DNA of 52,517 nucleotides. Origin: a virus. Taxonomy: Duplodnaviria > Caudoviricetes. The position numbers and the translations under genes are program-made. The notes beneath the pieces were generated by a model, which was not told where the DNA came from, ran no database searches, and worked only from the letters and a program-made list of their open reading frames with translations. The stretch covers positions 1 through 52,517 of IMG/VR virus record IMGVR_UViG_3300036770_002345, one strand, 5' to 3'. This document shows, piece after piece, positions 1-52,517 of the stretch (position 1 is the stretch's first letter; each line of letters begins with the position of its first letter).

Positions 1-52
1 GCCAACTTCACCACATCGCCTTGTTTAAATTTCGCTGCCATCTGAATTCTCC

Positions 53-634
53 TTACGCTGCGTCAAGGCTGAAGGTGTAGGTCACAGACAGAACGTCGCC
101 GTTCTGAACCACGCGATCACCGGGAGCTGCAAAGTCTGACGCCGAAAACAACACACCCGAGGTGCCACCCGGCAAGTCACCTGTCGTTAAAAACGCGCCA
201 CCCACATTCGCAGAGGCGTTGATCAAGAACTGAGCGACTGCCGCAGAGTTCGCAATCACCGAAGGATCTGCTGTGGTGGCTGCGCCGAATGTCGCCGCAG
301 GGCGAGTGGCATTGGTATATGCCGTGACTTCCGTCCATCCCGCATGGGAGGCCATCGTGTCAGCCGAAGACGGGTTGTTGGTCGAAGCAGGACCGTAGAT
401 ACCCACATACCATGCAGCGGTGTAACCTGAGCCTTTGAAGAAGCTCTCGTTCATGTAGGCCAAGCCCACATTCACCACAAGGTTCTTGGACTTCTGTTCC
501 CACTTGAGGTTGCCATCTTTGTCATGGCAACGTACCGTGAAAATACCGCCGCCCTTGAGACCGTCACGGGTGCCGTTGCCTTTCTGGACATTCGCACCAA
601 CGGCATCAACGGACTTTGCCTTATTGATTAGCAT
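53..634 (-). CDS. virion structural protein (tail region)
   Basis: 193-aa Ala/Gly/Thr-rich beta-type ORF in the late operon after the adaptor genes. Confidence 0.6.
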   Translation of the reverse strand: MLINKAKSVDAVGANVQKGNGTRDGLKGGGIFTVRCHDKDGNLKWEQKSKNLVVNVGLAYMNESFFKGSGYTAAWYVGIYGPASTNNPSSADTMASHAGWTEVTAYTNATRPAATFGAATTADPSVIANSAAVAQFLINASANVGGAFLTTGDLPGGTSGVLFSASDFAAPGDRVVQNGDVLSVTYTFSLDAA

Positions 635-645
635 CGTTGATTCTC

Positions 646-1059
646 CTAATTAAACCTAAGTAACGCTGAGGTTGAAGTATTTGCAGGCATCTGCACCGTG
701 AAAGAGTTCGTGGCAATCTTGTCATTGCCAAAACTCAAAACTGCGATGGACTTGTTGGACTTACTGGCGTTGTAAATCAAACCGCCAGCCGCCGTGAAAC
801 TAGCCGGATTCCAAACGGCATTGTCGAAGTTGACGTACACCGTGCCTCCCGATTTGTTCAAGGTGACACCGGTTAACACAACCCCGCCTGCGGTATAGCC
901 TCCGCCGACAACTTCCTGATCGGTGGTATACGCGAGGGTATCCTCGTTTAAATCAGCCGTGCTGTAGTACAACGCCAACTGAAGCGTATCTGTCAGGAGA
1001 TCGTGTTCCCCTTTCAAGATCTGCTCTTTGAAGCTGGTGGTGAGCGTCTGGAAAATCAT
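646..1059 (-). CDS. virion structural protein (tail region)
   Basis: 137-aa ORF overlapping the upstream stop; TSFK..L.G.HD...LALY pattern typical of phage tail proteins. Confidence 0.6.
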   Translation of the reverse strand: MIFQTLTTSFKEQILKGEHDLLTDTLQLALYYSTADLNEDTLAYTTDQEVVGGGYTAGGVVLTGVTLNKSGGTVYVNFDNAVWNPASFTAAGGLIYNASKSNKSIAVLSFGNDKIATNSFTVQMPANTSTSALLRFN

Positions 1060-1694
1060 GTGACCGGAATCCTGTTAAGACCATTCCGGAATGCATCCTG
1101 ACGATCCTTGCCTTCGCCAAGGCGTTTCAGGAGAGCCAAGGACTCTTGGTACTTCTGCTCATAGTACTGAACCATGTCTGCTTCACCCTTCATGTAGAGA
1201 TAGGCTTCGCGCAGGGTTCCGTAAAGAAGTACGGTCTCGAAGTTATCGCCGAGCCAAGAGGTACTCGCCGTCACAATGCTTTCTGGGTAATAGTAGTAAT
1301 GCAGTTCGACTTGGTAGTTGCTATCAGGGGTTGGCCCTAAGATGAAAGTGTTTTGGTCGAAGATGGCATAGTACTTCGGAACACCCACATCATCAGGGTC
1401 CGGATAGCATTCCCGAATAAAGTTGACATCCTTGTCGAGAAGAAAGGTCTGAGCGTTTGTAACCGGATCAATCACCGCCAGCGAAAAGTTCGCCAGCCAA
1501 TCTGCCGGAACAGTCAGATACTTGTTGCTAGGGGTCAGGGTGCCGATCTGGTTCTTTCGAATCGCGGGGATGAAGACAGCGTTATAGATCCGCTCTTCTG
1601 CCAGTTGAACGAAATTGGGGATGTTCGCAACAAACGAAGTTTCTTCGTTCTGCGTGTACTGTTTAACCAGATCGACGAGTTGGGTGTAGTTCAT
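1056..1694 (-). CDS. head-tail adaptor-like protein
   Basis: MNYTQL...IPNFVQLAEERI...G.PKYYA...LGPTPD...LLYG.L.EAY pattern of podovirus adaptor proteins; synteny. Confidence 0.65.
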   Translation of the reverse strand: MNYTQLVDLVKQYTQNEETSFVANIPNFVQLAEERIYNAVFIPAIRKNQIGTLTPSNKYLTVPADWLANFSLAVIDPVTNAQTFLLDKDVNFIRECYPDPDDVGVPKYYAIFDQNTFILGPTPDSNYQVELHYYYYPESIVTASTSWLGDNFETVLLYGTLREAYLYMKGEADMVQYYEQKYQESLALLKRLGEGKDRQDAFRNGLNRIPVT

Positions 1695-2068
1695 GTCACA
1701 GCGACCGTCACAGTTCCGACGAACCCAGTGGAGATCAAATCATTCGGGGTGAGATCCGTGTCATAGCCTTCAGCCCCGCCAATCGGATTCCATCCATACT
1801 GGAACATCCGGCTACCACCTGCGCCTTGGTTACCGGGGGCAAAGAAGGTGTTATCGGGGCGGGCATTGCGAAGCGCCTGCGGATCATCCATAGGGATGCG
1901 ACCTAACTGCAACTGCGGGTGGTCCACATCCATGCATTCAAAACACACCCGAATACCAATGGGGAGCAGGTTCTCATACTGCTCGTTTAAATCATGCAGA
2001 TCGTACCGCTGACCACACCGGTCGCAGAATCCAAATGCATGTTTACCACTGGCAAACGGTTTGCCCAT
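1691..2068 (-). CDS. conserved Zn-binding morphogenesis protein
   Basis: CDRC...CFEC motifs; lies between two adaptor-like genes. Confidence 0.6.
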   Translation of the reverse strand: MGKPFASGKHAFGFCDRCGQRYDLHDLNEQYENLLPIGIRVCFECMDVDHPQLQLGRIPMDDPQALRNARPDNTFFAPGNQGAGGSRMFQYGWNPIGGAEGYDTDLTPNDLISTGFVGTVTVAVT

Positions 2069-2772
2069 TAGACGTTCCTGCCAATATAGCCATGCATAGG
2101 CACGAATCGTACGGAGGCTTTTTCCCGATCCTCACCTGCCGCCAGATCCCATTGGATCTCATATTCTTGCTTGAGTAGACCCACCCGATCTGCGGCTTCA
2201 GGACGCTTCATCGCAATGTAGTAGGCGAGTCCAGAAACTAAGCAGGGTAAGAATCGTGCAGGGATATCGATGGTATTGGAACCGCCATTCCCCACATCCT
2301 GAATACGCCGCATCTTCCAATAGACGAGGGTATAGGTCTGGGTGTTGTCAGGAACCGGCCACAGATACACCACCGGAGCGGCTCTCTGTCGATCCACATA
2401 AATCTGTAGCGGCATCCCTTGGGTGAGCTTGTTGCTCAATTGGGCATAGTCCGATACCGAAATCCGGGACAGGGTGTAATCCGTTTGGCTGGAGACATTC
2501 CCAGAATAAGTTCTGAGTTGATGCTCCAATAGATCGATGGTGTCAGCGGGCATGGTGTAGGTGAAGGTTCCGGGAGTCAGTACCTGAGAACCTTGTTCCA
2601 CCGTCCAGAGATTGATGCCCCGGTTCTGCCATTCGAGGGCCATGAAGTTCATGGACCGGCGGGCAGTCTGGAGATCATAACCGGTACGCAACTCCATACC
2701 TGCCCGTTCGAAAGCCTCTTCAACGAGTTCCCGAAACTCAGGGTTGAAAGTTGCTACACCGCTGGTGGTCAT
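2068..2772 (-). CDS. head-tail adaptor / tail tubular protein A-like
   Basis: EEAFER.G...ARRS.N...W.N.G.NLW...LWPVPD...GLAYY pattern; synteny after the head genes. Confidence 0.65.
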   Translation of the reverse strand: MTTSGVATFNPEFRELVEEAFERAGMELRTGYDLQTARRSMNFMALEWQNRGINLWTVEQGSQVLTPGTFTYTMPADTIDLLEHQLRTYSGNVSSQTDYTLSRISVSDYAQLSNKLTQGMPLQIYVDRQRAAPVVYLWPVPDNTQTYTLVYWKMRRIQDVGNGGSNTIDIPARFLPCLVSGLAYYIAMKRPEAADRVGLLKQEYEIQWDLAAGEDREKASVRFVPMHGYIGRNV

Positions 2773-3080
2773 TAGACCATCCGGCCCTTGGTCTTACCGC
2801 GCATGGCGCAACCATCAATGCCACGACCGGTGGAACCGCCTTCGGCGTAAGACATGCCCCCTTTTTTGTAGGTCATGCCACCACCCATCATTTTGCCTTT
2901 ACCATCTGCCGCAAAGAACGGGACCTTCTCGCCGCCCTTATCGACCATCTTGAGGCTTCCACCTTCAGCATAGGACATGCCGCCCTTACGCATCATGTTC
3001 TTCATATCATCCTCCATTCCTTTGCGTTTCTCTTCCTCAACACCAATGGCAATCACCATCAAGGGATCTCGACCTTTCAT
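2772..3080 (-). CDS. small Gly/Met/Lys-rich putative internal head protein
   Basis: ATG at 3080 overlaps the upstream TGA; repeated YAEGG/YKKGG and C-terminal GIDGCAMRGKT. Confidence 0.6.
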   Translation of the reverse strand: MKGRDPLMVIAIGVEEEKRKGMEDDMKNMMRKGGMSYAEGGSLKMVDKGGEKVPFFAADGKGKMMGGGMTYKKGGMSYAEGGSTGRGIDGCAMRGKTKGRMV

Positions 3081-3319
3081 GCCCGTGTCCTCCCTCGCAT
3101 CGCACATCCATCGATACCGCCGCCTCTTGCCATGTTCTTCTTCGGCTTGCTCATGCCCGCCTCAGATAACGCAATGGCAATTGCTTGCTTACGATCTTTA
3201 ACCACAGGCCCCTTCTTGCTGCCCGAATGAAGTTTGCCTTCCTTAAACTCTTCCATAACCGTGCGAACCTTGCCCGGTTTCTCAATTTGTTGACCCATGT
3301 TGGACCGAGATATCGCCAT
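3077..3319 (-). CDS. DUF6496-like small basic protein
   Basis: KV..VM.EFKEGKLHSG...V..RKQAIAIALSEA motif. Confidence 0.65.
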   Translation of the reverse strand: MAISRSNMGQQIEKPGKVRTVMEEFKEGKLHSGSKKGPVVKDRKQAIAIALSEAGMSKPKKNMARGGGIDGCAMRGRTRA

Positions 3320-3320
3320 C

Positions 3321-3572
3321 TTACTTGCCTCGTTGTCTAAACGGTTTCACTTTTTTCGCGATTTCTTTGGGTTGCGCGACGAACTGCTTGCCTTCCTTTT
3401 TGCCTTTACGCTTGGCGGCGGTGGTTCGGGCGTACTCAGCAGGCGAGAGAGACTTGATCGCAGCCTCTGGTAAATATCTTTCGCCTGTTTGACTAGAAGG
3501 CTTACCAGATTTTGTGCGCCAACGCTGATCGCCCCAAGCCTTGAGCGATTGTTGACTTTTTCGTAGCGCCAT
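3321..3572 (-). CDS. DUF5872-like protein, C-terminal half
   Basis: Q.SL..W..Q.W.TKSG...ERYLP..A motif; RBS AGGTGGA upstream of ATG 3572. Confidence 0.55.
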   Translation of the reverse strand: MALRKSQQSLKAWGDQRWRTKSGKPSSQTGERYLPEAAIKSLSPAEYARTTAAKRKGKKEGKQFVAQPKEIAKKVKPFRQRGK

Positions 3573-3586
3573 ACCATGATCCACCT

Positions 3587-4111
3587 ATGGAGAACAAAGA
3601 TGAAATTTGGGATGTGATCCCAGAAACAAATGACCGATATTCCGTAAGCAATTTTGGAAAAGTTCGCGCAAACTGGACAGATATCCCGCAGCGGAATCTA
3701 TCCTATCGAAAACGAATTGAAAGAACATTAATCCTATCTGCGTGGACTCATACGAATGGATATGTGCGTGTTGCTCTTGGCCGTGGAAATTTAAAATATG
3801 TACACCGTCTTGTTGCACAATCCTTTGTCCACAATCCAGATAACCTTCCACAAGTTGACCATATAGATGGTGATAGGACAAATAATCACGCTTCAAACTT
3901 GCGCTGGGTGACGGCAAATCAGAATTCAAAATACGGCGGCGAAAGGCATAACTGGGAGTCACAACGAATAGCAAGCGCAAAGAGGCGAATTTACGAAGCA
4001 AAAAAATCAGAGTACCTAGCCTTGGTTGAGCAGGGGTACAGTTTAAGACGTATTGCAAAACTTTTTGGTACATCACATTCCGTTATAAGCAATGTTTTGA
4101 AAACCAAATGA
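3587..4111 (+). CDS. free-standing NUMOD4/HNH homing endonuclease
   Basis: W..IP....YSVSNFGKV (NUMOD4), VHRLVA..F...VDHIDGDRTNN..SNLRWVT..N (HNH), C-terminal HTH; opposite strand and AT-richer than neighbours. Confidence 0.9.
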   Translation: MENKDEIWDVIPETNDRYSVSNFGKVRANWTDIPQRNLSYRKRIERTLILSAWTHTNGYVRVALGRGNLKYVHRLVAQSFVHNPDNLPQVDHIDGDRTNNHASNLRWVTANQNSKYGGERHNWESQRIASAKRRIYEAKKSEYLALVEQGYSLRRIAKLFGTSHSVISNVLKTK

Positions 4112-4125
4112 ACGTTGAGGGGGCT

Positions 4126-4563
4126 TCATGCAATGGGTCCACCCACTAACCATGCATCGCAGGTGCGATCACCCGCGCATTTGAAATGAAAGAGTTCGCA
4201 GTAGCCTAAGTTGCTCGCCTTGATCACCTCCATGGCGCTATCCATGTGAGGTTTGTCACCGGCTTCCATCCCCTTGGCAATACAGGCCAACATCTTGGGG
4301 GTTTTGATAAAGGCCGCACAGTTCCCGCAACGGGCGGTCTTGGCTTCCTCTGGGGAGATCATCCAGAGCTTGGCCTTCTTAGACCAAAACTTCTCTGAAG
4401 GTTCGTTAGGATTCAAAGGACCATAGCCATAGTCTTCGATGGCATGGTTGCGGTTCTTGAGATTGACATGGATGTCCAAGGTCGCCACAGGACAAGACTT
4501 ACCATCCTTATAGGATCGCTTGATGGCAGCACCGATGGCATCTTTTTTAATCCGCATAGCCAT
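4126..4563 (-). CDS. Cys-rich metal-binding hypothetical protein
   Basis: CGNC...GYC...FKC....TCDAW. Confidence 0.6.
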   Translation of the reverse strand: MAMRIKKDAIGAAIKRSYKDGKSCPVATLDIHVNLKNRNHAIEDYGYGPLNPNEPSEKFWSKKAKLWMISPEEAKTARCGNCAAFIKTPKMLACIAKGMEAGDKPHMDSAMEVIKASNLGYCELFHFKCAGDRTCDAWLVGGPIA

Positions 4564-4564
4564 A

Positions 4565-4756
4565 TCAATCTCGGTAACCGCCTCCCGCTTCCTTGTACTT
4601 TTTGGCTAATAGCTGGGCCTTGCGGGCTGACCATTGGCCTGCTTTGGTTCCCTGTGTGGCGGAACCTTTGATCTGGTTAAACAGGCGCTTACGCAGTTCA
4701 GGCTTGGTGTAGTTGCCTGCTGCGTTGACCTTGCTCTTGGACTTGGCTTTAGCCAT
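4565..4756 (-). CDS. DUF5872-like protein, N-terminal half
   Basis: NYTKPELR..L...IK.....G...GQWSARKAQLLA..YK..GGGY motif; TAATG overlap with the upstream gene. Confidence 0.6.
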   Translation of the reverse strand: MAKAKSKSKVNAAGNYTKPELRKRLFNQIKGSATQGTKAGQWSARKAQLLAKKYKEAGGGYRD

Positions 4757-5040
4757 TACCATTTCACCTTGTCTGCCCAGTACGCCGCAGACATCTTTCC
4801 TTTCGAGATGTTCTTGGCATGACGGGATTTAAACGACTCTCGCCGTTTGCGATAGGACTCAGATTCCCCGGCTTTTTTCGGGGAACCTGAGACACCTTGC
4901 TGACCAAAGCGAATGGTCTTGACCTGATCGCCAGACTTGGCAACGACAACGTGAGACTTGGTCGGATGGCTTGGAGTTCTCTTGGGTTGATTAAACCCAG
5001 AGACACCAGCGCGTTCCAGTCTTGGGTCTTTTTTAGCCAT
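4756..5040 (-). CDS. small basic hypothetical protein
   Basis: 94 aa, Lys/Arg-rich; K.IRFGQQG...RR.SF..RH...SA.YW...W pattern common in viruses. Confidence 0.65.
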   Translation of the reverse strand: MAKKDPRLERAGVSGFNQPKRTPSHPTKSHVVVAKSGDQVKTIRFGQQGVSGSPKKAGESESYRKRRESFKSRHAKNISKGKMSAAYWADKVKW

Positions 5041-5048
5041 GGGAATTC

Positions 5049-5642
5049 CTAGCCGCAAAGCACCGTAACTTTCGACACCTGATCCAAGGTCATGACCGCG
5101 ATGTCCCCTCGACCTGAATTACTCTTGGTCGTGAGAATGCCCTCTGGCGGGATCATGGCATCGTTGGCAGTGGCATCACCGGGCGTATACACCTTCAAGA
5201 TCACCGTATTATTCGGCTGAGCGGTGAAGGTGATACTGCCTTCTGATGACGTTGCAATGTACAAGACGCCCTTGATGCGGGTTCGAGGAAACGCAAGGTC
5301 TCCGCCGTAACCGATCTTGATGCCGCCACCCGAAGGACCACTGACCGACACACTGCTGACGCTAGTGTAGTAGTTAGTGGAATACACCACGGATGCACTG
5401 GGGCCGTTGAAACTTTCGGTCACTACCCCGTCAGCGCCTGTAATGCCTACCTTGACGCCCGTCACGGTGAAGACGGTGGCACTGTCTGCGCCATCCGAAG
5501 TCACAGAGACTTTGTAGCCGGTTCCGTACTGACCAATGTTGTTCGCCAACAAGGCCACCGATCCCGTTGCGGCAATGGATGCCGACGCAAACAGGTAGTC
5601 ATCGTCGCTGTCCGGACTGACTGCCCAAACATCATACTGCAT
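5049..5642 (-). CDS. putative virion structural protein
   Basis: 197-aa Ser/Thr/Gly/Val-rich ORF with GGAGG RBS in the head module. Confidence 0.6.
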   Translation of the reverse strand: MQYDVWAVSPDSDDDYLFASASIAATGSVALLANNIGQYGTGYKVSVTSDGADSATVFTVTGVKVGITGADGVVTESFNGPSASVVYSTNYYTSVSSVSVSGPSGGGIKIGYGGDLAFPRTRIKGVLYIATSSEGSITFTAQPNNTVILKVYTPGDATANDAMIPPEGILTTKSNSGRGDIAVMTLDQVSKVTVLCG

Positions 5643-5676
5643 AGAGAATCCTCCGCTTAGGGGCTACCCCCGATGA

Positions 5677-5931
5677 TTAAACGGTGACGCTCGTATAGAG
5701 GGCGATGTAGGCCGTGGTTGCGCCGACAAGAACCTGAATGAAACCCACCTGATTCGAGACTGCGCCCGAAGCCGCATTAACGGCCACACCGATTTTGGTG
5801 GTGCCAACGGTCAGGGAAGTGGTTACCAAGTTGGTTACTGTCGCCGAACTGGCAGTGAATACGGTGCTTGAAACGTCACCGATGAAACCATTGTCCGATT
5901 GAACCGGACCCGAAAAAGTAGTCTTAGCCAT
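5677..5931 (-). CDS. small virion (head fibre/decoration-like) protein
   Basis: MAKTTFSGPV.S..GF N-terminus; directly downstream of the major capsid gene. Confidence 0.6.
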   Translation of the reverse strand: MAKTTFSGPVQSDNGFIGDVSSTVFTASSATVTNLVTTSLTVGTTKIGVAVNAASGAVSNQVGFIQVLVGATTAYIALYTSVTV

Positions 5932-5942
5932 GTTTAAACCTC

Positions 5943-6009
5943 GTATGCGAGTTGTCCACCAGTCTGCATACTGTCAGCCGGGTCTGTCTGGTGGACTCTG
6001 TTATCCCGG
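5943..6009 (-). ncRNA. candidate double-pseudoknot cis-regulatory RNA
   Basis: 9-bp stem GUCCACCAG/CUGGUGGAC; its loop can pair upstream (CCGGG/CCCGG) and downstream (GUAUGC/GCAUAC) next to the GAGG RBS. Confidence 0.45.
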
Positions 6010-6036
6010 TAGTGTGATTAAACACTACACAGGGTC

Positions 6037-6063
6037 CAAAAGAAAGGGGGACCGAAGTCCCCC
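6037..6063 (-). terminator. Rho-independent terminator after the major capsid gene
   Basis: GGGGGAC-UUCG-GUCCCCC followed by UUUCUUUU. Confidence 0.85.
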
Positions 6064-6083
6064 GTTCTTTGCCTTGTGGGCTA

Positions 6084-6992
6084 TCAGGTTGAACCCGGCG
6101 ACCCGTAGATGCCGAGCGGATCAGACACACCGAACGAATATCGCTCGCGAGCCTTATACCGCACGTTCCCGGTATCGAAGTCTCCATCCATGCCGGTCGA
6201 AAGCGGCGTACGCACAAAGTGCTTCATGCCGTTCGGAACGTCAGTGATGAGGAAGAAGGCGTTGGTGTCGGTCAGATAATGGTTGACCGCATAGCCTTCC
6301 GGGATAGCACCCATGTTACGAATCGCGTTGATGTCGTTATCTGCCGTCGCCGTACGGAGAGTGGTCTCCATGAGGCGCTCAGCAACGAACATCAACTGAG
6401 ACGGAACGATGAGCCGACGAGGACGAGCCGCAATCAAGAGGCCACGCTCATCAACGAAGTTGGCAATCGAGATGATTGCATCTTCGAGCGAGGTCTCATT
6501 GAGGTCGGCACCCACAGTCGGACGGTTGGCATTGGTGCCACCGCTGACGAGCGGGTGAGCGGTGCTGAACAGGGTCACGCCGTCGCCAGACTGGAACGTC
6601 GTGAAGCCGTTGTTCAACAAAGCTGCTGCCTTGACCTGCTTGGTATTCGCCATACCACGGGCGAGAGCCTTGGTGTAACGAGCAGAGAGTTGGTCATAGA
6701 GGTTGTCCTCCATGGCTTCCTCAGTGATCGAGAAACCCATCGCAATCGTTTCGTGGTTGTAGCGAGCGGTCCAAGCCTCTTGAGCGTTGTCATAGGCAAT
6801 GGCCTGACCTTCCGGTTTCACCGGGGCCGTGCCGAAGCCCGACAACTTGACTTCCTCTTCGAAAGCCTTCTCAGAGTTCTCGGTCTCATAGATGAGCGTA
6901 TGCTCATCCTCGTACTTGGCATACTCCAAACCGAATAAGGCATTCAGCCCCGGCAGGAGTTCCTTCAACATTTGTGCGCGTGAAATAGCCAT
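6084..6992 (-). CDS. major capsid protein (HK97 fold, Mu gpT-like)
   Basis: MAISRAQ..KEL.PGLNALFGLEY...GDGV.LFSTAHP...P..LIVP..L...A.R...RERYSFG.SD pattern; followed by a terminator. Confidence 0.88.
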   Translation of the reverse strand: MAISRAQMLKELLPGLNALFGLEYAKYEDEHTLIYETENSEKAFEEEVKLSGFGTAPVKPEGQAIAYDNAQEAWTARYNHETIAMGFSITEEAMEDNLYDQLSARYTKALARGMANTKQVKAAALLNNGFTTFQSGDGVTLFSTAHPLVSGGTNANRPTVGADLNETSLEDAIISIANFVDERGLLIAARPRRLIVPSQLMFVAERLMETTLRTATADNDINAIRNMGAIPEGYAVNHYLTDTNAFFLITDVPNGMKHFVRTPLSTGMDGDFDTGNVRYKARERYSFGVSDPLGIYGSPGST

Positions 6993-7005
6993 TTTCTAGA
7001 ACTCC

Positions 7006-7854
7006 TTAGGCTGTGACGCTACTGTAGTAACCGTGGGTCAACACATTGAGTTTGACCAACAGTTCACGGTAGACGGTGAACACGATGTTCGATGCGGAAG
7101 GAATGGCCGTGACACTACCCGGCACATCAATCGCCGCATTGATCGTGACCGAAAGATCGCCAGCGGCGGCAGCAGCCGTCACAAACGAACCGGTCTCAAT
7201 CAACTGACCATTGCTCGCGTAGTAAGCCACACTGGTTCCCACCGGAATCGCCGCCGGAAGACCCGAACCCGTGAGGGTGATCGTGGTGCTGGAGGACGAA
7301 CCGGTTGCCGCATACGAGATCGAAGTCTCCGGAACCACACCGACGCAACGCAGCGGGAGGATCGTGGTAGCCGGGGTCGCAGTCGGCGCGAGAATCGCGT
7401 TCTTGCTGTTACCGGTGTTCACGTTACCCGACGCATTGTCGATACAGGACAGGTTCGTTCCGACCATCGCATAAGCGCCAGAGGCCATAACAGTCGTTGC
7501 CGAGCAGACAGCCGCTTTAAACACGGTATCTGGATCGTCAACCACATAGGCCACCGCATCACCAGCCAAAGTCGAAGCGGGCCAGTATTGGCTGAAACGC
7601 TTGTTCTTGGTGACTGGATCAGTGTAGGAGCAACCAAAGAAAACACCCGTTAATGCGTTTGAACTGGTGGTGGCACCAATTGCAGCGCGGGTGACCGAAC
7701 CTCGTACGACCTTGACGAAATCCCCGTAGAAGATGTTCGTCGTATAGCCGTACTGAATCGGGTACATACGGGTGGAACCCGCAAATACCTGACCGCCGAT
7801 GAGGTTAATCGGCAGGAACCCATAAGGGGCTGTTACATCAGTTCCTGAAGCCAT
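7006..7854 (-). CDS. putative capsid decoration/cement protein
   Basis: APYGF.P...IFYGD.V...G.F.GC.YTDP...V.DDPD..F pattern; between scaffold and capsid genes. Confidence 0.6.
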   Translation of the reverse strand: MASGTDVTAPYGFLPINLIGGQVFAGSTRMYPIQYGYTTNIFYGDFVKVVRGSVTRAAIGATTSSNALTGVFFGCSYTDPVTKNKRFSQYWPASTLAGDAVAYVVDDPDTVFKAAVCSATTVMASGAYAMVGTNLSCIDNASGNVNTGNSKNAILAPTATPATTILPLRCVGVVPETSISYAATGSSSSTTITLTGSGLPAAIPVGTSVAYYASNGQLIETGSFVTAAAAAGDLSVTINAAIDVPGSVTAIPSASNIVFTVYRELLVKLNVLTHGYYSSVTA

Positions 7855-7888
7855 TTGAAATTACCTCGATAAGTGGAAAGATAAGGAT

Positions 7889-8335
7889 TTAACCTCGTCC
7901 GAAAGTGGTGCGCGTGGATCGCTCCGGATTAAGGAGCGGCATTCGCGGATCATTTTCCCGTAGATAACTACGGTCCACACCGTCGATCTGTCGATCTGAA
8001 AGGTCTTGGAAGTATTTCTGGCGTTGCAACATCTTCTCTTGAGGAGCCTTGCATAGGAGCAAACCCCCCACTTCCACGTTCCCTTTAAACTGAGAATTGA
8101 TGTCTGAAAGGATCTTCAACTCAGGATGATCCTCTGCTTTGACAGGTTCCCAGCCCTCACGGAACTGGCGTGAGACGTTGGTGTTATCCGAACGTCCTAG
8201 TGAAGAAGTGCGAATCCAGCGGAATACCCAACCGTCTTTCGGCTCGGGGACCGGCAGTGCAGATTGCGGCAACCAAGCGTCCGTGGGACGCGATTCGGCT
8301 GCACGGTCAATACGAATTTTGCGCTCATCAGCCAT
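7889..8335 (-). CDS. conserved head-module protein
   Basis: W.P...LP.P....GW.FRWIR......D..N......EGWEPV...GGLLLCK motif. Confidence 0.7.
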   Translation of the reverse strand: MADERKIRIDRAAESRPTDAWLPQSALPVPEPKDGWVFRWIRTSSLGRSDNTNVSRQFREGWEPVKAEDHPELKILSDINSQFKGNVEVGGLLLCKAPQEKMLQRQKYFQDLSDRQIDGVDRSYLRENDPRMPLLNPERSTRTTFGRG

Positions 8336-9308
8336 TGTAACTCTCCTTGATGAGTTGTTTGGCGTACTGCTCGGGGGTGATGCCAAGTCTCTTAGCGACA
8401 GAAACTTGTGTGGCAGTCAACTGGATTTTGCGTGGCTTAGCGCCGTTGTTTCGGCTGGCTGAAGCAACCACGGTGGAAGGGGTGCGTTGAGGGGCAACAG
8501 AGACTTGAACGTCTCCGCTATCTTTCTCAAAGTAATCTGGAAAACGCTGCCGCATCGCAGCATCAATCTTTTCGTAGTACTCGTCCGTGTCGGCTTTGAT
8601 GCCTTGCTCACGAATCAGAGTCTCATGAACTCCGTATGCCAATGCGGTCATCTCGCGGTTGCCTTGAGGGCCGAACCAAGGATTGCGCTTGGTCCAGTCC
8701 AGAGCTTTATCGCTCGGCTTGGGCGGCTGATACTGCGCTACCGGAGGTGCGTAGTTTTGAGGGACCTGCTGGGGCTTGGGTCGAGACTGAATAACACGCT
8801 CATGTTTTTCAGCCTCCCGAAACTCCGTCTGGGCATTCAGGAGTTTCTCTTGGGCTGCGATGATCTTTTCCGCATCACCGGCTTCGTAGGCGTCCTTGTA
8901 AAGGCTCTTGGCCTGTTCAAGGGCGAGGTTAGCGCGGGCTTTGATTTGGGAGACGAGTGCGCCTTCTCCGCGCTGGATCAATGACTCGTATTGCTGGTTT
9001 TTGGTGACCAGTTGTTGTGCGTAGCGAAGAGCCTCTTCGCGCATTTGTTCTGCGGCTTCTCGTTGCCGCTGCGCTTCATGCTGTTCGTACTTGAGCTTGT
9101 TAATACGTTTGCGGACTTTTTCACTGTAGTCCGACAGTTCTTCATCGTCTTCCTTCTCAGCCTGTTTGGTAGGCTGCTTAGGCATGTCATCGACGATTTC
9201 GAGTTCTACTTCGGGTTCCGAAGCAGACGGGGTTTCCTTTTCAGGAATTTGCAAGGGGGCTGAAACTCCGAAGAATTTCTCTTCCTTGGACATGGTTTCC
9301 GTACTCAT
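8328..9308 (-). CDS. capsid scaffolding protein
   Basis: acidic N-terminus, long coiled coil, W...NPWFG, C-terminal LT..Q..VAKRLG.T.EQYAK. Confidence 0.75.
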   Translation of the reverse strand: MSTETMSKEEKFFGVSAPLQIPEKETPSASEPEVELEIVDDMPKQPTKQAEKEDDEELSDYSEKVRKRINKLKYEQHEAQRQREAAEQMREEALRYAQQLVTKNQQYESLIQRGEGALVSQIKARANLALEQAKSLYKDAYEAGDAEKIIAAQEKLLNAQTEFREAEKHERVIQSRPKPQQVPQNYAPPVAQYQPPKPSDKALDWTKRNPWFGPQGNREMTALAYGVHETLIREQGIKADTDEYYEKIDAAMRQRFPDYFEKDSGDVQVSVAPQRTPSTVVASASRNNGAKPRKIQLTATQVSVAKRLGITPEQYAKQLIKESYNG

Positions 9309-9679
9309 GCTTTCACCACTCCTCTAGGATCTTCGACAACCGCCTCGACGGAGTCATCGTTGATCAAACGGAACTCTTTCCCATGGACCTTGAAGCGGGT
9401 TCCCGAATAAGAACGCATCATGATCCAGTCCCCTTCTTTGCAGTAAGGGCCAGAAGGGAAACGATCAGCGGACTTGTAAGCATCCGGTCCCATCGCGAGG
9501 ACGAAACCAACGATGCTCCCAATCTCTTCAGCCTCAAGTGTTGAAGAGGCTTTAAGGATTCCACCTTCTGTTTTCTCTTCCGGGTTAGGTAGGGCGATGA
9601 GTAACTTGTACCCAGTCGGTTTGGGTAATTGACTTGCGGCTTTTTGGGCCTGTTCGTCGTTTAAACTTTTATCCGTCAT
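9305..9679 (-). CDS. groES: GroES-like co-chaperonin
   Basis: P.GY.LL.......KTEGGI...G.VLAMGPDAY...K.GD.....YSG...RLINDD.V.AV. Confidence 0.85.
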   Translation of the reverse strand: MTDKSLNDEQAQKAASQLPKPTGYKLLIALPNPEEKTEGGILKASSTLEAEEIGSIVGFVLAMGPDAYKSADRFPSGPYCKEGDWIMMRSYSGTRFKVHGKEFRLINDDSVEAVVEDPRGVVKA

Positions 9680-9746
9680 AGCACCTTCCGGTGGTTGCAC
9701 CCTTGCGGGCGGTTGCGCTGTTTACACAGCGAAGTTGTTAAGCCGT

Positions 9747-9944
9747 TTAATCATCGTCAATTTGTTTCGTGAGGTCAAGCAGTTCTCGTTCGGCGCGGGC
9801 CAAACCCTCGACAACACCACAACACCGCTTGTACTCAGCGAAGTCCACGCAGCCGCCACCGGCAATGTGATCGGCCATGTCGTTCATCTGCTGGCGTAGA
9901 GATTTACGCAGGTATTCTGCGAGATTATCGCTCGCGGTCTGCAT
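9747..9944 (-). CDS. small conserved head-module protein
   Basis: 65-aa helical ORF (D.AEY...G...GL) overlapping the portal stop. Confidence 0.65.
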   Translation of the reverse strand: MQTASDNLAEYLRKSLRQQMNDMADHIAGGGCVDFAEYKRCCGVVEGLARAERELLDLTKQIDDD

Positions 9945-12429
9945 TGCGTTCCCTCATGTCTTGTTCTCTTTGCTGGGCGGAGAGTAGATCCCGGGCAATT
10001 TCGACGCCTAGTTTCGCGCCTTGGACCTTGTCTCGGGAGGCAATCTCTTTGCTCTGAAGTTCGTTCGAGGCGTTGGTCGAAGCGATTTGAACGCCAAGCC
10101 TTGCGCCTTCGATACGTTCTTGAACCTTGAGACGCTCTTGTTCGGACTGCATCCGCATCTGGGCCTTTTGCATATCCGCTTGAACCTTCGCCATGTCGGC
10201 TTGGGCTTTTTGTTGGATTTCCTGAGCGCGAAGCTGGAGTTTCTGCATTTCCATTTGCAGTACCGGGTCTTGTTGTTCCTGCATCTGCTGCTGCATTTGG
10301 GCTTCGCGTTGGGCCTTTCCCAACACTTGCGCTGCCGCAGGGGCGACGAGTTCCGAGATACGGTATTCGATATCCTCGGGGAGGGGTTCCCCGGGAGGGG
10401 GGAGCTTGAGGCCGAGTTCTTTCTCGATCTGCTGGCGATAGGCAAAGGCCAAGTGTTCGGCCACATGCGCGGCCAATGCCGCTTGGAGAGCTTGAGCAGC
10501 CTGAGGAGCCTGCTGGAGCATTTGCTGAAGACGGGGATCTTGGCCGAAAGACATGTGGACCTGAATATGCGCTTCATGATCCTGATAGATAAACGCCTTG
10601 ATGGGTTTCATCGTGAGGGCGTTCATGTTCTCGGTGACCGGATCGGTCGGCGGAATCTCTTCCTTGTTCGGGAGAACCTCTTGCGGATCAGCAATCCCGA
10701 GGGCTTCGATCATCTGCCGGTGCAGCATGGGCAGGTCATACAACTGCGGGGCTTGGGAGGCGAGTTGCAATGCCGCCTGATATTTCATGATCCGCTGGGC
10801 CATGGTCCCGGCATTGGGATCGGATACCGGGATCACATCGATGCGATCATCGAAATCCTGTTTGGTAAGTTCTTTACCCGGGATGTCGTAGGGATATTCC
10901 GTAGGGCCGTAATCGAAAATAACCTGCGAAAGGAGTTTCAACTCCTTCTTCATGGAGGCGTGTAAACGGGCTTGGACCGCTGACAGCACCTTCATGGATC
11001 GTTCGATGATGGCGAGGGTGGTTCCGACCGGAGCCTCCCCGTTCATGTCCGCCACCTTCATGTCGGCTTGGGATGCGAACCTTCGGCCTTCATCGACGAT
11101 GTTGCCAAGCAATTGATAGAGGGTTCCCGAAGGCTCCTTGTAGGGGAGGAAGGTGATGTTATCGCGTAAGGCTCCGGACGGAATGTCCACATCACGGAAC
11201 TCACCCGGCATGATGGGGGTATCATCGCCTTTGATCCGGAGTCCGCGAGTTTTCAATCCGCCCGGAAGATTGGAAAGGGTTCCGGCGTCCACCAATTGGC
11301 GGAGGATGGACGTCGAAGACTTCGCCAGTCCTCCCACCAAATGGACTAATCCAAAGCCATAGAATCCGAGTCCGGGGATGTAGGTGTATTGGACGAAATG
11401 CTGGCGGCGTTTCTTTAAGGGATCATCTTCATACCAGTTCCGTCGAATCGATAGAATCAATCTAGAAGACTTATCGATGGTGATCACATAGGGCAACGCG
11501 ATTCCGGTGGGATTGCCCATGTCATCGGTGTCTTCGAAGCCGGGGAGATCATAATCCACCACCATCTCAAGGAGGGTGTAGCGGGAATCTAGATCCATTC
11601 CCTTTGATTCCCCGTTTAACTTGTCATAGGACTTCTGGATTTCGGTGATATCCGGGGACGGGGGAGGGAGATCCACATCAGAATAAAATCCTGAAACCTG
11701 CAACTTTCTAATTTCGTTGTAGGTTTTCTTCATGACATGGGTGGCCCGTTCGCAGGTCACCAAGTCAGTGGCCCCATACGACACCACGAAATCTTCTGCG
11801 GGAACGAAGATCGAAGCGGGTCTACCGAGGGAAGGATCGTAGTAGACCTTTCTGAATGCAGCGCCTGAGAGGGCAAGAGAAAAAAGAAGTTTCTCGGTCT
11901 CTGAGCGGTATTCGCTCATGCGTTCGGTCAAGAGATAGTTTAAATACTCTTGCACCCGCTGAGCTTGCTGCATTCTTTCGGGGGTGGTTTCACCCAAGAT
12001 CTTGGTTTGAACGGGGCCTCGGGCGGGGAAGATCTCTTGAATGGACTGGGCTTGGAAGCGAACAATGGCCTCGGAGAGCATGGGATGAAAGACCCCACAC
12101 GCGCCTTCCCATGGTTGGGTGCGATCTTCGATCTTGAGTCCTAAAAGATCGAGACCCTTGATGTAGGTGGTTTCCCATTCTTTGCGGGAATCCTTATCTG
12201 CATCGAAGAGGGTAACGAGTTCCGAAGCGATGTTCCCGAGAACCGAGTCATCGATAAACTCGGCGAGGTTGTCATCATGGGCGGCTTCCGAAAAGGGTTC
12301 CGCAGAGAGACTAATCTCCACGCCCCCATCTGGGAGTTCTACTACCACCCCTTCAGAAGGCGGTTCGACCGCAACTTCCATTGATCCTCCTCCCAACAGG
12401 GAGGGCATCAGAGCGCGATCTACACCCAT
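9925..12429 (-). CDS. portal protein with long C-terminal coiled coil (P22-like)
   Basis: D..SR..WE....GL.LLG...PWEGAC...HP.L.EA..RFQA...G.AF.KVYYD; Q-rich tail; follows terL. Confidence 0.88.
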   Translation of the reverse strand: MGVDRALMPSLLGGGSMEVAVEPPSEGVVVELPDGGVEISLSAEPFSEAAHDDNLAEFIDDSVLGNIASELVTLFDADKDSRKEWETTYIKGLDLLGLKIEDRTQPWEGACGVFHPMLSEAIVRFQAQSIQEIFPARGPVQTKILGETTPERMQQAQRVQEYLNYLLTERMSEYRSETEKLLFSLALSGAAFRKVYYDPSLGRPASIFVPAEDFVVSYGATDLVTCERATHVMKKTYNEIRKLQVSGFYSDVDLPPPSPDITEIQKSYDKLNGESKGMDLDSRYTLLEMVVDYDLPGFEDTDDMGNPTGIALPYVITIDKSSRLILSIRRNWYEDDPLKKRRQHFVQYTYIPGLGFYGFGLVHLVGGLAKSSTSILRQLVDAGTLSNLPGGLKTRGLRIKGDDTPIMPGEFRDVDIPSGALRDNITFLPYKEPSGTLYQLLGNIVDEGRRFASQADMKVADMNGEAPVGTTLAIIERSMKVLSAVQARLHASMKKELKLLSQVIFDYGPTEYPYDIPGKELTKQDFDDRIDVIPVSDPNAGTMAQRIMKYQAALQLASQAPQLYDLPMLHRQMIEALGIADPQEVLPNKEEIPPTDPVTENMNALTMKPIKAFIYQDHEAHIQVHMSFGQDPRLQQMLQQAPQAAQALQAALAAHVAEHLAFAYRQQIEKELGLKLPPPGEPLPEDIEYRISELVAPAAAQVLGKAQREAQMQQQMQEQQDPVLQMEMQKLQLRAQEIQQKAQADMAKVQADMQKAQMRMQSEQERLKVQERIEGARLGVQIASTNASNELQSKEIASRDKVQGAKLGVEIARDLLSAQQREQDMRERNADRER

Positions 12430-12439
12430 GGCTTTCCCC

Positions 12440-12649
12440 TTATAGGTCGGTGAACTTGCCGCCTTTAACGGCAGCACCCATCCCTCGGGCAGTTCCCTCG
12501 GTTCCCATGCTCATGCCACCGCCGTACATCTTCTTTGAACGCATGGCACCGCCCACCATCACCGGCTTCCCTTTGGACATTTTGTCCTTAGGTTGCTTGC
12601 GAGACTTCGGGGCTTCTTTCTTTTCAGACTTGTCTGTTTTGCCTTTCAT
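12440..12649 (-). CDS. small basic protein
   Basis: 69 aa, Lys-rich, ending ARGMGAAVKGGKF. Confidence 0.6.
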   Translation of the reverse strand: MKGKTDKSEKKEAPKSRKQPKDKMSKGKPVMVGGAMRSKKMYGGGMSMGTEGTARGMGAAVKGGKFTDL

Positions 12650-12660
12650 CGTTTAAATCC

Positions 12661-14169
12661 TCAGTAGTACGCCACTTTACGTTTATACACCGGTTCATCT
12701 TGTTGATCGGATTGAAGGGAAATAAATCCTCCCCTCCGATAACGGAGTAATGCCTGTGTGCAGGAGTCTACATAGTCATCATGCTCTCCGGCAGGAAAAG
12801 ACGCAAATTCCTCGACCACTTCCTCCGCAAAGCGTTTGTTCGGTCGCCACACTTTTCCACTGGCAAAGAGATCACTAATCGCATTCACACGGGCAATTTT
12901 ATCGTTCCCCCGAGAAGGGGTATATTCTGACACCGGAATCCCCATCGCACGAAGTTCGAAGATCAATGGGGTCCCTGCGGCCTTGGCTTCCACAATAAGG
13001 GAATCGGGCTTCCAGTAGTTGTAGAGTTCATAGGCTCTTTTCTTTAAGGTCGGGAACTCCATCTTCTCTCGATGGGCATCCATCAAAATCAGATTCGGTT
13101 GCATGACCCCAGACTCATCCGGGTGGTAGAAGACACCCCAAGTGGTACAGGCGGAGTAATCCGAGCGTTCGGATTTCAAGAATGCGGTGTCCCATGACTG
13201 GATCAAAAACTGACACTGTGGGGGATCTTCTCTATCCCATACCTTCCATGATTCGCGTTTAACCAGAGCGCCTTCTTCGGAGGTGGGATTCTGCTGATAC
13301 TGCGCCATCCACTTATGAACGGGGATTTCTTCCCGGATGGCTTCCAGTTCCTCTAGGGGCCAGAACTCCGGCCACAAAGGTTTCCCTGAAGGCATGATGG
13401 CGGGGAACTCGATGACCTCCCATTCATCCCCACCCCTCTGTGCAGAGGCTTTGAGGACCTGTCCGACGAGATCTCTCTTCGACCAACGGGTACAGATGAT
13501 GACAATGGCCCCACCGGGTTGAAGCCGTTGGCGGGGACCGGAGGTATACCATTCATAGGCATGGTCGAAGACGGACGGATCTGCCGATTGGCCCTCTTGT
13601 TCATCATGGGGATCATCGATAACGAGAATATCAGCACCTTTACCGGTCACGGCACCGCCAATACCGATGGCGAAGTAGTCACCGCCCTTGGAAGTACTCC
13701 ATCGACCTGCGGCTTTGGAGTCCGCACGGAGGGAAACATCCGGAAATACCTCCCGATAGGTGTCGGAATCCACCAAGTTACGCACTTTCCGACCAAATCC
13801 CACCGAAAGTTCCGCCGTGTGAGAGGCTTGGATCACCTTTTTGTGGGGGAACTTGCCCAAAAACCACGCTGGAAAGAGAAAAGACCCGAATTCTGACTTG
13901 GTGTGCCGAGGAGGCATGCAAATGATCAACCGTTTGAGCTTGCCTTCCGCAATTTCCTCAAACTTTTCCCCCATAATCTTGTGATGACGGCCCGAAATGA
14001 ACCCCGGCCACACCTTCTGCACAAACGGAATGAATCTTTCTTGGGCTAATTCCTTAGATTTCGCCCTTTCCCATTCCTCTAACAACCCTAACCATTCTTT
14101 CTGCTGATCAGGAGGGAGGTTTTGCACTAACCCCATGATTTTAGGAAGGTTTTCTACTGTTAGTTGCAC
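12661..14169 (-). CDS. terL: terminase large subunit
   Basis: Walker A variant MPPRHTKS, Walker B LVIDDP, nuclease SWDTA...IVEAKAAG...HDDYVDS; GTG start. Confidence 0.95.
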   Translation of the reverse strand: MQLTVENLPKIMGLVQNLPPDQQKEWLGLLEEWERAKSKELAQERFIPFVQKVWPGFISGRHHKIMGEKFEEIAEGKLKRLIICMPPRHTKSEFGSFLFPAWFLGKFPHKKVIQASHTAELSVGFGRKVRNLVDSDTYREVFPDVSLRADSKAAGRWSTSKGGDYFAIGIGGAVTGKGADILVIDDPHDEQEGQSADPSVFDHAYEWYTSGPRQRLQPGGAIVIICTRWSKRDLVGQVLKASAQRGGDEWEVIEFPAIMPSGKPLWPEFWPLEELEAIREEIPVHKWMAQYQQNPTSEEGALVKRESWKVWDREDPPQCQFLIQSWDTAFLKSERSDYSACTTWGVFYHPDESGVMQPNLILMDAHREKMEFPTLKKRAYELYNYWKPDSLIVEAKAAGTPLIFELRAMGIPVSEYTPSRGNDKIARVNAISDLFASGKVWRPNKRFAEEVVEEFASFPAGEHDDYVDSCTQALLRYRRGGFISLQSDQQDEPVYKRKVAYY

Positions 14170-14225
14170 TTAGAATAGCCTCAAAATGCAGGGACAATAG
14201 CCCCCGTTTCATCACATTCAAAGTG

Positions 14226-14373
14226 CCTGTCTCCTAATTCACCTCTTCGCGATGCCCCACCCTCTGGAGTGGGGCTAAGCGACGCCGTTACATCAGTCCA
14301 CAGCCTGTCGAGGAGTCTTAACATCGTCCTAAACACTATAACTCAGGCTGTTTATTTTTTTCTAGAAGACAGG
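14226..14373 (-). ncRNA. candidate structured RNA at the start of the late transcript
   Basis: 11-bp closing stem CCUGUCUUCUA/UAGGAGACAGG enclosing ACAGCCUG/CAGGCUGU and GCCCCAC/GUGGGGC hairpins. Confidence 0.4.
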
Positions 14374-14377
14374 TCCG

Positions 14378-14406
14378 ATTATATCACATTTAAGAAGGAA
14401 TGTCAA
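14378..14406 (-). promoter_or_regulatory. consensus sigma70 promoter for terL and the head operon
   Basis: TTGACA-17 nt-TATAAT with TGn extension and an A/T-rich UP-like tract upstream. Confidence 0.85.
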
Positions 14407-14459
14407 TAGTGTTTTTTAGAAATTTTTGCAAAAAATTTTTCTACATCTCACTTCCTTTC

Positions 14460-14713
14460 TACCTTAACACCCAACCCTACGGAACCTTACCCTACAGTAA
14501 CTCCCACGGAACTTAACCCCTATACCCCCACCTGTTGTTTTTAGACAACATAGGGGAAAAGTAGGGGATCGTTTGAGTGAAATCGTATGTATGGGTGCGC
14601 GCAGGTACCCGCCTGTGTGCGGGGGGGTGCGGGTGCGCGTTAGAGACGCGCAGGCGTGCGCGTTTAACCCCCCCGTGCGTGCGCGTAAGAACACCGCGCA
14701 GGCGCTCGCGCTT
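14460..14713. repeat. degenerate short repeats and alternating purine-pyrimidine tracts between terS and terL
   Basis: ACGGAAC twice in a C-rich stretch, CGCGCAGG three times, repeated GTGCGCG; no credible ORF. Confidence 0.5.
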
Positions 14714-15256
14714 CTACTGCAACACGGAACCCGCCGCGCCACTCGCGGCGTCCGACTCGGGCGACGGGCCGCACCCGTCGACTGAGGCGGTCTGGTCAAC
14801 GTCGCTTGCGTTTAAACCGTTCGACGCCAACAGGGTTGCGAGCTTGCGTTCCAGATCAGCCGCAACCAGTGCAGCCGGACGCTCACGGTTGTCCTCGATG
14901 ACGTCCCTGTAAAGGCCGCATGCCTTGCCTAGCAGTTCCGCTGCCCGTAGCTGCGTTTGGGTCGCGGGAACTTCGCCCTTTGACCATTGGCGTAGCAGAG
15001 TGACAAGCATATCCCTGTCAGAAACAGTGACTGCCTCACTTTTCCGCCTCTTTTCCGCCGCAAGTGCCTCGATGCACCCCGATATCTTCCCGTCCACCAT
15101 CAGTTCCGCCGCCCGTTTCTGCACACTCGCAGGCTTCATATTCTCGGCGTCATAGCTGTTTCGGTAGGACTCGGCCAAGTTCATGCCGCTGACTACGTTT
15201 TCGCAGAATTTCCGCTGTTTTGCAGTTAACCCGTATTCATCTGTCATGCCTGCCAT
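14714..15256 (-). CDS. terS: terminase small subunit
   Basis: LTAKQRKFC...G.....SYR..Y...A.ELM HTH; RAAELLGKA.GLY motif; upstream of terL. Confidence 0.85.
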   Translation of the reverse strand: MAGMTDEYGLTAKQRKFCENVVSGMNLAESYRNSYDAENMKPASVQKRAAELMVDGKISGCIEALAAEKRRKSEAVTVSDRDMLVTLLRQWSKGEVPATQTQLRAAELLGKACGLYRDVIEDNRERPAALVAADLERKLATLLASNGLNASDVDQTASVDGCGPSPESDAASGAAGSVLQ

Positions 15257-15430
15257 GATGCGTTTAACCCTTGTTTACAAGCTGATTTGCTAATCTTTGA
15301 CCATGCTGACTGCCTGATCTACTCACCGAATCCTACCCCTTGAGCCGTTTAACCGCAACTTTCAAAGAATTAAATTCAACCGATAATCAATGACTTAGCT
15401 GACAAGCTGATAAATTTATCGTTTAACCAG

Positions 15431-15459
15431 TTGACATGTGACCATGTTATCCGTAGAGT
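15431..15459 (+). promoter_or_regulatory. sigma70 early promoter P1
   Basis: TTGACA-17 nt-TAGAGT, divergent from terS. Confidence 0.75.
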
Positions 15460-15465
15460 GCGCTC

Positions 15466-15790
15466 CATCGGCGGCGAGAACAGCGAAAAGCACCGCAGCC
15501 GAGGAAGCGAAAAGCCAGACACTGCAAGCGAGCCGGAGGCTCCCCAGACTGGAAACATCGCGAAGGGTGGCGCCGCTGACACGGCTTGTGAGTACCAACA
15601 CCCGCTGCTGAGATGCAGCCGCACGGGGAACCCGTCAAGCGATACACCGCCCGCACTGAGGCGCGGGGCCATGTGAGTCGGCGAGCGTGAAGGAACTCGC
15701 GAGCATGGCCTGAAGCGAAGGTGCGGGGTTAACGGCTGATTGAGTAGAGCGCCCCTCGGGACGCTGCACTGAGTCAACCAACAACGTGGA
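15466..15790 (+). ncRNA. candidate structured early leader RNA
   Basis: about 330 nt with no credible ORF and many hairpins (GAGCC/GGCUC, GCUGC/GCAGC, ACGGG/CCCGU, GGCCAUG/CAUGGCC). Confidence 0.4.
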
Positions 15791-15799
15791 GTGCAAGCC

Positions 15800-15910
15800 A
15801 TGAGCAAGTCATTTAAACAAGCCATCAAGTCGAGCAAAAAGGGTCACTGGGAATTGCATCCGTTCGATGCGGTTCCGGTATGGGTTCCGGCCAAAAAGGG
15901 GGGCAAGTGA
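15800..15910 (+). CDS. 36-aa early protein (below ORF-track cut-off)
   Basis: GGAG RBS; MSKSFKQAIKSSKKGHWELHPFDAVPVWVPAKKGGK; TGATG coupling to the next ORF. Confidence 0.55.
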   Translation: MSKSFKQAIKSSKKGHWELHPFDAVPVWVPAKKGGK

Positions 15911-16014
15911 TGAACAAGCGTCAGCAATTCGCTTTTTCACTGTTCATTTTCGCAGTCTGTTTTGCGGCTGCAATTGCGCTGATTAGCGCGTGGCGTATCG
16001 GCTTAAGCATTTAA
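15910..16014 (+). CDS. 34-aa single-pass membrane early protein
   Basis: MNKRQQFAFSLFIFAVCFAAAIALISAWRIGLSI; translationally coupled start. Confidence 0.55.
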   Translation: MNKRQQFAFSLFIFAVCFAAAIALISAWRIGLSI

Positions 16015-16028
16015 GTGAGGGACAAGTG

Positions 16029-16412
16029 ATGTACGACGTTTACATGGATTCAGACCTTTACGAAGCGGGCCGACGATGCGACGGCCATCCTTTCATCGCC
16101 GAGCGATATTTCGCTCAGCTACAGGATGCGAACGGGCGTCGTTGGCGGCACAAGGTCGCGGTTAACGGCGCGGAGGATTTGGGTTGTGATGAGGATGGAT
16201 ATTCCCACTTCGCGGACTGCCGCGCAGAGGCCCAAGCCAAAATCGGCAAGCTAGTCGCTCGCGTCGAGGCTCATCTGGCCGCAGGCGGTTCGATCAACTT
16301 CGATCACTGGTACGAAGTCCGCCCCGCCTATGGATCGGATGAGTACATCGATCAGGGTATCGACTACCAAGATTGGCTCATCGAGCGGAATGAGGCACGG
16401 GGACGTTTTTGA
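16029..16412 (+). CDS. early hypothetical protein
   Basis: GAGG RBS; 127 aa; W....PAYGS..Y motif. Confidence 0.7.
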   Translation: MYDVYMDSDLYEAGRRCDGHPFIAERYFAQLQDANGRRWRHKVAVNGAEDLGCDEDGYSHFADCRAEAQAKIGKLVARVEAHLAAGGSINFDHWYEVRPAYGSDEYIDQGIDYQDWLIERNEARGRF

Positions 16413-16417
16413 TAACA

Positions 16418-16469
16418 GGCCGAAACGCCCCTCGGGGCGTCGCAGTGTGACGCACTGCCTGATGAGGCC
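16418..16469 (+). ncRNA. type II hammerhead ribozyme HHR1 (predicted cleavage 3' of C16441)
   Basis: GGCC-GAAA-CGCCC(CUCG)GGGCG-UC-GCAGUG(UGACG)CACUGC-CUGAUGA-GGCC: full core, three paired stems, GUC site. Confidence 0.93.
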
Positions 16470-16498
16470 CATCAGCAACTAACCCCATAGGTGCAAGC

Positions 16499-16690
16499 AT
16501 GGAATATCAAAACCTAAACAACGAAAAGCTAGTCGATGAGCTAGTGGCCGAGGCCGTCAGCTACATCAAGGAAAGTTTAAACAACGGCGAAAGTGAGGTT
16601 CTGGAGAGCTACTTCCGCGACGGATTCGAGGGATTCAAGAATCGGTCACGGCCTGAGCTACTCGAAGAATGCCGCCGAGTTTTTGGCTAG
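16499..16690 (+). CDS. 63-aa acidic early protein flanked by HHR1 and HHR2
   Basis: AGGTG RBS; stop overlaps HHR2 stem II. Confidence 0.7.
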   Translation: MEYQNLNNEKLVDELVAEAVSYIKESLNNGESEVLESYFRDGFEGFKNRSRPELLEECRRVFG

Positions 16691-16741
16691 GTCGAAACGG
16701 GCTTCGGCCCGTCGCACCGTGATGCGGTGCCTGATGAGACC
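16690..16741 (+). ncRNA. type II hammerhead ribozyme HHR2 (predicted cleavage 3' of C16713)
   Basis: GGUC-GAAA-CGGGC(UUCG)GCCCG-UC-GCACCG(UGAUG)CGGUGC-CUGAUGA-GACC. Confidence 0.95.
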
Positions 16742-16760
16742 AACCAACAGAGGTGCAAGC

Positions 16761-17030
16761 ATGATCCCCTACGGTTTAATCGTTTACACGCAGTATCGGG
16801 ATGACGGAACCATCGAAGCGAACGGCGGTTCCGGTCTACCCGTTGTCTCGATCCCTTTCGGCGAGTCCACGGCAAGTGGACGCGAGTCGCATCAACGTGC
16901 GGCCCTCGCGCTTGTCCGCAAAATCTACGGCAGCGAGGGTGCATGGCGAATCGTCGCCCGTGGAGACAACCCCTCGGGTTGCGGGTTCGCGTTCGTTTTT
17001 GTGCAGGGTGCAGTGAGGGAAGCCGCATGA
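16761..17030 (+). CDS. early hypothetical protein
   Basis: GAGGTG RBS after HHR2; 89 aa starting MIPYG. Confidence 0.65.
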   Translation: MIPYGLIVYTQYRDDGTIEANGGSGLPVVSIPFGESTASGRESHQRAALALVRKIYGSEGAWRIVARGDNPSGCGFAFVFVQGAVREAA

Positions 17031-17206
17031 ACATCCAAGTCGAACAACGCAACGTGTACGGATCGATCAAATTCTATCCGGTCAATGAGTTGGCCGAGCA
17101 ATTCGCTCGGCTAATGAAACAGAAAACTTTTGATGCGGGAAACCTTGCGGATATCAAACGCATGGGAATCAACATCGAAGTTCGCGTACCAACCATCAAC
17201 TTTTGA
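17027..17206 (+). CDS. early hypothetical protein
   Basis: ATGA overlap; NVYG...YP....A..FA.L...KT motif common in phage early genes. Confidence 0.7.
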   Translation: MNIQVEQRNVYGSIKFYPVNELAEQFARLMKQKTFDAGNLADIKRMGINIEVRVPTINF

Positions 17207-17215
17207 GGTGCAATC

Positions 17216-17470
17216 ATGAGTTTTAAATTTAGCCTTGGCCCTTGGAGGCCGTCATACGGCATGTTCGTTCATGCCGCGAACAACGAATGGGTCGCGCTAG
17301 TAAAGGGCGACGATGATGAGAAAAAAGAAGCCAACGCCCGTTTAATCGCCGCTGCGCCGTACATGCTGCTCTGCCTTCGCAATGTGATCGATTCGCATGG
17401 CGAAGTAGATCAGGATCTTTGGAATCGCATCCGCGAAGCCATTGCCAATGCAACGGGGGACGCATCATGA
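17216..17470 (+). CDS. early hypothetical protein
   Basis: GPW...ANARLIAAAP motif common in phage early genes. Confidence 0.75.
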   Translation: MSFKFSLGPWRPSYGMFVHAANNEWVALVKGDDDEKKEANARLIAAAPYMLLCLRNVIDSHGEVDQDLWNRIREAIANATGDAS

Positions 17471-17619
17471 GTGACTTTGAACAAATCGAACTCGCGTTCG
17501 ACATTCTGGAATCAGCGGAAGTCGTGGAAGTGTTCGACGATTTTCTGCTGATCAAAGTTCCCCGAGAAGAATGGAACCAACTCAACGCATGCCCCTACCA
17601 TGAGCGGGACTGTGCGTAG
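17467..17619 (+). CDS. 50-aa acidic early protein
   Basis: ATGA overlap; stop overlaps HHR3 stem II. Confidence 0.6.
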   Translation: MSDFEQIELAFDILESAEVVEVFDDFLLIKVPREEWNQLNACPYHERDCA

Positions 17620-17670
17620 GCCGAAACCCGCTCCGGCGGGTCTGGCGGTGATGCCGCCACTGATGAGGCC
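17619..17670 (+). ncRNA. type II hammerhead ribozyme HHR3 (predicted cleavage 3' of C17642)
   Basis: GGCC-GAAA-CCCGC(UCCG)GCGGG-UC-UGGCGG(UGAUG)CCGCCA-CUGAUGA-GGCC; loop I UGAUG complementary to the downstream CAUCA. Confidence 0.95.
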
Positions 17671-17695
17671 CATCAGCGTCTAAACAAAAAACTTG

Positions 17696-17725
17696 TTGAC
17701 ATGTTCACAGTGCAGCGTTTACACT
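17696..17725 (+). promoter_or_regulatory. sigma70 early promoter P2
   Basis: TTGACA-18 nt-TACACT in ACTTGTTGACA context with an A-tract upstream. Confidence 0.7.
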
Positions 17726-17773
17726 GCGAAACATTCGAACAGCGCACCAACAAAACAGCAGGAGTTTTCACCC

Positions 17774-18379
17774 ATGTTCACTGAAAGAGAAACTTGGCTA
17801 GCCGCCGCCGCCGTCGCACTTCAGCACGAAGTGTTCACCGCCGCCCATATCGATCCCGCGCAATGGCAACAACGCAAGTATCGTGTCGCTTGCGGGTTCC
17901 CCATTGGCTACCGTGGGAGCCGCTCCGGCAAAATCACCCTCGGTCAGGCATTCGATCCGTCCATTTCGGCGGACGGAACCTTCGAGGTGTTCATCAACCC
18001 CATCCTCGACAAGCCGCTCGACGTCATCGCGGTACTCGCCCATGAGTTTGGGCATGTGCATGCGGGGATCGAGTGCGGTCACCGTGGCGAATTCGCCCGA
18101 GTGTCCCGTGCCATTGGCCTCGAAGGCCCGTTGACTTCCACGGTTCCGAGTGACGCCCTGCGCGTCAAGTTGCAGGGGATCGTGGATGTGTTGGGGGCCT
18201 ACCCGCATGCCAAAGTCGATCCGAATGCCCGCAAGAAACAGGGGACTCGGCTGCTCAAGTTGCAGTGCAGTTCCTGCGGGTGGACGGCTCGGGTCTCGGC
18301 CTTGCAGGGCAATCGTTTACACGCTGCGTCTGCATGCCCCGTGTGCAACAGCATCAACTCACTCATCGTGGAGGGCTGA
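17774..18379 (+). CDS. SprT-like zinc metalloprotease with C-terminal Zn ribbon
   Basis: LAHEFGH...GH.GEF; CSSC...CPVC; CAGGAG RBS. Confidence 0.8.
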   Translation: MFTERETWLAAAAVALQHEVFTAAHIDPAQWQQRKYRVACGFPIGYRGSRSGKITLGQAFDPSISADGTFEVFINPILDKPLDVIAVLAHEFGHVHAGIECGHRGEFARVSRAIGLEGPLTSTVPSDALRVKLQGIVDVLGAYPHAKVDPNARKKQGTRLLKLQCSSCGWTARVSALQGNRLHAASACPVCNSINSLIVEG

Positions 18380-18381
18380 TC

Positions 18382-19383
18382 ATGTCCAAGCGTACTTTCT
18401 CGCTGCCGCTGTCTGACAGCGACCGTGCCTACCTGAAAATGCACTCGGTGCGACAGGGCAAGTCGCCGAATGCTTCGGACGATGTGCTTCTCGCGGTCTG
18501 GAACGGGGTTGATCCCGCCCCCGTCCGTGCGGAACTGGATGCCGAGACCATCGAGTCGATTCGCCGTGACGCTGTCGCAGCAGCCGTTGCGGCAGTCGAA
18601 CAGCACCGCCCCGTTCGCATCGAACTCAAGCAGGGTGCGGAGATTCGTACCCTGCCTGAGGGTCACCGTCACCCCGTGTTCGCGGACGTCTTAGCGGCCC
18701 TCTCCGTGCGTGAGAATGTGTATTTGGTTGGCCCCGCAGGGTCAGGCAAAACCACCATCGCGTCGCAGTCTGCTCACGCTCTGGATATCCCGTTTTACTC
18801 GACGGGTGCAGTGGGCATGCCGTACCAGTTGCTCGGGTTCCTGAACGCCGAAGGGCGGTACATGGAGACCGACTTGTATCGGGCCTATGTGAACGGTGGC
18901 GTGTTCCTGTTCGATGAAATCGATGCGTCATCCGCGCAGGCACTGCTCGCATTCAATGCGATTGCCGCCAATGACCTTGCCGCCTTTCCTATCGGGACGG
19001 TTAAACGGCATCCGGACTTTGTGATCATCGCCGCCGCGAATACATGGGGATCGGGTGCGACTGCCGAGTATGTGGGCCGCGCCCAACTCGACGCCGCTAC
19101 GCTTGATCGATTCGCGTTCATCAGCATGGACTATGACGAGCGTCTGGAACTTGCGATTGCAAGTAATGACGAGTGGACGCGCCATGTCCAAGCGTTCCGC
19201 CGCATCACCCGCGAGTTGAAAATTCGCTGCGTCGTGTCGCCCCGTGCGTCGATCAAGGGCGGCAAGTTACTCAGCGCGGGTCTCAAGTGGAATCGCGTCG
19301 AGGAAATGCTTTTGATTCGCGGACTGTCGGCCAATGAAGTCGAACAAATTCGCTATCAATTACCCGCGAGGAAAGTCGCATGA
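18382..19383 (+). CDS. MoxR/CbbQ-type AAA+ ATPase
   Basis: GPAGSGKT, FLFDEID, HPDF..IAAANT.G.G...YVGR.QLDAATLDRF, SPR. Confidence 0.88.
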   Translation: MSKRTFSLPLSDSDRAYLKMHSVRQGKSPNASDDVLLAVWNGVDPAPVRAELDAETIESIRRDAVAAAVAAVEQHRPVRIELKQGAEIRTLPEGHRHPVFADVLAALSVRENVYLVGPAGSGKTTIASQSAHALDIPFYSTGAVGMPYQLLGFLNAEGRYMETDLYRAYVNGGVFLFDEIDASSAQALLAFNAIAANDLAAFPIGTVKRHPDFVIIAAANTWGSGATAEYVGRAQLDAATLDRFAFISMDYDERLELAIASNDEWTRHVQAFRRITRELKIRCVVSPRASIKGGKLLSAGLKWNRVEEMLLIRGLSANEVEQIRYQLPARKVA

Positions 19384-20159
19384 TTTACCGCTACAACGCA
19401 GACTCATGGGATGAATTCATCCGCGACCTACGCACCCGCAAAATCAACTGGTGCGATGACGGCTCCGAAGGACGGGGTAGCCGCAGTTGGTATGGGTGTC
19501 GGTCATGGGAAGAGGCCCTCGACTATGCAGCGAAGGGTCACCCCTCTGCCCGTGCCGCAGTCGATTCGGTCACCGTTAAGGTAACGTCCGCACCGGAACC
19601 GCTCTGGGATGTCGCCCCTGTCGGCGCGTTCCCGTGCATCCCTGCCTATGCCGCAGGGGTTCCCGAGGACATGTTCGTGCAGTCCGAGGATGCACCGCCG
19701 ACTTCGACACCGATTGTCAAAATCGCAGTCAACATGGCTGCGAGTGCGGGCATCGATGCGGATCACATTGTCAATCGCGGTGCTGCGATTGTGACATTGA
19801 TCGACCGCATCCAATCGACAGGGCGGCGGGTGGAGTTGATCGCGTTCCAACACTGCTACAGCGGTGACAACAAATACATTTGGAGCGTGACGGTTAAACG
19901 CCCTGAGGAACCGGTCAACATCGACCGTATCGGTCTCGCATTCGCGACGCCGATCATGCTCCGCCGGTTCTTCTTTCGGGTCATGGAATTCATGACACCG
20001 CGAGTCGTATATGGGTATGGAAAACCTACGCACTTCGAGGATGAGTGCAACGGGTTCCACCTAACGATCCCGAACATCAGGGGCAGCGACTACTGCACCC
20101 CTGATGCCGCGAATCGTACCGTGCAGGGTCTCTGGGAGAGGGCGGCACTCGCCGCCTGA
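19380..20159 (+). CDS. putative VWA-like partner of the MoxR ATPase
   Basis: ATGA-coupled to the ATPase; G.P..M followed by an alpha/beta core; MIDAS degenerate. Confidence 0.55.
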   Translation: MIYRYNADSWDEFIRDLRTRKINWCDDGSEGRGSRSWYGCRSWEEALDYAAKGHPSARAAVDSVTVKVTSAPEPLWDVAPVGAFPCIPAYAAGVPEDMFVQSEDAPPTSTPIVKIAVNMAASAGIDADHIVNRGAAIVTLIDRIQSTGRRVELIAFQHCYSGDNKYIWSVTVKRPEEPVNIDRIGLAFATPIMLRRFFFRVMEFMTPRVVYGYGKPTHFEDECNGFHLTIPNIRGSDYCTPDAANRTVQGLWERAALAA

Positions 20160-20179
20160 TCCCCCCCACAAAATACTTG

Positions 20180-20209
20180 TTGACAACAGAACAACGACAC
20201 AACTAAACT
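20180..20209 (+). promoter_or_regulatory. sigma70 early promoter P3
   Basis: TTGACA-18 nt-TAAACT; same ACTTGTTGACA context and CACCAAC...CAGCAGGAG leader as P2. Confidence 0.7.
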
Positions 20210-20236
20210 TTGAAACACCAACAGCAGGAGAGCGAC

Positions 20237-20446
20237 ATGAGCAGCAGGATTCCAGTTCTTTTAACGCAGCAACAAATCGATTACATCATGGCCTATGCCA
20301 CTCGCATGGAACTCCATGCGATTGATGCTGATCGTCCGGTGTCACAGCAGTTCTACGTCGATCTTTTTCAGGCGTTGTTCGACGCGAAACAAGACGCCGA
20401 CAATGAACGTCAAGCCGAACTGAATTACGAAAGGGGTGCAGCATGA
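20237..20446 (+). CDS. early hypothetical protein
   Basis: CAGGAG RBS; 69 aa. Confidence 0.65.
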   Translation: MSSRIPVLLTQQQIDYIMAYATRMELHAIDADRPVSQQFYVDLFQALFDAKQDADNERQAELNYERGAA

Positions 20447-20649
20447 AGCGTTTCGCAGTGCATAACACAGGCGACTATGTCCGCGATAACTACGGGGTCA
20501 AGCGTGAGCCTGCAAAGGTTGAAGAGTTCGACAGCCTTGAGGACATGCCGCCCTTCGCCCGCAAGCAGTTCGAGTGGATGCTTGAGCAGGGTGAAATCGT
20601 GATCTCGATGGGCAGCACGGTCTATCAAATTCGGAAGGTGCAATCATGA
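20443..20649 (+). CDS. early hypothetical protein
   Basis: ATGA-coupled 68-aa ORF. Confidence 0.65.
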   Translation: MKRFAVHNTGDYVRDNYGVKREPAKVEEFDSLEDMPPFARKQFEWMLEQGEIVISMGSTVYQIRKVQS

Positions 20650-20855
20650 GCATTCAACAAAAACTCGAAGCGGTTTCGCCCGCTGCCAAATATGCGTACC
20701 ACATTGGCGTGAACCGTGCGGGGCGTGACAACGCATTGAGCCGCGCCAGAATCGAGACGGACGCATGGCGAAAGCATTGGATACACATTGCCCGTGCATA
20801 CCATTTAAACATGATGGGGTGGATCGCCATCCTGAACATAGGGGAACAGCAATGA
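20646..20855 (+). CDS. early hypothetical protein
   Basis: ATGA-coupled 69-aa ORF. Confidence 0.6.
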   Translation: MSIQQKLEAVSPAAKYAYHIGVNRAGRDNALSRARIETDAWRKHWIHIARAYHLNMMGWIAILNIGEQQ

Positions 20856-20986
20856 CCAGAGCAGACAAAATTGGTGGGGCCATTCGACTCGGGTTGATTG
20901 CCCTGATTTATATCCTCGCAGGATTCATTGAGCCTTGCGACAACGAACCCAACTGCCATGCTCCAAAGGAGTTTAAACATGAGTGA
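20852..20986 (+). CDS. small membrane protein
   Basis: ATGA-coupled; hydrophobic stretch LGLIALIYILAGFI. Confidence 0.55.
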   Translation: MTRADKIGGAIRLGLIALIYILAGFIEPCDNEPNCHAPKEFKHE

Positions 20987-21170
20987 TCCTTATGCCGCCA
21001 TGCTCGATGCCGAGTACCGCGAACTCAAGGCACAGCTACATCGCCATGCGGCGAAGTTCGAAGCCTTGCAGGCACAGTACCTGCGCGAGTCCAATCAGCT
21101 ATCGGATGCACTCACAAAAAAATGGATTGAGTTACAACAACACCGACAGGAGATGTCCCGTGGACAATAA
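20979..21170 (+). CDS. coiled-coil hypothetical protein
   Basis: AAGGAG RBS; 63 aa helical. Confidence 0.6.
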   Translation: MSDPYAAMLDAEYRELKAQLHRHAAKFEALQAQYLRESNQLSDALTKKWIELQQHRQEMSRGQ

Positions 21171-21324
21171 TCAAATTGTTTTTCTGCTACAAAAGATCCT
21201 GCTTGGGCAGGCGAAGATCGAAGAACGGATCAAGGTAATCGAACAGGCACTGGCGTCAGACCCATGGACGCAGGGCCGTGGCGAGGGCGAGTACGAAGAG
21301 TTCGAAAACGAAATCCCTTTTTGA
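21160..21324 (+). CDS. small protein ending in an SSB-like acidic tail
   Basis: CAGGAG RBS, GTG start; ends EEFENEIPF. Confidence 0.6.
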   Translation: MDNNQIVFLLQKILLGQAKIEERIKVIEQALASDPWTQGRGEGEYEEFENEIPF

Positions 21325-21334
21325 GGTGACCACT

Positions 21335-21664
21335 ATGAACGAAGAACGCATGTTTGTTGATCCCGAGACCGGTGACATGCATCCGGAGTCCTACTATCGG
21401 ATGGAGAACATCGACCTCGATACCCTGCTAGAGGCTGTCGAAATGGACGGTGATCTAGCGTTCGAAATCAAGGTGCAAAACCTTGAACGCATGAACATCA
21501 AGCACCCTGTGGTGTTCGCTATCTTTGCAGACTTCTGCCAATCTATGCGGGAAGCTGCCGAGCAGGCCGAGAGCGACGATGATCGAGAGACCTTTGAGAA
21601 TGTCGCTGCGTACACGGCGCGGGTGATGCTTCAAAAGTTGGGCAAGAAGGTGACCCAACATTGA
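21335..21664 (+). CDS. acidic hypothetical protein
   Basis: GAGGTG RBS; 109 aa. Confidence 0.65.
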   Translation: MNEERMFVDPETGDMHPESYYRMENIDLDTLLEAVEMDGDLAFEIKVQNLERMNIKHPVVFAIFADFCQSMREAAEQAESDDDRETFENVAAYTARVMLQKLGKKVTQH

Positions 21665-21855
21665 TTGAGTTCAAAGATGCGGAGGGGAACACTCTGGTCT
21701 GGGTGTTCCCTTCCGAAGGACGGTTCTGGAAAGACCGGTGGATCGCCTTCACTAATTCAGGCGAATTTATTTATCACAAAGGATCTAAAGACTCTGCTTA
21801 TAATTGGGCGAGAGAGTATGTGAGTCAGGTAAACAAAGAGGAGACGAGAGCATGA
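21661..21855 (+). CDS. hypothetical protein
   Basis: TTG start overlapping the upstream stop. Confidence 0.55.
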   Translation: MIEFKDAEGNTLVWVFPSEGRFWKDRWIAFTNSGEFIYHKGSKDSAYNWAREYVSQVNKEETRA

Positions 21856-22040
21856 AAAAATTGATTGTGTTGATGGCTGTGTTGGCGAGCGCGTCAGCGT
21901 TTGCTCAGAACAGAACGGCGTTCTTCAAGTACGAGCGGGTAACCGGTTCGACCAAGCAGTGTTACTACGACTATTTGGGTAGCGAGTATGTCCGCACCAT
22001 GCGGTCTATCGATCTCTGCCCCTTGACGATTCGCGTTTAA
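21852..22040 (+). CDS. small secreted protein
   Basis: signal peptide MKKLIVLMAVLASASAFA; two Cys in the mature part. Confidence 0.7.
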   Translation: MKKLIVLMAVLASASAFAQNRTAFFKYERVTGSTKQCYYDYLGSEYVRTMRSIDLCPLTIRV

Positions 22041-22054
22041 ACTCCTTCAGTGGG

Positions 22055-22090
22055 AACCCCGATACCTGTCATGGGTGTCGGGGTTTTTTT
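22055..22090 (+). terminator. Rho-independent terminator of the early operon
   Basis: AACCCCGAUACC...GGUGUCGGGGUU hairpin followed by a U-run. Confidence 0.85.
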
Positions 22091-22571
22091 ATTTCAGGAC
22101 TCTATCAATCGGTAACAGTTCGTTTTGTGTGGCGGCATAGCCTTCGCCATGACCCAAGTTAATCAGCCGACTTGGCTGAATGAGTTCCGTCGAACTCATG
22201 AATCCCGCACAACGATATGTCGGGAACTCCCCCACCATCAGCACAAAGAGATCGACCTTCGTCACATCCTTCCACCGCACCGAGAGCAATCGCCCTGAGG
22301 CGTAGGTGGTGGACTTCACATCGACCGCCCTGCCATCTCGAAGATAGCAATCGGCAGCGTTGGTGTGATCGAGATCTAAATCAGGGTAGATGTTCGCGAG
22401 TTTACAAAAGGCAATCTCTGAGGCGATCCCCTCAAGGTCAGTGAGTTCGTTCGACTGATCCCCCATCTTCGCATTGAAGAGTCCCTTCGCCCTCGCGTTC
22501 TGGTATCGGCGAGTGGCTAGGAACTTAGCAAGCCTTTGCTCTGCTTCACTCAGCACAATGAACTGGCTCAC
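22089..22571 (-). CDS. PD-(D/E)xK-like nuclease-fold protein
   Basis: G..SE.AF...D.......VDVKST motif. Confidence 0.6.
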   Translation of the reverse strand: MSQFIVLSEAEQRLAKFLATRRYQNARAKGLFNAKMGDQSNELTDLEGIASEIAFCKLANIYPDLDLDHTNAADCYLRDGRAVDVKSTTYASGRLLSVRWKDVTKVDLFVLMVGEFPTYRCAGFMSSTELIQPSRLINLGHGEGYAATQNELLPIDRVLK

Positions 22572-24253
22572 AGGTTCCCCCAGTCGTAGTCCTGTGTCGG
22601 ATCAGGCTTGTCGGAGTATCGACCTGTCGGCAGGTCATAGTTCAGTTGGACTTCACCCACCGCCCCGACCCATTTAAACCGGCTCTTCCAGACATGCACT
22701 TCGGTTTCGTTTCGATTGCGATGGACGGTCACCCCGCAGTCTGCTTTCGCGAACCATGCTGCCGACCCGCTGATGTGCTGACCCTTCGGAACCCCACTGT
22801 CAGGGAGTTGCTTAGCAGGGTGTGCCACAAACCATGCATGGATTTCATGCGACTTACAGAAGAGGACGATGTCGGTCAGCATCTTGCTGATCGCTTGATG
22901 CTCGGAGTCACCGGCCATGTCGAGGTAGTTGTAGGGATCGATGATGAGTCCTCGAACGCCCATCCTCATGACCGCCTGTTTCGTTCTGTCGATGATCGAT
23001 TGCACTGTCGCAGGCGCACCGTCATGCGATTGCAGGAACACGAAGTGCTGATTCAGGAATGCGAGAGCGTAGTCACGCTCGTCCGTAGTCATCCGATCCT
23101 CACCGAAGAACGGTTTACCAATCACCTTCTCGGCGAGCTTGGCAATGTGCATGCTCGGTGGATTCTCGAAGGACGCCACCGCAAACCGCCATCCTTTTTG
23201 GACGGCAATGTTGACGCAGATCTGATCGATCAACTCGGACTTACCCGAGCCGGGCAATCCGGTCACCACCGATAGCTGTCCGGGGAGGATGGTGTACAGT
23301 TTGTCGAGGGTATGGAGTCCGGTACTTGCACCCTTGATGACACCGCTCTCGTAGAGAGAGACGATCTGAGCCTCGAAGTCCTCAGGGAGATAGACGCCTT
23401 CGAGTGGGAGGGGTTTAGCGGCTCCTAGAGCTTCTCGTAAAGCCTCAGCACCATGTTTAGACAGGGTCTCGTTGGCATCCTTCTCGGGTAGAGTCACCGT
23501 CCAACACTTGGCTCGGCCAATACGTCTTGCGAGTTCCTCGACCAGAGCTTGGCCGGGTTCATCATCATCCGGAAAAAACACTACCCGTTCCACCGAGTCG
23601 ATGAGTTCCCGTGCCTCCCACACATAGCTGAATCTGCCGTCCTGTTGGGGATCAACCTTGCCATCGCTGATCTTGGCAGGCGCACCATTCGGAACCGACA
23701 CCGCAGGAATACCGGCGGATGCGAGGGCGAGGACATCCATTTCCCCTTCGCAGATGACGAGTTCCGTCAGCCCCTTGGGCAGTTGGTTTAAACCAAAAAA
23801 GGATCGGGCGGAACCCTGCTGGGTGAATTCTTTTTCGCCTGTGCTACGCCATTTGATCGCCTCGGGATGCTTTGGGTCTCCGTACACAAAGCCGATAGCG
23901 GGTGTCTTCCCTGCCCCTGCAAAGTACTTCTCGGAACCGACAAGGGGAAACTGAGTCGCAATCTCAGGGTTGATTCCCCTTCGTGTGAGGAACTCTGTGA
24001 CGATGTCAGGGACATGCTCGGTGGGAGGATCGACAGGCTTGGGTTGTTTCTTGATCTGTTGGACTTGATGCATCACCTTGTTTCTCCTGATGGCCCCGCT
24101 CGCCCCGCAATGAAAGCACTGGTACACGAATCGATCTGATTCGACTGTGACCCCCATGGATTTCTCATGGGATTTCTTGCGGGATTCTGAGCAGAGAGGG
24201 CATGTGATTCGACCGGTCTCAAGTTGACTGGTAATGATTTCTTCTGGGGTCAT
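22568..24253 (-). CDS. primase-helicase (Zn finger + TOPRIM + SF4 helicase; Twinkle/T7 gp4-like)
   Basis: CPLC...CFHC; ICEGEMD, D.D.PG, KDANE; GLPGSGKS, IIDPYN, VAHP.K, ISGSA.W..KAD. Confidence 0.93.
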   Translation of the reverse strand: MTPEEIITSQLETGRITCPLCSESRKKSHEKSMGVTVESDRFVYQCFHCGASGAIRRNKVMHQVQQIKKQPKPVDPPTEHVPDIVTEFLTRRGINPEIATQFPLVGSEKYFAGAGKTPAIGFVYGDPKHPEAIKWRSTGEKEFTQQGSARSFFGLNQLPKGLTELVICEGEMDVLALASAGIPAVSVPNGAPAKISDGKVDPQQDGRFSYVWEARELIDSVERVVFFPDDDEPGQALVEELARRIGRAKCWTVTLPEKDANETLSKHGAEALREALGAAKPLPLEGVYLPEDFEAQIVSLYESGVIKGASTGLHTLDKLYTILPGQLSVVTGLPGSGKSELIDQICVNIAVQKGWRFAVASFENPPSMHIAKLAEKVIGKPFFGEDRMTTDERDYALAFLNQHFVFLQSHDGAPATVQSIIDRTKQAVMRMGVRGLIIDPYNYLDMAGDSEHQAISKMLTDIVLFCKSHEIHAWFVAHPAKQLPDSGVPKGQHISGSAAWFAKADCGVTVHRNRNETEVHVWKSRFKWVGAVGEVQLNYDLPTGRYSDKPDPTQDYDWGNL

Positions 24254-24595
24254 TTCATTTCCTGTTTAAATAGTTCGCCCCTTTTCCGGGTGGCCGGGGC
24301 CAGTCCGTACTCAGTGCGCCACGCATTTCAGCGTGACTCTGGAACTGCTTTCATGGGAACTCCAAGAGTTCATGCACTACTCACACAAGTCCAGACCGGT
24401 TTGGCCGTATTGCCACCCACCATGTTGTCAGGGGCAGACAGAGCATGGATTTAACTTGGCACTTTGGGGCGGGCAGGATGTTCCCCCTGCGCTCACTTGC
24501 GGCTCGCCTGACCGGCAAGTTCCGAAGACACGGGGGTGGGGTTGTGTACCCGAGGGAATCCAGATAGGATCCTTCCCGTGTCTCTTTGACTTGCA
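24254..24595 (-). ncRNA. candidate structured non-coding leader or origin upstream of primase-helicase
   Basis: about 340 nt with nested stems (GCAAGU/ACUUGC, AGACACGGG/CCCGUGUCU, GCAGG/CCUGC, AACUC/GAGUU) and no convincing ORF. Confidence 0.4.
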
Positions 24596-24601
24596 CCTCA
24601 G

Positions 24602-24631
24602 AGACTACCGTCCCCCAATCCTGACGGTCAA
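24602..24631 (-). promoter_or_regulatory. possible sigma70 promoter for the primase leader
   Basis: TTGACC-18 nt-TAGTCT. Confidence 0.45.
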
Positions 24632-25071
24632 GCCCCAGTTGAGAAATCTTCTGGGGCTTTTTTATTCCAGTACTGATTCCATGCATCACTCGTTCTCGTA
24701 ATCACAATTTCTGAGCGGGGATTCGCTTTGTCGAGGGCATGGTAGACATGCTTCTCTTTCACCTGTCTGTCGTTCTCGTAGATCAATCCCTGCATGGCAT
24801 CGAGTATCACCGACTCATCGAGATCAGGTCTGCGTGAGGCATAGAAGATCCGTAGATGTACGGCAAGATCCCCCGATAACAAAGGATCTAATTTGGGACA
24901 TTGCCATTGGAAATCTTTGACGTACGAACGAGCCTTAGCAGATTTTATAAAAGCTGGCCTGCCGTTTAAATGGACTAGCTTCCTGCTGTTCGCTTTGCTC
25001 GCTGGTTCGCCGCAGACAATAAACGAAACAATCGGTAAGTTGGTTGACATGTTATCTGTTAATATGTTCAC
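24628..25071 (-). CDS. rusA: RusA-like Holliday junction resolvase
   Basis: GEP.SK.N...RRPDLD....LDAMQG.IY.ND.QV...D..NPR.EI. Confidence 0.85.
   Translation of the reverse strand: MNILTDNMSTNLPIVSFIVCGEPASKANSRKLVHLNGRPAFIKSAKARSYVKDFQWQCPKLDPLLSGDLAVHLRIFYASRRPDLDESVILDAMQGLIYENDRQVKEKHVYHALDKANPRSEIVITRTSDAWNQYWNKKAPEDFSTGA
24630..24664 (+). terminator. terminator-like hairpin with U-run on the plus strand
   Basis: AAGCCCCAG...CUGGGGCUUUUUU. Confidence 0.55.
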
Positions 25072-25100
25072 ATTACTTCCTGTTACAAATGGAGGAGCCT

Positions 25101-25346
25101 ATGAAGATTGATAGAAATGTTCCATTGCCTGATCGAATCGCAAAGCGATTTAAGATAGGGCCATTACCACTCGATGATATGAATGTAGGAGATTCTTTTC
25201 TCATAGAGATTGATGCAGATGATATCGAGTTGACTCGTATCCTGCACTCACTTCGTGTAAGACTGAATAGATACACCCAAAAGAACCCGAAGCACAAGTT
25301 CAGTTCGAGCAAAGATAAGAAAGGCTTGAGAGTCTGGCGCGTATAA
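25101..25346 (+). CDS. small putative DNA-binding protein
   Basis: GGAGGAG RBS; MKI...VP.P...P...M.VGDSF...LRVWR family pattern. Confidence 0.7.
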   Translation: MKIDRNVPLPDRIAKRFKIGPLPLDDMNVGDSFLIEIDADDIELTRILHSLRVRLNRYTQKNPKHKFSSSKDKKGLRVWRV

Positions 25347-25357
25347 CAGGAGACAAC

Positions 25358-26242
25358 ATGAAACTCACCAATAAATATGGATTGCCTGACACCGTTGTTC
25401 GTGCGTTAACCCGTAGCGAATACAGTAAAGGCGAGAGCAATCGATCCATTACCCAACTCATCGATTCCCCCCGTGTTCGTATTCTCAGGCAAGAGAATTG
25501 GAACAACATGGAAGAGGATGTCAGTGAAAAGATGTGGGCGGTACTAGGCTCTGCCGCACATCGAATGTTTGAGGAAACCGGTGATGATAAGCACATTACC
25601 GAGGAGAGATTGTTCTGCGAGATCGAAGGTTGGGTGATCAGTGGGGCCATCGATGTTCAAAGAATTGATGAGGATGGCATCACCATCATGGACTACAAGA
25701 CCACCAGTGTGTGGTCTGTGATCCTCGGCAAAGAGTCTTGGGAAACCCAGTTGAATTGCTATGCGTCCCTCGTTCGCCGTGCCAAGAACCAGAGAGTCAA
25801 AGCTCTCAAGGTGGTGGCTATCTTGCGCGACTGGAACCGACGCGATGCTGAAGAAAAGCAGGACTACCCGAAGGCTCCCATTGTCGAGATCGATATCCCG
25901 ATGTGGCTCGAAGACAAACAGGATCAGTACCTCGAAGACCGTGTCAAGTTACACCAAGAGGCTGAGTTCCAACGGCTCATGGGTGAAGAACTTCCTGAGT
26001 GTTCTAAAGAAGAACGATGGGAGAAGCCTTCCGTGTGGGCGGTTAAGAAGACGGGCAACAAGCGGGCTATAAAACTTTATAGCCATGAGCAGGAAGCCAA
26101 AGATGCTTTGTTGACCGGTCAAGAAATTGAGTTCCGTCGTGGGGAACCTACCCGTTGTTCAGCCAACTGGTGTCGTGTAAACGCATGGTGTTCCCAGTAT
26201 AAAAAATATCTGGATGAAACATCAGAGAACGACTTGACCTGA
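25358..26242 (+). CDS. PD-(D/E)xK (RecB/Cas4-like) exonuclease
   Basis: S.TQL...G.A.H...E...SG.ID.......DYKT...QLN.Y; C-terminal RC...C....C.Q. Confidence 0.85.
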   Translation: MKLTNKYGLPDTVVRALTRSEYSKGESNRSITQLIDSPRVRILRQENWNNMEEDVSEKMWAVLGSAAHRMFEETGDDKHITEERLFCEIEGWVISGAIDVQRIDEDGITIMDYKTTSVWSVILGKESWETQLNCYASLVRRAKNQRVKALKVVAILRDWNRRDAEEKQDYPKAPIVEIDIPMWLEDKQDQYLEDRVKLHQEAEFQRLMGEELPECSKEERWEKPSVWAVKKTGNKRAIKLYSHEQEAKDALLTGQEIEFRRGEPTRCSANWCRVNAWCSQYKKYLDETSENDLT

Positions 26243-26285
26243 ACTCTATAACTTGTAGACTCGTAACAAACAAACAGGAGATGTT

Positions 26286-26990
26286 ATGACTGAAGTAGTA
26301 AGTCCGTCGTATGCGGAGATCTGGGCGACTCTGTCTAAGATCGATGTCTCAAAACATGTTGAGAAAAAGAATGGCTTGACGTACCTGTCATGGGCGTATG
26401 CATGGGGCATTCTCATGCAGCACTACCCGCAGGCAGAGTATTCGTTTGCTCACCATGAAGTGCATCAGGATGGAACCGTGACCGTCCATTGCGATGTGGT
26501 CATTGGTCAGTGTCACCGGAGCATGTGGTTGCCGGTGATGGACTACAAGAACAATGCCATCAAGAACCCGGACGCTAGAAAAATTTCCGACACGAAGATG
26601 CGCTGCCTAGTGAAGTGCATCAGCATGCTCGGATTGGGATGGGCAATCTATGCGGGTGAAGATATTGCGGGGGTGACGGAACCTGATTCCGTTCCCGCTC
26701 TTACCGATGAGGAAATCAAAGCCTCGAAGGAACCGCCGCCTAAGAAGAAGGTTCCCACCAAACAGGGGGCCAATGACATCCCCTCGGAGGAAGGGGCCGC
26801 AGAGATTGTCGGGAAACTCATGGAGTTTGCGAACAAGTTCTGCACTGACGAGCCGGGACTGGTGTCGTTCTGGAAAGAGAACAAACAGATCATCGATATT
26901 TTGGATAGCAATTATCCGAAGCAATACGAATCCTTGAAGAAGGGGTTCACCGAACTGAAAGCCAAACTTGGAGGCAATGCAAATGGCTGA
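26286..26990 (+). CDS. Sak/Rad52-like single-strand annealing protein (DUF1071)
   Basis: EKKN.LTYLSWA.AW...LPVMD..N..I...R.LVK.....GLG..IYAGED. Confidence 0.85.
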   Translation: MTEVVSPSYAEIWATLSKIDVSKHVEKKNGLTYLSWAYAWGILMQHYPQAEYSFAHHEVHQDGTVTVHCDVVIGQCHRSMWLPVMDYKNNAIKNPDARKISDTKMRCLVKCISMLGLGWAIYAGEDIAGVTEPDSVPALTDEEIKASKEPPPKKKVPTKQGANDIPSEEGAAEIVGKLMEFANKFCTDEPGLVSFWKENKQIIDILDSNYPKQYESLKKGFTELKAKLGGNANG

Positions 26991-27261
26991 TTATCAAAAC
27001 CGCGACATCACTCAGGGTGCGCTATTCGTTAACAACCGAAAGAACTCTCAGAACCAACCCGATTTTCGGGGGGAACTCACTCTGAGTAAGGCGCTACTCA
27101 AGGAGTTGGTAGAGAAAGTGAAGGCCGGTGAAGAGGCGAAGATGTCTCTCTCGGTCTGGAAAAAGAAGTCCAAGGCCGGTAACGAATTCATGTCCGTCGC
27201 AGGACAGATCTATACCGATTACAAGAAGGCCAAGACCGAAGATATCGAAGTCCCGTTCTAA
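26983..27261 (+). CDS. putative single-stranded DNA-binding protein
   Basis: G.LF.N..K....PDFRG...S.W.K....G..F.S; acidic tail EDIEVPF. Confidence 0.7.
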   Translation: MADYQNRDITQGALFVNNRKNSQNQPDFRGELTLSKALLKELVEKVKAGEEAKMSLSVWKKKSKAGNEFMSVAGQIYTDYKKAKTEDIEVPF

Positions 27262-27272
27262 CAGGAGCCGTT

Positions 27273-27512
27273 ATGAAAAAGGTAAACAAGTCGCAGAAGA
27301 TTCGAGAGTTACTTGATCAAGGTCTCTCGAATGCAGAGATCGTCAAGAAGCTGAAGGTCTCACAGCAGTTGGTCTACATCGTGAGCCGAACCCACCGGGG
27401 TAAGCACAATGTAGCCAAGCCGGTTAAACAACTTCCGAAGGTCAAGCGGTCGCGGGTCTCAGACCTGATCGCCTCCTTGAAGACGATCATCAAGGCTCTG
27501 GAGAAAGCGTGA
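27273..27512 (+). CDS. HTH DNA-binding protein
   Basis: KSQKIRELL..G.S..EI...L.VS.Q.VY. Confidence 0.7.
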   Translation: MKKVNKSQKIRELLDQGLSNAEIVKKLKVSQQLVYIVSRTHRGKHNVAKPVKQLPKVKRSRVSDLIASLKTIIKALEKA

Positions 27513-27643
27513 TGATCCGGTGGTTGCGGGAACTGGTTGAGAAATACATCCAGTTCCGTGACTGGAAGTGGCGACATGTCCCTCCCCCGAACTGGCGATC
27601 CAGTCGGGGTGGGGGCGGGTCAACCGACAGGGACTACTGGTGA
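27512..27643 (+). CDS. 43-aa hypothetical protein
   Basis: overlaps the upstream stop; its TGA overlaps the next GTG start. Confidence 0.45.
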   Translation: MIRWLRELVEKYIQFRDWKWRHVPPPNWRSSRGGGGSTDRDYW

Positions 27644-29469
27644 AAGACGAACTACTCAAACGCATACAGGTCGGGGTCAACCTCGCGAACGAAGATCAGT
27701 TCGAGGAAGCCATCAAGGAATTCGATGGCATCGCCGAACTCTACCATGCCATGGTTCAAGTCCTCATCCAGAGGGGTCGCGCCCACTGGGAAATGAAACG
27801 GTGGGAGATCGCCGAAGAGGACTTCATCAAGGCCCGTGCGATGGCTCCCGATAATGTGGACATCCCATGGACGATGGCATTGATGAACCTTCAACAGCGA
27901 AAGTTCTCAGAAGGATGGAAGACCTTCGACTATCGATGGCAATCGAAGAAGTTCGATAGCCCTCGTCTCAAGACTTCCAAACCCCAATGGGAACCTGACA
28001 AAGACTACAAGGATCTTCTGGTGTGGTCGGAGCAGGGGATAGGCGATCAGATCCTCTACTGTTCCCTGCTTCGGCATCTCAAGACTCTCGTCCCGGAACT
28101 CACTGTTCTGATGGACGCTCGCCTGATCCCGTTGTTTAAACGATCATTCACGGACATCGAGTTCATTCCCCAAAATGCTCGGGTCTGGGACATCGATTCT
28201 CAGATTCCTATGGGGAACATCGCCAAGGAACTGATCAAGGAGATGGACGATATCCCAAGGTTCCGGTCAGACCCCTATCTGATACCCGATTACAGCCGCG
28301 CTAGTGCCATTAGAGCGGACTTCCACCTCAAGCCGGGGGAGAAGATGGTCGGTCTCTCATGGGCCTCAGGAGCGCCGAGAATCGGCAACCATAAGTCGGC
28401 GTCGTTGGTCTCCATGCTGCCGATCCTGAATACCCCGAACACCCGCTTTGTGTCTCTCCAGTATGGCGATCATTACGCTGACATGTTTGAACTGGAAAAG
28501 ACCCATGGCATCCAGATCGAACAGGTTCTGGATATCGATAACACCCAAGACTTGGACGGTCTTGCTGCCCTCATCACCGCCTGTGATGCAGTGGTGACGG
28601 TCAGTAATGCGACAGGCCATATCGCAGGAGCGGTCGGAGCCAAGACCTTTCTCCTCGATTCCAACAAGCTCTGGTACTGGAACAGTAAGGTCGGAAGAAC
28701 CAACCTCTGGTATCCCTCAGTCAACACCTACCCTAAAGCCCACGCAGTGGCTCCATGGGAGCCGCAAATTACGGAGGTGGCCCGAGACCTCAACCGATTC
28801 TTGAACGGCGGAGAGAGGCCCATATTCGTTTTCTTCCGGACAGGAACCGAGGAACAACTCTGGTATTCCCGTAAGTTTGTAACGTCTTTGCTGGAAACCA
28901 ATCCCGATGCTCGGATCATCATGTGTACGGACTCCAAGACCCCCGTCATTGCAGGGACTGAGCGGTTCGAGCTTGATCTCGACTGCGAAGACTACATGGA
29001 ATACCGGCTCAAGATTTATTCAGCCCTCAGTTTAAACATCCCTGCTATGTACTTGGACGATGACATGATCGTTCGAGAGGCCATTGATCCGGTGTCCTTG
29101 TTGGGCGACAAGCAGGCTCTCTTCTGCGAGCGGTACTTCGATAAGGATCAATACTTCAACCCGAACATCAAAGGTCTTCAGTTCGAGGAGCATCGAGGCA
29201 AGACCCTATATGAGACCTTCCCCTATCTTGCCTGTGCGACAGTGACCCGAGACTTCAAGGTATGGCAGGAACTCTTAGACATCCTGCAACACATCGCACC
29301 GAAGTATCGCACTTGGTATGGCGATCAAGAGGCCATGAAGATCTGGGCAAAGATGCATCCCCATGGAACCTTGAGCGAGGAAGAGTATGCCTGTCTTCCT
29401 GAATATCTCTTTGGTCGGAACCCCAAGATCATCCATTACAAAGGTAACCGCAAGGAACAAATGCGATGA
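27640..29469 (+). CDS. TPR + GT-B (GT9-like) + GT-A glycosyltransferase fusion
   Basis: N-terminal TPRs; LVWSEQGIGD, VGLSW, FVSLQYG, D.VVTVSN..GH.AGA.G; C-terminal YLDDDM, WYGDQ, IIHYKG. Confidence 0.8.
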   Translation: MKDELLKRIQVGVNLANEDQFEEAIKEFDGIAELYHAMVQVLIQRGRAHWEMKRWEIAEEDFIKARAMAPDNVDIPWTMALMNLQQRKFSEGWKTFDYRWQSKKFDSPRLKTSKPQWEPDKDYKDLLVWSEQGIGDQILYCSLLRHLKTLVPELTVLMDARLIPLFKRSFTDIEFIPQNARVWDIDSQIPMGNIAKELIKEMDDIPRFRSDPYLIPDYSRASAIRADFHLKPGEKMVGLSWASGAPRIGNHKSASLVSMLPILNTPNTRFVSLQYGDHYADMFELEKTHGIQIEQVLDIDNTQDLDGLAALITACDAVVTVSNATGHIAGAVGAKTFLLDSNKLWYWNSKVGRTNLWYPSVNTYPKAHAVAPWEPQITEVARDLNRFLNGGERPIFVFFRTGTEEQLWYSRKFVTSLLETNPDARIIMCTDSKTPVIAGTERFELDLDCEDYMEYRLKIYSALSLNIPAMYLDDDMIVREAIDPVSLLGDKQALFCERYFDKDQYFNPNIKGLQFEEHRGKTLYETFPYLACATVTRDFKVWQELLDILQHIAPKYRTWYGDQEAMKIWAKMHPHGTLSEEEYACLPEYLFGRNPKIIHYKGNRKEQMR

Positions 29470-30095
29470 AAAAAGTTCAAGGGTGGTGGCTACCCGATAA
29501 CGAAAGTCATATCGGCGACTACTTCGAGGCGGTCAAACAACCGAACTACCAGCCTGTTCACCAGCAGACTGCGGTTAAACACTGCACCCAGTTCCGGACA
29601 GCCCTTGATATCGGAGCGCATGTCGGACTCTGGGCAAGAGGATTAACCGATAGGTTTGAGAAGGTCATCGCCTTCGAACCCTGCGATGAGTTCTCAGAGA
29701 TCCTCATCAAGAACGCTCCCAAAGTTCACACCATCCACCGCTGTGCGTTGGGAACAGAACAAGGGTTCGTGAAGATGGAGATTGCCCCAGAGAATACTGG
29801 GGCTACCCATGTGGTGCGTAACGCCACAGGTAACACCCCCATGTTTCCCCTCGATTATTTCCAGTTGACCGATGTGGACTTCATCAAGATCGATGTCGAA
29901 GGATTCGAACTCAATGTGATTAGGGGTGGCTTCGATACCTTCAAGAACAATGATCCGGTGGTGATCGTGGAACAGAAGGACAAGTATGTGGTTCCCGAAG
30001 AAGGTAAGCATGCGGCAGTGCGATTTCTCATGCGGGAATTGAACTATCGGGTGATTGGTCGTGTGGTTGATGACTGGATACTGAAGAAGTTATGA
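29466..30095 (+). CDS. FkbM-family SAM-dependent methyltransferase
   Basis: LDIGAHVG, AFEP, IKIDVEGFE. Confidence 0.9.
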   Translation: MKKVQGWWLPDNESHIGDYFEAVKQPNYQPVHQQTAVKHCTQFRTALDIGAHVGLWARGLTDRFEKVIAFEPCDEFSEILIKNAPKVHTIHRCALGTEQGFVKMEIAPENTGATHVVRNATGNTPMFPLDYFQLTDVDFIKIDVEGFELNVIRGGFDTFKNNDPVVIVEQKDKYVVPEEGKHAAVRFLMRELNYRVIGRVVDDWILKKL

Positions 30096-30310
30096 CAATA
30101 GAAATCAAAGCTCTGCCGGGAACCCGGCCAAAGATTACCCTTGAGCAGTACCGAAAGATTGTTGCACTCAAGAACTCAAAGGATGGCCCGGTTAAACAGA
30201 TGACCTATGCTTTTCTGGCTAAGCAGTTGGGGTTAAGACCTAGCTCTGTATTGAATGCTGCGAGGCGTGGCATCAAACGATACGACTATATTCTTTGGAA
30301 GGAGAAATAA
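30092..30310 (+). CDS. HTH DNA-binding protein
   Basis: TY..LAKQLGLRPSSV. Confidence 0.6.
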   Translation: MTIEIKALPGTRPKITLEQYRKIVALKNSKDGPVKQMTYAFLAKQLGLRPSSVLNAARRGIKRYDYILWKEK

Positions 30311-30315
30311 CGCCA

Positions 30316-30438
30316 ATGAATACTCAAGACCTAATGTGCAAGATGTTTTCATGGATCGTCATCTATCTTGGCATCGCCTTAGGTCTCTTCATTGCACTTG
30401 CAGCCATCATGTTATGGCGAGAATGGGTATCCCTATGA
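30316..30438 (+). CDS. 40-aa membrane protein
   Basis: GGAG RBS; hydrophobic segment WIVIYLGIALGLFIALAAIMLW. Confidence 0.55.
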   Translation: MNTQDLMCKMFSWIVIYLGIALGLFIALAAIMLWREWVSL

Positions 30439-30632
30439 ACGACAATAAACTACACCAAGAATCAGGAGTGACTTGGATTGGATTTCGTTTTTACCAAAGC
30501 GCAAACAAATTGCAGAAACAACTCGGCGACGGCTACGTTGTTGTCACGATCACGGCTGATACATTTGACGGCGAAGTGTTGGGCTGGGTCGTGATGCGAA
30601 AGGATGTTGATCCAGTGGGAGGTGAGCCATGA
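30435..30632 (+). CDS. hypothetical protein
   Basis: ATGA-coupled 65-aa ORF. Confidence 0.5.
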   Translation: MNDNKLHQESGVTWIGFRFYQSANKLQKQLGDGYVVVTITADTFDGEVLGWVVMRKDVDPVGGEP

Positions 30633-30874
30633 GCAGCAATGACGCCAAACTGGAAAGCATCTTCTTTGCTGATCCTAGCGCGTGGTCAATGCCGGTAGGA
30701 ACAACAATGGTTATCAAGCAGCCTGAGTACGATTGCCCTGTTCACGGAACCATAACCAGCACCATTGAATTTAATCGTGTTGTTGACGGCAACGTGCGGC
30801 GGTTCTGCATGGAGTGCTGCTTTGACAAGCTGGTTGAGATTGGAGTGTCTGAAGTCACGGAGAAGAAGCCATGA
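30629..30874 (+). CDS. Zn-binding hypothetical protein
   Basis: CPVHG...CMEC; GGAGG RBS. Confidence 0.6.
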   Translation: MSSNDAKLESIFFADPSAWSMPVGTTMVIKQPEYDCPVHGTITSTIEFNRVVDGNVRRFCMECCFDKLVEIGVSEVTEKKP

Positions 30875-31101
30875 TCCGCGACGACATCACCGACCTACGC
30901 AAAGCCGCCGAAGAAGCACTAGAGATTTTAGAGAAGTGGGACATGCTGCGCTTTCATGAATTTCAGGGCAATTCAGGGGCTATGGATGCGCTTGATGAAG
31001 TGGCGCAACTGACTCCAAGAGTGCTTGCCAATCTTTATAAAGCCACTCGTGAACACGATGAGTTTTTGTTAGAAATACACGAAGAATTTGGGGTGAAATG
31101 A
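30871..31101 (+). CDS. hypothetical protein (MIRDD start)
   Basis: ATGA-coupled ORF. Confidence 0.55.
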   Translation: MIRDDITDLRKAAEEALEILEKWDMLRFHEFQGNSGAMDALDEVAQLTPRVLANLYKATREHDEFLLEIHEEFGVK

Positions 31102-31102
31102 C

Positions 31103-31384
31103 ATGACCCGCGACGACGCCAGTGATGAGCATCCGTTTCTTGAGCAGCGCGAAGAATACATACCTATCTGTAGGGTGAGGGTTGCTCCAGTGGATTGTCT
31201 CGGCGGGATAACAAATTATCAGGTTGAGGTTTTGCCAAAGGGAAAGTGGGCTTGGCTGGATTGGAACTGGAAAATCGTTGGCAGATTTTCAAATGAAAAA
31301 GAAGCGCGTGAAGAAGCTAATTGGCGTCTTAGAAATAAACAGTTTTATTGCAAGACTTACGTAACAAACGAGGTGAAGTTATGA
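31103..31384 (+). CDS. hypothetical protein (MTRDD start)
   Basis: 93-aa ORF in a tightly packed operon. Confidence 0.55.
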   Translation: MTRDDASDEHPFLEQREEYIPICRVRVAPVDCLGGITNYQVEVLPKGKWAWLDWNWKIVGRFSNEKEAREEANWRLRNKQFYCKTYVTNEVKL

Positions 31385-31650
31385 CCCGCGACGACATCAT
31401 CCGATTGGCGCAAGAGGCTGGCATTACGTTTGACCCGCGATGGGGGACTTGCTCAACAGGTAACGTGCAGCTTGAACGCTTCGCCGCCCTCATTGCCGCA
31501 GCAGAGCGCGAAGCATGTGCAAAGTTGTGTGAGGAAATAAAATGCGGGATGTGGGAGGAGTCCAAAAAACACAAAGACACTCGTTTACGAGATGCTTCTG
31601 ACGGCGCGGGTGTCTGCATTTACGCCATCCGTGCGAGGGAGGAGAAATGA
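31381..31650 (+). CDS. hypothetical protein (MTRDD start)
   Basis: MTRDDIIR.A.EAG...LERFA.L.AAAEREACAK.C...AIRAR, a common phage family pattern. Confidence 0.7.
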   Translation: MTRDDIIRLAQEAGITFDPRWGTCSTGNVQLERFAALIAAAEREACAKLCEEIKCGMWEESKKHKDTRLRDASDGAGVCIYAIRAREEK

Positions 31651-32327
31651 AAGTCTTTATTGGGTGGGATAGTCGAGAAGACATTGCCTTCAAGGTGTGT
31701 CGGGAATCTATGGCTAGGCATTCCTCGTTGTGGCTTGATATCAAACCGATCAAGCAAAACGAAATGCGAGAACGCAGTTTGTATTGGCGAGACCATGATC
31801 CGCTGTCCTCCACCGAGTTCACGTTTACACGCTTCCTCGTTCCCTACCTTGCCGGATACGAAGGCTGGGCTTTGTTCTGCGATTGCGACTTCCTGTTCCG
31901 AGAAGACATAGGAACTTTGGAAGATTACATGGATGGATCTAAGGCGGTCTATGTGGTTAAACATAACTACGAACCCACCGAGAAAACTAAGATGGACGGG
32001 GCAGTACAAACCCAGTACCCGCGCAAGAATTGGTCGAGCTTTATGTTGATCAACTGTGGTCACAAACAGGTTAAAGAAAACCTGACATTAGAGACCGTCA
32101 ACAAAGCAAGTGGTCTCTATCTGCACCGATTCCAATGGCTCACCGATGATGTGATCGGGCAACTACCGGTGGCCTATAACTACCTCGAAGGATGGAACAC
32201 CAAGGACGATTGCCCGAACCCTATCGGAGTTCACTTCACCCGTGGAGGTCCTTGGTTCAGGGACTATCTGCATGTGGAGTACGGTGATGAATGGATCCAA
32301 TACGCAAAGAGGCTCAGTTATGAATGA
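31647..32327 (+). CDS. GT-A glycosyltransferase (plant CDI-like)
   Basis: VFIGWDSRE, STEFTFTRFLVP, FCDCDFL, YPRKNWSS.ML, HFT.GGPWF. Confidence 0.85.
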   Translation: MKVFIGWDSREDIAFKVCRESMARHSSLWLDIKPIKQNEMRERSLYWRDHDPLSSTEFTFTRFLVPYLAGYEGWALFCDCDFLFREDIGTLEDYMDGSKAVYVVKHNYEPTEKTKMDGAVQTQYPRKNWSSFMLINCGHKQVKENLTLETVNKASGLYLHRFQWLTDDVIGQLPVAYNYLEGWNTKDDCPNPIGVHFTRGGPWFRDYLHVEYGDEWIQYAKRLSYE

Positions 32328-32556
32328 AGAAGATGTGTCTTACTTAGATGTCCCGCAGCCTGACTCGAAAGAAAAAGTCTGGTGCAAGATCGGGGAAACC
32401 GGCAACTTAGAATTTGTGGACTGGGACATCATCAAAGGGATGGCCGAGTCCTTTGATCAAAGGCCCCCTCAGGAACGAACAGAACAAATGCTGATTGCGA
32501 AACTCATGTGGTTGACACGGGAGGAAACCCGTAAGGAGTTTGCCAATGCTCATTGA
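32320..32556 (+). CDS. hypothetical protein
   Basis: overlapping start; 78 aa. Confidence 0.55.
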   Translation: MNEEDVSYLDVPQPDSKEKVWCKIGETGNLEFVDWDIIKGMAESFDQRPPQERTEQMLIAKLMWLTREETRKEFANAH

Positions 32557-32776
32557 TAACGAAAGTCCACCGGGATCTTGGGAAAAGGAATGGGATGCCA
32601 GATCCCATACCGTCAGCGAATATCAAAAAGAGATTCGGGATCTGCGTGATCGCATCAGGATATACATGAGAGAGATTGAAAGTCTCAATCGCACCATCGA
32701 ATCCATGCGTGATGAAATTGCTTTAAACAATAAGTACTGGCAGAAGATGATGGATGAGCGGAAAAACTCAAGATGA
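32546..32776 (+). CDS. coiled-coil hypothetical protein
   Basis: AAGGAG RBS. Confidence 0.6.
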   Translation: MLIDNESPPGSWEKEWDARSHTVSEYQKEIRDLRDRIRIYMREIESLNRTIESMRDEIALNNKYWQKMMDERKNSR

Positions 32777-32970
32777 ACTGGCAACGGGAAGATATCCTTG
32801 AAGTATTATCTTGGGTCGAAGAAGCCGCCGATGATGTCAATGCCATCACTACCGAGCTTGAGTACATTGTCATCAGCGAACTGCTAAAGAGATGCGCCAA
32901 TGAAATACGATCTCTTAGAGAAGAAGTGGCTGAGTTGAAAAGTAAGAAACCTAACAGGAGAAATAAATGA
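32773..32970 (+). CDS. hypothetical protein
   Basis: ATGA-coupled; A.EI.SLR motif. Confidence 0.55.
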   Translation: MNWQREDILEVLSWVEEAADDVNAITTELEYIVISELLKRCANEIRSLREEVAELKSKKPNRRNK

Positions 32971-33155
32971 ACTTTGATAACACCCCCTCGTTTACGGAAG
33001 TGGACTATGCTTTGGAAGAGGCACAGTTCCTCACACAAAAAGATAAGATCAGCTATTCCATTGTTCAGGTCACCGCCCGAACTGGGTGTAGGTTCTATGT
33101 GGTGCCGACAGATAAGGTCATTGAGGTTTCTATTCTCGAAACCTTTAGTCCATGA
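32967..33155 (+). CDS. hypothetical protein
   Basis: AACAGGAG RBS. Confidence 0.55.
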   Translation: MNFDNTPSFTEVDYALEEAQFLTQKDKISYSIVQVTARTGCRFYVVPTDKVIEVSILETFSP

Positions 33156-33475
33156 ACCCTGAACTCGAAGCGATCATTGGCAGGATTGTCAAACAGAACC
33201 GGCGCAGTGTCGGTCAGAACGCTTTGATGTGGGCGTTGCTCAGTGATATCTCGAAACAGGTCGAATGGTTCGATCAGAAGCTATCCAAGAACGATTGGAA
33301 ATGGATCTTCACTGCCGCCCTACGCAAGCAGAGGATGGTTCCGGGAATCGATGGGGGCATGGTCTTTCTGGGGGAACCCACCTCCGGTATGTCCAAGGAA
33401 GAACTCTCGGACTTGATCGAACTCATCTACCACTTCGGAGCAGAGCGGGGTGTTGAATGGACAGAACTGGACTGA
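33152..33475 (+). CDS. ninB: NinB/YbcN-family recombination protein
   Basis: RS..QNALMWALL.DIS.QV.W...WK..F...VPGIDG..V.LG..TS.MS..E.S.LIE.I..FGA. Confidence 0.85.
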   Translation: MNPELEAIIGRIVKQNRRSVGQNALMWALLSDISKQVEWFDQKLSKNDWKWIFTAALRKQRMVPGIDGGMVFLGEPTSGMSKEELSDLIELIYHFGAERGVEWTELD

Positions 33476-33486
33476 TACCCTAAAGC

Positions 33487-33514
33487 CTGACGGCGTTCTC
33501 CTGTTTGCTGTCAG
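33487..33514 (+). ncRNA. candidate anti-Shine-Dalgarno hairpin sRNA
   Basis: stem CUGACGGC/GCUGUCAG with loop GUUCUCCUGUUU, complementary to AACAGGAG(A) RBSs of several phage genes. Confidence 0.4.
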
Positions 33515-33533
33515 TTGGTGAAACTCAAACCTT

Positions 33534-33564
33534 GAGGGGGGTCAATGTGACTCCCCTCTTTTTT
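33534..33564 (+). terminator. Rho-independent terminator of the middle operon
   Basis: GAGGGGGGUCA-AUG-UGACUCCCCUC-UUUUUU. Confidence 0.8.
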
Positions 33565-33847
33565 CATCCAACATTCGGATCGTCTCGGCCAAGAGATCCA
33601 GTTCCGATAGCTTCGCAATCTTCATCAGAGCCTTGGTTCCGTGGAACCCATGATTACCCCGATGACATTCCACACAGAGTGCAACGGTTAGGAAGTCACT
33701 GGCGCGGTCGCCGAGTCCATGCCCTGTGCGGATATGGTGGGCCTCTGTGACGTCGCTCTGAGGCTGTCCTAGAAGGCTACAGAGGACACAGGGGAGAGCT
33801 TTGACCTTACCCAAATAGTCACTGGCCTGTTTGTCCCGCGCCATCAA
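33542..33847 (-). CDS. DUF968/Ref-like Zn-binding HNH-type nuclease
   Basis: YL..V..LPC..C...EAHHIR.G.G...RASD..T..LC..CH.G..G.HG. Confidence 0.75.
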   Translation of the reverse strand: MMARDKQASDYLGKVKALPCVLCSLLGQPQSDVTEAHHIRTGHGLGDRASDFLTVALCVECHRGNHGFHGTKALMKIAKLSELDLLAETIRMLDEKRGESH

Positions 33848-36800
33848 CTGATGCCCATACCGATTCGTGCTGCGGCACGGCGGTATTCACGGTCTGCTCG
33901 GAGAATCAAATCCACTTTCTCCTTCGGCAGATTCTGTTTCGCCCAACGCATAAACAAGATTCGCTCTTCCTTGCTCGGGGCATTGCCCCCAATCTGAAGC
34001 GGCTGACGATTGCGGATGGAAGACTGAATGCTCTGTCGAACCCGCTGACGTTCCTTCGGGGGAACCCCCATGATGGCCTCCCGCATGATGATCCGTGCTG
34101 CGGCAGCATCCCCCACATGCAAGGCATCCGTGATGGCTTTGTTGACCGGCGTCATCTCAGTGCGAATGGGAGACCCGGGGGCAGTAGATCGTTTAAACTC
34201 TATCCCCATCTCATCGCTGAACCGGCGACCGTACTCTCGAACTTCGCGCAGATCACGGAACGCAGCGAACCGTTCCACTTCCTTCGCATCCGATCCCATT
34301 TCATCCATCACCGCCAAACCGATTCGTTTGTTAGCGCGATAGAACGACATGGTGGTTTCCGCAATCTCGTCTAAGTCGCGAGCCGTGATAGTCTTCTGAT
34401 CTCGAAGGCGGTTAAACACATCGATGACCGCATCGACAGAGGCCAATCCCGGAGGACTCATGGGATTCTTAACACGCTGCTGGTCCTGCCAGTCTTTCGC
34501 GAACTGAGCGTAGTTCGCAAAGAAACCAAAGCTACCTGCGGCCATGATGTTTTCCATCGACCGAGACAGGATCAATGCCCATGCTCTAGCGGTGTCTTCG
34601 TTTTTCAATGCCTCGTCGAGTTCGTCTAAGTCTGGACCCGGATCTCCGTATCCAAAGGCTTCTCGAATCGCAAGGATGGCACCACCACCGACAATGGCTG
34701 TTCCCACAAAGCCTAATGCTCTGAGAATGTTTCTGCCGCGACGGCCCTCCTCAGTGAGGATGGGCTTCAAGAAATGGTTGTAGAAGAACCGATTGATCTG
34801 GGTGCCGAACTTCTGGTACTTGAAGAAGAAGCGGCCTGCGGTGGTGTCAATGAACACCGGAGTCATGTCGATCTGATAGGAACCCTGCGGGATGTTCACC
34901 GCACGACGCATGTACTTCTCAGTCTCTCTGCCGCTGCCGTTCTCTAGAATCAATGCCTCGACATTGAGGTTCTCTCGTTTTGCCCATGCATTGAACTTCT
35001 TGACGTTCGCAGAATCAGGACTGTCGTTCACTTTCTTGAGGAAGGTATTGAGTCTTGCTCTTGCCGCCAACATGGCTGATGAACGCACCACATTTTCTGC
35101 GGCATTGAATCCACCGAAGGTCAATGCGGTGTTGGCGAATCGAGCCAAGGACTGGGAGATTCTCTGTTCCTTTGAGAAGTATTTGTCGGCGTCCATCTCG
35201 ACATGGTCTCGAAGGATGTTCATGAAGTCTTTGTTCAGGATACCAAGGCTTGTGCCTTCTTCCTGAATCTTTCGCCAGTCAGTGAGTAGATCAAGGTACG
35301 ACTTCGCCACTGCACGAATCCCAAACTCTTGGATGTTCGCAATGGTTCCGCCGAACAAGTTAAGGCTGGCGCTGATGGGGTTACCCAGTTGGGTTGCCGT
35401 TGCCAGAGAGTTTAACCAGTTCGCCATGTTCGACAGGGTGTCGAAGGGTTCGATCTCGTAGATCCGCTCCCGAATGGTGTTGACATAGTTCTGGGTTTCT
35501 TGATCCCGAATCTTCGGGAGGTTGGCACCGAACCATTCTTTCTTGAACTGACCAAGTTCCTGACCGAAGTTCTCGATCTGGGAAGTACGTCTTGCCCACT
35601 TGTTTAAATAGCGGGTAGCGGCATCCCATGAGTAATCATAGAAGATCTCAGGCAACGGTTCCGTTCGCGCCTTCTCGACACCGGCAAAGTAATCATTTTT
35701 GATTTCATCTGAGAACCATTCGCGGAGCAAATACTTCTCGGCATCCGCAGGGTTCTTGATGTCTTCTCGGCCAGACTGAACCAATGAATCAAGCAGAGAC
35801 TGCCACAACTCAGGATCAAGGTCAGGGTTCTTCATGACCTCCATCACTTCCCTGCGAAGGGTGCGTGGGAAGAATGCGGTGACCGTTCCAATCGGTCTCC
35901 ATCCACCCTTGCCATCATTTAACTTGGCGTCATACACCTTCATGGGTTCGCCATCAGGGGTACGCACATTCTTGTTGATGTTGCCCGTCTCATTAGAGAT
36001 CTGAGTCCATGCATCAATCAACTGCCGTTCGCTTTCGCTGGCATTGTTGAGGATCGCCATCGCTTCATTGGGCTTCTTGTTTTCCCTCGCCCGCATGTAG
36101 CGTTCAAAGGTTTCCATGGCTGCATCTCTGCCACCCAAACGAATGTTCCGATAGGCATTGCGGATCAGGTTGTTGACGATACCAAGTTTGGCAGCGTAGC
36201 CGTCGTAATAGTTTTCGATACGGTTCGCCAAATCATCTAACCCAAAGCCTGCACGAAGTTTGTCTGGCGCAGACTGAATCAATTGCGAGACCAATCTTCG
36301 GGTGATCGGTGCAATACGGGCGCGAGAAATGTCTACGGTCCCATCGGGTTCCGTGTCGCCAATCACTGGACCGATGGCGACACCCATCGAATTGACAGGC
36401 TGTCCTTCGTTTAAAGCCTCTGCGGCACCGGTAGTATCAGTGTCAACCGCAGGCCCCGGCTGTTGCGGAGCGGCGGTAACAGGAGGTGGCGCTCGACGCG
36501 CTGCACGGATTACCGGTTCTTCAGTGGAAACAATTCTTCGATCCGCCTCACCCTCTCTCTCGGGGACAATCCTGCTAGTACGTCCTCGATAGAATCGTGC
36601 AGGGGATCGTTCGGGTCTAGCACTCTCCGACTCTCGGAGGATGGCTTCCTCGTATCCGATAGCGTCTCTTTCTCTGCCCGTGAGTTTTGCATATAGCCTC
36701 TTCTCGTAGTACCACAACGCAGCTTGTATGTCTGCTAACGAAAGGTCAATACCTTGATCACGCAATATATCTTGGGCAAGTCTCGTTGTCTTGATCATGA

Positions 36801-39800
36801 AGCTACGATCCGACGCACGGAACGGGGCTTCTTCCAGTTCTAATCTTGCGGCCTTGATCAGCGTGTTAGCCGCTGTCTCAAGTTCCGTCATGTTCTTGTA
36901 TTCTTTTTCTTTGGCAGATTCCCAGAATGGAACTGCCGCATCAATCACATCTTCATCAGTGGGCTGAACAATTCCTTGTACCCATGACGGCGGAAGTACG
37001 CCTATGGATACCAGCATCTCTCGCACTCTCTTGATCGAAGACGGCGTAGGCTTTGGAACCAGCGTTCCACGCATGCGGTTAAACATGCGGCTCCACCACA
37101 AGTCCATGGTGAGGTAGCCTTCTGAACCCATCAGGTTGGCATAGAACGCACCCAGCTTCGGACCGAAGTACAAAGCAGACCTCGGCATGATGGTTTCTGC
37201 GGTGTAATTAGACTCAGGCTTTTTGCCTAATCTTCGAAGCTCTGCGTTGATGTCTTTAACCGACATCTCTTTTAAGAGGGCAGGAGCGAATCCTTCCATG
37301 CCGTGTATATCTATAAGTTCTTCAAGAACCTCTAGATTGTTTTGCAAAGAATCAGAACGTCGAGTACCAACAGCTAACTCAGAAAGCCGTCGCCCTGTTC
37401 TGGCTTCGGTGTAAATCGAAATCGCATTCGAAATGTTCTGGTTGACATCCTCACCATTGGAAGTGATGGCAACGATAGCGGTGAACAATGAACGAGCGTT
37501 GGGATCAGTTGCGAGTTCGGGGAACCTCTTCGCCAAACGCGCCAATGCGCGGGGATAGTTATTGGAATACCAGCCAATGCCCGTGCCTGTCTCAGCGGTT
37601 GTCTGCAACTGAAGCAGTACTTCACTGACCATCGCGTCTGCGATTTGTCGTGACGCTTGATCGCTAGTGTCTTTGTCGCTGATCTTGCCGAATTCGTTTT
37701 GCGTGCGTTCATTTAAACGCTCGCCAACAAGCCGAGTTAAATTCCTACCCGGGGCAAGCCCGAGTTCTAATCTGGCTTGTTCAGTCGGCATCTCAAAGAT
37801 GCTGACCGTAGATCGCGGAACCCGTCTCGCCTCACGGCGAGGAGTCGTTAACGCTGCGGCTTCTGGGGCGGCTGTTCGACCTTCGGCTCGGAGTCCTTGG
37901 ATTTCTCTTTGGACGGCATCGGTCGCTTCTGCCCGAATATCACGAAGCCGTTTCCGAAGATCCGCTCTTTCTCCTGTTCCGTCATCTGTCGGACTGGCAT
38001 AGTCGTAATCCTTTTTCTCTGGGAATGCAGAATAAATGTCAGTAACAAGTACATCATACTCGTTATTAAGTTTATTGTCTATCAGGTCTGCAAGTGTACT
38101 TGTTGGTACATCTGAATAGTTGAGGATGGTCATTGACCCATTGGCGAAAGTTTGTCCGCCAACAGGTTTGCTGCCATCGACTTCGATCTCTCTCAAAGAA
38201 TTGTAGATATCTGCTATTTCTTGAGGAGTTCTATCGCCAACTTCTACGGTGACAGACTGAACAATGTCACCGCCTCTAAATGACCTTGGTGAAACCACCA
38301 TCATGGAATCTTGAGACAGAGCAAAGCCAATGGACTTTGCAATGTCCAAGGGATCTCCACGCTCAAGCATCAATGCGAATGAAGGATTGGTATCGTCAAG
38401 GTAACTGCCTACCTGACTGACTACCGATCCTCTTGCATTCGAAGCGGTCAATACTCTGGGAACAATATCTCGCGCAACACGCTCGCTGATATTTAAACGC
38501 ACATCAGCATCAAGGTTACGCCACGCTTCTGTTAGCGGCTCGTTATTGGGATCAGGCGCGACCTCGAACAAAATTTGTTGCGGCCTTCTACGCGACTCCC
38601 GAATACTTGGCCTTGTTATGTCGAATGCACCGACATTGCCTACAGCAGACTTAAGTTGATTCGGACTGAAGACGGCAAGGTTTCTAACGCCAGCTTCTTC
38701 TACATAAATAGAATCGTAACCAGACCTTTCAAAGAAGTCCGTGTTTTCTGCAACATCTTCAATATATCCCCATCGACCTTTCTTTATTTCATCGATGGTC
38801 TTTCTTATTTCTGCTCTTGTATATGGCCCCCTTGAAGGGGTTGATCTGGAAAGAAACTTAGGAAGATCTTTTTCCAGTTGAGCAATGTGAGACTTGTTTT
38901 GGAAGTCGAAAGGATTCTTGGCAATAACATAAAGCGGATAAACAATAGGCGCTCTGGTCCGATCACCAAATTGTGCATTTGCTATCTGCCTTTCTGCCCA
39001 GTCAACATCTTGCATGTCTCGTGGTGGCGGAAGGAAAAGCATATTATTCGCAGCATAACGAGATGCAAAATTAGGATCTGGAGAAGTAAAGATTAGTTTT
39101 CTACCCGGCTTTGGTCTAAATACATCAATGTCTCTTGTAGCGCCATGGTAAAAAATCTGTGGTTCTCCAGTTTCATCAACCGCTTTGCTACCCCTAAAGG
39201 CTTGTTGGAACTCAGGCGTGTCAATTTGCGGATTGCGAACACGCGACTCCCGAATGCTCAGGGCTGGACCGAAGTCACCGTTGTTCCCGATAGCAGACTT
39301 AACCTGATTCGGATCAAACACTGCCAAGTTCTTTTGGCCTGCTTCCTCCACATACATGGAGTCAAAGCCAAGAGATTTAATTGCCTGCAAGATAGCCGGT
39401 GTTTCAATGATCTCCCAGTCTCCAACTAAAAGAGCTTCCTCTTCAATTGCGCCGATAGGGGTAGCGGAAAAATCATCTGCTTTTTCTAAAACTTTATAGA
39501 CCTGATCCCGATTTTGATAATCGAACGGATTCTCTGCCTTGACATATACAGGAACAATATTCGCCGCAGAAGGCATACGATCTTGAATATTCATTCCAAG
39601 CCGAATGTTTCGGCCTTCTTTGGCGATATATTTTAAATCTGAAATAACTTTGTTGCTAATCGGTTTACCCGATAGCACGCTCCTTTCTACTGAATCTCGT
39701 AATTTCAAAACATTTTCATAGGTACCCAAGTTAATCTTGCTAGGCTGTTGAGCAGCCTTTGCATCTGGTTTGGCTTTAGGCTTTACCTCTTTAGATCTAA

Positions 39801-42800
39801 CAGGGAATGAACTTGGATTTTTTAAAGTTTCATTCAAGACATCTAGCACTTGTTGATCGGACATAAAGTCAGTGAAGTTCCTGAGCATGTAGGCTTCAGA
39901 CATGCCAGAAAATTCATTAGCAAAGCTAGGGCTTTTAGTAATGAATACAGATCCTGCTTGCTTCGGGCGGAATGCTGTAATGTCAGCGGCAGTTCCGTGG
40001 TAGTACACAGACGGACGGCCATCTCGGTTGACCGCTTTGCTATTACCAAACCAGCGCCAGAAGTTCCGCAAGCCTTCCATTGTCGGACGAGTCTCGATGC
40101 CAAAGACTTCAGGTCCTTCATAACCGGAATAGATTAAACGCCCTTGCGAATCCGTTGTCGGGAACTCTTGATCGCCCACCCTGATGGTAGCCGGTACAGG
40201 ATCTGTTGCCCGCCGTGATTCTCTGATGGCTTCTACCCGAGCAAAGTTTGCGGCAGGGGGAGAGGCTTGCGGTGACAACCGGCTGATCATGTTCCGAATC
40301 GCATCCGTTCGGTACTGTGTTCTGCCTTGAGGTGTCCTCAGAATGTCGCGCAGTCTTTCTGGAATCCTGCCCGTCTGAGCCACAGATTCTTCTGTTGCCC
40401 TGAGGGTACGCACTTCCCCGCGCTGACGACCGCCCAAAGCACCTGTCTGGAGACGGTTAAACACATCGCTGTAGGTCTGGAACCCAGTTCCGGCCAAAGC
40501 CGATTTCAATCTCTCGAAGAACTGAGCAAGACGCTGCAACAAGTTCTGAGGTTTACCCGAAATCTTGAGACGCTTGGCCGAGTAATCACGGAACATTTCC
40601 GCGATAGCCTCTTCCATCTGCACCACAGGGTTCTGGTCTGGGTAATTCTGCTGGGCGATTTGCAGATAGGTCTGGTTAGTCCCCGGCTTCAAGGTGCGTG
40701 ATGCCGCCTTCTCAAGGGTGGACCACTCGCTCTCAGTCCACAGATCTAACAGCCGAGCCGCATGGATCACTTCATGATCCAGTATCTCTGCTAATGCATT
40801 TAAACGCTGCTCTGGGGTCAGCGATCCATCGGGATCAACCCGGTCCACCGCCAAAAAGATTTGACGCATGGCAGGCAAAAAGAAGCCTTCACTCTCAGGC
40901 CCCATGATTTCCCCTGTCGGGGTAATGAGATTGCGTTCAAGGGAGAGTTGGATGTCGTTCAATCCAAATCCTTTGAGCTTCGCACGGAGAGCGTCTCTGA
41001 GGGACTGTAGGTCGATAGCCTGACCGGGAGGGGCAGGCAGAGCGAGAGGTTCCCTAGCAGGCGTTACCGGCTTCTGAGGCGTATTCTTAACGCCCTGCTT
41101 AGACAGGTCGGTTTGTAGTGTCGAGATCTTCTCATCGATCTTCGGATCTTCTTTGGATAATCCTGCTGCTTCGATGATCTGATCGCGGGTAGGCTTCTGA
41201 CCCTGAGCATTGGCGGTCTGAATAAACTTAGACGCCCGGACAAAGTTCTCCCGGCTGTAAGGTTTAAACTCAAAGACCGGAAGCTGGGTTTCCCTTTCGA
41301 ATCGGGGGAGCGGTGCCAACTTCTTGTAGAAGAGACGGATGTCCCCGTAGTCCATGTCCTGAACGGAGTCTTTGCCCGTGAGGTTTTTGGCAAGGGCATT
41401 GATCTCAGGGGAAGCGATATCGGAAGTGATGTTCTTGGAACGGATCAGATCCCTGATCTGATTGATCGCGCCTTGTTTACCAATGGCAGGATCAATCGGC
41501 ACATCCTTGGTGATGGCCGCAAAACTTTTACCCAGTGCAGACTTGGTTTCCTGCAAAGAGAACACACTGCTTTCAGGCTTACCTTCCTGAGAACGGGCTT
41601 TGTTGATTTCCTGAGCTTTGGTCAACCCCTTGATGATGCGAGGAGGCTGTCCTTCCGCAGCGCCTTCCGGTCGGAACTCGTATCCAATCACCCGGCCTCG
41701 ACGATCTTTCGCTTGCGGTAATGCTTCGACCTGTCTCCAACTCAAACCCTCGGCATACTCAGGACCGGTGGTCTTGGCTGCTTCGTTGATGGCGACGGTG
41801 GAAAAGGTATTTGCTTCTGGATTAAGGGTGCGGTATCCGTAGGTGAATAGACGCTGGGTGGTGTCCGGATCATAAGGTTGAGGAGAAATATCCAGAGAAT
41901 TACGGATCGCCCCTCGAACATTCTGGTTGATAACTTCTTTGTTTAAACTTAAAGCTGTGGCATTGGCCTGCTCGAAGGTCTGAAGAGGCTGGCCGTATCG
42001 CTTACCTTCGCTATCGATCACCTCGAAGGTGGGGGTTCCGAGAGAAATCGCTCTGCCTTCAGGGCCATAGGTGCCATCCCCTTGGACTTCTCCCTGTCTG
42101 ACCGAGAACTGTCCGAAGTTCGGGAAATAATCCCCTAGTTCCCGGGCAATCTTTTGTCCATAGGAAATACCAAACTGGACATCGCCGGAAACATCAGCGC
42201 CTTTAAACGGGGTCGCTAAGGCATTCACCTCATCCTGTGTCGGCGGTGCAATGTTACTCGCCGCAGCGCGAGCATTGGCAGCTTCCGCATCAATGTTGAC
42301 TTGATCAGCCTGTCCTTGAGCGCGACGAGCATTGTCTGCGGCCAAAGAATCCATGAACCGTTGAGCGGCTTGATCAGCTTCTAAACGAAGCGCGAGTTCT
42401 CTTTCCCGATCTACTTCGTTGGTAATACTGGCGCGGGCAGCATCGTATCGGGATCGTTGTTGAGGGGAAACCGCTGCATCAATGCCGCCGATACCCGCAC
42501 CAATCAAGAATCCAACTGAACCTTCCAATGCCGCCGCTTCAGCCACACCCCGCATGGTGGGGATGTCTTCGAAGCCTTCTCTTTGCAGGGCAATATTGCC
42601 TGCCATTTGTTCCTGTGCCGCCTGAATGAATTCAGGGACCGCTTCTTTGGCACCCGTAAACGCTGCTGCTTTGGTAGCTGCTAATGCGCCTGTGGTTCTG
42701 GCACCTGCATTCTTGAGGATGCGACTCGCCAGTACCTTTTCGATACCGGTTCCCGCCGCCAATCCACCCAAGCCTGCGCCGAGCAGGATCTGATCTAGAT

Positions 42801-43473
42801 TCTCACCGCCGTATTCCTGAGCCAGTCGAGCGCGTTCTTCGACCACTTCCTCTGGAAGATCCAATGCTTCGAGTTCGTTTTTAACTTCATCATAGATGGT
42901 GCTTTTGGTAAGACCTGCGCCACCGACAACACCGATACCCGTACCGACTTTCGCAGCGGTTGCTGCCCGAGCGGCCAAGGTTCCCCCTCGAAGAGCGGCA
43001 CCCGCCAATCCACCTGCGATGGTGGGAACGGCTGTACCTAAACCTTGTGCAATGAAATCAACAGGCGATACCGCTAATGCCCGAAGACCTGCGGCCAATC
43101 GTTCGCCAAGCCCCTTGTCTTGGGCATCTTGGAAGATGCGGGCAACTTCTTCTCTGTCGTTCTTTGCCTGTGCGCTGAGCAAACTACCAAGGTAATCTTC
43201 AACACCACGCAGGTTTTGAGAGACCGCATTGTCTGCACCAAAGGCATCCGAAATAAATCGAACGCCTTGAGAGACACCCGTTGCAAACTGCAAGGGAACA
43301 TCGGCTACCGATCTAAAGATCGATTGATCTTCGACAGGCTCAGGGGTTGGTTCCGGAGTGGGCTGTTTGTATTGACTAAAGATTTCAGATAGTTCGACAT
43401 CAGTCGGAGGTGAATCGCCCGTCAAATCAAGCGTTACCCCGGAGACAGAGTCAGTAACGCGATAAGTAGGCAC
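33844..43473 (-). CDS. giant polyvalent ejection/internal virion protein (3209 aa)
   Basis: Gly/Ala-rich N-terminus; zincin HEVIH...EEAIAE; two ART-PolyVal-like domains; further enzyme-like domains; helical C-terminus; last of the ejection-type genes. Confidence 0.85.
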   Translation of the reverse strand: MPTYRVTDSVSGVTLDLTGDSPPTDVELSEIFSQYKQPTPEPTPEPVEDQSIFRSVADVPLQFATGVSQGVRFISDAFGADNAVSQNLRGVEDYLGSLLSAQAKNDREEVARIFQDAQDKGLGERLAAGLRALAVSPVDFIAQGLGTAVPTIAGGLAGAALRGGTLAARAATAAKVGTGIGVVGGAGLTKSTIYDEVKNELEALDLPEEVVEERARLAQEYGGENLDQILLGAGLGGLAAGTGIEKVLASRILKNAGARTTGALAATKAAAFTGAKEAVPEFIQAAQEQMAGNIALQREGFEDIPTMRGVAEAAALEGSVGFLIGAGIGGIDAAVSPQQRSRYDAARASITNEVDRERELALRLEADQAAQRFMDSLAADNARRAQGQADQVNIDAEAANARAAASNIAPPTQDEVNALATPFKGADVSGDVQFGISYGQKIARELGDYFPNFGQFSVRQGEVQGDGTYGPEGRAISLGTPTFEVIDSEGKRYGQPLQTFEQANATALSLNKEVINQNVRGAIRNSLDISPQPYDPDTTQRLFTYGYRTLNPEANTFSTVAINEAAKTTGPEYAEGLSWRQVEALPQAKDRRGRVIGYEFRPEGAAEGQPPRIIKGLTKAQEINKARSQEGKPESSVFSLQETKSALGKSFAAITKDVPIDPAIGKQGAINQIRDLIRSKNITSDIASPEINALAKNLTGKDSVQDMDYGDIRLFYKKLAPLPRFERETQLPVFEFKPYSRENFVRASKFIQTANAQGQKPTRDQIIEAAGLSKEDPKIDEKISTLQTDLSKQGVKNTPQKPVTPAREPLALPAPPGQAIDLQSLRDALRAKLKGFGLNDIQLSLERNLITPTGEIMGPESEGFFLPAMRQIFLAVDRVDPDGSLTPEQRLNALAEILDHEVIHAARLLDLWTESEWSTLEKAASRTLKPGTNQTYLQIAQQNYPDQNPVVQMEEAIAEMFRDYSAKRLKISGKPQNLLQRLAQFFERLKSALAGTGFQTYSDVFNRLQTGALGGRQRGEVRTLRATEESVAQTGRIPERLRDILRTPQGRTQYRTDAIRNMISRLSPQASPPAANFARVEAIRESRRATDPVPATIRVGDQEFPTTDSQGRLIYSGYEGPEVFGIETRPTMEGLRNFWRWFGNSKAVNRDGRPSVYYHGTAADITAFRPKQAGSVFITKSPSFANEFSGMSEAYMLRNFTDFMSDQQVLDVLNETLKNPSSFPVRSKEVKPKAKPDAKAAQQPSKINLGTYENVLKLRDSVERSVLSGKPISNKVISDLKYIAKEGRNIRLGMNIQDRMPSAANIVPVYVKAENPFDYQNRDQVYKVLEKADDFSATPIGAIEEEALLVGDWEIIETPAILQAIKSLGFDSMYVEEAGQKNLAVFDPNQVKSAIGNNGDFGPALSIRESRVRNPQIDTPEFQQAFRGSKAVDETGEPQIFYHGATRDIDVFRPKPGRKLIFTSPDPNFASRYAANNMLFLPPPRDMQDVDWAERQIANAQFGDRTRAPIVYPLYVIAKNPFDFQNKSHIAQLEKDLPKFLSRSTPSRGPYTRAEIRKTIDEIKKGRWGYIEDVAENTDFFERSGYDSIYVEEAGVRNLAVFSPNQLKSAVGNVGAFDITRPSIRESRRRPQQILFEVAPDPNNEPLTEAWRNLDADVRLNISERVARDIVPRVLTASNARGSVVSQVGSYLDDTNPSFALMLERGDPLDIAKSIGFALSQDSMMVVSPRSFRGGDIVQSVTVEVGDRTPQEIADIYNSLREIEVDGSKPVGGQTFANGSMTILNYSDVPTSTLADLIDNKLNNEYDVLVTDIYSAFPEKKDYDYASPTDDGTGERADLRKRLRDIRAEATDAVQREIQGLRAEGRTAAPEAAALTTPRREARRVPRSTVSIFEMPTEQARLELGLAPGRNLTRLVGERLNERTQNEFGKISDKDTSDQASRQIADAMVSEVLLQLQTTAETGTGIGWYSNNYPRALARLAKRFPELATDPNARSLFTAIVAITSNGEDVNQNISNAISIYTEARTGRRLSELAVGTRRSDSLQNNLEVLEELIDIHGMEGFAPALLKEMSVKDINAELRRLGKKPESNYTAETIMPRSALYFGPKLGAFYANLMGSEGYLTMDLWWSRMFNRMRGTLVPKPTPSSIKRVREMLVSIGVLPPSWVQGIVQPTDEDVIDAAVPFWESAKEKEYKNMTELETAANTLIKAARLELEEAPFRASDRSFMIKTTRLAQDILRDQGIDLSLADIQAALWYYEKRLYAKLTGRERDAIGYEEAILRESESARPERSPARFYRGRTSRIVPEREGEADRRIVSTEEPVIRAARRAPPPVTAAPQQPGPAVDTDTTGAAEALNEGQPVNSMGVAIGPVIGDTEPDGTVDISRARIAPITRRLVSQLIQSAPDKLRAGFGLDDLANRIENYYDGYAAKLGIVNNLIRNAYRNIRLGGRDAAMETFERYMRARENKKPNEAMAILNNASESERQLIDAWTQISNETGNINKNVRTPDGEPMKVYDAKLNDGKGGWRPIGTVTAFFPRTLRREVMEVMKNPDLDPELWQSLLDSLVQSGREDIKNPADAEKYLLREWFSDEIKNDYFAGVEKARTEPLPEIFYDYSWDAATRYLNKWARRTSQIENFGQELGQFKKEWFGANLPKIRDQETQNYVNTIRERIYEIEPFDTLSNMANWLNSLATATQLGNPISASLNLFGGTIANIQEFGIRAVAKSYLDLLTDWRKIQEEGTSLGILNKDFMNILRDHVEMDADKYFSKEQRISQSLARFANTALTFGGFNAAENVVRSSAMLAARARLNTFLKKVNDSPDSANVKKFNAWAKRENLNVEALILENGSGRETEKYMRRAVNIPQGSYQIDMTPVFIDTTAGRFFFKYQKFGTQINRFFYNHFLKPILTEEGRRGRNILRALGFVGTAIVGGGAILAIREAFGYGDPGPDLDELDEALKNEDTARAWALILSRSMENIMAAGSFGFFANYAQFAKDWQDQQRVKNPMSPPGLASVDAVIDVFNRLRDQKTITARDLDEIAETTMSFYRANKRIGLAVMDEMGSDAKEVERFAAFRDLREVREYGRRFSDEMGIEFKRSTAPGSPIRTEMTPVNKAITDALHVGDAAAARIIMREAIMGVPPKERQRVRQSIQSSIRNRQPLQIGGNAPSKEERILFMRWAKQNLPKEKVDLILRADREYRRAAARIGMGIS
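36510..36692 (-). CDS. possible overprinted small ORF (+1 frame) in a linker of the giant protein
   Basis: AGAGG RBS; 60 aa; stop at the IRAARR linker motif. Confidence 0.3.
   Translation of the reverse strand: MQNSRAEKETLSDTRKPSSESRRVLDPNDPLHDSIEDVLAGLSPRERVRRIEELFPLKNR
37848..38000 (-). CDS. possible overprinted small ORF (+1 frame) in a linker of the giant protein
   Basis: AAGGA-8 nt-ATG; MPVRQMTEQEKERIFGNGFVIFGQKRP...; stop about 9 nt before the RREARR motif. Confidence 0.35.
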   Translation of the reverse strand: MPVRQMTEQEKERIFGNGFVIFGQKRPMPSKEKSKDSEPKVEQPPQKPQR

Positions 43474-43475
43474 CG

Positions 43476-45530
43476 TTACTGCCCTCTGTTAACTTCGGTG
43501 ACTGTAAATCTGCTGGCGTTAGCGCGGCCTCCACCTGTGTTCACAGCAAATGATTCTGGCTCAAGCATCATTGCCATATCACGAACCCTTCTTGCAAATT
43601 CCTCATCAGAAACTTCTTCGCCCGTTGATTCAAGATAGGATCTCAAATACTGCGAGGCTTGCTGCAATGCGCTGGTTCTTGCGGCTCTCATGGAGTTAGC
43701 GTCTGTCCTTCCTTGACGCGCATTCTCCCGATTCTCTCTAGCCAATGCCGTTTGATAAGTCGCCATAATTTGGGCAGCAGCCAATTGATCGCTACGGCTG
43801 GCCTTGTCTTCACCAGAAACAATGTTGGCAATGTTGCCAAGGGTTTCACTCCTCAACCTCATTGCGTCTATGGCGCTTTGACGCTCTTGCTGAGCGGCTT
43901 GCAACTGCAACTGTTCAGCGGTGCGGCCCTCGACAGCGGCCTCTCTACGGCCCTCTGCTAAGGTTCCCATGGCAGTTTGGGTAGCCCGCCTTAATCCTTC
44001 CGCAGCGTCCCCACTCATCACCCCCGAACCAAGGTTCATCAAGGTTCCAGCAATCGCCATACGGCGAGCTTCATCTCTGGCTTCTTGTTGACGCTGTTGT
44101 GCAGACTGAATGAACGGAGAAAGGTCAACAGGTTTCGGTATCCCTTGTTCCATGATTTGCCTTTGCATGTCCATGAACTGCTGCATCTCTGGCGACCGCT
44201 CTCGTCTAAGAGCGCCACTCAAAAGAGATTCGAAAGACATGCCTGAAGGGCGTGGGGTGGCATCCGGAGGGAGGGTCCCCAATGCCTCACCGGCATCGGC
44301 AATCCCTCCCGGGGGAACATCAGAGACAGCTTGCCGATTAGCTGGCGGTACATTGCTGGCAATGTTACCCGCACTATCCCGGGGAACTCTCGGCATAATC
44401 GTTGGTAAATTTTGATCTGTCATAGCCGCACGATTCGCAGCTAAGAAATCAAAGTTTGCCGGGATATCTTGTTGAACTGTTGGTCCAGCAGACTGCGCCA
44501 CTGCGGCTTCCATAGGGGGAGGAGTTGCCGTTGGCGGGGTGTATTGAGTACCCCCTAATGCCCTATAAATGCGTTCGTTTAATGCACCCGTTCTCGGGTC
44601 ATTCGCAATTTGCTCATCACTTAAACGATACGCGCCATCGGTAATCCTTGAGCGTATGAAGGGTGATGCAAGTGCAGCGTTTAACTGGCTTGTGGACATC
44701 CCAAATAATGGGGTTGCCCTTTCAGGATCTTGTTGGCGTCGAGTTAAGGTATAACCCGCAGCACGAAGCATTTCGTTTTCTTCTGGCGTTCTTGCAAACG
44801 GCCCCTTTTTAAGGATGTTTTGAATTTGTCTTTCAGAAGGAGCGGATGGTCCTTGCTGACTAACCGCAGCAGACGAACTTTCCGCAGGAGAGCCTTCTGG
44901 GTTGATTAAACTCGTTGCCGTATCCCTAAATCCACGACCAGTGGTTCCTTGATTCATCAACCTAAATGCAGCGCCTATTGATCTCCAGTTTTCTATCGGA
45001 GAAAAAGGGCCAGTATTTTCAAGCATCAACGCACTTAGTTGCTCCGAAGCGGCTTTTGCAGTTTCCGTGTCGCCGTTTATCAAAGCCTGTTGACGTATTA
45101 ACTCTAGTTGCCTAATGGGATCGCCTTGCCCAGACATGACGCCCGGGTAAGTCATTCCCGGAACCGTTCTTCCAGTTTGCATACGAACGATGCCACCGGG
45201 GGTGAGTCCACCCTGAGCCATGCTCATGGGAGGCATCGGCGCACCGGTCATCGGTTGCTGCATTGGCGCACCCGGAGGGGCTGCACCCGGAGGCGCTCCA
45301 CCCGGAGGAGGACCCCCCGCAGCAGCGATACCGCCTTGTAGAACCTTGTCCTTAATGGTGGGTTCCGCCCCCTGTTGTTGGGCTTGGAACCGCTGACGCA
45401 TGTCCTGACGGCGCTGGACCTCAGAGATCGTTAGATACTGAGGGATCTGGGGAGGAGGATTTTGGGCGTATTGGAAAAGGACTTCATCGGGCAGTCCTTT
45501 GACCATGTCCTCTGCTTCGAGAATGTTCAT
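43476..45530 (-). CDS. putative ejection/internal virion protein
   Basis: 684 aa; Pro/Gln/Ala-rich; MAQGG motif; C-terminal helices; synteny. Confidence 0.7.
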   Translation of the reverse strand: MNILEAEDMVKGLPDEVLFQYAQNPPPQIPQYLTISEVQRRQDMRQRFQAQQQGAEPTIKDKVLQGGIAAAGGPPPGGAPPGAAPPGAPMQQPMTGAPMPPMSMAQGGLTPGGIVRMQTGRTVPGMTYPGVMSGQGDPIRQLELIRQQALINGDTETAKAASEQLSALMLENTGPFSPIENWRSIGAAFRLMNQGTTGRGFRDTATSLINPEGSPAESSSAAVSQQGPSAPSERQIQNILKKGPFARTPEENEMLRAAGYTLTRRQQDPERATPLFGMSTSQLNAALASPFIRSRITDGAYRLSDEQIANDPRTGALNERIYRALGGTQYTPPTATPPPMEAAVAQSAGPTVQQDIPANFDFLAANRAAMTDQNLPTIMPRVPRDSAGNIASNVPPANRQAVSDVPPGGIADAGEALGTLPPDATPRPSGMSFESLLSGALRRERSPEMQQFMDMQRQIMEQGIPKPVDLSPFIQSAQQRQQEARDEARRMAIAGTLMNLGSGVMSGDAAEGLRRATQTAMGTLAEGRREAAVEGRTAEQLQLQAAQQERQSAIDAMRLRSETLGNIANIVSGEDKASRSDQLAAAQIMATYQTALARENRENARQGRTDANSMRAARTSALQQASQYLRSYLESTGEEVSDEEFARRVRDMAMMLEPESFAVNTGGGRANASRFTVTEVNRGQ

Positions 45531-45533
45531 CGT

Positions 45534-47087
45534 TTAACCCCTGCCTCCGCCGAAGGCTTGATAGAGACCCAAGGCTCCTAAGCCACCGCCAAGAACTTGT
45601 TCTCCGGCTGACGGAACTCTACCAAATGTGGAGACGGTGCTGCCGGGTTGAATCGGAACACCTTGCAAGAGATTGCTGAGGTAACCCAACTGTTCCCGTC
45701 CATAAGCCTGTTGACGCAAGAAGTCTTCGTAGCCGATATCCAAGCCACGCTGCATGAGACCTCGACGTTCTCCGCCCACACCCATCTGCGCGCCAAGGCG
45801 TTGAAGGTCCATCTCCTGCTGTCTTCCGCCCAAGCCACCCAGAAGTTCCGCAGCCGCCAATCGCTGGGCCATCCCTGCACGATCTGCGGCCAGTCCTTCC
45901 AATCCCAACAACGCCCTCTGGCGCTGCTGTTCGATGTTGAATTGCTGAGCCTGCATCTGGAACTGTTGCTGAGCTTGACGGGCTGCATCGGTCTGCTGCT
46001 GCGCCGAAAGACCCATCTCTGCCGCTCTCTGTCGGGCTTGTTCCCCGGCCTGTTGAGCTTGCATTGCGATGTTGGCCGCGAACTGACGCTCTTGACCGCC
46101 CATCTGAAAGGCGCTTTGACGGAACTGCTCTTGTGCTTGACGAGCCGCTTCGTTCTGCTGTTGAGCGGTCATGCCCATCTCTGCGGCACGTTGACGCGCT
46201 TGCTCTCCCGCCTGCTGGGCTTGGAAGTTCATGGCACCTGCTTGTTGACGAGCCGCTTCCTGTGCTTGGAATGCTCCTAAACCAAACTGAGCCTGTTGGA
46301 GACGGGCTGCGCGATCTGCTTCGAACCCTGCGCGAGCTTGTTCAAATGCCGCCTGTGATCCACGGGCTTGGATGTCACCTAACTGTTGACCCAAGTTCCG
46401 TTGACGCTCAGCTTCGAGAAGCGCAGAACGGGTGCCACCTAAGGCCCCGGCACGGGCAGCTTCTGCGCCCATAGTGGGACGCTGTAACTCTGACGCACGA
46501 ACCGCTTCCCGCTTTTGAACATCCGTTACAGCCTGCTGATAAGGCGACATGTAGGACTCAATAGCTCCGGGAGCCGCTAAAGACCCCGCCTCGAAGCGTT
46601 CACCCAAGGTTCCTGCCTGATAGCCGGGTGTAAACGTACCGGCTTGGTATCCCGGGGTAATCGTCCCTGCCTGATATTGGTTCTGGAAGTTTTGCGCTTG
46701 GAACCCCGGCTGGAATTGTCCGGGCGTATATCCGGTTTGGAACTGAGTCGCCTGATAGGTGGGCGTCACCGCTCCCGGTTGGAACTGCCCTGCGATGTCC
46801 ATGCCAGATGGCATCCCCGCATAACCCACCCGGGCCGCGATATCACTCGCCATGCCCACTTGCTCAGGGCGTTGTAGGCCCATGATGTTTTGCTGAGCGT
46901 AGGTTTCCTCAGGAGAAAACTGCGCCAGACGCTGACCGCTATAAGGCTGATACGGACGCGCACTCTCAAAGAGGCCCCGTTGCAGGACCTGCTCGAAGTA
47001 CGGCTGAACGTAAGCCGGAAGACTTGTCTGGGTTACCGTTGAGGTAACTTGTTGTGGACTACCGCCACCACCGCCGCCGCTGCTCAT
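45534..47087 (-). CDS. putative DNA transfer (ejection) protein, Gln-rich
   Basis: LP.YVQPY...YQPY.GQRLA, YMSPYQQAV...AGA.GG.R; internal repeats; Gly-rich hydrophobic C-terminus. Confidence 0.75.
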   Translation of the reverse strand: MSSGGGGGGSPQQVTSTVTQTSLPAYVQPYFEQVLQRGLFESARPYQPYSGQRLAQFSPEETYAQQNIMGLQRPEQVGMASDIAARVGYAGMPSGMDIAGQFQPGAVTPTYQATQFQTGYTPGQFQPGFQAQNFQNQYQAGTITPGYQAGTFTPGYQAGTLGERFEAGSLAAPGAIESYMSPYQQAVTDVQKREAVRASELQRPTMGAEAARAGALGGTRSALLEAERQRNLGQQLGDIQARGSQAAFEQARAGFEADRAARLQQAQFGLGAFQAQEAARQQAGAMNFQAQQAGEQARQRAAEMGMTAQQQNEAARQAQEQFRQSAFQMGGQERQFAANIAMQAQQAGEQARQRAAEMGLSAQQQTDAARQAQQQFQMQAQQFNIEQQRQRALLGLEGLAADRAGMAQRLAAAELLGGLGGRQQEMDLQRLGAQMGVGGERRGLMQRGLDIGYEDFLRQQAYGREQLGYLSNLLQGVPIQPGSTVSTFGRVPSAGEQVLGGGLGALGLYQAFGGGRG

Positions 47088-47527
47088 GTTGAGACCTCGT
47101 CAAAATGCTTTTCGTAAACTACTGTTTTTACTGAATATCCTTGCTTCTTGACATGCGGCTCCCACCCGGGGCGACCGAAGAACTCGATACCTTTACAGCC
47201 TGATTCTTTTGCAAACTGATCGGCTGTCATGTGCATCTTGTCCTCAATATGTTTCATGTGGTTCGGTGTCATCGCACAGTACTGAACCACAAACATTTTC
47301 TTCTGTGGATATTGCTTGATTTCTGTCATCACAAAACCATGGATGTCGTTGGTGTCAACGTCATACACGGCCCACAGTTGCATCTGTCCGGTCAATGCAA
47401 ACCGGACAATGTCATCAATGCTCGCTCGACCCATGGCCCAAAACTCTGATTCGTTTAAATAACGCATCAGAGCGGGGATCACATAGCTGATCTTTCCGTA
47501 GGGGACCAATGAGATTTCAAAGTTCAT
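47084..47527 (-). CDS. GNAT-fold-like morphogenesis protein
   Basis: QLW....TEI..YP....A...GC..IE..GRPGW; typical position just before podovirus ejection genes. Confidence 0.65.
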   Translation of the reverse strand: MNFEISLVPYGKISYVIPALMRYLNESEFWAMGRASIDDIVRFALTGQMQLWAVYDVDTNDIHGFVMTEIKQYPQKKMFVVQYCAMTPNHMKHIEDKMHMTADQFAKESGCKGIEFFGRPGWEPHVKKQGYSVKTVVYEKHFDEVST

Positions 47528-48705
47528 TAGTACCTAAACCCACCGCCGCCAAAGAACGATCCAAGTCCGCCCATGTTTAAATAAGGACTCGGAGAAATGC
47601 TTCGCATTGCAGCCATTTGGGCTTGCTGTTGATCATAAGGATTAATGGAGAACTGATCTCGTCCACTTCCTATTGGCATAGCAGGAAAACTTCCTACAAC
47701 GGAAGAATCAAAATACTGAAGATTGGGATCTCGCTTAACCGGAGCAGCGGGAGCATTGTTAGTTTGTTGCCCAAACAAACTTTGATAAAAATCTTGCAAC
47801 TTAGGATCATCGTACTGAACTCCTTTTTCTTTTAAGAAGTTAGCCGCCGCTTCTGCATCCCTTGCATCTCTTGCCGCTGACTGTTCTGGACTAATCAGTT
47901 GCATACTGTACATTGGCTGACTCCACCCTTCTTTAGCCGCTAATTGCTGAAGAGCGATGTTTCTTTGCCGACTGTCAAAAGAAGACTGAGCAGGAGACTG
48001 CATCGGCGGAATCACTTGCCCGCCCATGTCGGGTGCGGGCTTGCCGCCGCCGGTTTGTCGTTCTTGAAATTGCCTTAATGAACTTTCGCGGCGCATTCTT
48101 TCAAATTCAGGGCTACCACCGATTCCAATGGTTTGTGGTTCAAAGTATTGATTTTGATTCCACAAATTAATACCACCGCCACCGCCAATGGTCATGGTGT
48201 CATCGTTACCGCTTGGTGTCTGAGGACGGCCCATCAAAGGCTGAACATAAGCATTGCCCGGTCCCTGCTGCCGGGGAGGCTGATAGTTAAACTGTTGTTG
48301 TGGGGGCTGGTAGGACTGGTATCCACCAAACGGCATGGGGCTATAGCCGCCAAACAAACTACCCAATCCCATACCGAAACTGCTACCGAGTCCACCAAAG
48401 CTATTGCCGAATCCACCGCCAAAGCCGCCACCAAATCCACCAAAGGGTTGGCCGAATCCATAGCCACCCATGAAAGGATTGATAAAAGAAGGCTGTTGAA
48501 ATTGACGGGCAAATCCGAAGCTGCGATCTATCTGTGGGCCAGTGGATCTTTGTTGGCCTTCATCGCGATCATCGATACCATTGTTATTGGAATCTTGAAA
48601 ATCAGCGGTCCTCATTACAGGTTCTGAGGGTTGATCGGAAGTGAGTGGACTGTTCCCAGTGCCACCACTTGCTTGAGGCGGGTTAAACGAGCCGCCCGCT
48701 GACAT
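47527..48705 (-). CDS. low-complexity Gly/Phe/Gln-rich protein
   Basis: GGFG repeats, Q/P tracts, DSNNNGIDDRDE; TAATG-coupled at both ends. Confidence 0.6.
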   Translation of the reverse strand: MSAGGSFNPPQASGGTGNSPLTSDQPSEPVMRTADFQDSNNNGIDDRDEGQQRSTGPQIDRSFGFARQFQQPSFINPFMGGYGFGQPFGGFGGGFGGGFGNSFGGLGSSFGMGLGSLFGGYSPMPFGGYQSYQPPQQQFNYQPPRQQGPGNAYVQPLMGRPQTPSGNDDTMTIGGGGGINLWNQNQYFEPQTIGIGGSPEFERMRRESSLRQFQERQTGGGKPAPDMGGQVIPPMQSPAQSSFDSRQRNIALQQLAAKEGWSQPMYSMQLISPEQSAARDARDAEAAANFLKEKGVQYDDPKLQDFYQSLFGQQTNNAPAAPVKRDPNLQYFDSSVVGSFPAMPIGSGRDQFSINPYDQQQAQMAAMRSISPSPYLNMGGLGSFFGGGGFRY

Positions 48706-51257
48706 TACATTCCCCTCCCTTGATAGGGACGAACCTGTTCCGTGGTCCCCATGGTTCTTTGTCGGATGTCATCCACTAAACCATCGAAGAACTTAGCGCC
48801 ATCTCCCGAGTAGCCGCCGCCTGCCAAAGCTACCGCATCGGCTGGGATGATGTATTCACCGGGCGATACCGCTACAGGACGTTGGGAACCAATCATTCCC
48901 TCGACCATATCGTCTTGTCCGCCGCCCATGCCTTCGACCATACCCTCGGTCTGTGCGTTGGGAACGATGTCTTGAAGCACTTGCTCACGCAGTTGCATGA
49001 ATGCTTCGGAGCCATACTGATCCACAAAGGCACTGATGATTTCATCGGCGTTTTCGATTTCACCGCGAATGGCTGCGACCGTCATCATGACAAGTTCATC
49101 TTGAGGAGCCATGTCCGATTGCATCGGGTTCATGTCGCCTTCCATCGGGGTCATGCCACCTTCGGCAAAACCAAATCGCCCGCTTGGCATCCCGCGCATT
49201 TCAGCAAGAAATTCTTCGTAGTCGAATGCAGGCTGCGCCATTTCACGATCAATGGATGGTGAGAGTTCAGCGCGTGATGGCATCGGAGCATTCATCTGAC
49301 GCGATGCCACCAAGTCTGCAATGCCACCGGAAGGCATCTGCGGCGTAGCAATCAACTCTGCAAAGTTATCATTGAAACCCGGGGGTACCGGTTCAGGTAA
49401 TGGGCGAGCGACGAAAGAATCTTCAATTCTGCCCATGCCCGGAGGAATCTGCGGTGCAGGCATTTGAGGCGGGGGAGGCTGAGTAGACATCCTGTCAAAG
49501 GTTTCCCGCAATAAATCTAAAGTGGGCTGGTTAGACGGCAAATCCTCAAACCCTTCCGCTCTTCGAGCAGACAGTGGATTGACTGGCGGACGGGTTGGCT
49601 CAGGCTGGACGGTGGGCGGTAAAGCGGGAGATATTCCACCCATCATGCTCGGATTGAATCCCGGCCCAAACATCGACAGATCAACCCCTGAGAAATCAGG
49701 CATTGTTTCCATAGAGGGCGGGAGAGGTGTCGGTGTTCCGGGGGATGTAGGTGCAGGTTGCGCGGCATCCGGAGAGTACTGACTCAAGAACTCCTCAAGG
49801 TTCCCAAAGTCCATCCCCGGCATTCCGCCGGGAATGTAGGTGCCAGTGCGTTCATCGAAGTTGGGGGTGCCACCCGCAAAGACATCACGCTCCATCGAGG
49901 GGCTGATGAAATCTACTTGTCCTTCTTGGGTCGGGGGCATACCTGCGCCACCGCCAAAAAGATCCATGTAGTTACGATATCCGCCACGTTGATTAAGGAA
50001 GCCTTCGAAATCAAAGTTGGGATCGAAGTAGCCACCACCTACAATGTCACCACCACCGGGCAATGTACCGGGGTCTACGGCAGCGGGAGGAGGCGGAGTT
50101 GGTTCTCGGAAATACTGGAATTCACCCGAGATACCCGGCAAGTACCCTTCTCCACCCACATCTAATGCGGCATAAGACGCTGCTGGGGGCGGAACATACT
50201 CTGCCCCACGCAGAGCTAACTGAACATTCTCCGCATCAGGCATCGCGTTATAGCCGCCTTGGTTCAATGCATTGCGAAGCTGGTTCTCGATATCGCCGCC
50301 GTTGAAATACCCTTCGACTTGACCGCCTCGGGCATAGCCAATGTTGGGATAGGCAGAGCGAACTTGGTTAAACACATTGCTCATTTGGGCTAGTGTCTTA
50401 CGTCTCTCGGCGTCCTGCTGTTCTTGGTAGTCCCTCATGCTGCCACGACCGGCCTGTTCCATTTCACGGGCCATGCGGCCTGTTTCTCCCACATAAGCAG
50501 GAAGGAAAGTTCCGGGGGACGTAAGTTGGCCCAAGAAAGCGCCGGGTTCTTGGAAGGGAGCGGAAAGGCGTTGACCGACAGTGAGATCTCTAGCAGTAGG
50601 CGCTGCGGCTGCGGTCGTTCCTGTAGAAGATAAAGGAGCCTGTAGCCCCTGACTGAGCAGGTCCAACCGATCAGACATGGGAAGGAAACTTTCCATTGGA
50701 GCCGTTGCCATAGGCCCCATGCTTGGGCCTGCTCCCATCCCAGTTGTTAATGAGATGTCTCCAACACCGGTAGGAGTAATTGTTTGGGCTGCTTGAGTGG
50801 CCGCATCGGTGACGCCTTGAGTCGCAGCTTCAGTGGCAGCGTTAGCGCCAGTCTTAGACAGCGCATCGCCTGCTGCACCAAATGCCTGACCTAGTCCGAA
50901 TCCGGTGATGCCTGACAGAATGCCCTGCTCCAAATCACCTGTAGCGGCGGCAGTAGCGAGACCTGATCCGATTGCCCCGGCTGCGGCGGAACTCAGTCCG
51001 GCTGCGCCAAGAACACCAGCGCCTGCGCCTGTCAAAAGGGATGTCCCAAGGAACGATCCCAATAGGGGGGCGAGGAAAGGCAGGAAGGCTTCGGGTTGTC
51101 CGGTCTGGGGGTTGCGAGTTAACTGCCCGGTCGGTGACAAACGGGACAGCATCTGAACCTCAATCGGGTTCATGTGTACAAGCTGTGAGTCACCGAAGCG
51201 CCCGTACTGGGCAAGTTGGTTTGCGACTCCTTGATATGGCGGGTTATTCATGGTCAC
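48705..51257 (-). CDS. putative internal virion/ejection protein
   Basis: GRFGD..LVHM.P.E...NP.TG.PEAF then a Gly/Ala hydrophobic segment; C-terminal G.GGG.DD....S.GEYIIPADAV. Confidence 0.75.
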   Translation of the reverse strand: MTMNNPPYQGVANQLAQYGRFGDSQLVHMNPIEVQMLSRLSPTGQLTRNPQTGQPEAFLPFLAPLLGSFLGTSLLTGAGAGVLGAAGLSSAAAGAIGSGLATAAATGDLEQGILSGITGFGLGQAFGAAGDALSKTGANAATEAATQGVTDAATQAAQTITPTGVGDISLTTGMGAGPSMGPMATAPMESFLPMSDRLDLLSQGLQAPLSSTGTTAAAAPTARDLTVGQRLSAPFQEPGAFLGQLTSPGTFLPAYVGETGRMAREMEQAGRGSMRDYQEQQDAERRKTLAQMSNVFNQVRSAYPNIGYARGGQVEGYFNGGDIENQLRNALNQGGYNAMPDAENVQLALRGAEYVPPPAASYAALDVGGEGYLPGISGEFQYFREPTPPPPAAVDPGTLPGGGDIVGGGYFDPNFDFEGFLNQRGGYRNYMDLFGGGAGMPPTQEGQVDFISPSMERDVFAGGTPNFDERTGTYIPGGMPGMDFGNLEEFLSQYSPDAAQPAPTSPGTPTPLPPSMETMPDFSGVDLSMFGPGFNPSMMGGISPALPPTVQPEPTRPPVNPLSARRAEGFEDLPSNQPTLDLLRETFDRMSTQPPPPQMPAPQIPPGMGRIEDSFVARPLPEPVPPGFNDNFAELIATPQMPSGGIADLVASRQMNAPMPSRAELSPSIDREMAQPAFDYEEFLAEMRGMPSGRFGFAEGGMTPMEGDMNPMQSDMAPQDELVMMTVAAIRGEIENADEIISAFVDQYGSEAFMQLREQVLQDIVPNAQTEGMVEGMGGGQDDMVEGMIGSQRPVAVSPGEYIIPADAVALAGGGYSGDGAKFFDGLVDDIRQRTMGTTEQVRPYQGRGM

Positions 51258-51332
51258 TCCGGGGAGCCACGGCTCTATGGATTCTGGGATAACAGCGTTT
51301 AAATTTCAATGAGATAAAGGGTTGACAAGTCA

Positions 51333-51935
51333 TCATATAGATCCCGCCTCGTAGTTAGAGATCCAGTTGACGGTCAAGATGATGGAAGGAATACCGGGAT
51401 AATTACTGGCAGGCGCTTGGGCCAAGATGATGAGATCAGTGTCGTTGGACTGCCATGCCAATTCAAAATAGTCCCCGGCCTGCACGACAAGAAGAAAGTT
51501 CCACGCAGCCACCACTTCATCTGTGGAACCTTGGATGACTACCTTCGTTGTGCTGTCTGGAACATTGACTCCGTTAATGCGAGGCCATATGAAAATACTT
51601 GCCTTGCCACCTGCTGTTTTATCTAGCTGAACCGAGAACTGAAAGTTATACAGCCCAGCGTTGGCAAGATAGATTTTAGAGGTTGGCTTGCCCCGTTCAA
51701 TCTGAAACTCAGAGGTCACTGAGTTATAGGTAAACAGATTAACAGTGTCGGCTACCGGATTAGTTTGGGTGGTGGTGTCGTAGTACGAGGCATGAGGAAT
51801 GGGTGAATTCAGTTCGTTCGTGATGCTGTTAAAGAACAGCCGCAAGGTGTTGGCAAATTGATCCTGATATCGCCTTTCGTAATTGGGTGGGGCGACTGGA
51901 AGGTTCGGAGGAGCAACGCCAAAAACCACTCCCAT
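51333..51935 (-). CDS. tail-associated structural protein
   Basis: P.LP..P..Y...LRLFFN N-terminus, then a beta-rich domain (G.YNFQFS.QL). Confidence 0.6.
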   Translation of the reverse strand: MGVVFGVAPPNLPVAPPNYERRYQDQFANTLRLFFNSITNELNSPIPHASYYDTTTQTNPVADTVNLFTYNSVTSEFQIERGKPTSKIYLANAGLYNFQFSVQLDKTAGGKASIFIWPRINGVNVPDSTTKVVIQGSTDEVVAAWNFLLVVQAGDYFELAWQSNDTDLIILAQAPASNYPGIPSIILTVNWISNYEAGSI

Positions 51936-52517
51936 CAGCGTCTCCCGTCTGGTCTAATGTCTAAACGCATCGCACCCATCTGCCATGCCACACCTAAATC
52001 AGATGAGGTCACCCGAAGAGCTAACTGCCTACCTCGGATGCGGGTATAGACCTGCTCGGTATATCGCTCTATCGGCAACACCGAAGTCGCCTGCACTGTC
52101 TCGACATCCGCAGTTCCGTATGCGGCACCGGGATAGTTGTGCGGGAAAAGACTCAAAGTTACCGCTGGGGTATTGGTGCTTGACCCCAAGAACTTAACGT
52201 CCGGAATGATTCGAGAGACAAAACTAAACTGATCACCATCCGCGATGTCAAAGTCCGAAGTCTGGATAAACGCAGTAATTGGTTGCGGAACCCCAGTGGA
52301 AACATCATCCCAGCCAATCTCATGGAAGGCCACTTGATTGGGTGCATTCATGGTTACAGAAGAATAGATGCTGTGAGAGGCTGCGGTCGTAGAGTTCACA
52401 CCTCGAACACAGCCCGTCAAAGAGTTACCACTGACGCCTGTGTAAGTAATCTCTTCGCTCCCAATGATGATGGTTCCGAAGATCGGGAACGTCGAAGCAT
52501 TGAGCAACGAAATTGTG
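51935..52517 (-). CDS. tail nozzle/stabilisation protein, C-terminal part (5' end beyond the window)
   Basis: HE.G.D...S.DFDI.DGD.F....RIIPD...R.RGRQ......W..G..RLD.RPDGRR. Confidence 0.75.
   Translation of the reverse strand, partial: TISLLNASTFPIFGTIIIGSEEITYTGVSGNSLTGCVRGVNSTTAASHSIYSSVTMNAPNQVAFHEIGWDDVSTGVPQPITAFIQTSDFDIADGDQFSFVSRIIPDVKFLGSSTNTPAVTLSLFPHNYPGAAYGTADVETVQATSVLPIERYTEQVYTRIRGRQLALRVTSSDLGVAWQMGAMRLDIRPDGRR

Follow-up and report, generated by a model that had tools for sequence, protein, structure and literature searches.

The window analyzed here, a 52.5-kb stretch of 52,517 bases that makes up the entire IMG/VR phage record IMGVR_UViG_3300036770_002345, carries three short elements that the evidence supports as genuine type II hammerhead ribozymes, located on the coding strand between the cistrons of a single transcription unit. 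In the model that we consider the best explanation of the locus, and a probable one, the three hammerheads are active and occupy the intergenic junctions of one sigma-70-driven operon, where they would split the polycistronic mRNA without the participation of a protein. The model is built on the anatomy of the sequence, the selection acting on the fold and the stereotyped placement of the elements, and from these we infer both in vivo cleavage and any consequence that it may have for RNA decay or translation. The three elements, with their predicted cleavage sites and their scores, are the following.

16418..16469, plus strand: HH1, type II hammerhead, predicted cleavage at 16441/16442; Rfam 26.6 bits, clade model 68.4 bits
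16690..16741, plus strand: HH2, type II hammerhead, predicted cleavage at 16713/16714; Rfam 29.5 bits, clade model 73.7 bits
17619..17670, plus strand: HH3, type II hammerhead, predicted cleavage at 17642/17643; Rfam 29.0 bits, clade model 72.2 bits

All three copies are 52 nt long and share one order of parts, namely the 5' strand of stem II, GAAA, the stem III hairpin, UC, the stem I hairpin, CUGAUGA and the 3' strand of stem II, which is the type II permutation, with stems I and III capped by loops and stem II open. The catalytic core is intact in each of them, with CUGAUGA, GAAA and the U-C found where expected, and the core columns of a 12-sequence alignment are invariant except for N7. 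Stem II comprises 4 bp, stem III 6 bp including the A15.1-U16.1 pair, and stem I 6-7 bp, with zero mispairs; the 5' strands of stem II read GGCC, GGUC and GGCC and the 3' strands GGCC, GACC and GGCC in HH1, HH2 and HH3, respectively. When folded alone, each 52-mer has the three-way junction as its minimum free energy (MFE) structure, at -24.9 to -28.2 kcal/mol. When both strands of the 52,517 bases were scanned with a descriptor, exactly three matches emerged, all on the plus strand and none on the minus strand, while 200 first-order Markov random sequences gave a mean of 0.035 matches and a maximum of one. Reading of the sequence and this two-strand scan confirm the original prediction of three 52-nt type II hammerheads at these positions, whose stems were said to stay fully paired despite their differing sequences (GGCC/GGCC versus GGUC/GACC), and the cleavage proposed after C16441, C16713 and C17642 is predicted at the same positions from the placement of C17.

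The Rfam check that accompanied this prediction gave a divided answer. At the gathering threshold, no family matched anywhere in the window. With an E-value threshold applied to 16300-17800, Hammerhead_II (RF02276) matched all three copies end to end, over model positions 1-66, at 26.6-29.5 bits and with E-values of 0.0015-0.0087 for that 1.5-kb search, and all three fell below the gathering score of 37 bits, a curated score threshold that contains no structural criterion. At E<=10, the same family also matches in 11 of 14 control genomes. The sub-threshold scores and the control matches speak for the elements being chance matches or decayed, inactive relics, a disfavored reading that appears extremely improbable in view of three full matches where 0.035 were expected, all of them on a single strand, and of the compensatory changes and conserved position in relatives. 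Since the scores lie under the gathering value, support for genuine hammerheads comes instead from the intact core, the pairing and the covariation in relatives. The copies share with RF02276 (clan CL00010) the core C3-A9, G12-A14, A15.1-U16.1 and C17, and they differ from its seed in being more compact, with 52 nt, a 6-7-bp stem I and a 3-5-nt loop, and in remaining below the 37-bit cut-off.

Two further identities were considered for the hairpins and rejected. A promoter for an N4-type virion RNA polymerase was considered for the stem I hairpins as they combine 7 bp with a 3-nt loop and the phage has a 3,209-aa protein, residues 140-414 of which match virion RNA polymerase weakly (E 3.9e-5); it was rejected because of the invariant hammerhead core, the RNA covariation of the three stems and the occurrence of the motif in many other phage contigs. 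Intrinsic terminators were dismissed, as the T run is absent from all three hammerheads.

Terminase, portal and capsid genes mark the record as viral, and the carrier is an uncultivated water phage, apparently of the lytic type, which also codes for a Sak-like annealing protein and a PD-(D/E)XK nuclease. By large terminase, the nearest deposited phages are the Pelagibacter phages HTVC027P and HTVC023P, phage 023Pt_psg01 and phage DSL-LC04, at 52-55% identity, and a blastn search of 14500-22000 against deposited phages gave no match. The DNA is known from freshwater, estuary and subsurface habitats, and among the sequencing runs listed for 15400-18400 none was of RNA. The clade model found no hammerhead in HTVC027P, HTVC023P, 023Pt_psg01 or DSL-LC04, which is weak evidence, as its first-look filter gave no candidates there. 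The transcription unit around the hammerheads is composed of the following features.

15431..15459, plus strand: sigma-70-like promoter and likely operon start (TTGACA, 17 nt, TAGAGT; 10/12 in a consensus scan, a pattern match only)
15467..15799, plus strand: GC-rich untranslated leader of ~330 nt
15800..16412, plus strand: three cistrons upstream of HH1 (15800-15910, 15910-16014 and 16029-16412)
16499..16690, plus strand: single 63-aa acidic ORF between HH1 and HH2, with no family; predicted released RNA of 272 nt
16761..17619, plus strand: four cistrons between HH2 and HH3 (16761-17030, 17027-17206, 17216-17470, which is phrog_1273, and 17467-17619)
17696..17725, plus strand: internal sigma-70-like promoter between HH3 and the next gene (TTGACA, 18 nt, TACACT; pattern match only)
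17774..18379, plus strand: 201-aa protein with an HExxH motif and C-terminal CxxC pairs (phrog_6361), conserved
22052..22088, plus strand: intrinsic-terminator-like hairpin of 17 pairs and a T run, the sole strong one downstream on this strand

The promoter area (15250-15451) is 70-82% conserved in relatives. The leader had no credible family match in Rfam, and the ORFs that overlap it, 15376-15837 on the minus strand and 15431-15676 on the plus strand, had no PHROG match; its end (15737-15791) consists of a hairpin, an A/C-rich linker and a Shine-Dalgarno sequence, which are kept in most relatives. A hidden fourth hammerhead before the 15800 gene was considered here and rejected, as the alignment to the hammerhead found in relatives L012 and L004 is limited to the hairpin and the shared linker, and the core is absent. 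The three cistrons ahead of HH1 encode 36 aa, a hydrophobic 34 aa and 127 aa (phrog_1507, function unknown), respectively, and stop and start codons overlap among the four cistrons of 16761..17619. Searches of Pfam, PHROGs and PADLOC gave nothing usable on the function of the 63-aa ORF or its neighbors. A plus-strand scan found no terminator between 15431 and 22052, and with a single strong terminator-like hairpin, at 22052..22088, read-through from 15431 is plausible. The description of the operon as early would follow solely from the sigma-70-like promoters and the small genes of unknown function.

Relatives were found through the conserved gene at 17774..18379. In the related contigs, this operon has one to four hammerhead copies, each of them on the strand of the genes, and in whole related records no copy lies outside it. 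A clade model gave 40 matches at E<=1 in 279,657 bases, 37 of them at E<=5.8e-7 and all of these on the gene strand. Among 12 distinct copies from the window and relatives, all 190 of 190 aligned cells pair, a proportion that is inflated because the copies were picked by a descriptor that demands pairing. Changes on both sides occur at 9 of the 16 pairs, and the compensatory changes in relatives fall in stems I and III. The covariation score of 0.608 compares with 0.135 +/- 0.030 in 500 shuffles, none of which reached it, and with at most 0.133 when partners were slid. Position is conserved as well as fold. HH3 lies just before the next gene, and so do its counterparts: of 17 assessable relatives (>=78% identity), 16 have a hammerhead ~30-105 nt ahead of the 17774 homologue, and L025, the seventeenth, has it at a distance of 390 nt upstream. 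Such comparisons support the view that the predicted hammerhead fold is under selection.

The placement of the elements relative to the genes is equally stereotyped. HH1 starts 5 nt past the TGA at 16410-16412 and 2 nt past the in-frame TAA at 16413-16415, and the first G of HH2 and that of HH3 are the third bases of the TAG codons at 16688-16690 and 17617-17619, respectively. All these stops end plus-strand ORFs, in agreement with the original statement that each ribozyme begins at or within 5 nt of a stop codon on the coding strand. When the window and its relatives are taken together, 33 of 36 copies start either 1 nt inside or 2 nt after an ORF stop codon. On other IMG/VR contigs, an ORF of at least 30 codons ends between -9 and +1 of the hammerhead start in 113 of 143 distinct copies of the subfamily, compared with 1,455 of 14,300 random positions in the same loci (10.2%), and a Shine-Dalgarno-like motif follows within ~30 nt downstream in 116 of the 143, a raw count that has no control. 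An A immediately 5' of stem II, which is also position 1 of the Rfam consensus, is conserved in 141 of 143 related copies. Both HH1 and HH2 precede good ribosome binding sites, HH2 being followed by the linker AACCAACA and then by the Shine-Dalgarno sequence. The present analysis thereby adds to the original prediction a module, made up of a stop codon, a hammerhead, an A/C-rich linker and a Shine-Dalgarno sequence, which recurs across diverse phage contigs.

In the proposed mechanism, a transcript initiated near 15466 would undergo self-cleavage after 16441, 16713 and 17642, giving pieces of ~976 nt (three cistrons), 272 nt (the 63-aa cistron) and 929 nt (four cistrons), and a remainder from the 17774 gene onward. 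The upstream piece at each cut would keep its own stop codon and a 24-29-nt 3' end closed by stem III, a GC-rich tetraloop hairpin, together with a 2',3'-cyclic phosphate, and the downstream piece would begin with a 5'-OH placed directly on the stem I hairpin. Downstream of HH1 and HH2, stem I would be followed by the unstructured A/C-rich linker and then by the gene's own Shine-Dalgarno sequence. Cleavage would thus uncouple neighboring cistrons by giving each of them standard, context-free 5' and 3' ends, owing to which stability and translation can differ between cistrons. The argument from a standard leader is weak for HH3, which precedes a promoter and not a ribosome binding site.

The host protein RNase III processes the early transcript of T7 at sites that are long imperfect duplexes, leaving a 5'-phosphate and a 3'-OH; these cuts separate the cistrons of a polycistronic mRNA, and every upstream product retains a 3'-terminal hairpin. 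The comparison with these sites that had been made originally is apt as an analogy of function and fails for structure, as the elements of the window are three-way junctions with no helix longer than 7 bp, are predicted to cut themselves, and would leave a 5'-OH and a 2',3'-cyclic phosphate.

The direction of any effect on stability would depend on host RNases. For the cleaved glmS mRNA, the degrading enzyme is RNase J1, which acts on the 5'-OH product. The stabilization of RNA by a 5'-OH end, as originally assumed, is host-dependent. The degradation of the glmS mRNA by cellular RNases after ribozyme cleavage, as presented in the cited part of a review (PMC6765202), lends itself to an alternative that we regard as improbable, in which the new 5'-OH end is degraded by a host 5'-to-3' exonuclease, or read-through RNA is removed before the 17696 promoter, such that the ribozymes would lower or delimit downstream expression rather than stabilize. 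Two features fit this alternative, namely that HH3 comes last in the small-gene block, immediately ahead of a promoter-like site, and that a terminator is lacking from 15431 to 22052. The alternative is countered by the predicted pairing of the cleaved 5' end in stem I, which offers no single-stranded overhang, and by the good ribosome binding sites of presumably needed genes that follow HH1 and HH2, and it depends on the RNases of the host.

An additional layer is suggested by the nucleotides directly following stem II in two of the three copies.

16470..16476, plus strand: 3' tail CAUCAGC of HH1, of which CAUCAG complements the core CUGAUG exactly
17671..17677, plus strand: 3' tail CAUCAGC of HH3, the same as in HH1, with complementarity over 6 bp to the core CUGAUG and over 5 bp to loop I UGAUG

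A hairpin between tail and core would sequester the core, and its predicted stability equals or exceeds that of the active fold (0.7-3 kcal/mol). It is the MFE structure when 12 nt of 3' context are included (-28.2 versus -27.5 kcal/mol in HH1 and -30.7 versus -29.0 kcal/mol in HH3) and also in both 3' products. These predictions favor a model of conditional or delayed cleavage, which we consider rather unlikely, in which the CAUCAG-CUGAUG hairpin of HH1 and HH3 excludes stem II and keeps the ribozyme off until the hairpin is melted, for instance by ribosomes or by slow refolding. In a variant, the hairpin forms only after the cut and locks the 3' product. Such a reading refines the model of protein-free splitting and does not exclude it. 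It has to be noted that in a longer context the MFE structure of HH1 is the active fold with an extended stem II, that the energy models leave out the tertiary contacts of the hammerhead and Mg2+, and that the tail is missing in HH2 and in most copies of the relatives. The HH1 tail may also pair, in a predicted fold, with an upstream UUGAU that overlaps the stop codons.

Tails of this type are found beyond the window. RUCAG directly after stem II occurs in 18 of 143 copies in other phage contigs, as opposed to 0.6 expected, and the first base of the tail covaries with N7, the sole free position of the core. In a scan that admitted all four combinations of N7 and tail base, 120 distinct matches were divided into 85 U7/A, 23 C7/G, 7 U7/G and 5 C7/A; among verified full hammerheads the same classes numbered 69, 7, 1 and 0 (Fisher 3e-9, 63 distinct stem I sequences), statistics that ignore shared ancestry. 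In line with the covariation, copies at the HH3 position in relatives combine C7 with the tail GUCA. The same N7-tail pattern would also be yielded by a protein-bound DNA palindrome. It is possible, albeit tentative, that a subset of phage type II hammerheads that includes HH1 and HH3 carries a selected "anti-core" tail, RUCAG pairing with CUGAN7, which makes the ribozyme a two-state one. Cleavage could then be held back until the hairpin is opened, for instance by a ribosome that loads on the Shine-Dalgarno sequence close by or that terminates at the stop codon next to the hammerhead; alternatively, the hairpin could close after cleavage, making the cut irreversible and capping the new 5' end. 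The literature search, which covered the cited parts of PMC3088659, found no description of an anti-core tail.

The tail has to be distinguished from the pseudoknot of at least 4 bp between loop I and the 3' tail, which most type II hammerheads form and which many need for fast cleavage, according to the cited part of PMC3088659. Loop I-tail complementarity reaches 5 bp in HH3, a 3-bp run in HH1 (4/5 with one mismatch) and a longest run of 2 bp in HH2, and as a feature of the subfamily the pseudoknot showed no excess, with runs of at least 4 in 10 of 139 copies against 8.3 +/- 2.5 for re-dealt tails. The copies differ from RF02276 in that the loop I-tail pseudoknot typical of that family is unsupported in the subfamily, while HH1 and HH3 carry the core-complementary tail. 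Given that the pseudoknot appears to be absent in HH2 and leaves no signal in the subfamily, cleavage rates at cellular Mg2+ could be low.

The variable gene content around the hammerheads has to be considered as well. In relatives that are 78-86% identical in the 17774 protein, the upstream genes are mosaic and are accompanied by one to four hammerhead copies. Relative to L012, the window has one gene and one hammerhead fewer, with the junction in the shared linker at 15775-15791, and in one DNA contig (run X4) 15727 is joined to 16689 with 7 other letters between them. Stem I and stem III variants occur in differing combinations across copies, and GGCC/GGCC together with the identical 7-nt tail is common to HH1 and HH3 and found in no copy of the relatives, which suggests exchange within the genome. 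These observations, along with the annealing protein and the nuclease encoded by the phage, would agree with the modules being portable cassette junctions, which let small accessory genes come, go and swap without disturbing their neighbors, the repeats serving as points of recombination. We hold this to be an unlikely account of the hammerheads, as the shared stretches are just 9-17 nt long, phage early regions without ribozymes are commonly mosaic too, and contigs of unrelated phages that share solely the hammerhead also end there at 80% likeness.

A different use of the repeated elements would be the ligation of RNA, whereby the 3' half of a hammerhead joins the 5' half of the one that follows to yield a circular 272-nt or a spliced RNA; the reassembly of halves is possible since stem II is the sole open helix and is near-identical in all copies. 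The ends left by cleavage are of the type that hammerheads can ligate, and RtcB can ligate them as well. The 3' strand GGCC of HH1 can pair with the 5' strand GGUC of HH2, with one G-U pair, and GGUC/GACC is common to all copies of the relatives. GACC of HH2 and GGCC of HH3 are mismatched, however, and GGUC/GACC is the commonest stem II of the subfamily in unrelated phages, so that a special compatibility need not be invoked. Ligation appears very improbable here; Perreault et al. sought spliced or circular products in their systems and, as stated in the cited part of the report, found none (PMC3088659).

The protein-free splitting of the mRNA that we favor has precedents. A report of 2011 on prophages presented clusters of hammerheads around single genes or short gene blocks and had already put forward the processing hypothesis. 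According to its cited parts, clustered prophage hammerheads cleave polycistronic RNAs of ~2 kb in vitro, three tandem sets cleaved in vitro, and one triple set cleaved in vivo in E. coli (PMC3088659); the account is repeated in reviews, as far as their cited parts go (PMC6155905; PMC6765202). The original statement, which named isolated phage hammerheads as known, has to be corrected accordingly, and the three hammerheads fit an arrangement known for phages since 2011 (PMC3088659, cited part). As in the sets of Clostridium scindens, Azorhizobium caulinodans and the Agrobacterium tumefaciens ardA locus described in that part by Perreault et al., the hammerheads of the window lie on the same strand within ~1-2 kb in a phage context (three copies in 1,253 nt, enclosing one and four cistrons), and the small genes or blocks that they flank vary between relatives, flanked-gene identities not being constant. 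The differences are that those sets belong to prophages in sequenced bacteria whereas the one described here belongs to an uncultivated 52.5-kb phage record known from sequence, and that the flanked genes here match no known function. Stop codons are not mentioned in the main text of PMC3088659.

Two other systems are instructive. In Desulfovibrio vulgaris, cyPhyRNA-seq detected in vivo activity of three type II hammerheads that lie close to phage-like genes (PMC8782182, cited part). They resemble the window copies in their type II topology and in their hypothetical or phage-like gene neighbors, two of them being close together, and differ in being chromosomal, in their longer fragments (29-32 and 39 nt) and in their measured activity, the window copies being known from sequence. 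The synthetic insulator RiboJ consists of the sTRSV ribozyme and a 23-nt hairpin before the ribosome binding site, and in E. coli a synthetic hammerhead insulator so placed raised the transcript about twofold and the protein twofold to tenfold, according to the cited part of PMC6206723. As in RiboJ, a hammerhead just before the ribosome binding site would remove upstream RNA and leave a standard leader capped by a hairpin, and in HH1 and HH3 a second hairpin is predicted beside the first after cleavage. RiboJ is engineered, of type III origin and placed after a promoter, whereas the window copies are natural, of type II and placed after stop codons inside an operon.

Reviews still regard the function of bacterial and phage hammerheads as an open question (PMC6155905; PMC6765202, cited parts). 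Three hammerheads in a phage operon, taken alone, are ordinary. The locus does provide a clean comparative case, with close relatives that carry one to four copies at gene junctions, in a constant phase relative to the stop codon and to the ribosome binding site that follows. This phase, together with a tail that may shut the core in two of the three copies, leads to testable predictions that link self-cleavage to translation and to the swapping of accessory genes. If the tail is indeed a selected anti-core one, it would, together with the layout of stop codon, hammerhead, linker and Shine-Dalgarno sequence, make the elements natural, portable and translation-aware insulators of phage gene cassettes.

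Three stretches of the region 16300–17800, read directly from the sequence, share a common 52-nt layout, in which the 5′ strand of stem II, 4 nt long (GGCC in HH1, GGUC in HH2, GGCC in HH3), is followed by GAAA, stem III (a GC-rich hairpin whose loop has 4 nt), U-C, stem I (another hairpin, of 6–7 bp), CUGAUGA and the 3′ strand of stem II (GGCC, GACC and GGCC, respectively). This order of elements is that of type II hammerhead ribozymes, with all core positions present and the three core-adjacent pairs standard; the stem III loops are UUCG, UCCG and CUCG in the window and GNRA in relatives. Both strands of the window, scanned with a descriptor, gave exactly these three matches, all on the + strand (random expectation: mean 0.035, maximum 1, in 200 first-order Markov sequences), and the three-way junction is the minimum-free-energy structure of each 52-mer (−24.9 to −28.2 kcal/mol). 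The three hammerheads are thus confirmed at the coordinates of the original prediction, as are its core motifs, the stem differences between copies and the predicted cleavage sites after 16441, 16713 and 17642. The Rfam comparison that it proposed for Hammerhead_II came out empty at the default gathering threshold anywhere within the window, while an E-value threshold search of a 1.5-kb region matched all three copies to RF02276 (model positions 1–66) at 29.5, 29.0 and 26.6 bits, below the gathering score of 37.

Features of the hammerhead-bearing operon (all + strand)
15431–15459: sigma-70-like promoter, at the start of the hammerhead-bearing block
15467–15799: untranslated leader, ~330 nt, GC-rich
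15800–15910, 15910–16014 and 16029–16412: cistrons upstream of HH1
16418–16469: hammerhead HH1
16499–16690: single 63-aa cistron between HH1 and HH2
16690–16741: hammerhead HH2
16761–17619: four cistrons with overlapping stops and starts, between HH2 and HH3
17619–17670: hammerhead HH3
17696–17725: second promoter-like site, 3′ of HH3
17774–18379: conserved 201-aa HExxH protein, followed by an AAA ATPase and a DUF7192 protein
22052–22088: sole strong terminator-like hairpin of this strand

The label "early" for this operon is presumptive, since none of the hammerhead-flanked genes has a known function. The leader, which is 72–75% conserved over ~340 nt in three related viral contigs (L015, L016 and L017), matched no Rfam family, and the ORFs overlapping it had no PHROG match; it may be a structured RNA. 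The 201-aa protein has an HEFGH motif and two C-terminal CxxC pairs, features suggestive of a small zinc metalloprotease carrying a zinc ribbon. The ATPase that follows belongs to phrog_249, with weak matches to IetA, and the trio of 201-aa protein, ATPase and DUF7192 protein is kept in relatives down to 43% identity.

Using the 201-aa protein as the query handle, 29 related viral loci were retrieved and searched with the descriptor and with a covariance model built from 12 distinct copies. The model gave 40 matches at E≤1 in 279,657 bases, of which 37 had E≤5.8e-7 and lay on the strand of the gene, the three at E ~0.3 being probably noise. Seventeen relatives combine at least 78% identity with sufficient flanking sequence (L005, which ends too near the gene, was left out); 16 of them carry a hammerhead ~30–105 nt upstream of the homologue of this gene, and the seventeenth, L025, has one small ORF between the two. 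Four of the six loci at ~59% identity have one copy ~2.5–3 kb downstream, the remaining two having no hammerhead and a doubtful match, respectively; neither method found a hammerhead in the group at 43–48%. Copy number among the related loci ranges from 1 to 4, and in five whole related records the copies (2, 1, 1, 4 and 0) are confined to this operon, one of the single-copy records being a complete genome with terminal repeats. In the 12-sequence alignment, 190 of 190 cells pair in standard fashion, a percentage owed in part to the descriptor used to pick the copies, which itself requires pairing. This does not apply to the count of compensatory pairs or to the conserved placement: 9 of the 16 pairs have changes on both sides, and the covariation score of 0.608 compares with 0.135 ± 0.030 for shuffled alignments (0/500 reach 0.608) and with at most 0.133 when partners are slid by 1–3 columns.

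Where the window has HH3, many relatives carry a 78–79-nt hammerhead with a ~27-nt insertion in stem III, in which the outer stem covaries and a conserved stretch, GGGCUUGAUCGCCAAC, lies inside; the insertion may serve as an extra domain or as a binding site.

Hammerheads with a stem III insertion in related contigs (others exist)
L004, 4849–4927
L007, 4833–4911
L015, 4868–4945
L016, 4892–4969

The claimed adjacency to stop codons holds as well: HH1 starts 5 nt past TGA and 2 nt past an in-frame TAA, and the first G of both HH2 and HH3 is part of a TAG stop. Of the 36 copies in the window and its relatives, many of them from near-identical contigs, 33 begin either 1 nt inside the stop (UA/G, with the G opening stem II) or 2 nt after it (UAA-CA), the exceptions being HH1 itself, L010 (8 nt from the stop) and L016 (without an ORF of at least 30 aa). 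When IMG/VR was scanned with a pattern for this subfamily's stem II and core, at least 120 stretches matched, with at least 143 distinct copies on diverse contigs. Among the matches listed, 113 of 143 copies have an ORF of at least 30 open codons whose end falls between −9 and +1 relative to the start of the hammerhead, most often at −2 (33), +1 (32) and 0 (15), versus 10.2% of 14,300 random positions on the same loci and strand; A precedes stem II in 141 of these 143, a Shine-Dalgarno-like motif follows within ~30 nt in 116 (a count without a control), and at least 20 of the 113 loci with distinct copies listed have two or more. From these counts, the recurring unit is a stop codon, hammerhead, A/C-rich linker, Shine-Dalgarno sequence and start, and the window shows a typical case of a feature widespread in phages. 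One contig, L144, contains eight same-strand copies in ~3.6 kb (1247–4847), each after an ORF end, several with an unusual CACACACA-rich linker 3′ of them. That the hammerheads keep a fixed phase to the stop codon and the ribosome binding site might be new: a literature search for intergenic prophage hammerheads with these elements found nothing relevant, and "stop codon" is absent from the main text of Perreault et al. 2011 (PMC3088659), whose supplements hold the alignments and locus maps, so that the phase cannot be called unreported.

An identical heptamer, CAUCAGC, lies directly 3′ of HH1 and HH3, not of HH2, and its first six bases, CAUCAG, are fully complementary to core CUGAUG. Core and tail together make a 6-bp hairpin that encloses the stem II 3′ strand in its loop and so cannot coexist with the active fold. 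When 12 nt of 3′ sequence are included, this hairpin is the minimum-free-energy fold of HH1 (−28.2 versus −27.5 kcal/mol) and HH3 (−30.7 versus −29.0 kcal/mol), as it is of both 3′ cleavage products; in longer context, the HH1 tail pairs with UUGAU overlapping the stop codons, lengthening stem II. The HH3 tail is also complementary to loop I over 5 bp, and loop I–tail runs of at least 4 showed no excess among the 139 subfamily copies listed (10 copies versus 8.3 ± 2.5 with re-dealt tails). The pairing of tail and core, in contrast to that of tail and loop I, is supported by comparison. RUCAG directly follows stem II in 18 of the 143 copies listed versus 0.6 expected, and its first base tracks N7, the one free position of the core CUGANGA (U7/A 14, C7/G 3, U7/G 1, C7/A 0; Fisher 0.005). 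A second scan with a pattern admitting all four combinations gave 120 distinct matches (U7/A 85, C7/G 23, U7/G 7, C7/A 5), among which the verified full hammerheads, with 63 distinct stem I sequences, were distributed as 69, 7, 1 and 0 (Fisher 3e-9), all these counts ignoring shared descent. Relatives' copies at the HH3 position combine C7 with the tail GUCA. A DNA palindrome would give the same N7–tail pattern; we read the tail as a putative selected alternative hairpin, either an off state delaying or conditioning cleavage or a post-cleavage lock. The literature consulted does not mention a core-complementary tail of hammerheads, and one covarying with N7 might be new.

The genes between the hammerheads vary strongly among relatives despite 78–86% identity in the 201-aa protein, and the only recurring parts are the promoter region, a 55-nt 5′ UTR element, two small genes and the hammerheads. 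Relative to L012, the window has one gene and one hammerhead fewer, and two blocks of homology to it overlap within a shared linker (15775–15791). Stem I and stem III variants are combined differently across copies, and the stem II variant and tail common to HH1 and HH3 occur in none of the relatives' copies. These mosaic genes, junction, differently combined stems and shared features fit hammerhead modules that move together with small accessory genes or promote their exchange. In one DNA contig of metagenome run X4, 15727 is connected to 16689 through seven other letters, a junction that carries little weight because contigs of other phages sharing only the hammerhead (80% likeness) also end there. 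Contigs of runs X1, X4, X8 and X18 tend to start, end or branch at hammerheads (16440–16760, 17620–17680), as expected if the motif is a repeat common to co-occurring phage variants. The 5′ UTR element (15737–15791), 82–88% conserved in most relatives, has a hairpin followed in turn by CACUGAGUC, the linker AACCAAC and a Shine-Dalgarno sequence. Its layout is like that of the 3′ product of hammerhead cleavage, and it could be left over from a hammerhead or be of convergent design.

The record, a whole IMG/VR virus entry, is linear (52,517 bases; CheckV completeness 86%).

Other features of the phage genome
6084–6992, − strand: capsid protein
9925–12477, − strand: portal protein
12661–14169, − strand: large terminase
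14714–15256, − strand: small terminase
22568–24253, − strand: primase-helicase
25358–26242: PD-(D/E)XK nuclease
26286–26990: Sak-like annealing protein
33844–43473, − strand: 3,209-aa ORF, phrog_21376 (function unknown)

The 3,209-aa ORF weakly matches a virion RNA polymerase (E 3.9e-5, residues 140–414), and its three large neighbouring ORFs matched no family. Among deposited phages, the large terminase is most similar to those of Pelagibacter phages HTVC027P and HTVC023P and of two aquatic phages (52–55% identity). Subsurface, pond, freshwater, estuary and other aquatic metagenomes contain near-identical DNA of the locus. A perfect sigma-70 consensus promoter (14378–14406, − strand; TTGACA, 17 nt, TATAAT, upstream TG), adjoined by short pyrimidine-rich direct repeats (14440–14570), is directed leftward to the large-terminase block.

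The original prediction spoke of isolated phage hammerheads as known, which is too weak, tandem sets having already been published. Type II hammerheads were reported by Perreault et al. 2011, who described three tandem sets cleaving ~2-kb RNAs in vitro and an Agrobacterium triple set cleaving in E. coli, with spliced or circular products sought and none seen (PMC3088659). Reviews of 2017 and 2019 repeat these findings and leave the biological role open (PMC6155905; PMC6765202), and three type II hammerheads near phage-like genes are active in Desulfovibrio vulgaris cells (PMC8782182). Because of these precedents, the proposed processing mechanism is a published hypothesis rather than a new one; it appears reasonable for this phage, and HH1–HH3 are further instances of an already known kind of element.

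After cleavage, the upstream RNA would keep its stop codon plus 24–29 nt and end in the stem III hairpin with a cyclic phosphate, a distance that would suffice for normal termination without triggering ribosome rescue. The downstream RNA would begin with a 5′-OH right on stem I, without a single-stranded overhang, and continue with the remaining core, followed for HH1 and HH2 by a short linker and the next gene's Shine-Dalgarno sequence. Cleavage in vivo and its rate in this phage are presumed here, as is the direction of any effect on stability, which would depend on the host. A 5′-OH end can mark RNA for decay in hosts with a 5′-to-3′ exonuclease. An example of decay after cleavage is glmS, as outlined in a review (PMC6765202). 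HH3 differs from HH1 and HH2 in that it ends the small-gene block, with a promoter-like site coming next, and for this reason it may mainly cut read-through RNA off the next unit. The cleaved layout shares its design with the synthetic insulator RiboJ, which in E. coli raised transcript abundance ~twofold and protein twofold to tenfold, an effect ascribed by its authors partly to the leftover 5′ hairpin (PMC6206723). Because the cleavage anatomy fits this design, self-processing that would uncouple the cistrons and standardise their ends is the likeliest function, one in which we place moderate confidence.
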